From NCBI GenBank assembly GCA_000708835.1, contig DF237129.1, positions 94,907 to 158,906 on the forward strand: a stretch of DNA of 64,000 nucleotides. Reading direction: 5' to 3'. Positions 1 to 64,000 of the stretch are shown here, piece after piece. Each line of letters begins with the position of its first letter. Positions within the stretch are counted from its first letter, which is position 1. This DNA is from Klebsormidium nitens. Taxonomy: Eukaryota; Plantae; Klebsormidiophyceae. The translations under genes and the position numbers were made by a program. Under the pieces are notes generated by a model. The model had not been told where the DNA came from. It searched no databases and saw only the letters and a program-made list of their open reading frames with translations.

Positions 1-3000
1 CGAACGCCTGCAGCACCCTGATATTGTCTGCAATGCGCTGGAGCGGGTTGTTGAAGATGGATGGGTTCCTGCAAGGGGGGGAATTTGCTTAAGTTGTCCC
101 CCCGACTTATGAAAGGGAATAGGGAGCGCCTTGGATACGAAACGCATCCGTTCAAAAAGGTTCCATGCGAGCACGCTGGAATGCGTTCTTGGTTTTGGAA
201 CTGAAAGATTGATGATAGGGACGGCTTGCTTTCAGTCCACAAAATCAGCAGGCCAGGGCTATCATCTGCGCTGAAGAAGCAGACACCTGACCACTTTCGC
301 CGACAAGGATTGGAAGTGAGAGGAACGCCAAAGAGAGTAGGGAGAAACAACGGCGACAGGACTTCTGCATCTGCAGTACGCTGAAGCTGAGAGTTCAGGA
401 AGCATCGCCTCAGGCGGAAAGAGAAATTGGAAAAGCAGAGGATTGGCCGGCGAAAAACAACCGCGACTCACTTGAAGACGAGCTTGATCATGCTCTCCGT
501 GTCGTAGTCCAACCGGTCCAGCACCGCAAGCACGCCGTCAACCCGCCTTTCCAGGTCGCAGAACGGCGAGAAGTAGCGGGGATAGCTTATGAGCAGCGCG
601 ATCGCCATCTCTCGGGTTATGTGCAGGCGCTCCTGGAGAAAGTCGATGCGGTCCTCCACGCTCAACCGGATCGCGCTGATGTCCTCCGGGTTCTTGTAGT
701 TGCGGGTTAGGAAGCGGGTTAGGTAAACCGCCATGTCCAGGGACGAGCTGTCGAGGCCGAAGTCGGAGTCTGCAGAACTTGAGGAGGGCGTGTCAGTCAC
801 ACAGCGAGGTTTACATTCTACAAATATACAGATCAAAGAGAGGGCACAAACACGCATACAGAACATTACTGATGAATACTGCGAACCGATCAGGAGTGGC
901 GATGTAAAGAACCGAAAAGCGGAAACCGGAAAGGTAATGTCGAGGCCAAAATCCGGTCTGGAGAACAGAACAAAGGGCTGAACCATGCCAGTCCTTTCGG
1001 CACTGCCAATCTCAAGTTGGCTAGGCTATAAACAATACCGACCAACCAAAAGACCAAGACGCACCTTCTGTTGACCCCTGCAAAACTGAGATCTGTTCAA
1101 GGTAACGCGCTCCTAGCTCTTGAAATCGTTATCTCGTGGCAAGTCTGGTCAGATCGATTCTGCACACCCGGAAAATCAATTGATATAAGGTGGGAGCTTT
1201 AGCAGAGTCTGGATCCGAGTTCCGAGCGACACTCACCAGAGAGCGTTTCGCAGTAGCTGTTGACAGCCTGCGCGCGCTTGATCAGCGTCTTGTAGAACTC
1301 CTCCTTGAACGCGTCCAGCTTGGCCACCCCCGACTCTAGTTCCAGAGCGTCCAGGAAGCCCTGCAGAGGACGCGATGCTACAGTGTCAAGCGGCGCAGGA
1401 TTTTGCGATGCTCGAGGGAGCAGCGCTGCCGCCTAATACGGAGCGAAGCACTCCACTTTGCAGGGGTCACAAATCAGAACGGCAGAACGGCTTTCGATAC
1501 CTGGTAGTTGATAAAGCGCAGCAAAGCCACCGCAAACGAGACACGTGAAGCGTTCACTTTTCGATGTCGGACTTTGAACGGCAGCGCTGCGGTTCTGGTC
1601 GTTGTAAGGCCCTTCGTAGTTCTGAAGTTCCCCTGTTGTCCGTTCCCAGTCCTCAAGAGAGTTTTCGCAGGAAAGAGTCCGTAGTAACAATTGGGTGGGC
1701 TCCTCGATAGATTTACCCGTCACTTTCTGGTCATGCGGGGTCCGTCGAAACACCGAGCGCACTTGGCACAGGGGCGCCAGCGGTTCCTCAAATATAGCAA
1801 GTGCTATCGGGAGGGGTGTAGGGTTGAAGTCTGTGGGGCTTTAATTCTGGGCTTTCGGGTACCATGAAGCGGCGTGTCGAAGTTATGTTTCCTTGAAAGT
1901 GTCCCATTGTTTCCAATTTCTCAGAGCAAACTGACCGATTGAGATCGCGGTGTGGCTCCGCCTGGCCGCTTGAGACTTCCAAGGGGCTTCTTGTCATTCC
2001 AAGCAGCACAGCAGATTTGTTACAGCGGAAGTGGAGTCCACACTATCTCGCCAGAAACTTGCCTGGTGAAAGAACTTCGGACGTTCCTCGGGCCGCAGCG
2101 CCAGCAGCTCCTGGAACGCGTCGTTCGGCCCGAAGCGGAACGGCACGTGCAGCCGGCTGTCGTCATAGCTCAGCCCGTACTCGACGTCAGCCTGCGCGTC
2201 TGCAGATGGGAACGGCGATCCTAAGACGAATTTTTCGAAATATCCTCCTTTGTTTGTTTCTTTTTCATTCCGGCCGCAGCCAAGGAGGTAGGGAACCCTC
2301 CTTTAACCAACAACGGGCTAGAGGGTTCAAGTGTCCCTCAAAGAGGATCGGGTTTGCTCCTGACTAACGCCTGCATAAGTTTTCGTGATGTCCGTTCACA
2401 GTGGACGGGCTTCCTCCGTGTTATTTTGACAACTTCAGTCATTGAAAAAGTGCACGGAAGAACGACAAGGTCCTAGCTCGCCCGGTGCTCGACATCAGTT
2501 TGCGATTCTGCAGCCGAGCAAAGAACATCCGAGTGACGTCACATTATTCCGGAAATGTCTTCTGCTTCAAACACAATCACACCCTTATGATTGGCCCAGT
2601 CCACAGATCCCCGGGTGAGCTCCCAGTCTTGACCGATGTACATCACTCGATGAAGTACGGCCTGCTTAACTCTCATCAGCGGATCACTAGCGGAAACCGT
2701 AACTTTCATGAAATCTTCAAAACCCGGCTACCCCGGCCTGATTCTCGCCGAACCAGCGCACCTGCGGCTTGAGCTCTTTGTCAAATGTACTTCGCGTCAG
2801 CTGCCATAGCAGGGTCTGCTCGATCGCAACAACCCAATCCTTCATAGCTTAAGCGAACACAGAAACAAAAGAAACCCGAAAAACCCAAAACCTCACCCAC
2901 GTCCTGGCGCGGCCGGCGGACCTCCGGCTTGAGCTCTCTGCCATTGCTATGCGCGCCAGCTGCCAACTTGACTCTGCTTAATCCACAATTTCGACACCCC

Positions 3001-4980
3001 AACTCTTCATAAGTTAAGAAGAACCCAAAAAACAGATAGCCAAAACCCCAAAAACTCACCCTCATCCTGGCGCAACCTGGCACACCCGGCTTGAGCTCTC
3101 TGTCATTGCTGCGCGCCAGCTGCTTAGTTCTCGAGTTCAAAACCCCAACCCTTCATAACTTATAAAAGAACCTCAAAGACTCACCCTCGTCCTGGCGCGG
3201 CCCGCGCACCTCCGGCTTGAGCTCCCCGTCGTCCCACAGGCGCATCACCTTGCGGATCATGGCCTGCGCGCTGCCCTGGTGCGCCGCAAAGTGCTCGGCC
3301 AGCACCGACTTGCGCGTCTGCTGCGCTTTCGGGCGCGCGCGCATCTTGGTCTCGATCGCCTCCTGCCGCTCGCTTTTCTTGGGGAGCAAGCCAGCCTTTT
3401 TGAGCTCGGCAATCTTGTCGGCGGCATACTGGCCTGCAGGTGGCAAGTCGTCAAGAATGAAGCCATGACCCGCTGAAGGAGAAACTAGATTGGACCTTCG
3501 GATTGAGATGTCATAACGAGGAAGAATAGAGGAAGGGGGGCAAGACTTAAGTTGTCAACTCTGGACTCCAAATCCGCACAGACCAATGGGGGTAGTAGCC
3601 TGATTGGAGCAGAATGTGAATAAAGTTTGAACCAAGACATGTAGTTGTGAGCTAAGACAAGTTAATGATGACATGCTGTTCAAAGTCCCATGCCGGACCA
3701 GATTCCTGCTGACCGTCCAATTGATGAAAAGTGCTGTACAGGTTTCGTCTAAAGAACAGCTTTAGGCAAGTGACTTTTTGTGACAAACTCCGTAAGCTTT
3801 TTGGCAGATAGAAGAAGACCACATCTTTTCTAGCAAACGGCCAAAGTGGCTGCCATTATGGGATGCTTCCAAGTCTTCTTGCATAAGCACGATGACCAGA
3901 ACCATCATGTTTACCCAGTAAGTCTGCTTAGCGACACTTCAAGAGCACAAGGACAGCGCGCGAAACCACACCTGTGACTGCGCTGAACTTCTTGCGCCGC
4001 CGCGCATTCAACGGGTCGACGTCCAACGTGTCCTTTTGCAGGAGCGCCGCCAGGCTGCTCTCAATCCCCTGCTCCGCCAGAGCCGCCTCCTCATCCTCCC
4101 AATTCACCCCCTCGTCCTCACTCTCGTCTTCGTGACCCTTTCTGTTCGGCCGCAACGTCTCCCGTATCATCTCCAGCTTCTTTGGATCCCCCAGCCGGAA
4201 GAACGGGTTCTTCTTGCCATGCGATCGCTTCTTCGGAATCAGCCGCTCCCGCCGCGGCAACTGCTGCAGCTCCTCATAGTCGAGCTGCTCAAGCTGAGCA
4301 ATCTTGGCCGCCCGGAGGACGTCAGCCGACTTCTCATCGGTCAGGTCCAGGTTGTCGAGGTCGACCTCCTCTTCCGACGGGGCCGCCACCTTGTTGCTCT
4401 TTGACCACGCCAACGGTCCAAAACGTGTCCTCGCTTTGCCTGCAGCGCCCCTAGGAGCCGTCCAAACGCCCCGTAATGCGTCCACCTCTTTCCGAACCCC
4501 ACCCAAACCTGGCCGCATCCCACTTGAACCTTCTCGGAACCCCTCGGGCCCTTTTCGAGGTGCATTTGCTCCAATCCCACTTTGTGCCAAAGTGTCTGGC
4601 GTTGCCCCGTTGCAGCCTGCTCGCAAATACGTGACAGGTTGTCTGAAACAGAAAAGCCGCTGTCCGGCTTCATCGTGGCACCGTCCAATGCCCCTCCGCT
4701 TTGCCGCCTTACCCCAGCCCCACCCACCCAAGACATCAAATGCGGCCTGCGCATTCAGCGGCCCCTGCCGCGCACCTTTGTTGCAACTGAAGGCTCTGTC
4801 TGAGGACCCTGCACCCCCACAGCTGGCTCTCAACTGGCTTCGCACGGGTCGAGAGTATTCGAATGCAAAATGACTTCCATAGCTGGTGCTCGCCCCCTGG
4901 TCCAGGCAACCTTCACAGCCCACCCTCTCTGCGAAACGGCCGGGGAAGGTCTGCGCGGTGGCACTCATTGTCACTGACAT
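1..4980 (-). CDS. mTERF-like protein, probably organelle-targeted; 3' end lies beyond the left edge
   Basis: Phase-consistent exons 4980-3972, 3433-3185, 2199-2063 (GC donor), 1360-1237, 769-472 and 68-<1. The last two give FLQERLHITREMAIALLISYPRYFSPFCDLERRVDGVLAVLDRLDYDTESMIKLVFK|NPSIFNNPLQRIADNIRVLQAF, which resembles mTERF helical repeats. The N-terminus is Ser/Ala/Arg-rich like a transit peptide. The family call is an inference. Confidence 0.6.
2740..3230 (-). repeat. Three decayed intronic copies of an exon 3' end plus donor site
   Basis: The motif ggcttgagctc occurs at 3214 (true exon), 3088, 2926 and 2766 (spacing 126, 162, 160 nt). The copies translate as variants of ELKPEVRGPRQDE, and two keep a GTGAG donor. 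Confidence 0.85.
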
Positions 4981-6101
4981 TGTGACCAGCACTTCAAACA
5001 AATACAAGTGAGGTCATGAGGACGACGGGGTGCAATGTTCAAAAAGCATTCCCGCAGGTTCAAGAAGCTAACGACACGAGTGCGGCACAGCAAAGGCAAC
5101 AACTACGACCGGTTTTCATGTTGATTTGACCAGCTTCAGCAAGCTGACCTCTGGTGCAATTGTCTAGGGGCCACACAATGCCTGCTGAGGCTCTCGCTAC
5201 AAATGAACATTGTAAAGACTTTGAATTCAGTGCGTGCAATTGCTCTGGAGTCTGGGTAAAGAAGTTGCTTCTTTTTCTCAGCCGAGGAAACAAAACCTGG
5301 GGCGCTCTCATGAGTCATTGGCGCCATTCACGCCAAGAATGGTAACCGTCGGGGTTTGACGGTAACGGAGAAGCAACCCTAATAGTCTGGATGCCGCGGG
5401 CGGGCTGCCGCCAGCTGCGCGGCCGCGTCCTGGTTCGAATGTACAACTGCCTGCGCAATTAAGAAAACTTTCCAGGCCGGTTGGTAATGTCGACAAGTCC
5501 AAAAGAGTTACTATGAGTCTAATAGTCCTCGCTTCCATTCTGTCCAGCACAGCGTACGTCTTACTTACGTCTTACTTACACTCGGCTTTTCGATGCCCAT
5601 AGCTTCGGATATGGCGCCGTCGAGGCCATGCGAGAAAGCGGAGCTCGCATGAATTGCGCATGCGTTCAAATTGAAGGACCGAACGGCACGAAAGGGAAGA
5701 CTGCTTATGTGCCGCTTCGACATGACAACATGAAGCTCTGACGTGAGTACTGACCACGATCGGGCGACCGAAGCGCTGTGACTCTCGGCTTTCATTGACG
5801 ATAGATTTCCAGCTGTGCTTAAAGTCTTCAAGACTTAAGTTCGACCCCATAGGGCCGGGCACAAGTTATTCTTTTCACAAGGTGACCTGGCAGAGTAGCG
5901 TACCTCCATAGGTGGGAGCTCTGCTTACGAGGCCCTCCGCTTCGCCTCTTTCTGCGTAGCAGTTTCTGTAGTCAAATTGGATCTGATCAGGGAAGGTCAT
6001 TGTCCTCCGCAAACTGCAGGCTGGCTTCCTTCTAATTGATTCTAGCTAGAGGGCAACGCTGAAGTCGCAGAAGCTACAAAGAAGCGGAAGAAAGCTGCAG
6101 T

Positions 6102-7016
6102 ATGGAGAAGTTGGACGAAGGCATGTTCGGGATTCTTCTCAAGTTCGTGCGCCCAGAAGAAGCATGCAGGCTGGGAGCAACATCCAGAACGTTCTTGCGA
6201 TGGACGGAACAGAGCGCTCTGTGGAAAGGCTGGTGCGAAGAAGCGTTTCCTTCGATCACGACCTCCCCTGCGAAGAAGACTGTGCGCGTGCTTTGTGAGC
6301 GCGTGGAGACAGACTCTGAGCGCGCGCGCGCATACAAGCGGCTGTACGCCGCGCCGCAAGGGAGCCAGCGCGCATCTCAGAGCGTTCCGGCGGAACCTCC
6401 TTCCGCTCCCTCCTGGTCTGGCCTCGTCTCTCAGCTCCAAGATTCCGTCCTTCTGGTGGACGTGTTTGCGGGAGAGGAGGCTGTTCTGGCATGCTCGATC
6501 GACGGGGAAAGAATGACCCCCGCAGCTGGTGACAGATATTGGAGCGTCAAAGTCGAAGCAACTCATATTCCAGCGGCGGAGAAATGGCTGAGAGTCGCTT
6601 TCGAGGAGGACCGGAACACTCGGGTGAATGCGAGCATGATCTCCCGGTTGCTGGCTGGGGAGCCCCCGGGGGAGCCCCTCCACGCCCCGGCTGAACGTCA
6701 CGACATCCTGGCCTTCTCATGCAAGATGATGCGCAAAAGCGACGGCGGAGAAGTGCGCGCGCTTATTGATAAGGCGGCGCTTTTCACGGTGGAGGTCTGG
6801 CCCAGGTGGCTTCAGAGAGTGTCAGAGAGGCATACGCACAGATCCCGGCACCAGATCTACTCGGGCGACAATAGCAGAATGGGGCTCCCGGTGCACGTCC
6901 AGTGCGCGCTTCAGTGTGAATACTCTTTCTCAACTGGGACGGGGCCGTGCTCCAGGCGCTGGGAAGAGTCAGATTTTCAGAGGTATCTGCTCGAACTTAC
7001 CCTCATCAGCAGGTGA
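6102..7016 (+). CDS. Intronless F-box domain protein (304 aa)
   Basis: The N-terminus MEKLDEGMFGILLKFVRPEEACRLGATSRTFLRWTEQSALWKGWC fits the F-box pattern (L..I..F.....CR....SR.F......LW...C). It is a single ATG-to-stop ORF. The C-terminal part is unrecognised. Confidence 0.7.
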   Translation: MEKLDEGMFGILLKFVRPEEACRLGATSRTFLRWTEQSALWKGWCEEAFPSITTSPAKKTVRVLCERVETDSERARAYKRLYAAPQGSQRASQSVPAEPPSAPSWSGLVSQLQDSVLLVDVFAGEEAVLACSIDGERMTPAAGDRYWSVKVEATHIPAAEKWLRVAFEEDRNTRVNASMISRLLAGEPPGEPLHAPAERHDILAFSCKMMRKSDGGEVRALIDKAALFTVEVWPRWLQRVSERHTHRSRHQIYSGDNSRMGLPVHVQCALQCEYSFSTGTGPCSRRWEESDFQRYLLELTLISR

Positions 7017-8230
7017 CTGGTGAACGTATGAGTGAGGTCCGCAGAGATATAGTCGCTAAACGAGGTCCTGCTTTGTAGAACTTTCTCCGGCATGATGGAC
7101 AGTCGTCTCTTGCTGTCGGGCAATATAACTTGACTGGACGGTTTGCCAGGAGCCTGCATCACCCTTCATCTCGAGAGGAAATTACGTTGGTGGTAGTGCA
7201 CAACGCGTAGCTGCAGCGGGTATTTTTGTAAACTATCTTCACTTGACAATCGACTGATCTTTCTCATTTCTCTGCACCGGAATGGCGCCCCTGGCATGCC
7301 GTTCTGTAAGTTCGTTCTTTCCTCAATATTCTTTCGGGCCTGTAGAACAACATGTGTACGCTGTATAACAGCCCGAAAACAGATTTGATACAATATTGAG
7401 CAGAGCTCCATGTGGCGGCTGCCAAGCATCTGGGCCTTCCATACGAGCCGTAAATGCGATTTTGCAGGGAATGGTATAGGTGGGTCATGCAAACAACGCG
7501 ACCGCTTTCGCCTTTGAGGATCCGTGTGCGCATGGGCTCTGTAGCCAGTGGCTTTTAAGAAGAGCAGTCATATGGTCGTCTCACATGTGGTCGATTCATT
7601 AATCCCTCCAATGAATAATGGAGGAGCGGCTTTGCCTCTTTCGAAAATTGGCGTGGCCAGTGCTGTTGACGCGTTAGTTTTAAGTACATGGAGCAGGAAC
7701 TGTAAACTCTGGAAACATTATCTAGCCAGCCATGATCAGTCTGCGCCGGCCACAAGACTAGATGTAAGCACTTCAGTAGGTGGTACTGATCACTGCCAGG
7801 GCATTGATGAATTTTCATGTACCTTACGTATCATGGACTGATGCATAAAAGCGGCCGGGCCGGGCTGCAGTGAACATGGAAGGTCAGATTTGAAAAGCCT
7901 CCTTTGCAGCATCGGAATTTCAAAGGGTCGCCGTATGCTGCAAATGGATCATGCTTAAGCAATTGGCATGCATGACATGACATCGAAAATCCTTACGTGA
8001 AGCTAAGTCTGTCCTGTCTGCATATCTTGCTCGCGTGTCTCATTCCGATGAACATGACCTCTCTTTGCATACCTTCACTTTCTCGCGCTGCGCTCATAAT
8101 ATTGAGGATGCTACTACACTATACTGCAGCCCTTTCTTTTAATTCTGAGGAGCTCAACCTCATTACGTAATGTTGCCCCTGAACGGCGTATTACTTGTGT
8201 TCGCTTGGATTCTGCACCCCTTCATGCCGC

Positions 8231-11200
8231 CTACATGCGCCCGTTAACTTTCTCCAACTTTTCGTCCCACAGGTCATCAAAAGACTTGAACGGTCCGTTG
8301 TCTGAAAGCATGTTTTGGAAGGTTATACGCTTCTTCTGCGGCGAGATCCGGCAGAGGGCGTCGTAATCCTCCTCGGAAAGTGACCAGTCAGCAACATCCA
8401 GGTTGCCCTGCAGAAGAGCGTTGATACCCAATCAGAAAATCTCTCGGACCATTCATGGAATGCTCGGTCCGCATCTACTAGATCTGTGCAGGACATCAAA
8501 GATGCGGGTGGCGTTTCTATTCAAAGCTTTCCGGACTTTCGGCTCCCGACAGCCTTGATGCTTAGACTTATGAAGACAAGACCTGTCTGAAGGCCAGAGA
8601 GGTAAAAGCGAGTCTGGAGGGCAAAATGTGGGAAGTGGTCTGCAGAGCGACCAAAGAGAGAAGAGGAAGGCCTTCCGAAAAGGGGACTTTGAAGAGTCCA
8701 GATGAAAAGGATAGCGTCAGACCTTGATTCGCTCCGGGTTTTCACTTGTCGGCAGCACGACGCAGCCGTGTTGGAGGCCCCACCGCAGCAGCACCTGCCC
8801 GGGGTTCTTGCTAACCTTCTGAGCAATCTGCTTCACGGTCTCGTTCTGCCACAGATGGATCAAGCAGTCAGCGATTGCCAGGCTTGTCGTCCATTTCAAT
8901 AAATCTTTCATGTGCGTAGCTTTTAGTTTTGAAATTGCTTCCGCCGTCGATATACGGCGGGGCTATATGGTTGCGGCAACTTGGCTTGAACCGGCATGCT
9001 AGATATTGCCCCTGGGAAGCATCGTCCAACGGAACGGAACTTACAACAATCGAACGTACAAGAGATTGCGCAAGAAAGGGGCAGAGATTCTGCCTCCAAA
9101 CCAGCAAGAATCAAGACTCAGGGATTGGGTTCAGTGCCCTTGCTCCCAGACCGTTCTAGAGACCGGTTTTACAGAATCTATGTCTTGAGTGTGCTGGAAA
9201 CCGGGGAGCGCAAAATCGGAGAGGCGCCCACCTCCCACAGCTTTTCGAATTCGGGCCGCGCCCCGCCCAGTGGAAAGTACGCGGTCGGGACAATCCCGTT
9301 GGCGTGCGCGTGGCTAATAAGATCGTCGTTGCGCCAGCCCGGGTGGACCTCAATCTGCACAGCCAAGTTTCGCCGTCGAAGAATGGAAAGAGTGGAGGGT
9401 TCGTCTGAAGATCTATCTGCAGATCTTCGAAGGACTGGGCTTTGGTGGAGGGGCTACACTTTTACTCCAATGAGAACGCCTACGAAATGGAGTCGAGCCT
9501 TTGCGGAATGTCATATTGAGGGGGATGCGGGGAAACCATTTGAAACTACCAATCGTTGTTTGGGAGATGCTGAGCTACAAATTACGAGGGAGACGCCCGT
9601 TAGTGTTCGTGCTCTGCCTTTCCTCCAGTGTCTGCTGCAACCGTGTCTTCAAGAACAAAACGTGCTACGCCTTCGAAGGCATATTTAACGTAAGCAAGTC
9701 GGCCGCTGCCGGCCAGAGGGCTCACCTGATGGACGGCGGGCCGGATGCTGACACGTGGCAGCAGATCGCCGAGCTTCTTGAGAGAAAAGTTGCTGATTCC
9801 AATCGCTTTCGCGAGGCCCTCCATGTGAATCTCCTCCATGCCCTCCCAAGTTTCCTGAATGACACCGGATTACACGCAATCTTTTGAGGGATATATTTAC
9901 CTTGCCCCCAACTCTCGTCACTTTTTCCTTTTCCAAGACGGAAGAGACGACTCTCAGCTTTTCCGAACGCGAATGCCGAAGGTAAGAGGGACATTGTTGG
10001 AGCCGGGGAAAGGAGGCGTACGCCAAAGCTGGTGGCTAGGTATTTGGAAAAGTCAAACAAACAAAAAAAGTTTTTGGACAATCGAGGGACTTTTTCTGGA
10101 GAGCATGATGAGCAACTTTATGAAGGGCATCTATGCCGGCAAGCGGCTGACGGTACTACAATGTCATTGGAGGGTGAGAATTAACCCGGCAGGACGTCAG
10201 ATCTAAACATCTAACGGGAACTTTTGACAAACGCGTGCCAACAGTTACGGAGTCACTGATCCCGACTTCGAGCATGCTGGCGGCATTTTCTCAGCAATAA
10301 CACCAGGAAACTGAGCCAGAAAGCTGAGAACGTCATCATGAGGTGTTGGGGAGTCAAGAATAGCTCACGTGCAGCGGGACCGTCGAGAAAGGCGTGTGCA
10401 CGAGGTAGAGGTCCACATAGTCCATGTTCAGCTTCGCGAGTGACTCCAGCAGGGCCGGCCGCACATTCTCCCGCCCGTGCCGCTCGTGCCACAGCTTCGT
10501 CGTGATGAACAGTTCCTCTCTAGTTACCACGCCTTCCTGCGCACGGATTGAGGGTCTGGTCGTCTGAGAATGTGTGATCTTGGGCAGGAGTGCCTTCTAC
10601 TTCGTTACGGGCAACACTAGGGTGCCAAAAGAATTACTGTCAAGACTACTGGCGTATGTGAATGAAAAGATCCAAACAGAAGAACTCTTATTCCGGAATA
10701 GAACGCCACGCCTGAAAGACGTGTTGTAAACCAGTCTATTCCTCAGATTCTGGATCACTTCCACTGCTTGTGGGAGCAGATTCGTACTGAAACAAGATCC
10801 GTCACACCTGCTGGCTGTCTTGAACATGGGGCATCGAGGGCCTGTGAAGTGCAGTGGACGTCACCAGACTACTATGCCAACTCTACGTTCTCAACCGTTA
10901 TTCTTGGGACAGCCCTTTGTGATTTCCTTGATAATAAGACGTGCAGGCACGGAGGATGCCAGCACGATACTCAGCTCGGATTCAACATGTCCACTTCGCA
11001 AGTCAATCTTGTCCAAAAGGTCAGCAACGAACGCCAATTTGACCCAGGAAGAAGACTCAACTTTTTTTTTTTTGACCTTAACATTGTCGTAAAAGCACGA
11101 GGCAGTCCGACGCGTGGTACTTGCCTTGTTACTGTGCTTGCAATCATATCTAACAGAACATCAGCATTAAGGCAGACTCGTACAACCCAAACTCTATCTC

Positions 11201-12464
11201 TGGTGGACTTCTTTCCTGAAGTCCACGAACCAAGCTAAATAAGATGTGGTGTTGCGAAGGGTCCAAACGCACCTTGATGAGTTTCGCAACAGCGTTCCCG
11301 ACCTGTGGCTCAGTTCCATAGATGGCAGCTGTATCAATGTGCTGCAAAAGAAGCGAAGAGCTTCAACAGTTTTTACAAGCATAGATTTGAGGCAATCAAG
11401 AAGGACTCAATTCCATTCTGTCAGAACAACAAGGATTACTCTGTGACCTTAAGTCGAACAGGCTTAAGTGGTGATTTTGATCAGTGGTGATTTTGCCTTT
11501 GGCTCTACGTTCCCGGTGACTTCAAGGGGACTGCCTTTGGAGCACCGGGGTCCCTCGTTGTCGCAATTCTCGAACGCCCGTGCTAAGGAGAGCAGATTTA
11601 TGTCTGCATCCTTGCTGAGAATACAGCCTCCGACATAAACATGCTTTGCAAGGCCAGTGTACACCCTCTATGTCCACATTGTCAATCAACAAGGGACTGC
11701 TTAGTCTTACCCGACAGCCTGAGCGGACTGCCACCTCGATGCACTCCTCCAGCTTCTTGGCTTTGGCGTCCCCTGACCGGGACCAGGAGACTCCACCAAC
11801 ACCATAGCCTATGGCGGGGAGCACAGCGCCTGTGATATGGGCAGCAAACTTATAATATGCACCTTTTGAACGACACTCCAGATGGAACCACTTATTGATA
11901 CTTCTAGATGGAAAGTCTCCGAATGGTTCCTCTCTGCTGGGATCTAACATGCATCAAACACGATGAGATCAATGGGCAATGAAAAGGCTGACCCAATTGC
12001 TTTTGCTGACAACAAGGTCTCCATGACCGCCTGTGCGTACACAGTAGTGGTGCTGGCATACTCGGGCACCTCCTACTAGAAACACACTTGATATTTTCAC
12101 ATCGGAAATTGATCAGATGCAAGCAAATCTCTCTGGCTAAGCTTGGTGACTTCAGCTCTCTAAAAGGCGCCCTAACAGCAATTGGGCATGGTGCTGACGG
12201 CATATTGTTGAGATGCATCATTTGAACGCCCGATTTCAGAAGCGCAGTACTTGCATTTGCCTTCTGCATCTTTTCGTGTCTGCCTTCTACTGGGGCTCCA
12301 GCTTCCTTACCTGTGTTCAACTTGGTGTAGAGCAACCCCTTCTCATCCTTGTGTAGAGACAACTTTCCAGGTCCTGAATTTTGCTCTGTGCTTTGAGTTG
12401 CCATCGCTCTGAATGCCGACCTTGTAGACTTTGCAGATTTCCAGATTGTCAAACGAGAGAGCAT
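8231..12464 (-). CDS. Aldo-keto reductase with an N-terminal transit-like extension
   Basis: Spliced exons give LNTG|AVLPAIGYG, CR|HIDTAAIYGTE, EELFITTKLW, DYVDLYLVHTP, AIGISNFS, AVHQ|IEVHP, GQVLLRWGLQHG and NLDVADWSLSEED. The catalytic tetrad D/Y/K/H is present. The ATG is at 12464. Confidence 0.93.
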
Positions 12465-13229
12465 ATACGATGGCTTCAAGACCTGAGAGGTACGAAGCAG
12501 AGTGCAACTTTGGCTGCTGCTTCTCAGAAGCTCACGGCACTGCATGAGGCGTCTATTTTGAATATGCGTGTAGCGGATTAGCACCCAATGGTGTGAGAAA
12601 GAGGTGCTGCTGAACAGCGTGAAGGACGTAAAACTGATCTATGCTTGCCTCCTTATGTAACTCTTCCACAACTTGAAAGATGAACATTGAAGAGTGTTCC
12701 TCATCCGAGCAATGCATGCACAGCCGCTACGACTGCTTGGATAGCTGCTGATCAAGGGCCGTAGCAGGCTTAGGCTGTAGCATCAATGCCTGAGCATACA
12801 TTGAGCTATGCCAAAGGGGGATCATCGCACTTCGCCTTCCCCCGGGCTGGTGAACGCAAGTCAGTACACCGGCGGTCGAAACCGGCCAGAGCCAAAACTC
12901 AATTCGGGCCCGCGCAGGTCCCGGGTGAACAAAGAAAAAATCGACCGAGGGCTCCTGCCGCGCTCGGAGCAACGCTCGCGGTTATCAAAACGTCCCTTGA
13001 AAGCGGGCTGCCGCCCCGGCAGCGGTAAAGGGTTACCATTACCATACATTGCAGGCTGCTGCGATACGGTCCTTTTTATGATGGTTGCAGCCATTGGTTG
13101 TGCAGCCACCTTCAACAAGTTGCTAGCAGCCGCACTGGGCAGAAACAGGAAGCACTTCCAAGTTCCATTGGCGGCATCAGCATCTTCAGGAACTCTTGGA
13201 GAGGTTTCTCTCAGCAGCAGAGTGTACGA

Positions 13230-16200
13230 ATGGCGTCTCAAACGGCCATCCGCTGGCCCCTACCCTCCACAGGCTCTCTCAATGGCTGCAGTCTGCCCGC
13301 AGCAGCCTTGTCTCGCAGCTGGGAAGCACCATTACAAAGTGGAGCTTTCTCTCCGCTGCTCTCAGGCAGACCGCAGCAAAGGAGACACCATGCAGAAGCA
13401 TGCCTTGTCAGCGCCACTTTCGACCCCTGTTTATCGTCCTTTTCAACTGCATGTGACAGAACTTTCATCCCTGTACGTAAAGAATTACAAGGGGCAAACT
13501 GTTTGAGTAATCTTCCTTCCCATTCAACAAACCATTTATGCAGAGGGAGAAAACGGCATATGGTGTTAACATGTAGAGCAGCTTCAGACGTGGCACAGTC
13601 TAGCGACCGCGGCCAAGGAAGTCAAAACAAGGAGGGAAGCCGGAAAAAGAGGATTGCGGTGTTCGTGTCTGGAGGAGGTTCCAATTACAAGGCAATCCAG
13701 GCGGCGATTGATGCAGGGAAGGTCAACGGCGAGGTGGTCGCTGTGATTAGTGACAAACCAGGTATGGATACTGTCTTCCTCAAATGTGGCATAATGTGTC
13801 GCAAACAGACATGCAGCGCCTGGTTGTTACCCTTTTCTTTACATCAAAGATCATATGTTTCAAGAAAATATTGGAATGCGCTAAGCTCTCTAGATCCGCC
13901 AGTTGGTTGACGATACTATAGAACATTTGTCGCAATTCTACCACCTTTTCATCGGCCGACTGAGTTCCCTGGTGCCGCGGCCTGGGTGGCAAAGATGACC
14001 GTGGGCGAGCATTTTTCAAAAGTAATCAGCAGCCAATCAGTTTCAGATAATCTGAAGATTGCAGCAAGAAGGAAACGTTCTTGCCTGTTTACAAGTGCTG
14101 AACTATGAACCAGTTTCACAAATCGAAGATGATGGAGCTATACATTAGATTGCCTCGTCAGTCTCTCCATTGTAGCAGCGCTTACTTTCTTCGGCCTGCG
14201 TCCTGTGCAAGGCTTGTCTAATTATTCCAACTTCCAACACGTGCTCTTCTTTATGACCGATCGTGTATTCTTGACTCATTTGCTTAGTCTATTCGGACTC
14301 GAAGCTTCGGATGCTTTGTGTAAGCATTGATCACATCAGTTTTTCTGCCCCAGGTTGTAAAGCTACAGAATTTGCGTCGGAGAAAGGCGTCCACGTCAGT
14401 GCGTACCCGAAGTCTGCCAAGTTTGCACCCGAAGGGCTGTCGGCTGAGGATCTGGTCCAACTCCTAAGGTGCGGGCGTATCCATGTCTCGTTCATGGGCG
14501 TCAAGAGTCAAAGAACTCATTGTTCATTCTCCTTGAATCACTTGCGTGATTCACGTCTCTATTTGTGCATTGGAAGTACCTTTGATGCATCCACCATCCC
14601 TATCTTCGTTTCGCTTTCGTTGCGCACGCTGCAAACTGTTGTTACCATGCTGCCATCCCGTCCCTCCAACAGCTCAGGAGACCTTTGTCCTTTTAAGCAG
14701 CACATATTGAATAGATTGTTTCCTAAAATGTTTCAATTCTGTAGCAAACAACTGTGCGGCGCCGATTTGTCTGCGTGCAGAGAAAAGAAGGTCGACATCG
14801 TGCTTCTCGCCGGCTTCCTCAAGCTCCTCCCCGCTGAGTTAGTCAAAGCATTTCCCCAAGCGATCCTCAACATCCATCCGGCCCTGCTTCCGGCGTTTGG
14901 CGGGAAGGGCTTTTACGGACTGCGCGTGCATTCTGCCGTGATCAAGTCCGGCGCCTGGTGAGTCGTTGCAGGTGGTTCGTCATGCTTCCCTACGATCGGC
15001 AGACGTCAGCAGTGTGTTTTTAGGGGAGGGTCAATCGCAAAGCGGACTTGGTGTGCATTTTGATCCAAAAGTGTGGCGTTTCGTCGGAACTTGGTCGTGT
15101 GCTGCCGTCTCGGTTTGTGTTTGCTGTTGATGTCCTTGAAACGGCTTACGCCATTGGCGTGACCAGACAACCAAGCAAGACTCTTTATAGGGCGACAGGA
15201 CCAGGTACAGCTGCGAAAGCTGAAGGCTACACTGAAAGTTTCACTGCACCAAGAAGCCCGGTACTCGAGTCGAACGTCGATTGACCTCATTTCTTCCTTA
15301 AGATCGACGGTCATCGCACTGTAGTTTGATCTCCTGATCCGCAGACCGCCTGTCGAAAGCACGAATCGTTGACCTCATTAAAGAACGCCTCACACCGAGT
15401 TGTAGCTGCTCCCCTTGCATCTGGCACACGCCTGGAGACCCCGGTTCGGTTCGACTGCTGGAAAATGATGACGGAGAGTGGAGGAGTCGTGCCCTCAAAG
15501 GGATGATGTGCTTGCATTAAGCTCAAGTTCTGTAGAGCCAAAAGGAACGATGCAGGCAGCTTCGTTGTTACAGCTGATTGACGCAACCAAGGCGACGCAC
15601 ACACGTAAAGGTATTTCAACTCGTCCTGCCGGGCTGGCCGCTGAATCTAGTCCTTTCATCCCCTCTTGATACCAACCTTCCCTTATTTTGAAAGCATTAG
15701 TTCTTCTTAAGCGTTGGTCAATGACCATACGTGGCACCTCATTACAGGTTCTCCGGTCCGACAGTGCACTTCATCGACGAAAACTACGACGCGGGGGTCA
15801 TCGTCGCGCAGCGGATCGTGCGGGTGCTCCCTACCGACACCCCGGAGGAGCTGCAGGCGCGGGTGCTGAAAGAGGTGCGGTTTCGTGCTTTCCGGCGAAA
15901 ACTGATATAAGCTGTTGTGATGGATTACCATAATTTTTGCCAGGAGGTATGTCAGAAGGATATTCCGACTCTCGGGCTTCAGTTGCCTTGCGGTGCTTTT
16001 TCAGCTTTTGTCAAAATGGTGATGTCAACCTTTGTTGGATGAGCGTCAAAAAACGACTTTTCCCTCGGGCTTCAGAAGGTTTCAGAACCGCCGAAACCGC
16101 AAAAGGCGACAAAAGACGTGGCTAACGTGGTCTTTCTGGTCTTACACGGGCCCTCACCCGAGTCAGATTACCGCCTCTATTACTGCTCTGGAACCCTCGT

Positions 16201-16747
16201 TTTCGGCTCGTTTTGCCGACTTACAGCTTTGCTTTTCTTTTGAAAATGCTCAACGATCGCTTGAGCTGTAAAAGCGGCGCTTATACTGTCGAGGCAGGAA
16301 CGTATCTCCTCACATTTACGTCACTGTAAAGCGCCGCTGATGAAACAATCTTTGCAATTCCTTTTTGTGATCATTATGCATCCGTTTTGTGATCATTCTG
16401 CATCTTTCCCAGGCATATCTGTCCGTGTACAGAGCAAACAACGGGCCTCTGCACCCTAGCCGAAGTGCGGCTGTGTCCGAGTCCTAGATATTATAAGTCT
16501 CTGTGTTTTAGAAACCATAGGCGGTACTTGTCTTTCTCCTTAATGTGCCTGAGATTGGTGCGCTGGACTCATTCCGTGTTATGCTCTGCAGGAGCATTAC
16601 TTATACCCGATCGTAGTGTCAGCCCTCTGCGACGGCCGCATCCGGTGGCGAGACGACGGAGTCCCGATTCTTGAGGATTACATGCACTCGAGCCCGACCG
16701 AACTTCCAGAGACCTCTTCCTGTCGCAACGTGCAGGCCATTATCTGA
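13230..16747 (+). CDS. PUR3: Phosphoribosylglycinamide formyltransferase, plastid-type
   Basis: Exons encode RIAVFVSGGGSNYKAI, DIVLLAGFLKLLP, LNIHPALLPAFGGKGFYG, SGPTVHFIDENYDAG and a final exon 16592-16747 (EHYLYPIVVSALCDGRIRWRDDGVP...stop). A long transit peptide ends near MVLTCRAAS. Confidence 0.96.
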
Positions 16748-16889
16748 AGAGGGACTTCCAGCACTGAGAACTCTCTTCAACTGAGTCCGTCTCATTATTA
16801 AGATTGTAATCCAATCTGGACACCATGTGACGAAAGATTTGGCCCGCGAACGGTATGTCAAAACTGCTGATACTGTGTCCTAAAGTGAA

Positions 16890-17620
16890 CCAAAGTACTC
16901 ATGCAACGGGCCAGTGCCATGGTTGCATGATATGCATATGGCCGGCCGACGCTGATCCATGGCACATGCTTAACTCACTATATCAGCTTCGTGTTCTACG
17001 GCATCTGTGATTGCAGATGCATTTCCCGCCCCCATATATAGCTAGCTAGTTTTGAAATTGCATAAGAGCACCGGCGGAACAATTGATTAAATATTGTTGG
17101 TGCGAGCTAGCTGGCCTAAGTCCAGAACTCTCTCGAACCTGTCGTACTGCAATCCCTGTAAGGCTCCCATCATGGATTGCGAGTACAGACACGTTCGAAT
17201 GTGGACATACAATTTTGCATGGTTGAACCATTGCAAGCCAGCTAGCCAAGGCTCGCGCGAGCACGATGATGGTATACCGATCGGCCAATCATCAGAACGT
17301 ACATATGTTTCCGAACTTAAGTATAATTAGCGCGCATAAAATATTTTGCATGCACTTCTCACCTGGCAGCCTCTTTGGCCAGCGCGCATATGTGGCATGG
17401 CCGGGCCGGCCGCGGGCGAGCTGGCATCATTCAATGGGCTGAGCTTATATTCGTTTTGTGCGATCACAATCCGAGCTAGTCGTCGGCTAGCCGGCCGGGA
17501 CAGGCTCGTCTCGATGCTTGAATTAGCATCGGACAAAATGAGCGACTGATACTTAAGAATTCTAAGCGTATAACGACGTGCTAAGCGGGCCCGCTACTAT
17601 ACTAAACTAATCGAATGTCG
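16890..17620. mobile_element. Probable decayed non-autonomous DNA transposon relic (hAT-like subterminal motifs)
   Basis: The region is non-coding and rich in GGCCGGCC and CGGGCC(A)GTGCC motifs, with many CATG/TGCA/CTAG words suggesting CpG decay. It shares TGCAACGGGCC(A)GTGCCA (about 16902) with a site near 32089. No TIR pair or TSD was identified. Confidence 0.35.
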
Positions 17621-18190
17621 GACTGTATTACTTCCAAACGCTGCCAGCGGATTATAGGATTCCGGCGCTAATCTGGCAGTGACCTTATGTAAGCGGTGGT
17701 GCTGCGACTCCTATCCAACTCCTACGACGGAACAACTCGCGTAACTATCTTTACACTCTTCTGCCAAATACGGTGATCTTAGGATGCCGCAGGGAAATCT
17801 ACCTTTAAGCCTGAAATGCAAGGTAACTATCCTTTGGGGCTGCCGCCCCGTAGCCCCAACCGTCTGCGTCTGTATTGGATCGGCTTGACCCAAGTCATCT
17901 TTCAGGTTAAAGAGGTTGAGCGCTAGGTGACTAAGACGGCCTCGAAGAAATCTGGCACGACTCCAACTGATGTGTCGTTGCTGATCGAGCTTCTAACCCT
18001 ATTCTGATTACGGGGCTACAATTGCGCTATTCCTGACGTAAGCTGGACTTTCGGACGCTTTGGATTCTATCGAGGGTGCTAAATGGCCTACGAGAGCTTA
18101 CTGCCAACCCGAAGACTTTGTTGCGTGTGCTCTGCTTTCCTGACCCGCTGTGCACTCTTTTGACGGGGCATCTTTCCATCTACGCCCTGC

Positions 18191-21100
18191 TCAGTCTAGT
18201 TCGGGAGCAAAGAGGGGCGGGTCATTCAACGCCTTCTCGTTCTCTTCGAAATACTCGTTGATCAACGAGAATATTGGAAGGTCGGTTTCGTCATCCCCAA
18301 ACGGATCTGTATGAAGAATCGAACGCTTGCGTCAGACTTTCAAAAGATTGGACGGTTCGCCCGGCGAGAACCCCGCATCGGCTGTCTCTTTTAGCAACCG
18401 ACACGGTCCGCTTTCACGATTCGCAGAGCCAGAGGGTCAACCTAAGCCTCAAGGATGCAGTTGGCAGGCACGGTAACGAGGCAGCCGACGTTGACCTTCA
18501 CGTTTCTTTTCACATAACCTTTACCAGTGTGAAAGCGATCGCTTAAACTTTGACAAATCTCTGCACACCGTTGGCATCATTTTGGCTGAAGAATGCGAGG
18601 AGAGTTTTGAGCGTCGCAGTGAGAGTAGACAGCAGGATAGGGAGCGCCCCGTGTTTATTTCGCTGACTGCAATGTGTACAACGTCCAGAACGACAGCCCC
18701 TAGGTCTCACCTGCGAGGGCGACTCCCAGTTCGCACACAAGAAGAGGCGCAAGAAGTCTGGACAACTCTCAAACCCTTCAACCCTCAAGCTCTCAGGAAA
18801 CTACGTCTTTCCGCAAGGGCGTCTCCCTTCCGGCGCAAGCCAGAAGCACATGGATCTCGATTTTAGAATGCGCAATGTTCTAAGATATTCTTGGTCTCAC
18901 CCGCGAGCGCGACTCCCAGCTCGCGCAGTCCCAGCAGCGCGATCGTGAAGACCGCGTAGCCCAAGAGCGACCAGTACGCCGAGAAGAACGCGAAGGCGTA
19001 CGCGTTGACAGCGAGGTAGACCAGCAACAAGAAGTTGATCAGGTGGAAATACGCAAACGGGATGGGCCTGCGCACGATAGGGTATGGGCGTGTGTGAGCA
19101 AGTTATGGTGCGCTTGAGAAGATGACCAGGTGGAATTATGCAAACGGGATGGGCCTGCGCACCATAGGATATGGTCTTTGCTTAGCCAGTTATGGTACGC
19201 TCGAGGATGTGGGCTGACTTTGCACGTCTGGACGAAGATGGAGCCGAGGAACGGGGTCGGTTGCGAAGGCTCGTGACCGCAGAGTAAGCGACGGAACAGC
19301 GTTGGAGCGTTTCATGCTCCTTTCTCGCCGCGGAATGGGGCCTGCTCATCTCCTGAGGCGCTCCCGCATATGACGCGCTCACGGATGGGAGGGAAAGCAA
19401 TGCTCGAGACTGCGGAGTCCATCGAAGTACACTGAATTTTCATCTCGGGAGCAGCTTCATTTTCGGGTGTCCGCTGCGCTGAAGGGAGTCGCGCACGCTG
19501 CCAGGGATCTAAACCCTGATTAAAATCAAGGCCCTTAAACCAGTCCATGTGGGTGTTGCTGGAAGCATTGAGCGACTCACTGTGAGGTGTAGTTGTAGAT
19601 GTCTTGAATGCTCTTGCGGACGTCCAGCACGTTCCGTTCATAAGCCTGCAGCGGAGAGCGGAACGTGAGCTCATCAAGGTGTTCATAACAGTGACCAAGC
19701 GACATGTCAGAGGCAAATTTCAAAGACCGTCATCGAAATTGAAACGAACTTTTCAGCTCTCCGGTAAACTGCAAGTTCGGCGTTAAGCAAGCCTTGATCA
19801 GCGAACGGTCAACTCCTTAAGCATCTGGTCTTCCCAGTCTCTGCACGCGAAGTCCTGAACGGAAGATTCTCCAAAGCAGCTTCTCAAACCTCGTATCGCG
19901 ATTCGTACCTGGTAGATTCTGGACTCGATGTCCTTGTTTTCGGTGTGCACCCACAGCCGTTGCAAGCACCAGAGGAGGCACTCTTTGTAGGCGTTCCGGC
20001 CGGGGAGCGCGCGCAAGACGTCGACCTCTTTGCTGGACAGCACTTGCAGCGACTGGAGGTGGGCATACGCCCAGTCGACCATGCCGTCGCTTTTGTACTG
20101 GGGCAGATGAGCCAGGCCCAAATAGTGCGCAGCGGACAGGTACCGGAAAATGTCCCTGGGGGGCGCAAATTGCGGGTTCGTGAGTGGTGGGTGCGTGTAG
20201 ATTTGAGTTGCGTATGGTGGGTTTGTGAATGGTGGACTTGTGATTCGTGGGTTTATGGAACAGTCATTTGCGATTGGTAATTTTGTGAATGATAGTTGAA
20301 TGGTGGTGTTTTAGTAATGTTGGGTTTGTGAGTGTTTGTGCATAGTACCCTCGGGGGCTAGCGCAATGTTCTTTGCTCTTTGCGCAACGTTCTTACTGGA
20401 CATCACACATGTTTAGCATGTTCAAGAGCGGATAAGCCAAAGTACTCCGTTTCCTGACGAGTCCTGAATAACTGAAAGTTAAAAATCAGGCTCCGATATT
20501 TGGGCTGACAGGAAACGGGCCCTCGTGAAGTTCTGCGACTAACCAGGGAGCCGAAACGGGTCTACTTACACAGCAGGCCTAGAGGCTCCTCGTAGCTGGG
20601 CGGGAGTTAATGGTACACAGTGGCTGGCTGTAAAAGGTTGGCTCCGGAAAGAATTACCCAGACGGAAAAGGAGCAGAGGGAAATCAAAACAGAATCCACG
20701 GACGCACAAACCGGGGGAAGAGACGAGAAAGAGTGAGGAGAGAAAGAGGAAGAGGAGCAAGACGAGATACGGAGACAACCTGGAAGCAGATCGTCGTCTT
20801 TAATCATACAGCTGTTTAAGCTTTTAAACTGCCATCAGATTTACGCTCGGAGCATGGGTCCCTGATTCAGGACCGTCGGATCGACGTCGTCAAGGCATCT
20901 GACGGTTACGAACCACGATGCGATCTTGAAAGTGAGACGCGAAGTTTGACGCAAACGGCTGTGGCAAAAATAGGCGGCCGGCGCGGGGGCTCACAAGCGA
21001 GTGGTGGCCGCGTGCTTGATGAGGCCGTCCCGGAAGTTGGTCCGCAGCATGAGAACTAGGTTGGAGATGGCGTGCTCCGTGTTGCGCGCGAGGCGGTACT

Positions 21101-22389
21101 GGTCGAAGAAGCGCTTGTACGACTCGTTGTTGAAGAAGACCAGGAAGAAGGAGAGCAGCGCGCCGGACGTCCCAATCATCGTGATGTTTACCTACACGGA
21201 TTCGTGTTGCTTGTTTCAGCGGTCCCCCCGACAATTGCGAGCATTCTTGGTGTTTGGCTTTGCGTGGATTGCGTGTTGTCTGCAGTGACTTCTTCTAACA
21301 ACACCAAAGAAAACGATTAAAACAAGGGCATTCTCTTAGGGGGACCGAAAGGACGACAGACACTGCACGAACGACGCGAGGGTCACCTCGCCGTTTCATC
21401 CGCGCGCAGTCCTCGTTCCCCTCTTCCCGTCATGAAACGTCTCCTTTTACGGTGCACGTCCAGCAAAAGAACTCGGAATGTACGTCAGTTAGCGAAAGAT
21501 ATTTACCTGCGTGGCCTCTGGTCTTGCACTTTCAAAGTTCCTCTACTTTCGCCCCTGACTTAGTTCTCGCCGTTCGACTATGACTTTTTCGCTTCTAGCA
21601 GAAGAGTCCGAATAAGAAAAACAACGCATGTACGTGCCAATAATCTTGGCATTCAGCTGGCAAGATGTTCCGTTGTTGTAGTTACAATTCGCTCTTTTCT
21701 GCATGGTTGAATGCCTAATGCTGAAGCCATGAGGTTGCCGCACCCCACTACAAACCTGATACAAACTCTAGCCTACGTTTCATCAGCATTAAAAGTCTTT
21801 TGTAAGAAAGTTGATGTTTCCTGCCGGCTGCGTGCTTCGCAAGTAATTTGGCGAGCTGGTGCGCAAGTCTCAGATTGTTCTAGCTACTAGAAACCAAGGG
21901 CCTTCGAGGACAATCTATGCACCTATTATTCGAATGCCTCAACCGAGTGGGTAAAGCCCTGCAGTGGGCTTCAAGAGGTCCAGGGCTTGCGCGCTAAGTG
22001 AGCCGCTACCAAATCATCTTGGACGATGACCCACTGCAAGCGGTGCACCACTCCCCTCTAGAGCTTGTGCAAGTTCACCGTAGAAGAGGAGAGCAGCAAA
22101 GTCCGGAAGGGCAGATACTCACGCCAGGCCAGCCATATTCGCGCGGTTCCTCGCGGGTATCGTTGGTGGTGTGGCCGGAAGTGCTCGTGTAGAAGACCAA
22201 ATTCACAGCCAGGTTCAGCAGGATGAGGATCCAAAAGTCGACCCGCGTGAGCACCATCTTGAGGGCAGTGCCCTGGAATGCGAACAAGGTCTTCAGGGGA
22301 GCATCTGCCAGGAGGGGAGTTTCAGCGACTAAGTCTTCTTCTCTTGATTTTGATTTCTGGATGTAGGGTTTGAGCACACCCAGCTGGAG
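18191..22389 (-). CDS. Bestrophin-family anion channel; N-terminus unresolved, possibly extending to the ATG at 23678
   Basis: Spliced exons give TLFAFQGTALKMVLTRVDFW, LSFFLVFFNNESYKRFF, SQ|PIPFAYFHLINFLLLVYL and LGLRELGVALA|DPFGDDETDLP...stop at 18191. These are hallmark bestrophin motifs, and all joins are phase-consistent. Confidence 0.88.
19035..19210 (-). repeat. Tandem duplication (about 87 nt) of a splice acceptor and exon start
   Basis: The true acceptor is gcgcag|gcccatcccgtttgcg at 19067. A copy, gcgcag|gcccatcccgtttgcataa, at 19154 has an in-frame TAA. Confidence 0.85.
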
Positions 22390-24679
22390 GGATCGACTTT
22401 GCCGAAGATAGGATGTCTTGCGATTCAGGCTTTTCAGGATGTGAATTTAGAGGTTTTTCATTAAGGTCTGTGTACAATATGGCCATAACGGTTCGCATGT
22501 TCCACAGAACATCTGTGGAGCACCTTGATATGACAAAGAGGGGTTACGAGAGAGGTACGGGGGGTCAGGCGGAGAAAAGGTGGAGAAGAATAAAATCTGG
22601 AATCCATATATAACAGGCCGAGCCAGGAGTACAACAGGGAGGCAGACGGACTTTTGCAGAATTAGGCTTCTTCTCCCAGCACAGCAAAAGGAAGAAAGCA
22701 AGTGTTGCAGACTTGCTGGTGAGTCCTACATTATGCAGCTCAATATCGCTCGGCTCGACCTACATCTATAAGACCATTTTTCAACAGGGCAGGTGACATT
22801 TGCATCCGCAGCAAAGCTCGTCAGGCTTTCCAACTCGAACATTATAATGGGCACAGGGCGAAACAAAGAAAACCTCAGCTTTGCAAAAGACGCATATTTC
22901 CATCACACCCAACCCACACTTTTCACCTCACAATACTGCACCATGTTTACCAACTTCGCTTTACAAAACAACTCCCACGCTGCACATTCTAATAATGGTC
23001 TCAAGAACAGCACATTGGCCCAGGATCAACTGTGGCAGAAGAAAATAACAGCATAGTCTCTTCAGCCCGCTTCTGACCACGAACGGGTCAGAACATCGGG
23101 GAGCTTGACGATGCTGCAGCTGATGCAACCAGAAGTACCACCAGATTGCACATGTCGCTCGTCACAAAGCATCATGCACTCGAAAGGCTCACAGGGTTCC
23201 CCAAAAATAAAACTGCCTAGCAACAAAACGTTTGCACGATAACCGACAGATTAACACCACAGCCAGGGTTAGAGTGACCCACTTGGGTTGTAGATGATTG
23301 TCTTGAGCACCAGCCGGTGTCCTTTCAGCAGCGCCGCACTCTCGCTCCTCAGAGTCATGCTCGTCTTGCTCACCCCCCCCCCGCCAGATCCCGCCACGGG
23401 CCTCTCAGCAGGCCTGACAAACCCGCATGCGTGGCAGTCCCAGGGCCCTCTTCAGGGTGCACCTTCCCCTCGGATCCTCCGCCCGCGTCCAAGTGCTGGT
23501 CCAAACCTGCGGAAGCCTCCTTTGGAACCTCAAAGACTGCTTCGTCATCTCCCACTTGCTGCAGAAGGGCGGTGTTGGATGTTGTTCGAGGGGTCCGGAC
23601 GCTCTGAGGATCGTCAGATGGTTCGCTTCTGATTCTGAGCTCAGATGATGCTCTGTCGCTTACTTGGCTGGAAGCCATAATAAGCGCAAACTGCTTTGAC
23701 TGCTTCCGCCCCGCAGCTGCACAACGAACGAGGATTCCGCCAACTTGAAGGCACTTGCCTTATCAGGACGTCTTGTGCGCTAGCGGAGGTCGGTGAAGAC
23801 TTTGACACGTTGAGAGGGGGAAAGTGTTTGTGGCCAGTAGAAGGGTTAGAAAGAGCGCCGGAAGAACTTTCCACACTCAGGGCTATGAGCTCGTCCGCAC
23901 ACTAGCGTCACAGCTAGAGAAGGTTTCAAGTGGTCTCCACGATGACTGCGGACATCCTTCCAAGTTCTTGAATGTGGGCCTTCCGAAAGGATTGAATCTG
24001 AAGGCCAGATTGGATTAGGTCCTAGGCTCCTAGCCAGACTGGCGGCTGGAGTCTCTATTACCGTACGGTACCCAGGCTGCACAGTGCACACATGTGAAGT
24101 ACGGCGCGACAACTGAATGGCCCAGCGGCCTCATCGTACCCAAGCCTCTAGGTGCCTGCTTGCAGGCTGCAGACTGCATGGTACCAGGTAAGGTCTGTAC
24201 AAGCTGAACCCCCGTACTCATTATAAATGGTCAAATCAGGGAATTTGCAAACCGTATAAGCTGCAGATTGGCAGGTATTAAGTAAAGCTGGAGACTCGAG
24301 AACTGTTTGCTAGCAAGTCTGGGACCTGTGGGGTTAGGCTGGATCGGTTTAGGACGTTGAGTACCTAACGAGTTCAGGAGCGGAGAAGTTCCTTCTTGTG
24401 GTTTACCTACCTATCTTCGAAGTGTGGTTCACGTGTTTCCTAGCTGAGAGCTCCTGAGCTTCAAATATTGGTTTGAAGTCCGAAGGTCAATGTGGTCATA
24501 TACCAACTATTAGTATATTTCTTGTTACCAGCCGTACGGGTATTTCTATTTGGAATGGGTACCCCTCGTGAATTAATTCTTGTGTAATGGTCGAGTGGTT
24601 CTGTCCGTCTAATCATGGCATGAAACCTAACCTGAGGCCACCGGTGACCGGACCATTTCCGCGACAATGCTTGACTTCA

Positions 24680-24715
24680 TGACGTCACAGAATATGACAA
24701 ACTGGTTCTGATTGG
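24680..24715. promoter_or_regulatory. Candidate bZIP site (TGACGTCA) and CCAAT box in a divergent promoter region
   Basis: TGACGTCA is at 24680-24687 and ATTGG at 24711-24715, about 260-290 nt upstream of the dehydrogenase ATG. This is a motif match only. Confidence 0.3.
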
Positions 24716-24967
24716 TCCGTAGCCAAACCTTGACAGTTCGATCATGATCGTTTTTGCGGCGCCGCTGTCGCGGCGGCCCACCCAGTGACAGCCGCAGAGT
24801 CGCGAGCGCAACGCGCGCGGCGTCACAATTGTGGCTTGCCAGTCGTCATTTGTGGCGGAGGAAAAGCACACTAGTACCTACGATCTTATTTCAGTATTTG
24901 CATGAGATCGATCCACCATGGCCGGAGGCCTGATGGTGCTTCAAATGCAGTCAGCGATGGTGCAAAG

Positions 24968-27900
24968 ATGGCTTCCCTCCTGACCTCTGGCTCCGCGCAG
25001 CTGTTCCGGCGCTTCAGGACTCTGCCGATTTGCCCTGCTTTTGGGAGGCTGCTGAGAGGGTCAGGGGTTGGATTTAGCCGTGGGCCCTTGATAGATGCAA
25101 GCTGCCAAGCTTCAACAGGCATTCTTTCTGACAACATGTCACCAGATGTCAAAAAGATGAAGGTGATTCCAGCGATGAACGCTACCTCCGGCCCTCCATT
25201 GATTGCTTTTAGATGAACACCCTCAAAGATCTCGTTATGGGACCCTTGCATAGATTGCAGTCTCCAGTTGTCAAACTCCACCCGTCAAAGTATTCATATC
25301 TCTGGTGCTGTGCGAGGCGACAGCAGGATGGTGGGAAAATCGAAGTTCTTGGTCGAAATTTGGATAACCAAACCATGTCTTGTAATACAAGCGATTTGTT
25401 TCCTAACTTTTGGCCCCAAAACTCGACTTCTTCATTCTGACAGGAGTTACATGATGAAGAACACCTGGATAAAGCTGGAATTTGCTCCAAACCGCTGGCA
25501 TATGCATATGCATGTCCTCCCGTGGATTGTCACGTGCATCACCGTTCAAAGCATTTTATTCATCCTGTCATCATGCAGGTTCTGTTCTGCTCCCACCACT
25601 TCACGGATGGCTTCCGCTTCACTCAGGACTTTCTAGCTGATGAGTCAGCAATAGAGGTAAGGCGCTCACTACTTGTTGGTGGGGGAAGGCTTCTTCGTGC
25701 TGAGCTCAACTGGCACTCATTTTGCGGTCTCTAAGGGAGGGACTTCGCATCTGAGTTGAGTCAAATTCTGTAAGAAAAGGAACGGATATTCATGTTTTGA
25801 TTGATGAAAAGAAGTGGGGGACAAGGTTGACTTCTTGACCAGGCAAAGGCCTGCTCATTCTTCCTGGCTGCAGCGTTAAGGCAGGAAGACGCAAGAGTAG
25901 CCGTGCCTTTGATACCGCGAACTTGCATTCACACAATGCTTGCTTTCCTTCAGCAGCGTCAATTCGTAGTATCTACCTCTTTCTTCAAGTAAAGGAGTCA
26001 AGCCCGCTCTGGCCCCTTCTTTTCCACACCCCGGATGCCCTCAAAAACTTGTTCAAACAGAATTGCAATTTAGTACGAGGGCTATAAAGGGCCATATAAA
26101 TCAAAGTTGTGGTGGTACCACCTCACCGTACAAGCTCGTACCTTGCCCCAAGCATTCATTGATATCTACAGAGTTGTCTTGATCAAATATTTAATTGAAT
26201 GGGGACTTGTGCTTCCAGGTGGTGCGGTGCGAGAGCGACAAGCTGGACGACAACGTCGATGATGCGAGCGTCCTCGTCCCGCAAATGACTCGAATTGGGC
26301 GCGAGACAATCGCAAAGGCAAAGAAGCTCCGCATGATCCTCCAATTTGGAGTGGGCCTGGAAGGTAAGTTTTGCTTTGCCCGTGGCCAGACTGCACCTTG
26401 ACGACTGTGGACGGTTTGGTGCATTCTTTTTCATCCTGGTCAGCCTTCGAAACAGCTAGTCCAGGTAGGTTTGGACATTTTGGCTTCTGTTTGAGCTGTC
26501 AAAAGTGTCAAACTCTTGCCTGCCAAACGAACAGGAGAAGAGCGAATGTATTCGGCAGGAGCCAGCGAACTGGAGACTTTCGCAATTCCATCAAATCTGC
26601 AGAGTCCCATTGGCTGTAACGTTACACTTAACCTGATTCAGTAGACCAGTTCCAAATCCTAGACCTCCGAAGGCAGATTATTTTCTGGCGTTGCAACAGG
26701 CGTCGACACCGAAGCCGCCACTGAAGCTGGGGTTATTGTTGCGCGGATACCTGGGGCTGCGTCAGGGAATGCGCCCTCGTGTGCAGAGATGGCCATATAC
26801 CTCATCCTGGCACTGCTCCGTAATCAGGTAGACACTTGTCTGGGGGTTGCTGTGAAATTCAAATCTGTTCTACACGACGTCCTGTAAGAGGCGCATGCAT
26901 GCTGTGGGGGACAATGGAAGGACCGTACCAAGTCGACTTGAGGGAATTTTGTCAACTTCTAGAAGAACTTCCCCCGAGCTCGAGGTTCGGCGATTACTCC
27001 CTGGTCTCGGGCCAGGTGCTGTCGTGTTTTTGATAGTCTGAATGTCCGGTACCTTGGACTCTGCAAACTGCCGATAAGTCCCTTCGTCTCTCAGCTTTGC
27101 GTCAAGCAAGAGTCGTTCTTTCTCGGCAGATACGAAACCCACCCTGGTCGTCATCCCGTAAAAGCTGATTTTAAGGCGCAATGGGGGAGATTACTGCCAA
27201 CCTTGCGCGAACGCTCCTCGCGTCTATCTGCAGAAAGGCATGGAAGAAGCTGTGGCCGCCTCGCGCCTCGGCACGCCCACTGGCAGAACGTTGCAAGGGT
27301 TGACGGTAAGGCGTAGGTTTTCTTCCGCCTATCTCTGACCAAAGACATAATCACCGGAGGCCTTTTCAGCCTTCCGTTTGGAAGACGGATCATCTGCTTT
27401 TCGTCACCACGCTCATGACAAAAATGTCCACCTAAGCGAAGTTGGATCTCCGTCCGATTTAGAAAGAAAGTGTTCGCTGTTGTTACTGGTGGGGCCTCCC
27501 TTTGCTGAGACGAATCTGTCACGGGCCCAAACCAGCCAACCCTTACAAAAGCGTGAGTGCGTCCCAAGCTGACTCGTCTCCCAACCATTTTTCGGAGTGT
27601 CCAACTTTGACCTTATCTATTGGATCTTTAAGAGCTCGCTTGAGCCTTTCCCAACCTGGCACTGTTTTAGAGCGGGTTTCTGCTGGACGGAGAAATGGCA
27701 ATTCAATAGCATCTAGTGGCGATTTACGTGACTAACTTCATTTAAATTTACAACGACATGTGAACCAACTTTGCCGCTTTTGCTCCGTCACTGCTTGCTG
27801 GTCACTTCTGTCCATTCCTTGCTCTCAGGTTCTCATCGTGGGCTTTGGGGCGATCGGTAAAGAACTTGCCGTGCGACTGAAGCCGTTCGGTGTGCGTCTC

Positions 27901-30900
27901 CTAGCGCTGCGGGTCAGCGGCGGGCGGCCGCCACGAAGCGACTCACGTAAGGCCGAATCACATTCTTATCTGGCATGCCGGTCGCATTCCTCTGCTCCGT
28001 ATACAGCTGGGCTTTTGGTTCTTTTTCCTGTACAAAGCGGCCGTGCCAAGGGGCGACCGGCAGAGTGAGCCGTCCCTGGGCTAGTCGCCAGCAAAGTCAC
28101 CCAAGATGCTCCCCCCAGAAAGCGAGAGTGATGACGCTTTGACGTGATTTCAGTGTGCTTAAGGAAGTCGAGACGACGACTATGCGAGGAAGTCTACTGT
28201 ATGAGAGAAGTTGCTCTACTTGTTGGTAGCCAAACAGCGGCTGTGCTTTTCAAAAAGAGGGGTTCGCTTTCCGATATCGAAGTCCGGTCTGCCACGATGA
28301 AGAACTTCTTGTATTTGCAACCCCACGGGCATCCATGCACGAACACTAGTTGCCGCAATGCTCTGGTCATGAATATTTGATGATTAGGCTCTACCACCAC
28401 CCTTTCCGCAGGTCTTCAAACTCCTCTGCACGTGTCGACTGTCAAATTCCTTTCCTTTGGCACGCTCTTTCGGGAAGCGCAGTCACTCACCGAAGAAAAG
28501 TGTACCAGAGATGAAGCTGGATTTTCATCGTTTTTCCCGGTTCGTCGTCCCAGTTTCTCCTTGGTGACCACTAGCCATCCTTCTCCCGGGCGACGCAGGG
28601 ACAACGTGCTGTGATGTCAGGATGTTCGGTATGCCCCCGAAAGTTCGGAGTAGAGTGTATCGTCAGGTCCCGTAAAGTTTGCACCTAAGGCATCGCAAAC
28701 TGGTGCTACAACAATTTGACCCTGCATTTAACGGGCCCGAGCCTGACGCTCCTTTGCAGTACGTGCAATGTCAACCGAGCCCCCGTCGTCCCTTCTGAGG
28801 GAGGCGCCAAGCACAGAAAGCACAACGACCGAACGGCCGACATCAGACGGAACTGACGGAACGAACGGAACAGAATCGACGGAAAGTAAGAACGTAAGGG
28901 AATCCACGGGGACGGGACGTCCGGAAGGAACGGAAGGACCGGACGGAAGGGAAAGAACGGAACGGACGGACGCGTTTGAGGGGCTGCTCGACGAGCAAGG
29001 GGCCCTCGACAAGAGGGACGAGCTGCTGGCGCGGGCTGACGTCATCGTGCTGGCGTGCCTGCTGACGAAAGAGACGGTAAGACCGGACGCCACGTGGCAG
29101 ATTCAATGTGATCCGAGACGTCGGAACGCTACGTCGTCCTGCCCTGCATGCCTGCTGATGAAGGTGCTGGTAGACAATCCGACGTTCTGGTTTCTACTTC
29201 GATGTGGCTTCTGCTTCAGTGGAGCGGACGCTGAATCTTGTGCTCGGCTGGCATAAGGCGAGAGTCGTGCTGGAAGCAATTCATTGCCCATCAGAAGACC
29301 GTCGTTCACGTTACTTCAAAAGGCTCCGGCCAGCTTGATCGCCTTGGAGTTACTCGAAATCTTATTGGGGAGCCCTCGAGTCGCGCAATTTATCACCACT
29401 GGAAACTGGGGACGCTTCCACCACTCAGACTCCTCCCAGACCTGTCTGGTTTGCCGCTCTGTCCCTTTTACTAATCTCGTGTTGTCATGTGCAGCGAGGG
29501 TTGGTCAACGAAGACTTTTTGCGGAAGATGAAGCAGGTGAGCTCCCACTGTCGCCCTCTTATTCTGTAAATTGTAGGCGCCGCATGACGCAATTTTCTCG
29601 ACACCGGCCTACTGTAGAGCGCCTTCTTTGGTTAGGACGTAGGTTTCCCTGTTGCTTGCTGCGCCCAGCCCTTCGTGGTCTGTAAATGACTGTTCGCCCT
29701 GCATTGCTTACTCATTGCCGCTCAGAAACTTTTGCCTGTCATTCTTCTCTTCGTGGACCAAAGCCCGCCCAATGAGCAGAGTCAGTCCTGTGCCGAACCT
29801 ATGTAAGCACTCCAGGCAATTTCAAATGGCACGGGAGGCAGAATGGCTTGTCCCTTTCGAACCCGCCGCCTGTTGAGAGACTTCCAGGCAGCTCCTCAAC
29901 CGACATGGTCGCTCTGTTTGTGTGCAAGAAACTTGCATCTGATCGAACCGAGAAACGTCATTCTCTTTTTGCCTGAATATTGCAAAACAATTGTCGGTCG
30001 ACAAAAAGCATAAGCGTGCTTCCTTTCCCAGGACGCCATCCTAGTTAACATCGCCCGGGGACACCTTCTAGACTACGATGCGGTGCGGGCCGCTCTAGAA
30101 AACAATCGGTTGGCCGGATTGGGAATGGACGTGGCGTGGTCAGAGCCGTTCGATCCATCCGATCCCGTCGCACGTCATCGGAACGTCATCCTGACGCCCC
30201 ACGTGGCGGGCGTCTCGGACAAGTCGTACCGCACCATGGCAGAGGTGAGGCTTCAAAATTTGTAATTCTAATTCAGGATGATGTGAGCTCCTATCTTAAC
30301 AGTAAAAACGTAACCAAAATGACCTGTTTCGCATCTATGTACCTACGATTAACCCTCGAAGTAACCTACTACGTCCCAGGCTGCTTGGTTGCTACAGATG
30401 AACCTTTTAATCTTCGGAGGCCCGAAGAGTCTTTGCATCTCTGGGCTTTCAACAGGGCTTTCGTGAACTAGCATACCAAGCCTGGTATTCTGCGTCCGTA
30501 GTTCTTCTGTTTGATTGCTGCTGTTTTCAGATCCTTGTTCAGAGCATCGGTTTGTGCCGAAAATATCCGGTAAATTATCAGCGTTGGCCTCCTGGCCGTC
30601 GTCCTACATCTGCTACTGTGGGGCTGAGTTGTTATGCAGCTTATGCGTCCGGCCATTCTGCCTTTAAATTCATCCAAATAGAGGAATGCAGTGGAGCCTT
30701 GAAGGCAGCAGTCGGACACGTTTTGGCAGGACAGAGTGACGACCTATCAAACTATCTGCCTCAATTGTAAAGAACCCAAGCAAGCAACAAAAGTGACGCG
30801 CTGTGTTGCTCCACATATGGAGCGGTCGGGGCTTCTGGTTTTCCCCGTCGGACGTTGAAACGGCTTCTGAGATTCCGCTGATGTGGCTCGCTCGACGCGT

Positions 30901-30994
30901 TGTGCAGATCATTGCGCATTCCGTCCGAGAACTCCGTGACGGGCAGCCTTTCACAAAGATTGAGGTCATCAATCAGGTTAGCAAAGGCCGGTAG
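24968..30994 (+). CDS. D-isomer-specific 2-hydroxyacid dehydrogenase (plant At1g72190-like type)
   Basis: Exons give VLFCSHHF, ILQFGVGLE|GVDTEAATEAG, GNAPSCAEMAIYL, VLIVGFGAIGKELA (Rossmann GxGxxG), ILVNIARG, GMDVAWSEPFDP, LTPHVAG and a final exon IIAHSVRELRDGQPFTKIEVIN...stop at 30994. The N-terminus looks like a transit peptide. Confidence 0.93.
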
Positions 30995-31429
30995 CTAACA
31001 CTCAAGCTTGCGTTCTTGTCAGACGAGGCCACCGCTATTTCGGCCGATGGCCAAAGTCGTGCCAGCTTTTTAAAGCTGCCGCTGAGCTCACTATGTGTAT
31101 GAATACAATATTATGAGCCCCAAGGACTGGGTTCCTATAATCAATGTACAGGCGCCCCTGCAAACCTAACCTGTAGCAGACAGTACATGAAGGAACGTGA
31201 TCTTACCACGTCCTTATTGGCCGGGCTTGTCGAACCAACCCGTCTGCGTTCATTCCTCTTTAAGTGATGCAATATGATTGCCATTTCTGGGAGGCCGCGC
31301 AGCATGCGGCGGCAGTGCACACGGATGTTACTTCTTCACGGGCTTTGAATGAAAAGAAGCGAGTATACTGTATGTATGGCGGGGCGTATTGAGTGCGGTT
31401 CTAACATCGTATCACTGTCGTGCATGCGC

Positions 31430-32280
31430 ATCCCTGAGATGCTTGAATCAACCAACATTCAATAAACTTTGGCTAGCTTATTGAGCTATGGCACATGCTA
31501 TACGTTATAAACTCCAAGTTACGTGACTCGTCGCAGATGAACATCCGTTAGCTTGGCATTTGCATTTGTTGTGCGGCATGCAATTCAAACTTTACGTCAA
31601 CCTAGTACAAACATATGTCGGCCGGCCGCGGAAATTGCCGCCCAGAACATTACGAAGTTGTCTCACTCGCATGGCGGTCATGGTTATAGGCGCAGTCAAG
31701 CTCTGCCGCTATTGGGCGCACGCCAGCCTCGCCAGCGGCCCCCGGCATGCGCTATAGAGCTGCACCGTCATGTTGCACATGAAGGAGAATCTGGCCGTCA
31801 CTGAGTGAACCTGGCTGCGAACATGATGTTGTGCACAAGGGCATATATGACGCCTGACGATACCGGCCCGGCCGGGGTCGGCCCGGCCGCCCGCCTCTAG
31901 GAATTGCGTCGGCGCACTACTATAAGGGCCCTTGCATGCGGCCGCATATGTCAAATGTTTGCGAGCTAGATATATTAGTCTAATATATGTTGATATCCAT
32001 CTTAACTGATTGGTTCAGGACACATGCCAGACTAAGGTGGTACATACATGGATCGTATGATGTTGTTGAACTGCGATCAAGAACATACTGCAACGGGCCG
32101 TGCCAGGTAACCCAACGATATTTCTAGCTTTTCGGAGTCCACTCGCGATTGATGGTGAAGTTCTGCACACAGTCAGTGAATCCCGGCTAACGGCATTGGT
32201 GCTGTCGGACCGCTTGGCTACCAATATTGAGCTTGGCATGGTATTATAAAAGCTTAACGGTTTGTGCTTGTAATTAGTAC
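31430..32280. mobile_element. Second decayed hAT-like relic
   Basis: The region contains GGCCGGCCGCGG, CCGGCCCGGCCGGGGTCGGCCCGGCCG and TGCAACGGGCCGTGCCA motifs, with the same deamination-type word bias as 16890-17620. It has no convincing ORF. Confidence 0.35.
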
Positions 32281-32909
32281 GTATTTGTGAGGATGACTCC
32301 CTGATTACAAGCTACAAGGCAATCAAACGTCAGCTTGGAATGTTTAGTCACTGAAGCTGGTCCAAGCTTTTGCTTTGCATGGTTGTAGTCCTTGAAAAGT
32401 TGGTGGGCTGCCGCTCACGTCCACTGTCATTCTGTGTTTCAAGATCGACTTTGCGCTTGGAAAATTATAAGCTACAGGTGTGCCGTATTCAATGCCGATG
32501 CAGCTTGACATCGATGACAACAATCGACTGTTGGAACTTATTTAGGAGACTAAGTAGAACGTACTACAGTGTGACTTAAAGCCATCAAGCTCTGCTTTCG
32601 AGTGTGGAACGCGAGCACGGCTGGTGTGTTCCCCTGTGTTGGTTGGTAAACCCTTGATGGGTTGTACGCTCACGTTACCTCAACTGTACAGGGAAACTTT
32701 CATCAACGTTCGGATCATCCCGCTTCATGGGCATGCACTCATTACGCCCGAAGCAGGCAATGCCACCAATAGCAATGGGCGAATCGTCAACCTCCTCGTG
32801 TCTTCCTTCGGAGGTCTGTTTTACTATTTGACGAGCAGCTAGAACTGTCTTGGGTTCATCCGCGAACATGCGCTCTCTGCGTGCTATCTGTTGCAACATC
32901 GGGCGCGCC

Positions 32910-35900
32910 CTATCTATCCGTCCAGTGCCGGAACTTGCATATGCCCCTTCTCTTTGATGTGCTGCTGGTCGACTCCTTTATGAAGAGAATCAGCTGTCTG
33001 GCAAGTTCGTCGCTTGCGAGGGTCTCGTTGGCTTCCTGCACAGGCAAACGGAAGTTCAACAACGGCACCAAATGACGACATTGCGAACGAACTGCAAGGC
33101 CTGGATTTGAGCAATAAGCGACCCGCCTGAACCAGCACAATCTGTTCCTCCCGCAAAGCCCTCGGTCTTTCACAAACATGAACAGACACAAACAGAGGGA
33201 TGCAGAGCTATTGCAAGCTTGCAGAAGCGACCGAGAAGCCGTGATAAAGATTCAAAGCGTTTTCAGCCTCTTTGGTATTATAACATACTTTATTTAGATT
33301 ATTAGAATCTTTTTGTAATCTTTTGAATTCCAAAATTGTCATGAAGTGTTTACATTGTCACTTTTTGCATTCAGGACAACGGAACTCTGAGTTTTCAGTT
33401 GCATCATCAATAATTCGTTCCCGGAGATCAACAATTGCCAACAACGGAGGAGCCTGACCGCGACGCTCATCCTGAGAGCGATTGCAAGGGGACAATCGAG
33501 GGAGCCGCAGATGATCGGAAAGCAGATGCAATGCTTACCACGATAGCCAGTCGGTCTTCAAGGCCGGGGGGGTCATTGCTTAAAAACAGCTTCTCGTACG
33601 TCTTCCGCAAAGCGTCCACCTGCATAACGAAGAGTGCCCTTCATTATCGATCTATTTCTTCGCGTTGCAAAGAGCGAAGAGTTTTACGAAGAATTCTATT
33701 CAACAAGGAGCTGCAGTTCTCCAGCCACTGTATCTGGAGGGCTAACAAACTAGAGCGGCCTCCAACGGCGTGGCCACTCGATGGCAGCGCCGATTTGCAC
33801 GATCGAACCCTCAACGAACAAAACAATCTCAACATCCGCGATTTAGGAACGGGAGTCGCACCCAATCTCCCAAAAAACAGCAACCTCATACCACACGACT
33901 CTGAGACGCAAATTGAGTCGAAAGCGCCCGAGACTGTTGTTGGGCAAGCGTACCCACCTTGCTTGTCTTGAATCCAGCCCGCCTGAGGCCTTCGAAGTTG
34001 AGGCCCCGCATCTCGGCGCGATCGCCATGCACAATGGTAAAGGTCGGCACGTCGCGGTCAACCTGTTCAGAAATAGGATTCGCCTTTCAGTACACCTGTG
34101 CTGGCACCGTAAGCTGTGGTTTCTCGTGAGTTAGGAAACAAGAATGAGGAATAGCGCCTTTCTATCCCACGGTGATGTTACTGTCAGGAAAGGGCACATC
34201 TCATGCAACTCACAAAAGCAAGTTGTTAACAACAGACCCGACAGAAGAGCAGAAAAGTCGAGCCCATTAAGCCGACTCGCTTCGAGCCGCGGCACTCCTA
34301 AACGTGGGGTCCGACGTCAGCCTGACGAAAGCCTGAACGACTCACCATAGCCCCCCCGGCAAGGAATGCGTAGGACCCCAAGTGGCAGAACTGGTGCACG
34401 GCGGTAGCTCCGCCCGTATGGACGTGGTCCTGCGGGGAGATGAGAGGTCGTTCTGAGCCGTACACGTGGCAGATTGAACGCTCCAGACGCAAGTTTGTGC
34501 GCACATCGGAAAAAAGGCTTGAAGCTCGTGGCTTCGGTTTACGAATTACATTAGGCTGGTTAGCTAAGGGGTTTGAGGATGACGGGTTCTGACGGTGAAG
34601 GGACATGTTTGATGATCCGGGTTAGAGGCAGCAGTTGCCATAGAGCTGAGTTTTCAAGAGCGACAAGGCAGAGAAAGCTGAAGGTGTCGACCTTGTAAGA
34701 GGACGCAAGAAGCGCTGAAATTGGCGGATCGACCACAAATGAGCCCGTTGATGAAGCTGAACGAGGAAGTGGAGCAAACAAATATACTTGGTTCTTTTCA
34801 GGCAATCAAAAGCAGCGGCTTTCAGTGAGTCAGTTCGCCTTTGTCCCAGTCTCAAAGCAAGCGCATGCTGTCAATCTCGGCCAGTCAGTTTTTCTTTTGT
34901 AACGGGGTGCACAAAAATGAGTCCACTGAAGCCCCATGCAAGCGTCAGCGCTCTGGAAGCATCACGCTGTCGGTCTCGGATTGCAGCAACATGGAAGGGG
35001 CGCGGATAGCGTTAGAAACACAAAATGAGACGAATTTGTTTTTGTTTTGCTCACCTGGATAACGATATGGCCAGCCAGCAGCGTGCCGTTGGCTATGATG
35101 TTGTGGTTGCCGATGATGCAGTCGTGTGCCACGTGGCACGAGCCCATGATCAGGTTGTTGTCGCCCAAAATCTGCACAAAGGAGACGTATACGTCTCGAA
35201 CTTCGGGATGATGAGTGGTAGATATACGAACCTGCGAAAATCTTTCTTCCACTCGACCCAAAGTTCTACCTGCCGCAAACTTCAGAGCACCCTATCCCGC
35301 TGACCCATCCCACCTCTGTCCTGCGTGCTTGTCCCGTCAGAGTTCCTGATGTAGACCGCTAAAACTAAGACCGCGGCGACCATTCTAGTGCAGACATTTT
35401 TTAGCGACGACATCAGGTCATTGCGGACAAACTTCGCAAGACGAAAGGCAGTCCAAGGTTACAAGTTGCCGGAGCTCAAAGGTTTGCCAAAGAGCGCACG
35501 CGACAAGGAAACTGGGCGATTTTGAAAATGTGCGTATGTATAGTATGACCAGACATTGCCACCCAAAAATGAGGTCCAGAGGGTGGACATTTTTTTTGGA
35601 GATGGCTTTATCTTAAGGGCAGATCGGAATAGCGACGTGATGCAAGACACACTCTGGAACGACGAGGCTAGATCCATGCAGTGTCCAGATGATTCACTAG
35701 TGACATTAAGGTCGTCAAACACGTCGAACGCATTCGAAACTGCAATCAGCGGTTGAAGCACAGTAAGGTTGCAGATTTGGGGATGGATAGAGGACAACAG
35801 AAAGGATTGTCGGATGCACTCACGGTTTTGAGATCCGGTCTTGACGATCTGTGAATGCTTGAATGCTCTCGGACGTCATTCTTGTTTCCCACTACGAGGT

Positions 35901-38487
35901 AGCAGTCATCGCCCTGCAATGATCAAAAGGTCCTGTTTCAAAGTTGCGTATGCTCATCGTTATCAGTTTTTGGAAGAAAGCACAATTCTACTCACTCATT
36001 GTATACCCTTTCGCACTTTTTGCCAGGGGACAGAGAGGAATCCGATCACTATTCCTCGACTTTTGCAGGGGGAACAAAGACGCATTCCAGACCTGCATTT
36101 TCAACCGAAGGAGCCAACCCCGAGTATGCTTTACGAAATCGTCAGAGACGCAAATATAGCAAATTGTATGCAAAATCGGTGGCCGTACTTCATGTGAGCC
36201 GGATGCTTTGCTTGCACCTGATTCATCATGCGACCTGAGAGTTCTTGATCCCTCTGAAGAGTGATCTTTTCACCTTGTACTTCAGGTCTTGACACAGGAC
36301 GCCGACGACGGAGTGGTAGCCAAAGCTGTTGTCATCCCCAATGATGGTCGTCCCTGGAAGATCTGCCCCCACAATGGCACCGCTGATAGATGAAAAGACG
36401 AATGAATAGTGAGAGGTCGATTTACTAGGTACTCAAATGCATGACGGCATATTTGCTAATCCCCAAAGCAAGACTAAGGAAGGTTACTTTCCATCTAAGT
36501 CCTGCGGCAGAATGCAGATCTTTGCAGCTTTTAGTCAGGCTGTTTGCCATTAATTCAGACAAACGTCTAGTTCAGGGATAATCTGTGTACTTGCATAAAG
36601 ACTCTGGAATCGGTTTTATGTCCATGGTTGATGTCACCAAAGCAGAGCAAATTGCAACGGCAGAAAGCAATTACTTTTGAGGGGCCCCGGCCACATGAAA
36701 AGGGTCAGAGCGGCTTGTCGCATAAACAAGTCGGTAGAATATTATCCCACCTGTGCAAAGTGTTCCGCTTTCCCAGGACTGTATTTCCGGCAACTTGACT
36801 TCCGGGATGCATGACGCAACCTTCCCCTAGGACTGCGCCAGGCCCCACCGTGCAGAGTGGGCCAATCCTGACGCCCTGCGAGTGTTTGGTGATGTCAGCA
36901 CATCATCAAAAGCTTGCTGATGTCAGCAAGCCAGTAGATCTTGGCACTACATGGCAATCTGCAGACTGATACTTACAGCCGCTTACAGAACTTTCCAGAA
37001 TGATACTTCCAACCTGTTTCAGAACAACCTCAGATGTCGGGCAGGAGAAAGAAAGCAACTCTTTCTTTCTTTGGGAGACGATTCGTATACGTCATGAGCA
37101 GGCAGGCAAACTTAGAGCTTTCAAGTTTCTGCTCTGCCTCACCTCCGCAAGTACCGCATCATCATGGACCACGGCTGTGGGGTGTATTGACACCCCCGAT
37201 CGCAACAGATTGACGACCTGACTGCCTGCTCCGTTGTGTGTCACCTCTCTGCTTCTTTGAAGCCATGGCCAGTCGCCCAGGTCTTCGCTCTCCTCTTCTT
37301 TTGGACTCGACCCTGAACAAAACCCCCAGAACAGCTCAAAAATCTAATCTTTTCCATAAACATCCTGGTTCCATCCTTTTCTGAGCAATCATGATTTTGA
37401 GCTTTCTTCACAAGACCGCTGCTAGAGTTCTGCATTCGAGCTGTGCACAATGACACCACAAATTGGTGAAGCTGTGTGATCAGCCAGTGGCTGCCAACCA
37501 AAGTCAAATTGACGGCAGAGTAACCGCAAATCAGGCCAGCATTGAATGGATCTGTGGTGTACCTGCGGCTGATGCTTGAATGGAGCCTCCCCACCTGACT
37601 CCCCGCCCGGACCCCTGAAAGAGGGGCAGAGAAAATGTTGTCGGAATGATGTGCTTCTGTATTCACCAGCTCCAAAAGGGCCATATTGCCCCTCCTTCCA
37701 CTGAGCCATCGATGCGACCAGCCTATTCTGGCTTGGTTTCAAATTGAGAGTGGCAGCGCCAGCATTCTGATCCACCTTTCCATCGCACTTGCGGGACAAA
37801 CAAAGGGCTTTTGTCTCGCATCTCGTTGGGCTGAAATAAGGCGTGATGCTTCACAGTAAGTGATTAGACGTGACACTTCTCTGATGCATTTTGTAACTCA
37901 AGCAGAGTTTTGTCCCTTTTGGTAATCAGTCCTGAAGCTTTCCCTCCTCCTCTTTCACATAATTTCAGACTGACACCAGCATTGTGTTTGGAGCTTATTG
38001 TGGACAATTAAATTGTCTGCAGATCATTTCTAGAGCGCAATTGAAAATATTGTCAAGAACTTACCCAAGCTTTTTGTTTTGCAATCCGCAGCCTCGCTGC
38101 TGTGCATGCCCTCAGCTGTTCAAAGCCAGATTCCTGACTCAGAAACTGTCTCCCTGCCCCAACCGAAGGAGCCAACATGTGGGACTGCGGCAAGGGACCA
38201 CCCCTTTGAAGATACCCTGAACAGACGCACTCAATACCTCCATTCTGCTGGACCTGGCTAGAGCGCCTGCGGTTGAGGCTTGACATCATCCTCGATAGGG
38301 GCTTCCGCAATGAGGGGTGCAGACTTCGGGGGCCTGGGTGAACAGCATTGGTGCTGAGGTTGCTTTCAATGGCAGGCAATCTGGTGTGGCCCGTGATCTG
38401 GTTTCGCTCTGGTCCAGATAGATTGATGGTGCTGGAAAGCATGGCCGCGGTTTGGGACTGACCGATCTTTGCAAGAGATGACGCCAT
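32910..38487 (-). CDS. lpxA: UDP-N-acetylglucosamine O-acyltransferase, plant mitochondrial type
   Basis: Phase-consistent exons give [16 protein letters not shown]|[15 protein letters not shown]|[68 protein letters not shown] and a C-terminal [10 protein letters not shown] typical of plant LpxA. The first exon MASSLAKIG... is my best candidate start. Confidence 0.94.
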
Positions 38488-40155
38488 TGATACAAAGCGA
38501 ATGCTCCTTTTCGAAAGTAGACTCCCTTCCTTGTCCAAAGAGCGGAATCGTTTCACCAGTTTATACCACCTGCGCATCTCATTCTGTTTGCTTCATATTC
38601 TATTTATGTTGGCACAAGGCCGGAAGGCTTGACTTGAAGCAAAAGCAGGCCTTCAAAGTTTGAAGAGATCATTTGCGGCCATCAGAAATGGCCCCCCATT
38701 CCCAAGCGAAACCAGTTCAAGAAGCCTGCGCACTCGTTGCAAATTGAGCTGAACTGGTCTCTGGAGTCCGGTCTAGGACTCCAGAGGATCCTAGCTGTTG
38801 CCAATATATGGCGACCCGCCTTTGCTGAGTTGGCACGGATTGCTGGCGACGTCAATCTGGAGACGTGCGATCCCTTCGCGTGTACGATCGAACGGCTTCC
38901 AGATCGTGTGAAAAGGTTCTTCTGTGGAACCCGAGCATGGTGTACGGTCGACCCGCGATCACGCAACATTGACAAGCCAGCCAAGCAAAGCAGTCAAGCT
39001 ACTGAAGCAACAGACGAACATATACCTTTTTGTTCAGAGACCAAGAGATGTTATACAGTTATACAGAGAGAAGTCGGCCAAATGGTTGGTAAAGTGAAGT
39101 TTCGTGTAACTTGATGACTTGAATCCTGTTCGAATGTACATACATGAGAAAGTACAGATACAGATCTCAGGATCAACAAATTGCATGTGAGAATTTCACC
39201 ACCTTGATCAATTTGATCTGTCGCCTCGTCTTTCAACTTAAAGGCCATTTCGCATCTACTCTTCGTCGGCTTCAAAGAGTATATAGCTGGCTGCAAATAT
39301 GGCAGAAGAACGCACACACTTCTCTCAATATCTCAATATGACATGATGTCTAGGAAAGACTGAGGAATCAGCAGGTTGCACTTTGTCACATCTTCGCAAG
39401 ATGGTCTAGGATCACGAGCGTAGCAACTGCTGAGAGTGTCGAAGGTCCAGCTGTGCTCGTAGCGAGACTGCACAGGCGAGAAGTTCAGAACCGCAAACGG
39501 CGGCTATATCTCCGTTGTCAACAGCGTTAGTTTGCATTACTCGGACAAGCGCCCTCTTAATAAACGAAAGCAACAGGCCAGGCGGTTTCTCAAAGGTTTG
39601 AGTAGGTGAAAGTAGGCCGATCGACAAGAGGCCGGAGCAAAAACGAAAATAGTTTGAAGAATGGCCATTAGCTGTACATGTACAATTCGGTGCTGGGTTT
39701 ACTGTGCTGGCTGACGTGCTCGATCGAGCGGAAGGAACGATACCATTCTTCGAAAAGTCTATCTGGATCAGGACCGGGTCGCTCGACAGCGACGATGAAG
39801 GTGAGTGCTTTCAATTTGAGTAAGTTAGTGCCGCCTCATATCAGATCCTGACCTTATCTCACTTAGTCGTCAGCTTGTGTCCAATTTCTGATTTTGTTTG
39901 AGAAGTGAAGCAGCCTACTCGAGTGTCGTCACCAGGATAAGGTCCGACTAGTCCTCCCAGAAGTATAAGTCATGAGCAGCGTCGACGTCCTCAAGCTCCT
40001 ATCTTAAGCTGGGTTGACATGTTAAGAACGATAAACAGCAGTATATCTGCATAACAGCTGCTGCCGCTATCCATTCAATGCTCAGATTCACTTGCTCCTG
40101 CTAACGAACGCTGATCCACTTACTCTGATGCCTATTAAGAGCTCGAATAAGCACT

Positions 40156-43100
40156 CTACTTCTTGGCGGGCACCAGGGCATACGCGCGCACATAATCCAC
40201 CAGGAACACGTTCATGCTTGGGTCCTTCAGAGAGGCCACGTCAGGCAGGCCGTACTGCTTGAAAACTTCGGTGTCGAAAAACAGGTACGAGGCCTCGGTG
40301 AACGGCGCCTTGGGAGTAATTGTGGCTGCCAGCTGGCCGTCGAAGTAGAACTGCAGCTTTGTGGGGCTCTGCCACCAGAAGCCGTACACGTGGAAGTCGG
40401 AGGTGATCGTACCGGTCGGCAGGCGGTAGAAGTACGGCGTGGTCAGGTCGCCCGTTTGGCTGGGGCCTCTGCCTGTCGGATACTGCAATCGAGGAAAATG
40501 GAAGAGAAGCTCAGGACTGTGAAGGATAACGAAAGCTTTCAGACGATTTTCAAGCAAAGATTGGCATCCAGATTGGCGTCGGCTGGAGAATGGGGGCCTC
40601 AACAGGTAATGAGAAGGAGATGGACGTAAAGGATTGAGGTGAAAGGAGTTCGAAGTGCTTGCGGGAATGTACATGAGGAGAAAGGCCGTTCGTTGGCCTC
40701 GTTCCGCAGAGCACAGGGCCAACGGTGCTTGACTTACTTTTGTGTGCCCTTCGCTCCGCGAAACAGGGCAAGATGTGACGTTAATTAAGCACCTCAAGAT
40801 GGCGCGGAGCAACAACACATGCAGGCATTGGAAAAGAGATGCACACGGCTACGCTTGGATGGCGAGATGAAAACTCAGCGCGTGTGAGAATGACTGTATC
40901 TATCATTCAGTCGCAGAAAAAGTGGTCTTTAGAATGATCATGAGCACAAAAAAAGGAAAGGCAAAACGACTAGTCCTTACGTAGTGCGTGTTGATCGGCA
41001 TGTAGCGGCTGCGGAAGTTGGCTGAATTGCCAATAGTTTCGGTGACGTCAGTCTCGGTGTGCACGGACTGGAACCAGAACGATGACGGCATCAGCAGGTT
41101 GGAGGCCTTCATACGCGTCTCGTAGAAGCCGAGACTGGCGATCGGGCTGTTGCTCGCGAGCGCGGCGGCGCTGATCCACGGGTCGTTGTAGGGGTCAGCC
41201 ACCTGTCGAAAGATCAGGAAACCACGTGGCCCGTGTGTTTGGATGTCAGTTGCGACAAAACGGTTTCAAGTTTCTTCGTGGTCATACTTTGGTCTCTCGA
41301 CCTGCATTTTCCTGGTTCGAATCATCGTTCAATCCACGTAAAACTCTAAGATGCAGGCTGATTTTGGCCCCATTTGTGAATGGATCTCTGATAATGGGTC
41401 TCAAAGCGGCCACGGGGGCGGACGGATTCAAAAGGACTTACGTTTCCGAATGATGAAAGTCAGTCACAATGGATTAGTCCACAGAGAGAGTCGTTTGACG
41501 GCGATCCTTTCGGAGGTCTACGTTCTCTATACGTTTGCTGCTTATTTGAAAATGGATCTTGCTGTCAACAACTGTATTCTTGTTTGACACACGCTACACA
41601 AGGATGTGACGAGGTATAAGGACTGCCTCAGGAGACCTTTCCTTTGCAGATCCTCAAACTCGAAGAACGGCTATTTTCTGCAATTGCCTCCCGATTCCCC
41701 GATCCCCCGATCCCCCGATCCTCCATATCCAGCTCCTTCCCCGTTCTCATTCCACCCCAGAGTTGAAGAGTTCCAACGTCGTTCCGACAGAAACGCAGTG
41801 CCGAACGCAATCGCCCACCTGGTTGACGTTCGTCACAGCCGTCGTTGACGTCAGCCTGGCGTAACCCCCGCCCACCGCCACGTTCGCGGTGCTGTACTGG
41901 CTGGGCAGCCGGCCCGAGTAGTACGGAATGATGGGCTGCCACTTGCTCCGGTCGAGCGAGTCGCCGTTAAACTCGTCGGTTAGAGCCCGGTTAACAACCC
42001 ACCGGTAATCGGCCGGCGGCGGGGGAACGTGCTCCTCGGGAGCCGCAGCGGTCGGGGAGGGGGTGACCGGGGGAGGGTCTGGGTCCGCGCACGTGGCCAG
42101 CGGTCCGTCGTTCGGGCCGCAGCCGCTGGGGCAGCAAGTCATGTTCTGGCCGTCGTAGTTGAAGCACGGGTTGGGCGCCTGAATGGCGCAGACTACAGCG
42201 TCAGGTTCTCAAGAATATTGAGGATTAATGAACACGAGGATATGGCGTGCGCGCATCGGAACCGCCCTAAGTTGGCGGATCGGCAAGAACCTTGGCTATC
42301 CAAAGAATATTGCCGTTGCAAACGGCTGGCTCTAGCTTAGAGCACAACCCACAAGTATCGTGCAATCTGCGTGAGGCAAGGAAGCAACCTGGCGTGCAAC
42401 CGCTTGAGTCCGGGAAGGAAATTATGCAACGTGCAACTTGCAAGAGGTCCTCGAGAGCATGATTCTGGCATTCAAGAGAAGACTGAATTGAACCTAGACA
42501 TCGCGCTCCGATGTGATCAGAGATGAGAAAACGGGACGCTTGAGTTTCGCCTCCAAAACCAAAATCACATGTATCGAAAGCGTGGCCGCTGATCAGCCTG
42601 ATATAAGTCCCCTTCCGACGGCTCTGACCCGCTTTGAAGTCCTGAATAGAGACTGGAGATTTGGAACTCTTTGAGGCTGCCCATCTGATCAGAACAATTC
42701 GAAAAGAAACGAGATGCGAAGGGGTCATCGTAAATCAAGAGCAAAGCAATCTGTTCGTCGTAGTCTGGCTGTTTGTAGTGTAGTCTGTTTGAAGTCTGGT
42801 GACCGAATACAGTTGCGTGAAGCTACAGGAATACCAGGGCAGTCCAAATCTCGACGCCGTGAAAATAGATCGCTCACATCCGTGGTGCACATCTGTGCGC
42901 AAGTCGCGACGGGTCCGACGTTCGTTCCGCAAACGGACTCACAGCACGCCTTGCTGCTCTTGTCAAAACTGCATAGATTCCACCACGCCATCAATAAGTA
43001 CGGGAGATTCACTTCTGAACCAGTCGAAGCGTGCGACTCCTGCAATACGTTCTACACCGGCTGTAGGTAAATTCTTAGCCATGTACTTCTGACGTTGCCC

Positions 43101-44823
43101 TCAAAATGTGACCGTCAGCAAAGCATCGGAAGGTTGGCGGTGACTTGAAGGCAGACCCTGAAGGCAGCTCTTTCGATTCAAACGTGGGCTCTTGCTAGTG
43201 AGGAAAGTATGATATTTTCTAAGCTGACTAGTTTCTAAGTCCGGCCAGATATAAATATAATTGGTCTTCAATGAGAAATAACAAATAAAACCGCGATCGC
43301 TCGCAAGCTTGTAAGAGCTTCTACGAAACCACTCACTTCCAGCAAGGGTTGGAAGCCCAGTCAGGGCAGGGGTCATCCGGAAAGACGACGATCAATTCCC
43401 GTCTGCTTAGGGTGTCCGCACAAAGGAGATGGAACATCAAACTCAGAGGCTAAACGACTCCCTTCGCGAGAATGAAACAGCCGGCAATCTGCTATAAGAA
43501 AATCATGTTCGCTTCTTCTGGTCACCCGGAGTGCCTAGTATCTGCTCCTCGGATGTCGATAAATGCAGTCAACAAACAGATACGGTGTCAAGGAAGGAGG
43601 CCAATAAAGGTCTCCACATGAGCCCTTCTTCTGAGGAATTCAATGAGATTTTCGGAAGACCGACGTGCCTGAGCATCTGGCAGATGTACGATCAGGATCC
43701 ATTTTCTTCCTGAATTCTCTTGAAGTCCAATTAGTTCAATTTGTTGATCCATACCCAGTGCAGATAACCCACCTGGGAAGACGCTAATCTCCTCAAGGTA
43801 GACACAATATCCTTCCTCCGATCCATATAAGGCGATCTCGAGGGTCTCGGTCGATGTATGGGCGACAAATCGACCAACGTTAGCGGTATCGTTATCCACC
43901 GCCGATGCGAAGATGGGGACTGACTCGACCGACAGGACAAGATCGACCGGCTTGTCCGTCTTCAAACGGAGTGAAAAGACGTAGGCGGTGCCTGGCACAA
44001 GCAGGGGAGACATGAAACATTCGGAGTATGCAAAGAATGCTGGTTGGGCTCTTTCTGTAGCCAGTGGTCAGCATCCGAAGCTCCAAGGCTCAGAACGCCT
44101 TTTCAGGTCGGTTGCTGCTAATATCAAGCGCGGGGACGAAAATTGTATACGTACACTTCTTTTCAAAGCAGTAGCCACGGCAGCTATCCACAATTTGTAT
44201 TTTTACGTTGATTCTATTAGCTTAGTTGAAGAGACCCGTGCCCAGGCTTTCCTTTGTAAGAGTTTGACGCTATCTGGCAACAGCTCTCCTTTTTAAACCA
44301 AGATTTTCTCGCAGTGTCCATTTTCCCAAAAAGACTCCAAGGATCAGGAACTTCAAAAAGGCTTCTTGCAGTTGCGCATCTAAAAAGGTAAACCGGGAGA
44401 GAGAGCACTGTAAGGTTATGCTAGAGGTAAAGCCTTTCACGAAAAGGCAGGTATGAATGGAATCCGCACAGGGCTTTCCTAATGACACCACCACAAGAGT
44501 TAGACTAGAATCTATTGCAACCAAAATATCGATACGATTCCTTTCGCTCTCAAACTTATCGGCAGAGTACCTGGGGTCAAGCAGGCGAAGGCTCCCCTCA
44601 GTTTGGCCCCTTCTTTTCCCAGCTCCACCTTCACAGACCCCGCACTCAACTGAGGGGATCCCTCTGGAACCGACACGATTCGCCCCTCAAAAGCAGTCCA
44701 CTCTCCAATCAGGCGCGCTTCGCCCGGAAAGCTAGGACCATCCTTTTCAGAGCTGCCGTTGACAAGAAATGCGTAAAGAAGGGCGACCAAGAAGGTAAGA
44801 CGAAATCGGCGATAGGTCGCCAT
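40156..44823 (-). CDS. Secreted GH16 glycoside hydrolase A (beta-porphyranase/agarase-like) with a CBM-like domain and two Cys-rich modules
   Basis: Exons are 44823-44571 (signal peptide), 43991-43773 (PGTAYVFSLRLK, CBM-like), 43402-43337, 42968-42878, 42178-41819, 41202-40981 and 40482-40156. Motifs include DEFNGDSLDRSKW, GFYETRMKAS, SSFWF, catalytic ETDVTE, DFHVYGFWW and VDYVRAY. The join from 43773 to 43402 is off by one phase, so a small exon is missing or the 5' part is a separate gene. Confidence 0.8.
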
Positions 44824-46702
44824 ATCGGCTCGATTCGCTAGGTAGGGGAGTCAAGGTGGCTCGTTTAAGGCAAGAACGGGTCGGAATCGAAGCTTCGGCG
44901 CGCCTTTCTGTGCTAAAGAGAATCTGTTGCGCCCACGTGTTTGTATCCGAATAGAAGAGTCCTATCTGAAGCCATCTGAGCTTTGCCTGGAAGACTTCTG
45001 CTCAGCCTCGGAGGCACGGTCTGCGCCCCAACGCGCTTCGTACTGGAGTACTGTTGTCCTAATTAGCATCTTCAGGAGCTCGAGGCATTGGTTGCGCCAG
45101 CTGTGAGGCACTTGCTGGCTGTACGGTCTCGATAGTGTTGCAAGGCAGTTGTAAAGTTCGGCGCGGCCTCGAAAAGGGGGCGACACTTCAGTGATGGTTT
45201 CGAAATGCTCCTGTCGCTCGAACAGTCCGATACTCATCGAGACGGTCCTGGGACGTGCCAGCAGGCTTCGAGCTAGTTTTGACGTACACACCCAGCCTGA
45301 AAACACAAAATTTGCAAAGAAGATGGAGACAGAAGATTCCCATTAAGAAAGTGGTCGGACTGATCGACAAGCAGGAATTGTTCTTGTCGCAAATGGTGAT
45401 GCGGGAATGATGGAGGGCGCTCCATATGCTGCACATATACTGCTGACGGTGCAAACACAAGGCAACTGTTTGTCAGACTATCCAAGCGACTCTCGCGGTT
45501 TTATGAATTTAGATTCGCACTTTCTCAAGGAGCTCTCGGGCCGGAGTAGTTCAAGGAAAAGAGATTGATTCGACTTACCAAAAAGAAAGCCAGGACCGCG
45601 TCTCGAACGACGATTGATGCTACGCTTGACCTCAAACCATGCTCATTGCTGTGCTCGAGCCTAAAGGCAAACGGGAACGCTGCAGAAAGGCCTCATCAGT
45701 CTTGTTAGCGAAAGCTCACGCTTTGCATGAAGAAATCTGCACTCTGACAGAGGCCACTCTGGAAATCCAACCTGTCCGACTAATTGCAAGTTGCACCCAA
45801 GACGATGCTCAGAGCAGACTTTATCATGTCCGGACCTCGTCATGTCCTGCTTTATCATACAAACAGCTCGTCATCAAGTTGTTCCATCATGTGACCGTTA
45901 CCGCGACGCTACTCTGCCCATGTCTGCATGATGCAGTTTCTTCAAGTTGCAAGAGGATGCCTTTTGGGTTCCTCTAAGTATGTCAGTGCTTTGGAAGGAG
46001 AGAAACTCTGTCAAAGGAATTCATGCAGTTTTTCTCGTTACGAACCATACATCCGCCCACGTTTCGTTCGACCCTCGCCACAGACATCAAAGCTGCGGTT
46101 CGCGCGCCGCCTTCTTAAGCAGACGTAACCGCTGATTAAATTGAACTCGTGCCCGACGAAACAATAGTGATTACACTGGATGAATGGTGTGCCCCTTAAT
46201 GTCCTCAGAGCTCACAGCCGATCCTAAGTATCTTCCCTCTTACTTCTTAGCTATCTTCTAAGGTAATGTTCGAGATGAGGGGTTCGCTAGGGGCAACAAA
46301 CACATTGGTTTGCTAGAAGAACAAAGGTTCATCATACTGAATGAAGGTTTTACTGCCGACTGGCGGTACTCCCTGTTATAAGCTACCCGATCCTACTTCA
46401 TTGTGTGAATATGCTTACGAGCGAGCAGACTGTGGGTCGCCGCTTCCTATCATTGCTCGCAAAGAATGGTCGTATCTTTGATCATAATATTCCCAGCAGG
46501 AAAGCCTTCTACGAGTGGTTAACCTATCATAGGGACTCCGTTTTGGCGTGCGAAATTTGCAACGCCGGAGCACTGCTTCGTGACCAATTAATATTCTTAG
46601 TACGAAATGAATGTCTGCCTTCGCGGGTATCTTTATATTGACTCCTAAGCTATGATACACGATTCACTGGCCCAGTGAACGTATCTTCCACTCGTTCCCA
46701 TC

Positions 46703-49700
46703 TCATTTTCCGTTTGGAACCAGGTAAAACGCGCGCACGTAGTCGATCAGGAAGACGTTTTTGCTCGGGTCTTTGAGATCGGCCACACTGGGCAGTCCGT
46801 ACTGACTGAAAACTTCGGTGTCGAAGAACAGGTACTGCGACTCGGTGAAAGGCCCCGCCGGAGTGATCGTGGTTGCCAGCTGTCCGTCGAAGTAGAAGTG
46901 CAGCGTTTGGGCGTCCTGCCACCAGAGGCCGTACGTATGGAAGTCGCCGGAAGTGAGCACGCCGTCCGGCAGCCGGTAGAAGAACGGCGTGGACTGGTCG
47001 GGAGCTTCGCTGACGCCGTTCGGGTACTGCCGGGGTGGAAGCAGGAAGGAAAAAGAGCTTAGCTATTTTAGTACCGAGAGAAGCGCGTGCTTTGAACGAA
47101 TAGAAGTATGTGAGACTGGGCTCGCTGGTGGTTTGAATGGCGCTTCGCAGAATTTGGCGGAGACACTGGAGCCGTTGAAAGTGCGAGAAAGTGGACAAGC
47201 ACAAGCAATCAGAAGCGGTTAATTGGAAAGACAGGCGTCTCTATGTAGAGTCCACGTAGTTGTAGGAACCAAGTCCAGAAGCAAATATGGACCTTCTTTA
47301 CGAATAGATCAAAGCTAGAGGCTTCAAGTGCCTTGCGTCAAAAGCAAGCTTCTATGTTTCAATTCGGCCTTTTCCGATCTTGCCTTTCCGGCCTTCCCCG
47401 ATCGCTGATGGTTATTTACCAAAAGCACCATCTTTAATGTCGCAGCTCGAGTTGAGAGACGTTGTGCAATTCAGGGAACATGAAGCTAACACATTCAGCG
47501 TTCCGGATTAAAGTTCAGAAAAGGACGAAGAGGAATTGGACAAAGTCGGTCTCACGTAGTGCGTATTGATCGGCATGTAGCGGCTGCGGAAGTTGTTCGG
47601 GTCGCCGATCGTTTCAATGACGTCAGTTTCGGTGTGCTGCGACTGGAACCAGAAGGATGACGTCATCAGGATGTCGGAGGCCTTCATCCGCGCCTCGTAG
47701 TACCCCAGGCCCGCGTACGCGCCGGTGCTCGCGAGCGCGGCCGCGCTGATCCACGGGTCGCTGAACGGGTTTGCCACCTGACAAAAGGTTGTCTTGTTTG
47801 GTACGGTTCTGTACACTCGTCTGCATATCTAAGTGGAGAAAGCCTGGCAGATTAACGTCCTGAGTTTCATAGAACGTCATGATTTTCAAAGGTGCAGATT
47901 CGATCATTGTCAGTTGTAGTGCTTGCTGCAACTCGATGATCGCCTGACCACCCAATTTAGGAGGCTTCACAGAACAGATCAATGGATGGTCTCCGAAGGG
48001 CACTGAGTCATCTTCTCCAAGGTTGCCGTCAAACGAAGTGAAAAAGCGAGCGTTTTTGAAGTCTGGCTCTTTTTCTCGGACTGCCCATGGCTTCTCATTC
48101 CAGCTTGCCATGACAGAGAGCCTGAGAATGCATCGCCCACCTGGCTGACGTCGTTCACGGCCGTCGTTGACGTCAGCCTGGCGTACCCGCCACCCACCGC
48201 CACGTTCGCGGTGCTGTACTGGCTGGGCAGCCGGCCCGAGTAGTACGGAATGATGGGCTGCCACTTGCTCCGGTCGAGCGAGTCGCCGTTAAACTCGTCG
48301 CTAAGCCCCGGGTTAGCGACCCACTGGTAACCAGCAGGGGCCGGGGGGAGGTTCGTACCGGGGGGGGTGACCGGGGGAGAAGTGGCCGGGGGGGAAGTCT
48401 CCGGGGGAGAGGTAACCGGAGGAGAAGTAACCGGGGGAGCGGTTTCCGGGGAGGATGTAACCGGGGGAGAGGTAAGCGGGGGGGATGTCTCCGGGGGGGA
48501 GGTTTGCTGGGGGGGAGTGACCGGGGGAGACGTTGCCGGGGGGGAGGTTTCAGGGGCAGAAGTGACCGGTGGAGCAGGAGTGGTCGCGGGGGATCCCGCG
48601 CAGGTAGCCAATGGGCCCCCGTTCGGCCCGCAGCTGCCGGGGCAGCAGATCATGTTCTGTCCGTTCCAGTTGAAGCAAGGATTGGGAGCCTGCAGAGAGA
48701 ACGTAGAGAGGGTTAACGAACGGGTTTCCGTGTTCATGATTCTCTTCGTTGTTGAATCCCGATACGTGCTTCAATACTTGAAGAGAAATGCGGTGGACTC
48801 GGCACGTGAAAGAGTCAGCGGTCAGCAGGATTCGGATGCCGAAAAAATGGAAAGCAGCCGTTCAGTGATGCTTGTACCAATGCTCAATTTGATGATCAGT
48901 GCCCCCACTTTTACGCGGAATCAGGTGCACAAATGCTTCGAAATCTGAGGAACGAAGTGCCGTCTCAAGAAAACCAACACGACTTCCGCATCTTCAGACG
49001 TGTGCCCAGCGACCTTGGATGCGGCGCAGTCACACAGTAAAACTTGGGAAAAAGACGTCGCAAATGGCTCCGCACTTAGAGGCGCAGCACGAAGCAGAAG
49101 CACAAACGTTATAAAATCTGAATGAAGCCGCGAGGTTCAGTGCGGGCACTCGCCTCGGAGGTGCATCCTCCAGTGCAACTCGCCATAGGACCCGTGTTGA
49201 TTCCGCACCCGTCGGGGCAGCAAGCCTTGCTGGAACCGTCCCAGCTGCACGGAACAAGAACAAAAAGAGGGTAGGAAATTGCATCCCAGAACCTGCCAGA
49301 AATGGGTATTCTATGCTGAACACTGCAGGAACGCGAATAACGTCTTGAGATCAGTCTCGGACTCCAAACTCAAGAAAGCATCCGTCATATGCATGGTAAG
49401 GAATTGAAGGGAGTTCTTGTCACGACCGGCCGCAAGTCCGGCGTGTGCGTACATCACCAAAGCTTCTTCATACCGAAATATCAGCGAGCACTAACCAGCA
49501 GCCCACAAAGTTTAAAACTCTCAAATTCAGCCTGATGTATCATGCCATACGCAAGAGCCCTGGTTGAGAGCATATGCAGGGATGTCCTTACTTGTAGCAG
49601 GGATTGGGAGCCGTCGAAGGGCAGGCGTCCCCAAGGGCTACGGAGATCACCTCTCGCCTGGTCAAGGCTTCTGCTGGAAGTTTGTTGGAGTTGGAAGGAG

Positions 49701-51178
49701 AAACTGCAGGAGACGTCTTGCGACTTTAGGAAACCGAATGCTACTCTTCGTGAGGAAGTTCGAACAGAAAATCTACCGGGGCGGTTGATAGAAATGTGCT
49801 CAGATTCGCAAAATATGGGATGATTTCCTTGGAGGGGCCCAGGAAACTTCGTACAGAAGAAGCACTTTAAGGCCACAAGAGATACATTGGAACGAGGATA
49901 AGACGAAGGATTGGGAGTTTGAAGAGTATATGTCTTGCAGAACAATGGCGCCGAACCAGAGAGAAGAGAACAGAAGTCCAAATGACCTGAGTGGTGTTGA
50001 TGCATTCTGCTTATCTTCTCTGCTCTTAGGCTTTTCCAGCATGGGACTTTCCTCAGATCTGGCGGCAATAACGCGAACGTATAGCGACTTTTTGATCGAC
50101 ATTTTTTATCAGGTCCTTGTTCTGATTCAACGAATACAAGCTTCTTCGATCCGAGAAGAAAGACGACACGAGATCTGAGCGGTGAATAGCATCATCCAAA
50201 TAATGAGTTACGGCTGCCCATAACCCACCTGGAGTGATTGTGACGTCATCAGGGTATGCCTCCGCTGCTTTTCCCTTGCCAAAAAGAGAAACCGCGAGCG
50301 TCCCGCTGCTTTCAGCCGCTATGAAGTAGCCGACCTTGACCCTCCCGTCATCCACGGTCGATGTCATGATTGCGGTCGCGCCACTGGAGAAGACTAGGGC
50401 GACCGACGTGCTGACGTCACCCTTCATTTGGAAGGACAGTCTGTAGGCGTTACCTGGGGAAAGGAAAGATGACAATGTCAATGTAAGAAGAGAGAGTCCA
50501 ACAAGAGGGGTGGCTTGGAACAGGCATGTTGGAGGTCGGGAATGCAGTTCGCGTAATCCGTTCTTCATACCCCTTCTCCCGATGGCTGCCATAACCAGAC
50601 TTCACTCTTTATCGCGCCAGGATCGTGCTTATCATACAAAATTACTGTTTCCTGAATGGTTGACAGCGGAACTGGATAATGACGCTCTCTTGCGCGTGGA
50701 AGAAGGTAAAACGCAGGCAAATTGCAGGTACGTCCAACATCGTCGGGCGCAAACTTTTTATATTGACGAAATGTATCCGGTGAGCTTTTCGTGCTCCAGC
50801 TAGGGCAGCCAACAGATGTTCTCTTCTTTGATCGCGCCTAATACACACAAGCTTTGCGCTTCAAAGGTGGGTTTCACAAATTGATAACCCGAGCACAACC
50901 CTCGACAGGTTTTAATGAAAGTATAGCTTCTTCTTGCTTCATTATCCTGACGTACCTGGAACGAAGCCAGTGACATTTCGTTGCAGCACGGCGCCTCTTC
51001 CCCCTAGGTGCGCCGATCCGCCGGGCGCCGAAAAGCTCCTCCCCGGGAACGCCCTCCACTCTCCAACCAGGCTCACTTCGCCCGGAACACTGTTGCTGAT
51101 CTCGCCAGCAATAAGAGCAACCTGGAGAGTCAGAAAGGCAACCGAGAGCGCTGTTGGGAGGTGGGGAGTGGTCGCCAT
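46703..51178 (-). CDS. Secreted GH16 glycoside hydrolase B, tandem paralogue with a long Pro/Thr linker
   Basis: Exons are 51178-50956 (signal peptide), 50453-50229 (CBM-like), 49657-49592, 49244-49154 (GC donor), 48689-48141, 47777-47556 and 47026-46703. Motifs include catalytic ETDVIE, GYYEARMKAS, DFHTYGLWW and YLFFDTEVF. Intron positions and phases match paralogue A, including the same unresolved join. Confidence 0.82.
48355..48595 (-). repeat. Coding repeat with a 15-nt period, (xTSPP)n linker
   Basis: It translates as PPVTSAPETSPPATSPPVTPPQQTSPPETSPPLTSPPVTSSPETAPPVTSPPVTSPPETSPPATSPPVTPP. Confidence 0.9.
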
Positions 51179-53251
51179 GACAGGCTGAGAAGGGATAATA
51201 GTAGGCTTTCCAACAAGGGAGTCTTCGAAAGGGAGAGGCCGCGAGTGAAGCGTCTGTGCTCTGTCATTTGTGCATCTGCTGCTCGTTCTTTACCTAAGTA
51301 ATCAAGAGGCAGCTTTGCTAATTCAATGCTTCGCCTTCAGTTCGTCAGACTAGCTTGTAATTAGAGTCTTCAAAGCCTCACGCTCTGGACACGCATCTCC
51401 CTCACCTTGCATACGCGATTCGTGCTCAAGCCTCTCCTGTGTGAAGACCTTCCCTTACGACACGAAGAGTGCGCCTAGAGTGTTCTCATTACAGAATTCG
51501 CTTAATTCCGAATAATTCGAGGACGCATGTAGCGCGTTTTGAGGTGGGTTTGCTTCGAACCGTTTGCAAACAGTTGATATGGAGTTGAGTTCATTCAGGC
51601 TTCGAACTCCCGTTGCCTCCACTAAGTGCGGCCGTAGTGGTCTGTCAAGCGGGATTTGATATGCGCCACGCATCGAAGTGTTCGTGCTCCAGTTATAGAG
51701 GGCGGTTTCAACCGCTACTTGGGGCCTTCAAACGTGGGCGATTGATGGTCCAGAATTGGGACTGCCCTGTACCGATTCCTCGGGCGGTACGTTGGGCAGG
51801 GATCCGCTTCCAAGTGTCAACACCGGGACTCCGCCAGAAGCTACCCACGGGGCTCGAAGCGGAAGCTCGGAAGATCACATCTAAACTTCCAACTGAAAGT
51901 ATATTTGGGTCTTAGGATCTATCGGCACTTCGTGCTATAGATTCTCTTTGGCGTGTTCTGTCCTCAAAAGCTCGGAACATTCTTGAAACTGCGTTGGCGT
52001 GTACTGTCCTCGAAAGATCAGACTATTCTGTGGATGACATTGCGCCCTGTTCGGGGCATATGCAAGGCGGTGCTAATTCGGTGCACTTTTTGACTTGCAG
52101 AACGGGCGAACGCGCGCTTCGAGACGACCACTACCCGGCTTCGTCTTTGTGAGTAACTGACACATGAAGTCGATCTGGGTCAATCAGCTCATTAAAAAGC
52201 CAGCTTCGTCATTTTCGATGTAAAGAGCCAAGCGGGGGTTGGTTGAGATTGTCGACAAACTAAACGCGGTGCTATGTGTTTGAAGATGCATTCCTCTTCT
52301 CTTCCCAAACTCTTTCTAACCTGCCGGTAATAATACCCACATTCAGCTCGTTCAAAGCCCTTTTTACCGCTCACTGTCACTTCGTACTTTGAGCAAAACA
52401 CAGCGAGCAGGATAATTACACAAGAAAGATTAAAGTAAGCCAAGCTGATAATGGCTCCAACTGGCACGGAAAACCCTAACCCGATCAGGAACCTGCTCTG
52501 CACTCTTACCCACCTAGCTAAGCCCTGAATTAACCCCACCCGTCGGTGCGGTTTCCTTATTTTATCATCTAGGTTTACTATTATCTTTCTTGACTTTGAT
52601 TGCTGGAGGGCATTGGCCACGCTACAGGTGTAATTGAGGAACACCGTGACAATTTCAACATGGATGTGGAAACACACAAACAATCTCGACCCCATTCCGA
52701 TTCAGACTTTTACCATAACGAGGCCGAGCTGACACGATTTCAAGTAACCGAGCTTGACGCAATCTGTTTTCGTATCGAGGCTCACTATAAACCACGTTCC
52801 ATCTTGAGACCGTCACTAGATAAATGGCGCTTCGGTTTTCTGCAGCCCTTGTGGCTTTTTACTTGTCACAAGGATCCATTCTCGATATCGAGCGATCCGA
52901 TGCCCCCTCCCTGACGTCTATGCCATGTGGATTAGCAAGTCAGAGTAAAAGCTTTGTCGACCAGTCAACCCGCCTGAACGAGTGGCTCCTATGAAGACGA
53001 CCGAACTCCTGCAAGGAGATTAAGTATACGTAGCGATGGTAGAAGATTCTTCCTGTGCTATAAATCAACACGAAAGGGGCGGCTCATGAACACAAGTTGA
53101 AAAGCGTCTCCTTCTCTGGATCAGGATCTTGTCACCTTTTGTCTTCTCTAGCTTCCCATAACATTCGTCAGTTCCTCGTGCAACCTCGGGCTGTTAGAAG
53201 CAGTCTGGCTGCGGCCCTCACCTTTTAGCTTGCACCGGCTGAAGAACGCAA

Positions 53252-56200
53252 ATGGCGCGCGCAACTTCTCTGCCGTCCATTCTGGTGCTGGCTGTGCTGC
53301 TGACGGCTTCCACGGTGAGTGCGCGCGCACGCGCGCTTTTTTTCCAAGCGCGCGTAATTGGCGCGGCAGGTTCTCGGATGCACCCCCTCTCGATTTGCTG
53401 CAGCTAGCCGTCAAATTCAGCGCTTCTCTAAACGGAGATTCGCGGTTCTACATGCCATTCTCATTGTCAGGAAGTTTCAGGAAAGGACAGGAGTTTGGAC
53501 GCGGCCTCTCCTCATGCCGTCTCCTGCCAGGAGAGGTTCCCTGGAACGGACCTCAGTCCAGCAATTCGCGACGTTGATTCATCTCACTCGTGATATTTCT
53601 CGTGCTAACTTTTCTCCAATTCAGTATCAATTCTGATTTAAATGTAGATCTGAGGCTGGTCTCAATCATGTCCTGGGTTTAGCGCATGGTTCCATCTCAT
53701 TTGGAAGTCCGCTTTCTAAGGTTCTTCGTGTCTCCATTGAGCTAAAGCAACCCTACCTGTTTTCCGCAGGGGCTCGTGTACTCTACACCAAATGGAAAGG
53801 GGGCGAAACATGGGGAAACAGGTAAGCCAGAACTTTAGAAAAACTCCCCAAACAGCCCCGTTTTCTCTGTATGGTTGCCTTGTAACGGCCTCAATCAAAG
53901 AAGTTGCGCCATACGTGCTGATCTATTAAGCTATTACGCTGTTTTCTCCATTCTGTATCTCTTCAATACTCTGGTGAAACAGAGCGCGTCTCTTTGAATC
54001 TTTAAGCGCTCTCGCAAACCTTCAACTCACAGTCCAGAACCGCTCAACCGCTAGACCGTGTATACGCTGACATGTCAGCTCTCACACGATTGAATGCGAC
54101 TTCTGGCGGGACGTCATTGACCGAGACGGGTTTTCGATAGCGTCATATGTCGATTTGCAATCCTGATTCAGGATCCGTTGCTTGATTTACCGAAAAAGAT
54201 ACAAAAAGCATCGTTTCCCCTCTGTACTTCTCTAGGCAGCCCCGCACGAGCGCCGGGCCCTTCGACTTCGAGGACCCGTATACCCGCCCCCGCCCCCGCC
54301 CCGGGCCCTCAGCCTGCCTCACCGCCCACAAATTCTGCACCTTCTGTGTCTCCCGGTTCTCACTCCCGGGCACCAGTGGCTCCAACCCCCAGCACCGTTG
54401 CGCCCGGTCCGATCGACCCATCAAACGATGTGCCGATCAGCAACGAAGTAAGAGGTGAGAGACCTGATCGAGATGCTTGGACTCTCTGGCTTTCTCGCGT
54501 TCTCTTCGCACGGACGCTTGTCGTCCGCCTCGTGATCTTTTGCGTGCGGGTTCAACGCTGGCCATAACGAAAGCCGTAAAGACTGCTCCTGGACCACTAA
54601 AAGGTCTACACATGTCGGGATATCTACAAATAAGATTGACAAATACCCCGCGCGCAAAAAGACCTATCCAACATTCGCGCCGCAACCCCCCTACCGCAGC
54701 TCTTTTCATCGGCCCCGGCCTAGTCGACTTCATCGACCCCCCCCCCAAGAGCAGCTTCATCGCACCCCCCTCAACGACCGCAACCAGCGCCACCGACCCT
54801 GTCAGCGCCATCGGGTTCTGGCAACAGCCGCTCGCGTTTCCGGAGCGGATCACAACTTTCGACAGCCGCACCTTCAAGCAGACAATCTTCAACGTCACCC
54901 TGGGCGAGTTTGAAGTCATTGGGGTACGCACTTCCGCACTGCCAGCTATTCTGCAAAGAAGCTCGTGACGAAGAATAGCTTCTCTGGTCAGGAGCTTCGT
55001 TTCATTCTTTCTATAAACATTATGCCGATCACAAGTGTTTTCAAAGACTCGTAAGCGAAGCTGAGCACAAGTTCCAGAACGAATCTGGCATCAAGCTCAC
55101 GTCAGAAAAAACAGTGATCAGCTGCAGGGCTGCACTTTTCTCTACCTCCGATGTCTTTTCGCTGACCCCGCTTCAACTCCTGAGGCGCTCTTGCTTTGGA
55201 AAACCCTAGCATCGATGCATTCGAGACTGTTTACTGTTCCGCATGGATCTTGATACGTCTTCTAATTTCCACAGACGCTGCATCCCGCGATCGCAAACAG
55301 TACCGCCTTGCTGGCGTACGGTCGGTCCGCCACGACCGCCAACCTCCCCGGGCCCACGTTCGAAGTCCTTCAGGGGCAGCCACTCTTCGTCACGGTCGTC
55401 AACAAGCTCCCGGGGAATAACACCGGCTCGCTTGCCAACGCGATCGACTACACGCTAACCTTCCTGCCACCGCCCCCAGTAAGCTCCGTCTCTCGGGCGC
55501 GCGCGTGCGCGCTTTTGACAGATATTAGCTTCCTTGCTTACCGAGAGATCAGAGAATCCTGGTCCGACTAGGGTTTTCTCTCAAGTACGTGAAGTGTACC
55601 CCTTCTTGAGAAAGTTGCGGCTAGACTTCCCTCGAGATGTCCTCGATCCGCTGAGTGCGTAGGCTCAGACAAAATGTTTTACCAATTATTAGGATGCGCC
55701 GGGCTGGGCACGTGACCTGAATCAACAGCCATTCTTGCGAGCGCTCCGTTCAACAGGCTGTTTCGAATCCGTGCTGAGACTAGACACATTCGCTTCCCGT
55801 GACGACTCCGAGAGACCAACTTTCACGCGCCTTCTCTCGCTAAACCTTCTCCACGTCATCAGACTCTGGAACCCCAGAACCCGAAAATCCTAAACTAGAA
55901 GCCTGAAACCCTGAAACCCTGAAACCCAAAACTCTCCCAGGGCAAGGGCGTCTTCACCAGCGTTCACCTCCACGGCGGTATCCAGGAGCCGCAAAGCGAC
56001 GGCAATCCCGACGTCTGGTTCACCAACCCCGATCTCTGCGACTACAGCACAGAAACGTGTGTGGGGCCGCTGTTTAATGTCTCCAACAAGTACCTGGACC
56101 CCCCCGGCCAGAAGACGCACTTCTACCCCAACATAAACCCCGCGACGCTGCTCTTTTACCACGACCACGGTGCGTTCCCTCTGCAAACCCGGTGCGCCGT

Positions 56201-59200
56201 CAACTGTTTAGTAGAATCCGTCTAAATGTCCCTTATTCCTAAGTTCTGTCTGATTCATCTCGGACGTCCGAAATCGGCCAGAACGAGAGTTTCCCGGACC
56301 GAGTACCTCCGCAACGCGTCCGGCCGCGCACACTCTGAAGGAGCTCTCTTGAGTGTTTATTGTCTCACGATTTTTCTCGAATTCTTCTGTCTTTCAAGAG
56401 AGTCGTCTTTTCTTACGAACACAAGTCAAAAAGCGCTTGCACATTGGAGGTTTGGCCTCAAAAATGATTAATGTGACCTGCGCACGCGTTTGCAGCTTTT
56501 GGCGTAACCCGGCTGAACGTTTACAACGGGCTTCTCGGGCATTACATCGTCCGCTCGCAGTGGGAGCTCCAGAACCCCGCGCTGCCAAAGGGCAAATATG
56601 AACGGGAGATGGCGATCGTGGTAAGTGCGCACCCGACAACGAGAAATATTAGAAATGTAAGAACCTATTTGGATCCCTTCGGGCAAACTAGCTCGCGCTG
56701 CCGGACGACCGTTGAAAACAATTTTCTTGCTGTTTTTCTGCCTCAGTTCCTGTCCATCCGATCGCTGCCCCCCGAATCCGCTCAGCTGTATCAATCCATC
56801 CTGCGGGGCTCCGCTCAATTCATTGCGCCGAAATCGGCTCACATTGCGTCGATCTGTTTCTCATAAAGCCGCCTGGCAGACCCATTCCTCCATTCCGCCG
56901 GAATCCGCTTGCAGGACGTGCTGCTCAACCCGGACGGCTCGCTCGACTACCCCACCATGGGAGTCACGCCGTTCCACCCCAAGTGGGTCCCCGAGACCTT
57001 CGGTACTTTCATGACCGTCAACGGCAAGATCTGGCCCTTCTTTGAAGTGGAGCGCACGACGTACCGCTTCAGGATCGTCAACGGCTGCCAGGCGCGCTTC
57101 CTCAACCTGCGCCTAGTGGACCCCCAAAGCACAGGCGAGCGGATTGGTCAATACCCACTTCTTGTGTCGCTGTCCTGCCTTCCATCTGGAATGGTGAAAT
57201 TGAAGCTTCGTGTTCCGGAATCAGGGTTGTGTTCACAGGCAACATCAGTGTTAGGATGGTTCTCCACTTCGATTTCGAATTTTAATCAGCTCCAACGACC
57301 CGAGATTTAGAACCCTGACTCCCGTTGGCTTTTCTACTTCGTTGCAGGCAATACGAGCGTCCTCCCCTTCGTCCAAATCGGCGCGGAGCAGGGCTTCCTC
57401 CCCGCGCCCGCGGTTTTGGACACCATCCTGATGGGCAACGCGGAGCGCGCGGACGTCCTCATCGACTTCTCGCGCATGCCCGTCGGCGCCGAGATCATCA
57501 TGAGCAACGACGCGGCCGCGCCGTTCCCGGACGGCCCCGCGCCCGTCTTCGGCGTGAACGGCACCGCGTCCGTGCTCAAGTTCATCGTCGTCGCGCACGA
57601 CGCGCGCGCGGGGCCGACGCGCGGCGTGCCCGACCGCCGCGCCGTTGGCAAGTTCGTCCCCCCCGCCGCCATGGCGGCCGCGCCCCCGGTGACGAAGACG
57701 CGGCCGCTGCTGCTGCTTGAGAATCTGACCCCGAGCGGAGCTACGATTCAGTTGACTCTCAATGGGCTGCCTTATAGGAGCCCGCTGACCGGCGCGCCGA
57801 TTGTAACCGAGCTGCCGGCTCAGGGCACGACGGAGCTGTGGGAGATGTTCAACCCGACAGCGGATTCGTGAGTGGTTGGTTTTTCTTTCCCAAGAGATTT
57901 GACTCGTGAGAGCGGCTCATTTATGAACGTTTGCGAAAGAGGAGAGCTAGGAAGCTTCAGTGGGTTCATGTCCCATGGCGTATCTTAGATCCCCATCCCT
58001 TGATTAGGTCAAATACTTCTCTCGAATACTGGTTCAGCCTGCTTCTCTATCAAAAGGCTAGCCTCACTGTGGGTTTTTTTCCCCATGCTTTCCTGGGCTG
58101 CTTTTCCAGGCATACGGCAAAGTAAGATCATTGATTATAGGTGACGTTTACAGCTCCGTCGTTTTGATGAGACCAAGCGCGGGACAGAACGCAGTCTTTG
58201 TCAAAGCTGTTGGTCTCCTAAGGCTTTCGAGCATCGTCGCAAATTCATGCAGGGGTCGTCATCTTTGAGGGATGCCTCTTTCACCCCTTCAAAGACAAAG
58301 AGGTTCACAGCTAGATTCCTCCTTTCCGCCTATATACAAACCGTCTCTGCTGGGTCCACTCACATTTGGTCGAATGTTAAAAGACTTGATATCTCATGTT
58401 CGGCACAATCATATGCTAATTGCCTTTTCCATACCCAAAACATTGCATAATACCACAAAATTGACTTTCTCCTTCCCCAGGCATCCCATCCACACCCACT
58501 TGGTCGGCTTCCAAGTGCTCAACCGCCAGCCGTACAACACAACTTCCCCCCCCACCAGCCCCGTGTTCACCGGCCCCCCCGAGCCCCCCGCGCCCAACGA
58601 AACGGGGATGAAGGATACGGTGAAGGTTCCCCCGGGCTTCGTCACTCGGATCCTCATCACGTTCGCCCGCCCGGGGTGGATCCCCGGGCAGGGGCCGCCC
58701 TTCCCTTTCGACCCCACGCCCCAGCCAGGCTACGTGTGGCACTGCCACATTCTCAGTGAGTCGTCAGAGTCTGCGCCTTCTGGTTTCCGAGTGATAAACA
58801 GAAAGCGGACGGATTTGACAGATGAGCAAGCTTGATGCAGAGAATAGCATGAGTCCTGCAAGCGCACAGACTCGTATGCAGTACGCTGGAGAGAAGCACG
58901 GATCAGTCCGTCCAGTTTTAGCCTTCAAAATCAATTGCCTGATGACGTCGCGATGAGCTCGTGTATAAGCCGCGCTTGCATAAAAAAACTCGGCTTGACG
59001 TGTTTGCACTTGCCGTCTCAAAACATGGTCTGCGTTCTTTGAGGTGTTCTATTTGCGCTCCTACATTGCTGCCGTCTGTGCGACGGTTTGGTCAACCTCC
59101 ATCGAGGGTAAGTAACGACAATTTGGGTTAATCGTGCTTCTTTTTTCGTGCAGACCATGAGGACAACGACATGATGCGCCCCTACTTCCTGATCGACCCC

Positions 59201-59242
59201 CCGACTTTCGTGAAGCTGAAGGGAAGAGTGCAGTCCCCTTAG
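53252..59242 (+). CDS. Secreted multicopper oxidase, LPR1/CotA/bilirubin-oxidase type, with a Pro-rich N-terminal linker
   Basis: The signal-peptide exon is 53252-53314 (MARATSLPSILVLAVLLTAST). All four copper motifs are intact: VHLHGG, FYHDH, HPIHTHL and WHCHIL|NHEDNDMM (type 1 ligands H-C-H-M). Also present are WVPETFG, VNGKIWP and YRFRIVNG. The stop is at 59242. Confidence 0.94.
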
Positions 59243-60609
59243 CTGAAACAGTTGCGCAGAGGAGGCCGGCGGGTAGCCTCCTCCCGCCGGAGTTTTGAGG
59301 CGGCTACCATCTCTCTTTCCTTCAACAAGTAACTGTTGGATGGAGCGTGTCGATGCCAACCGTTTCTGCTCAAAAGAAAACATGTTCCAGGAGTACAGGT
59401 TTGCGGCTAGAACGTAAAACGTAGCCTCAGCTTAAGAGTCTTCCTGGATTGTCAATCTACTTTTGCCCCATGGGCCAACTTTAGAAGAGTTGTCTGGTTG
59501 CAGCTTCCCAAAATCAAGGGGAACAAATAGCGTTAGTTGCGAGCTTTGCAGGCGTTCGTTGGATTGTGTTTTTTGTAAGCTTTGGCAGGCTAGCCGGACC
59601 GCGGAGTCCTCTATGCAGACGCTGTTGACGTCCGACCAATCGTGTTTGATTGAAGATAGACAAACGTTTTGAAACTCTACGACGTATTATCTACTTCATA
59701 TAGGCACGTCCCACCACTGTCAAACTTTGCCAGTTCCGATCTTCAGTCGCTTACAACCGTCAGCTAGCGGCCGGATTTTCCAAATTCCAACGGATCGTTT
59801 CTCGTAAGAGACCTGCGCGCTTGTTGAACTCCTGTCATTTTTTGCTGCGAAAAGAAATGGCTGCTTCCCAGACAGGTTTCTTGGTCCGGATCGCTCGATA
59901 TCGTTTAGATAGGTCTTTCACTGATGTTAAACATGAACGCGGTTCTCTCGTTCTGGCACCACTTTTGGAGTTAAGTGTCCCTAATATTGAAAGGGTGATT
60001 ACCGGAATTGCGATTGATAGTAAAGCTTGATCAATCTTCGTTACCCTAGCTTGCAGCTTCATGAGCACGGCTTCGTCCGATCAAACCATATTGCTAGCAA
60101 AGCTCGGGGTTACATCGCTATCGAAGCGCAGGGAAAGAAACGCAAGCCGTGGCTTCGGCTGCTCGGCGCTGTTGACTTTCCACCTTTTTGGAATTTTTGT
60201 CAAACCTGTCCGCACTGGACGTTTCATAAACTGAATTCGAACCTTTTGGTGCACGCATCTGGTCGGGGCGAACCTGGGGGTGTTGATATGGTTCAAGTAT
60301 CGCGGAGCCGGAAGCGCCAGGAAGTTGAGTATCGATATCGTGCATCCGAATCGATTGGGCTTTCGTACCTGACGCTAAATTTTTCGAAGTGCGGACCGTG
60401 GACAGGTTGGATGAAAGCTCCAATAGCTTTTTCGATCATCATATATTCTCTCACTATCTATCTCTCATAATTACTGAGACCAGCTCCGTACGTATTCCGT
60501 TATTCAACATATCTATGTGCGAAGTGCTCATTCCGAGTCTCCGAGCCCCTTTGCGACCTTGCCAGGAAATAAGAAACCTGTTGATTGAAAAAGTGGCGAG
60601 TGCAGTAAT

Positions 60610-61020
60610 TTGCCTGTCAATGTATGCACGACATCTGGCGCGGCGGCCCGGTTGGCGGCCCCGCGCACGCCGTCCGCGGCCCGGGCGCGGCCGGACAGTC
60701 CGAATCCAATCCGTGTGGACGGTCGATGTCAAATGTCTCCGGATCGGACGGTCGATCACCCGACGGTGCAGATCGCCACGGGCCAAACCTCTCGCGGATC
60801 GGACGGTTTGCGGCGCCGCCGCACCCTGCCGCCAGGCGGCCCACTGGGCATGGCGCGGACCAGCCGGCGACCGCCAGTTGGCGCGACCTTGCATTCCCAC
60901 CCAACCCGGCCGGGTACGTCTACCGGGCACCCAGGGGCCTGGCCCCTCCGGCATAGGCTATGAGCCAAGAGGGCCCGGCGCCGTTATACGGGCTCAGCCC
61001 GTGCCGTTACCAAGCACTCA
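60610..61020. other. GC island upstream of the right-edge gene: promoter or transposon terminus
   Basis: The region is very GC-rich, with GGATCGGACGGT twice and GGCCCG/CCCGTGCC motifs ending ...gcccgtgccgttaccaagcact. No matching inverted terminus was found in the window. Confidence 0.35.
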
Positions 61021-61459
61021 CAGACCGTTCCCATTCAGCACACCAAAGGAAGACGTCCAGCTTCCTCAGGCTTGTCCATTGAGATGAGCCCTCGCAGTGT
61101 GCAAATCAGCCGCAATCTTGCTCTCACTTTCCACAGTTCACTTTCTTCGGTGGCAATTTCTCCGCGGTTTAGCGGCTTCCGTGTGCGTTAGGCCTCTTGC
61201 AGTAGAATGACAGAGCCAAGCAGGCGTCCTTAGAGAAGCTGCAGGGCAGATTGGTGTGGCTCAGGGCTTTCAGGTTGGCCGGCAACTAATGTGAACAGGG
61301 ATTGGTGTTCTGTGAAGCGTTGTGGGGGCGCTTCCTAGTATCAGTCTCATCATCTCTCTTGGCCTTGTAGGAGCAAATCAGAGCTGGCCCTTCAACTGTG
61401 TCGTCATGGCAAGAGGCCGCCCTCATGGCCGGTCCAAGTCTGACCACAGAGTTTGTCAG

Positions 61460-63923
61460 GCAGCTCGACATGCGCGAGCTGCTGAGTACAAGGAGAGGAT
61501 CGCCATCAGTGCTGAGCAGCAGGAGGCACGGATTGCGGCGGTTAACGCAGAGTGCAACGAGGAAGATGCCCCTCGTAGGCGGCGGGGCCAGAAGCCTGAG
61601 GATCCGAAGACCAAGGCATCAGCTGCTCGGGTGTCCGCACAGGGCCATTCTTGCAAGGCAACTGGCAGTGGGAAAAAGAAAGCAAACAAGCGACTGGAAC
61701 ATGCGCATGGCAAAGCTGCACAAAGAGGTGAGTTTTTGGTGCATGGCTTCTGGGTTAAATGCTGTGAGTTATGAAGCGGACGCAAAACAGAAGCTGGGAC
61801 GTGTTGGTGTGTAAGATAGAAAGGGGACGGGTGGGTTGGCCTTGCAATGTGTACCAAGAAGAGCATTTCTGCCTAGATAATGGAAGGAACGGTGTTGGTA
61901 CACACTACTTTCGGTAGTGCGGTCAGAATGGTTAAAGGGTGGCTGGCTCTGCAGTTACTCAAAGATTCTTCGGAGTCTTAGCGGGCATGTTTGTTTCTGG
62001 GACGTACCAGACTTTGCCTCTTTCTCTTTAGAACATAAGAAGCTGATTCTGGTACATGCTGTCAATCACAAAGCTCCAAGCAATCTTAGCGGGCATGACC
62101 GTCCCTGGGACGTACCAGACTTTGCCTCTTTCTCTTTAGAACATAAGAAGCTGATTCTTGGTACATGCTGTCAATCACAAAGCTCAAAGCAATCTTAGCG
62201 GGCATGGCCGTCCTTGCAGTGTACCAGACCTTGCCTCTTTCTCCTTAGAACGTAAGAGGCTGATTCCTGGTACATGCTGTCAATTACAAAGCTCCAGGCA
62301 ATCTTAGCGGGCATGGCCGTCCTTGCAATGTACCAGCCTGTGCCTCTTTCTCTTTAGAACATAAGAGGCTGATTCTTGGTACGCGCTGGCATTACAAACC
62401 TCCAACCCCACTGCCAGAAGAAAGAGACCTGACTGCAAAAGGCAGGGGCACGCACCAAGGCTTGCATACATCTCCAAGTTTAGACTCCAGGTCCATTACC
62501 CAACCTCTGCGCTTCTTCGTTTCAGACCCGCACAATCTTGACTGCCACGCGTGCGGCGCCACTGCAGAGTTCGGGCTGAGGGGAAGCAAGGAGGGGGGCA
62601 ACGTCAAATACTCCTGCAGGGTGCATGCCACATACAATGGGTGCTTTCGAGTAGACCGAGACCGCGCAGGTGAGAGAATTTTGGGAGCCTGCTGTTGACA
62701 TGGTCTAGATGCAATGCCATGCTCATAGCTGCCCTTCCATTGCCAGTAATGAGCCTTTAGAAAAGACTGTCGAGAGAGATTTAAATGCTCTGTATGCTCC
62801 TGCAGCATGGGTAGAGGACCGAGAGCTGCGCCACCTGAGAGCAGAGGAGAGAAGATTGGAAGAGGAGTTGCGAAATCTGGGAGGGACGTCGCCTGATGCA
62901 AAACAGGGGTCAGGTGAGCATGCGGTCCTCGTTGTGCTGATTCGACTAGGCTGGCTGTTCTCTTGTGCAAAACCAGGTGGCAGCGAGTTGCTTTCGTGCA
63001 TTTGCTACGTCGTGATTCCTTTAGCTGTGGACTGATCGTGATGCTAAGCGATGGCAATCATACGCAGCGCTACACCATTTGCTTCTGCAGCTCCAAACGA
63101 TGACCCCAAAAGCGAGGGGGATTGGACTTCGGTGGCTATGAGCAAGCCGCTCATAAGTGAGTCTCTCGATTTGCAGCTTTGAGTCCGCAATTGGACTGCA
63201 ACTAGAAGAACAGTTGGGCTTGCAATCTAGTATGTAAAGACTCGTAGAGGACTTGCCCCTGACCTACTGTTGCGGTCTCCTGACTTGCCTGGATACTTCC
63301 GGATTGTTCTTGTGAAGGAAGTCCAGCTTCGTCAGACACTCAGCATCTGACGATGTTGTCCCCACTTGCAGCCACGCTCCTCATGATTGGTGGGATTGAA
63401 CAAAACCCCGGACCTACTCCTGACGAGGTGAGCCAGGACAGGGTGAACCTTGCAGTGCAGGGCAAGAACGCCAATGGTTGTACTGGATGACAAGGGAGCA
63501 TCTGCGTGTCTGTCGCAGTGACCATGCTTCTGACAGAGTGGGCTCTAGATTGTTGTGCTCATCATCGATGTCTCTCTACCGCAGATTGCACAACTCGAGA
63601 AAGGCTGGCGGGAAGAATGTCCAAACATCAGGACCGCGCTTCTGGCTCACCTGACGCAGAAGGATCTGGACGTAGATACCTGGAAACGAGCGTCTGTTGA
63701 ACAACGCATGGAGTATCTGACCGAATGGAGAGCCACGTACTCAGGGCAATGGGCAGACGGCTGGGATCTACTCCTCAAAACGGTGCCAAGTAAGCAGCTC
63801 CCTCAACTAGATGAGGAGGCTAGCTTTTAGGTATATGCTTGGAGATCAGGAGTAGAGGTTTGATTTCAAAACGCGTCCTTCAGATGCATCCTTAGGACGC
63901 CGCTCACTTAGAGGTTTCCTTTG
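61460..63923 (+). CDS. Unannotated multi-exon gene (zinc-ribbon-like segment, coiled coil, 2A-like motif); both ends open
   Basis: Six consecutive AG/GT-bounded exons have compatible phases: 61460-61727 (0>1), 62526-62669 (1>1, CHACG...YSCRVH...GCF), 62806-62913 (1>1, coiled coil), 63336-63427 (1>0, LLMIGGIEQNPGP), 63585-63789 (0>1) and 63884-63923 (1>2). Confidence 0.7.
61970..62400. repeat. Tandem repeat of about 109 bp, four copies, intronic
   Basis: The anchor ttagcgggcatg occurs at 61978, 62086, 62195 and 62304 (periods 108, 109, 109). The units are similar along their whole length. Confidence 0.95.
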
Positions 63924-64000
63924 GTGAGTATCTAGCTAAGACCTTGCGCACAGAGTTGCAAGACTCGAGGAACCGCTCCGTCTCCCTCACGCACTCTTCC

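Follow-up and report, generated by a model that had tools for sequence, protein, structure and literature searches.

Tandem PorA-type GH16 genes of Klebsormidium nitens, probably captured from bacteria and encoding putative modular secreted galactan-active enzymes

The window (the whole 64,000-nucleotide stretch analysed) is the terminal 64 kb of scaffold DF237129.1 of Klebsormidium nitens and carries on its minus strand two tandem GH16 genes, gene A (40156-44823) and gene B (46703-51178), both labelled in GenBank only as 'Concanavalin A-like lectin/glucanase'. We propose that they are paralogues of a PorA-type GH16 captured from bacteria and now encode modular secreted galactan-active enzymes, an explanation to which, taken whole, we give a rough probability of 0.72. 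An ancestor of Klebsormidium would have captured the catalytic domain from a bacterium, and the captured gene would have acquired spliceosomal introns inside the alga. It would now bear a signal peptide, a CBM-like β-sandwich, one or two Cys-rich modules and a Pro-rich linker, and its duplication would have followed the start of divergence within the Klebsormidium lineage. The proteins are most likely secreted retaining endo-glycanases, or possibly transglycosylases, in which the first Glu of the ExDxxE motif would act as nucleophile and the last as acid/base. Their target may be the β-galactosidic bond of an extracellular galactan, a polymer to which the CBM-like domain would direct the enzyme.

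Gene models and modular architecture

The annotated proteins P0003 (gene A) and P0001 (gene B) were rebuilt exactly from the window with GT-AG introns only. An earlier note on this DNA had described two tandem GH16 genes with intact ExDxxE and a list of further motifs, all of which are seen on the minus strand at the two loci; it had also called the genes intron-rich, and introns do exist, but the term is relative, with four annotated in gene A and probably five in each gene. Gene B is annotated as two halves, a 231-aa model (51178-49109) and P0001 (380 aa, 48737-46703), and is probably one gene wrongly split into two models. Its upstream exons are homologous to those of gene A and of a second alga, and extend to an ATG at 51178. 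In gene A, the splice sites of a candidate unannotated exon, a GTTATC donor at 43769 and a TGCAG acceptor (exon start 42968), are compatible in frame and parallel those of gene B; the 3' end is uncertain (options 42901, 42889, 42874 or 42856). The features are as follows.

40156..44823, minus strand: gene A, encoding P0003 (464 aa); exact GT-AG reconstruction, tblastn and the NCBI gene call on DF237129.1
44823-44571, 43991-43773, 42192-41819, 41202-40981, 40482-40156, minus strand: annotated coding exons of gene A
44748-44571, 43991-43773, minus strand: CBM-like N-domain of gene A (P0003 residues ~26-157), equivalent to that of gene B
42856..42968, minus strand: candidate unannotated exon of gene A, first Cys-rich module CSFDKSSKACCESVCGTNVGPVATC, a module also found in gene B and the second alga
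42178-42089, minus strand: gene A equivalent of the second Cys-rich module of gene B
42085-42011, minus strand: short version of the Pro-rich linker in gene A
41038..41055, minus strand: ExDxxE motif of gene A, E-T-D-V-T-E (P0003 residues 332-337), aligned to SEIDVIE of PorA
46703..51178, minus strand: gene B, annotated as two; probable single gene from scaffold gene calls, upstream-exon homology and frame-compatible splice sites
48737-48141, 47777-47556, 47026-46703, minus strand: annotated exons of P0001 in gene B
51178-50956, 50453-50225, 49244-49154 (needs a GC donor), 48689-48141, 47777-47556, 47026-46703, minus strand: proposed exons of gene B
50225..51097 (exons 51097-50956, 50453-50225), minus strand: CBM-like β-sandwich N-domain of gene B, by fold similarity
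~49244-49154, minus strand: exon of the first Cys module of gene B
48600..48689, minus strand: second Cys-rich module of gene B, APNPCFNWNGQNMICCPGSCGPNGGPLATC, by sequence
48333..48596, minus strand: Ser/Thr/Pro-rich linker of gene B (~88 aa), extensin-like with (S/T)PP-type repeats, by sequence
47613..47630, minus strand: catalytic motif of gene B, E-T-D-V-I-E (P0001 residues 249-254)

In gene A the signal peptide is followed by the CBM-like N-domain, a Cys module, a short Pro-rich linker and, last, GH16. The N-termini (MATYRRFRLTFLVALLYAFLVNG... and MATTPHLPTALSVAFLTLQVALIAG...) read by eye as signal peptides, and the proteins are predicted to be secreted. Spliced models that lack a database reference (full-length gene B and the gene of the second alga) were handled one exon at a time in searches, alignments and folding. 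Atlas feature search with the N-domain found CBM_4_9 clusters (0.95), and Atlas structure search found galactose-binding-like domains (TM 0.69-0.76). A single-sequence AF2 model was dropped as too weak (pLDDT 54) and replaced by one from an exon-wise alignment (pLDDT 72), whose best Foldseek matches are CBMs: 8XMZ and families CBM36, 16, 4, 6, 22 and 61, nearly tied at TM 0.5-0.56. By fold similarity the modelled domain would be a CBM of the galactose-binding-like β-sandwich type (CBM_4_9 clan). It matches no Pfam family, phmmer against all fetched bacterial relatives returned nothing, and residues 25-200 of P0003, used as a word-search query, matched P0003 alone. Alignment of the gene A N-domain and of exon-wise profiles with bacterial CBM_4_9 domains by hhalign is co-linear and not significant (E 0.0026 and 0.18 exon-wise, probability ≤11%). 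These weak co-linear matches and the blank phmmer search neither establish nor reject a joint transfer of the N-domain and GH16. The Cys module, which is present as two tandem copies in the second alga (L081, L082), likewise matches no Pfam family, and the gene B linker matches Pfam Extensin_1 weakly (E 3e-6, below the cut-off).

The catalytic domain and its likely substrate

Both genes can be assigned by sequence to CAZy GH16 (Pfam PF00722, Glyco_hydro_16, scoring 40.2 bits where the cut-off is 22), and the paralogues are 76% identical over this domain. The N-terminal DEF..LD..KW element is conserved, the motifs SDEFNGDSLDRSKW, GRLPS, M(T/P)SSFW, MPINTH and DFH(T/V)YG(L/F)WW are all present, and the E/D/E of ExDxxE is invariant across the family. 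End-to-end alignment to solved GH16 structures predicts a β-jelly-roll fold. With ExDxxE rather than ExDxE, the genes appear to belong to the agarase/porphyranase/carrageenase branch, i.e. GH16_11-17 and the PorA group, the latter possibly now GH16_26. In a PDB search the best matches, besides three chains named only 'GH16', were porphyranases and agarases: PorA (4ATE/3ILF) at E 1e-48, a value from a PDB-sized search and to be read as such beside the SSN threshold of E 1e-55, BpGH16B at 7e-34, PorB at 9e-20 and agarases at 1e-14 to 1e-5. A lichenase-type β-glucanase reached only 4e-5, and the NCBIfam models ExoK (E 0.05, P0001) and BglS (8e-5) scored far under their cut-offs. Laminarinase types, like XTH, resemble the algal domains much less than PorA does. 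The XTH-type motif DEIDFEFLG is absent from both genes, and identity with plant XTH/EG16 (GH16_20) was rejected on that absence and on the far weaker ExoK/lichenase similarity. The earlier note had read the motifs as those of Bacteroidetes porphyranases and agarases, not XTH, naming PorB; the PDB ranking and the weak ExoK score bear out the branch, but PorA is the closer example.

What might these enzymes cleave? We take Arg133 and His53 of PorA to be residues of the L-galactose-6-sulfate binding pocket. The algae and all non-marine bacterial relatives have Gln in place of Arg133, in a loop shortened by one residue, and the changes specific to the algae are His53 to Ile, Trp56 to Tyr and SQHT before the nucleophile. 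The sulfate-pocket residue set of β-porphyranase (EC 3.2.1.178), as taken from PorA, would not be complete in the algal proteins, which keep Arg59, Ser129 and Trp131. Trp56 and Arg59 line the cleft of PorA (PMC9771727). Because positions lining the PorA substrate cleft differ, the porphyranase label is not transferable, and the substrate is probably not classical porphyran. The algal-specific changes could also mean an altered or weakened activity.

It is rather unlikely that the two proteins are nevertheless true β-porphyranases or agarases, specific for the L-galactose-6-sulfate agarocolloid backbone and attacking red-algal-type galactans of neighbours or of the alga itself. PorA is the closest characterised enzyme, the catalytic machinery is conserved together with the three retained residues, a sulfatase adjoins one close bacterial relative, and the top fold match of the N-domain, 8XMZ, is a porphyran-binding CBM, but the matches to different CBM families are too nearly tied to single it out. 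The cleft substitutions weigh against such specificity, as does the exclusion of the algal clade from the marine subclade of PorA proper (100/98). The habitats of K. nitens and of most bacterial kin are, moreover, terrestrial or freshwater, settings from which porphyran is not known. In favour of the reading, a red alga without porphyran also makes a porphyranase (PMC9771727).

The genes neighbouring the bacterial relatives, namely a galactokinase and sugar transporter (L005), a sulfatase and second GH16 (L002) and a GH95 (L012), hint at a galactan. Another bacterial relative (L013) sits among EPS-synthesis genes, which suggests substrates other than algal galactans. A broader reading, which as a whole we consider fairly unlikely, is that the PorA-type clade is perhaps a widespread freshwater and terrestrial family rather than essentially a marine red-seaweed one, with an undescribed galactan as its natural substrate. 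This galactan may be sulfated or contain L-galactose, and its producers may be streptophyte algae, Klebsormidium among them, or their biofilm partners. On this view a degradative enzyme of bacterial origin would have been domesticated in Klebsormidium and fitted with targeting modules, and would serve to remodel the alga's own wall or mucilage polymer, for example in filament fragmentation or rehydration.

Integration, constraint and bacterial ancestry

The genes are physically integrated in the host genome. Not only do they contain introns and match the GC content of their neighbourhood, they also lie between eukaryotic genes (a multicopper oxidase and a hexapeptide-transferase), and an independent Klebsormidium assembly (SRR23617307, L083) shows synteny at this locus, with exons 88-95% identical. 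A second, more distant alga has orthologues on 61.5-kb and 257-kb contigs (JGI samples 3300060284/5) that have the same overall architecture as the K. nitens genes and a shared intron after INTHY. The flanks of these contigs show no synteny with the window, and the dS of 0.72 points to a fairly close relative. All three assemblies have intact reading frames; dN/dS is 0.18 between the orthologues and 0.40 between the paralogues.

Could the genes be relics, or non-catalytic lectin-like proteins, intact in appearance but silent or inactive? We consider this quite improbable. No listed sequencing run contained the stretch, and the gene B region (46600-51300) was matched in none of four putative RNA contig sets, which is not evidence of silence; the paralogue dN/dS points to moderate constraint only, and algal-specific substitutions lie near the cleft. 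Against this stand the intact frames, the invariant E/D/E, the lower dN/dS of the orthologues, and the conservation of architecture and splice sites across species.

The nearest full-length relatives among the matches listed are intronless bacterial genes at 45-53% identity. Likewise, in searches of 5.8 and 1.84 billion proteins, every close full-length relative among the matches listed is intronless bacterial or metagenomic, and the best 120 word-search matches, besides the two K. nitens proteins, are metagenomic or MAG proteins of 250-300 aa at 41-53% identity. An exhaustive search gave 85 clusters at E ≤ 1e-30; 20 were looked up, and the eukaryote-like ones are exon-sized fragments from other algae only. 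Among the matches listed, no other eukaryote was seen outside Klebsormidium-like contigs, in libraries from which streptophyte transcriptomes are possibly absent. The named bacterial loci (n = 80) include Chloroflexales, Bacteroidota, Verrucomicrobiota, Planctomycetota, Armatimonadota, Abditibacteriaceae and a cyanobacterium. Marine Flavobacteriia are not the main source of the nearest kin, which come mostly from MAGs of peat, glacier streams, soil and lakes.

A careful tree was rooted on bacterial GH16_12-like rows, with the second alga entered as two separate exon fragments; in it the algal clade (100/99) falls inside a bacterial PorA-type clade (100/100). The latter comprises 55 rows, among them P0122d1, a PorA-like marker, and those of the algae, and excludes GH16_12-like rows such as P. 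plebeius. Given this rooting the genes appear nested among prokaryotic sequences; the nesting depends on it, because a quick tree placed the algal clade as sister to all bacterial rows rather than among them. The algal sequences would thus belong to the PorA-type group, apart from GH16_12, and show neither membership in the PorA-proper marine subclade nor an SSN link at E 1e-55. The AU test does not reject marine PorA proper as sister of the algal clade (p-AU 0.33), and the base of the PorA-type clade is a polytomy that singles out no donor lineage.

Together the intronless bacterial kin and the nested algal clade support a bacterial origin of the GH16 domain and its horizontal capture, as the earlier note had proposed. 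Its bacterial source stands, but not marine Bacteroidetes specifically, the nearest kin being mostly non-marine and of many phyla. The later intron gain and duplication that it postulated are supported too, the former by GT-AG introns, one at a position common to the second alga, the latter by the grouping of A and B as sisters (99/88) with the second alga outside, which places duplication after acquisition and after the split from that alga. The transfer would be older than K. nitens, because orthologues occur in two other algal assemblies.

Vertical descent from an ancient eukaryotic GH16, or transfer from alga to bacteria, would suit the position of the algal clade near the base of a PorA-type clade that indicates no donor, and is very unlikely. 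The GH16_12-like outgroup and the sister lineages are all bacterial, from at least 10 phyla, and both large searches yielded, among the matches listed, no eukaryote beyond Klebsormidium-like fragments. GH16_11 and GH16_12, to which the PorA group is adjacent, are described as exclusively bacterial (PMC6827312), and streptophyte XTH/EG16 belongs to another branch of GH16 (PMC8711696). Contamination by bacterial DNA or misassembly of the scaffold, for which only the bacterial nearest kin would speak, is effectively refuted, and like decay it is ruled out by the syntenic orthologue, the second-alga orthologue, multiple GT-AG introns, neighbourhood-like GC, eukaryotic flanks and dN/dS of 0.18-0.40.

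Significance and comparison with known systems

Klebsormidium is a key model for the cell-wall adaptation of green algae to land, a field in which horizontal transfer of wall-active enzymes, e.g. from ExoK to EG16/XTH, is a recurrent theme. If GH16 was acquired a second time and independently, here from the 'seaweed galactanase' branch, Klebsormidium would offer a clean case, tractable by experiment, in which a degradative enzyme of bacteria has become a modular protein secreted by an alga. Possibly weightier is the side result that the PorA-type clade is well represented among bacteria of peat, soil, glacier streams and lakes, across many phyla. This non-marine spread would imply an unrecognised non-marine galactan substrate, for which the algal enzymes, the CBM-like domain and the bacterial loci with galactokinase, sulfatase and GH95 neighbours provide handles. 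There is also value for annotation, the genes now carrying a lectin/glucanase label only, and gene B being split in two.

No account of these genes emerged from a literature search on Klebsormidium porphyranase, agarase and GH16 horizontal transfer; the sole sign of them was a Penium preprint in which K. nitens was BLASTed with porphyranase queries and 12 K. nitens GH16 sequences were analysed, 6 of the 12 being EG16-2 homologues. PorA itself was left by Viborg et al. 2019 (PMC6827312) in a small unclassified group beside GH16_11/GH16_12. The algal GH16 domain aligns with PorA of Zobellia galactanivorans (3ILF/4ATE) end to end (residues 3-244 of 247), and the two have in common LSDEFNG..LD..KW, typical of the agarase/porphyranase/carrageenase branch, ExDxxE, Arg59, Ser129 and Trp131, as well as NTHY, FHxYGxWW and FDTEVF. 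Unlike PorA, the algal genes are eukaryotic, contain introns, add the CBM-like N-domain, Cys modules and Pro-rich linker, and are known from sequence. The marine PorA-type relatives retrieved (P0122 domain 1, Flavobacteriaceae loci) are ~41-43% identical to the algal proteins.

The closest relatives are uncharacterised non-marine bacterial PorA-type GH16 proteins from MAGs of peat (SPRUCE), glacier-fed streams (GFS), Danish soils (MFD) and lakes (e.g. L001 Chloroflexales, L002 Bacteroidota, L005 Verrucomicrobiota). They share with the alga the FWFQ loop, with Gln for Arg133 of PorA, and some (P0037, P0063, P0068, P0089) have an N-terminal CBM_4_9 ahead of GH16, which is the algal domain order. 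In contrast to the algal genes they are intronless and mostly single-domain, some with T9SS tails, and they usually retain His53 and Trp56.

A precedent is provided by the red algae. Chondrus crispus CcGH16-3 is a β-porphyranase acting on a polysaccharide not known from that alga (Manat et al. 2022, PMC9771727), and, like the Klebsormidium genes, it represents a bacterial galactanase-type GH16 gained horizontally by an alga and then duplicated. It is related, however, to GH16_13/GH16_14 and not to the PorA type, and the red-algal genes are from marine Rhodophyta rather than a terrestrial streptophyte, so that their acquisition would be independent of that in Klebsormidium. The case is also reminiscent of streptophyte EG16-2/XTH (GH16_20), proposed to derive from alphaproteobacterial ExoK (Shinohara & Nishitani 2021, PMC8711696). 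There too a GH16 found in Klebsormidium is ascribed to horizontal transfer from bacteria and tied to wall remodelling, but those enzymes belong to the lichenase/ExoK-like branch with its DEIDFEFLG-type motif.

Gene models and domain architecture

Two GH16 genes lie in tandem on the minus strand of the window, which is the final 64 kb of the Klebsormidium nitens scaffold DF237129.1 (assembly GCA_000708835.1; record coordinate = window coordinate + 94,906). GenBank names their products, P0003 of gene A (464 aa) and P0001 of gene B (380 aa), merely 'Concanavalin A-like lectin/glucanase', and both proteins were rebuilt exactly from the window DNA, with all introns GT-AG. The earlier note had described such a pair by a set of GH16 motifs, and every motif it quoted was found, with ExDxxE in both genes.

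Features of the GH16 locus, its flanks and the Cys modules of the second alga (window coordinates unless a contig is named)
44823-44571, 43991-43773, 42192-41819, 41202-40981, 40482-40156, minus strand: annotated exons of gene A, exact rebuild of P0003
42856-42968, minus strand: upstream Cys-module copy of gene A, absent from the annotation (sequence)
41055-41038, minus strand: catalytic ExDxxE of gene A, ETDVTE (sequence)
48737-48141, 47777-47556, 47026-46703, minus strand: annotated exons of gene B, exact rebuild of P0001
47630-47613, minus strand: catalytic ExDxxE of gene B, ETDVIE (sequence)
51178-50956, 50453-50225, minus strand: putative upstream exons of gene B, homologous to the N-terminal exons of gene A
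near 49244, minus strand: putative Cys-module exon of gene B, 3' of the two upstream exons (sequence comparison)
49154-49244, minus strand: upstream Cys-module copy of gene B (sequence)
51178-49109, minus strand: separate 231-aa gene in the NCBI annotation, covering the gene B upstream exons
53252-58737, plus strand: flanking multicopper oxidase (Cu-oxidase_2, 751 aa; annotation)
36703-38487, minus strand: flanking hexapeptide-repeat/GMPPB-like transferase (annotation), conserved and syntenic in the second Klebsormidium assembly (L083)
L081:5697-5987 and L082:6936-7243: Cys modules in contigs of a second alga, two copies in the orthologue

In the annotation, gene B begins at an internal Met. 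Both its homology with gene A and the second alga and the existence of frame-compatible splice sites (51178-50956 / 50453-50225 / 49244-49154 / 48689-...) suggest that gene B is one gene, though annotated as two (49109-51178 and 46703-48737); the third junction of the fused model (49154/48689) requires a GC-AG intron. The putative, un-annotated Cys-module exon of gene A starts at 42968, with donor and acceptor contexts that agree with the gene B ones. Because the fused frame works, gene A has a parallel exon and the module occurs twice in the second alga, we think that gene B is single and that both genes contain a further exon.

The product of gene A opens with a signal-peptide-like segment and continues with an N-domain of ~130 aa, a Cys-rich module (APNPCFNYDGQNMTCCPSGCGPNDGPLATC), a short Pro-rich linker and the GH16 domain; in gene B the linker consists of ~88 aa of (S/T)PP repeats with a weak Extensin_1 match. 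Judged by eye from the signal-peptide-like N-terminus, both proteins are probably secreted. The Cys-rich module, present in two copies per gene, has the consensus (N)PC(Y/F)N(W/F/Y)(N/D)G-x3-CC-x3-CG-x4-(G/N)P-x-A(T/S)C; no Pfam family matches it and nothing like it turned up elsewhere. The N-domain likewise has no match in Pfam, and its neighbours in the ESM Atlas are CBM_4_9 clusters and galactose-binding-like folds. An AF2 model built from an exon-wise alignment of four copies (pLDDT 72) has a predicted fold that is CBM-like: its Foldseek matches are mostly beta-sandwich CBMs at TM 0.5-0.56, namely 8XMZ, which is a porphyran-binding CBM, and CBM36, 16, 4, 6, 22 and 61. This near-tie among families means that the comparison carries no information on the ligand.

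Family placement and origin of the algal genes

Pfam assigns the catalytic domain to GH16, and a PDB search aligned it end to end with the Zobellia beta-porphyranase PorA (E 1e-48), followed by BpGH16B of GH16_12 (7e-34), PorB of GH16_11 (9e-20), agarases (4e-14 to 5e-4) and a lichenase-type glucanase (4e-5). Matches to the NCBIfam ExoK, BglS and kappa-carrageenase models were all far under cut-offs. This ranking agrees with the earlier note in placing the proteins on the bacterial porphyranase/agarase branch, but the nearest enzyme is PorA and not PorB, which it had given as an example. In Viborg et al. 2019 (PMC6827312), PorA falls in a small unclassified group beside GH16_11 and GH16_12, two subfamilies reported there to be exclusively bacterial; the later subfamily GH16_26 is also cited among the porphyranase/agarase neighbours.

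In a word search the two K. nitens proteins were the only eukaryotic ones among the matches listed, the other 118 being mostly single-domain proteins of 215-625 aa and 41-53% identity from metagenomes and MAGs. Among GTDB genomes, a scan gave 80 named bacterial loci, the closest of which (44-51%) belong to MAGs of Chloroflexales, Bacteroidota, Verrucomicrobiota/Akkermansiaceae, Phycisphaerae/Tepidisphaerales, Abditibacteriaceae and Armatimonadota, from peat (SPRUCE), glacier-fed streams (GFS), Danish soils (MFD) and lakes according to their isolate names; the cyanobacterium Mastigocoleus falls in the same identity range. Marine Flavobacteriaceae relatives (Tenacibaculum, Aquimarina, Seonamhaeicola) reach 42-43% and that of Phocaeicola plebeius 34%. 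An exhaustive search of 1.84 billion representatives gave 996 matches, 85 with E<=1e-30; of the listed clusters, 20 were looked up and, algal fragments aside, consisted of intronless metagenomic sequences and a single named protein, from marine Aquimarina.

Close bacterial relatives carry other N-terminal modules, a ricin-type beta-trefoil lectin in Chloroflexales (L001:2392-3729) and DUF5077 plus DUF3472 in Phycisphaerae (L008:1660-3732). The bacterial-type metagenomic proteins P0122 (847 aa) and P0123 (722 aa) each have two tandem GH16 domains, the first PorA-like and the second falling in a different subclade of that family; at least one of the two proteins ends in a Bacteroidota-style C-terminal tail.

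A maximum-likelihood tree (65 rows, LG+C20+F+G4, GH16_12-like rows as outgroup) supports the horizontal acquisition proposed in the earlier note: the algal rows are monophyletic (100/99), with K. nitens genes A and B as sisters (99/88), and fall inside a 55-row PorA-type clade (100/100) that excludes the outgroup. Throughout, spliced models that lack a database entry were analysed one exon at a time, and the second alga enters the tree as two separate exon fragments. Because bacterial lineages flank the algal clade on both sides, the direction of transfer is read as from bacteria to alga. No algal row falls in the marine PorA-proper subclade (100/98), which the PorA-like domain of P0122 identifies. 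Since the base of the PorA-type clade is a polytomy and an AU test did not reject the algal clade as sister of PorA-proper (p 0.33), no one bacterial lineage is singled out as donor. Phylum labels are scattered across the tree, which suggests frequent transfer of PorA-type GH16 among bacteria as well.

Bacterial contamination is ruled out by the syntenic second assembly, by orthologues on eukaryotic contigs and by the flanking genes. Four short 'proteins' from the exhaustive search (63-67% identity) are exon-sized ORFs on eukaryotic contigs. One, P0197, comes from locus L083 (Logan SRR23617307), which is syntenic with the window and carries the gene A orthologue and its downstream neighbour with exons 88-95% identical; P0169, P0267 and P0268 lie on the 61.5-kb and 257-kb JGI contigs of the second alga (GC 50%). 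The gene on these contigs is built as in K. nitens, with a signal exon, the N-domain, a pair of Cys modules and GH16, and also has the K. nitens intron directly after INTHY; the intron 5' of the catalytic exon is at a different position. Between genes A and B similarity is confined to exons, the introns being unalignable. The first GH16 exon (41810-42025 vs 48132-48347) is 90% identical between the paralogues, compared with 78-82% for the other exons, and the similarity extends ~9 nt into the intron; local gene conversion may have acted here.

Pairwise substitution rates
Gene A vs L083 orthologue: dN/dS 0.18, dS 0.29
Gene A vs gene B: dN/dS 0.40, dS 0.39
Gene B vs second alga: dN/dS 0.37, dS 0.72

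These estimates indicate that both genes are under purifying selection. Judged from the sequences, the bacterial transfer is older than the split of K. nitens and the second alga, and the A/B duplication is later than that split.

Active site and putative substrate

What might the algal enzymes act on? Members of GH16 work as retaining endo-glycanases or transglycosylases. The algal proteins keep the catalytic triad and, among the cleft residues of PorA, R59, S129 and W131 (PorA number = 3ILF chain index + 9). However, where PorA has Arg133, the algae and all non-marine bacterial relatives have Gln, in a loop one residue shorter, the FWFRVG sequence being restricted to the marine PorA-proper subclade; in the algae, His53 is also replaced by Ile and Trp56 by Tyr. 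R133 and H53 presumably help to make room for the 6-sulfate on L-galactose at subsite -2. According to PMC9771727, the cleft is lined by W56/R59-equivalent residues, and L6S at -2 is a strict requirement of PorA. In the light of these three replacements, the 'porphyranase' label should not be transferred. Of the possible substrates, classical porphyran or agar is among the less likely.

The neighbourhoods of close bacterial relatives, though heterogeneous, point to galactose-containing, sometimes sulfated substrates: a galactokinase and sugar transporter (L005), an S1 sulfatase together with another GH16 gene and an MFS transporter (L002), a GH95 (L012) and EPS-biosynthesis genes (L013). The algal protein is best read as a predicted secreted, CBM-targeted endo-galactanase or transglycosylase that would act on an extracellular galactan, which could come from the wall or mucilage of the alga itself or be among the polymers of its biofilm partners.

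Comparison with known transfers

PorA-type GH16 is common in non-marine MAGs of at least eight phyla, from peat, glacier-fed streams, Danish soils and lakes (L001-L033). The more surprising element is this ecology, since the abundance of the clade in non-marine bacteria of many phyla implies an undescribed terrestrial or freshwater substrate. A full-text literature search found no description of PorA-type GH16 genes in any streptophyte alga. The Penium genome preprint gathered K. nitens GH16 by BLAST with porphyranases among the queries, and analysed 12 K. nitens sequences, six of them EG16-2 homologues. Already known are the gene A and B sequences, as GenBank entries, and algal acquisition of galactanase-type GH16 by HGT, for which red algae are the precedent, with the GH16_13/14-related porphyranase CcGH16-3 of Chondrus (PMC9771727). 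Within Klebsormidium itself, the EG16-2 genes have been ascribed to HGT of bacterial ExoK (PMC8711696).
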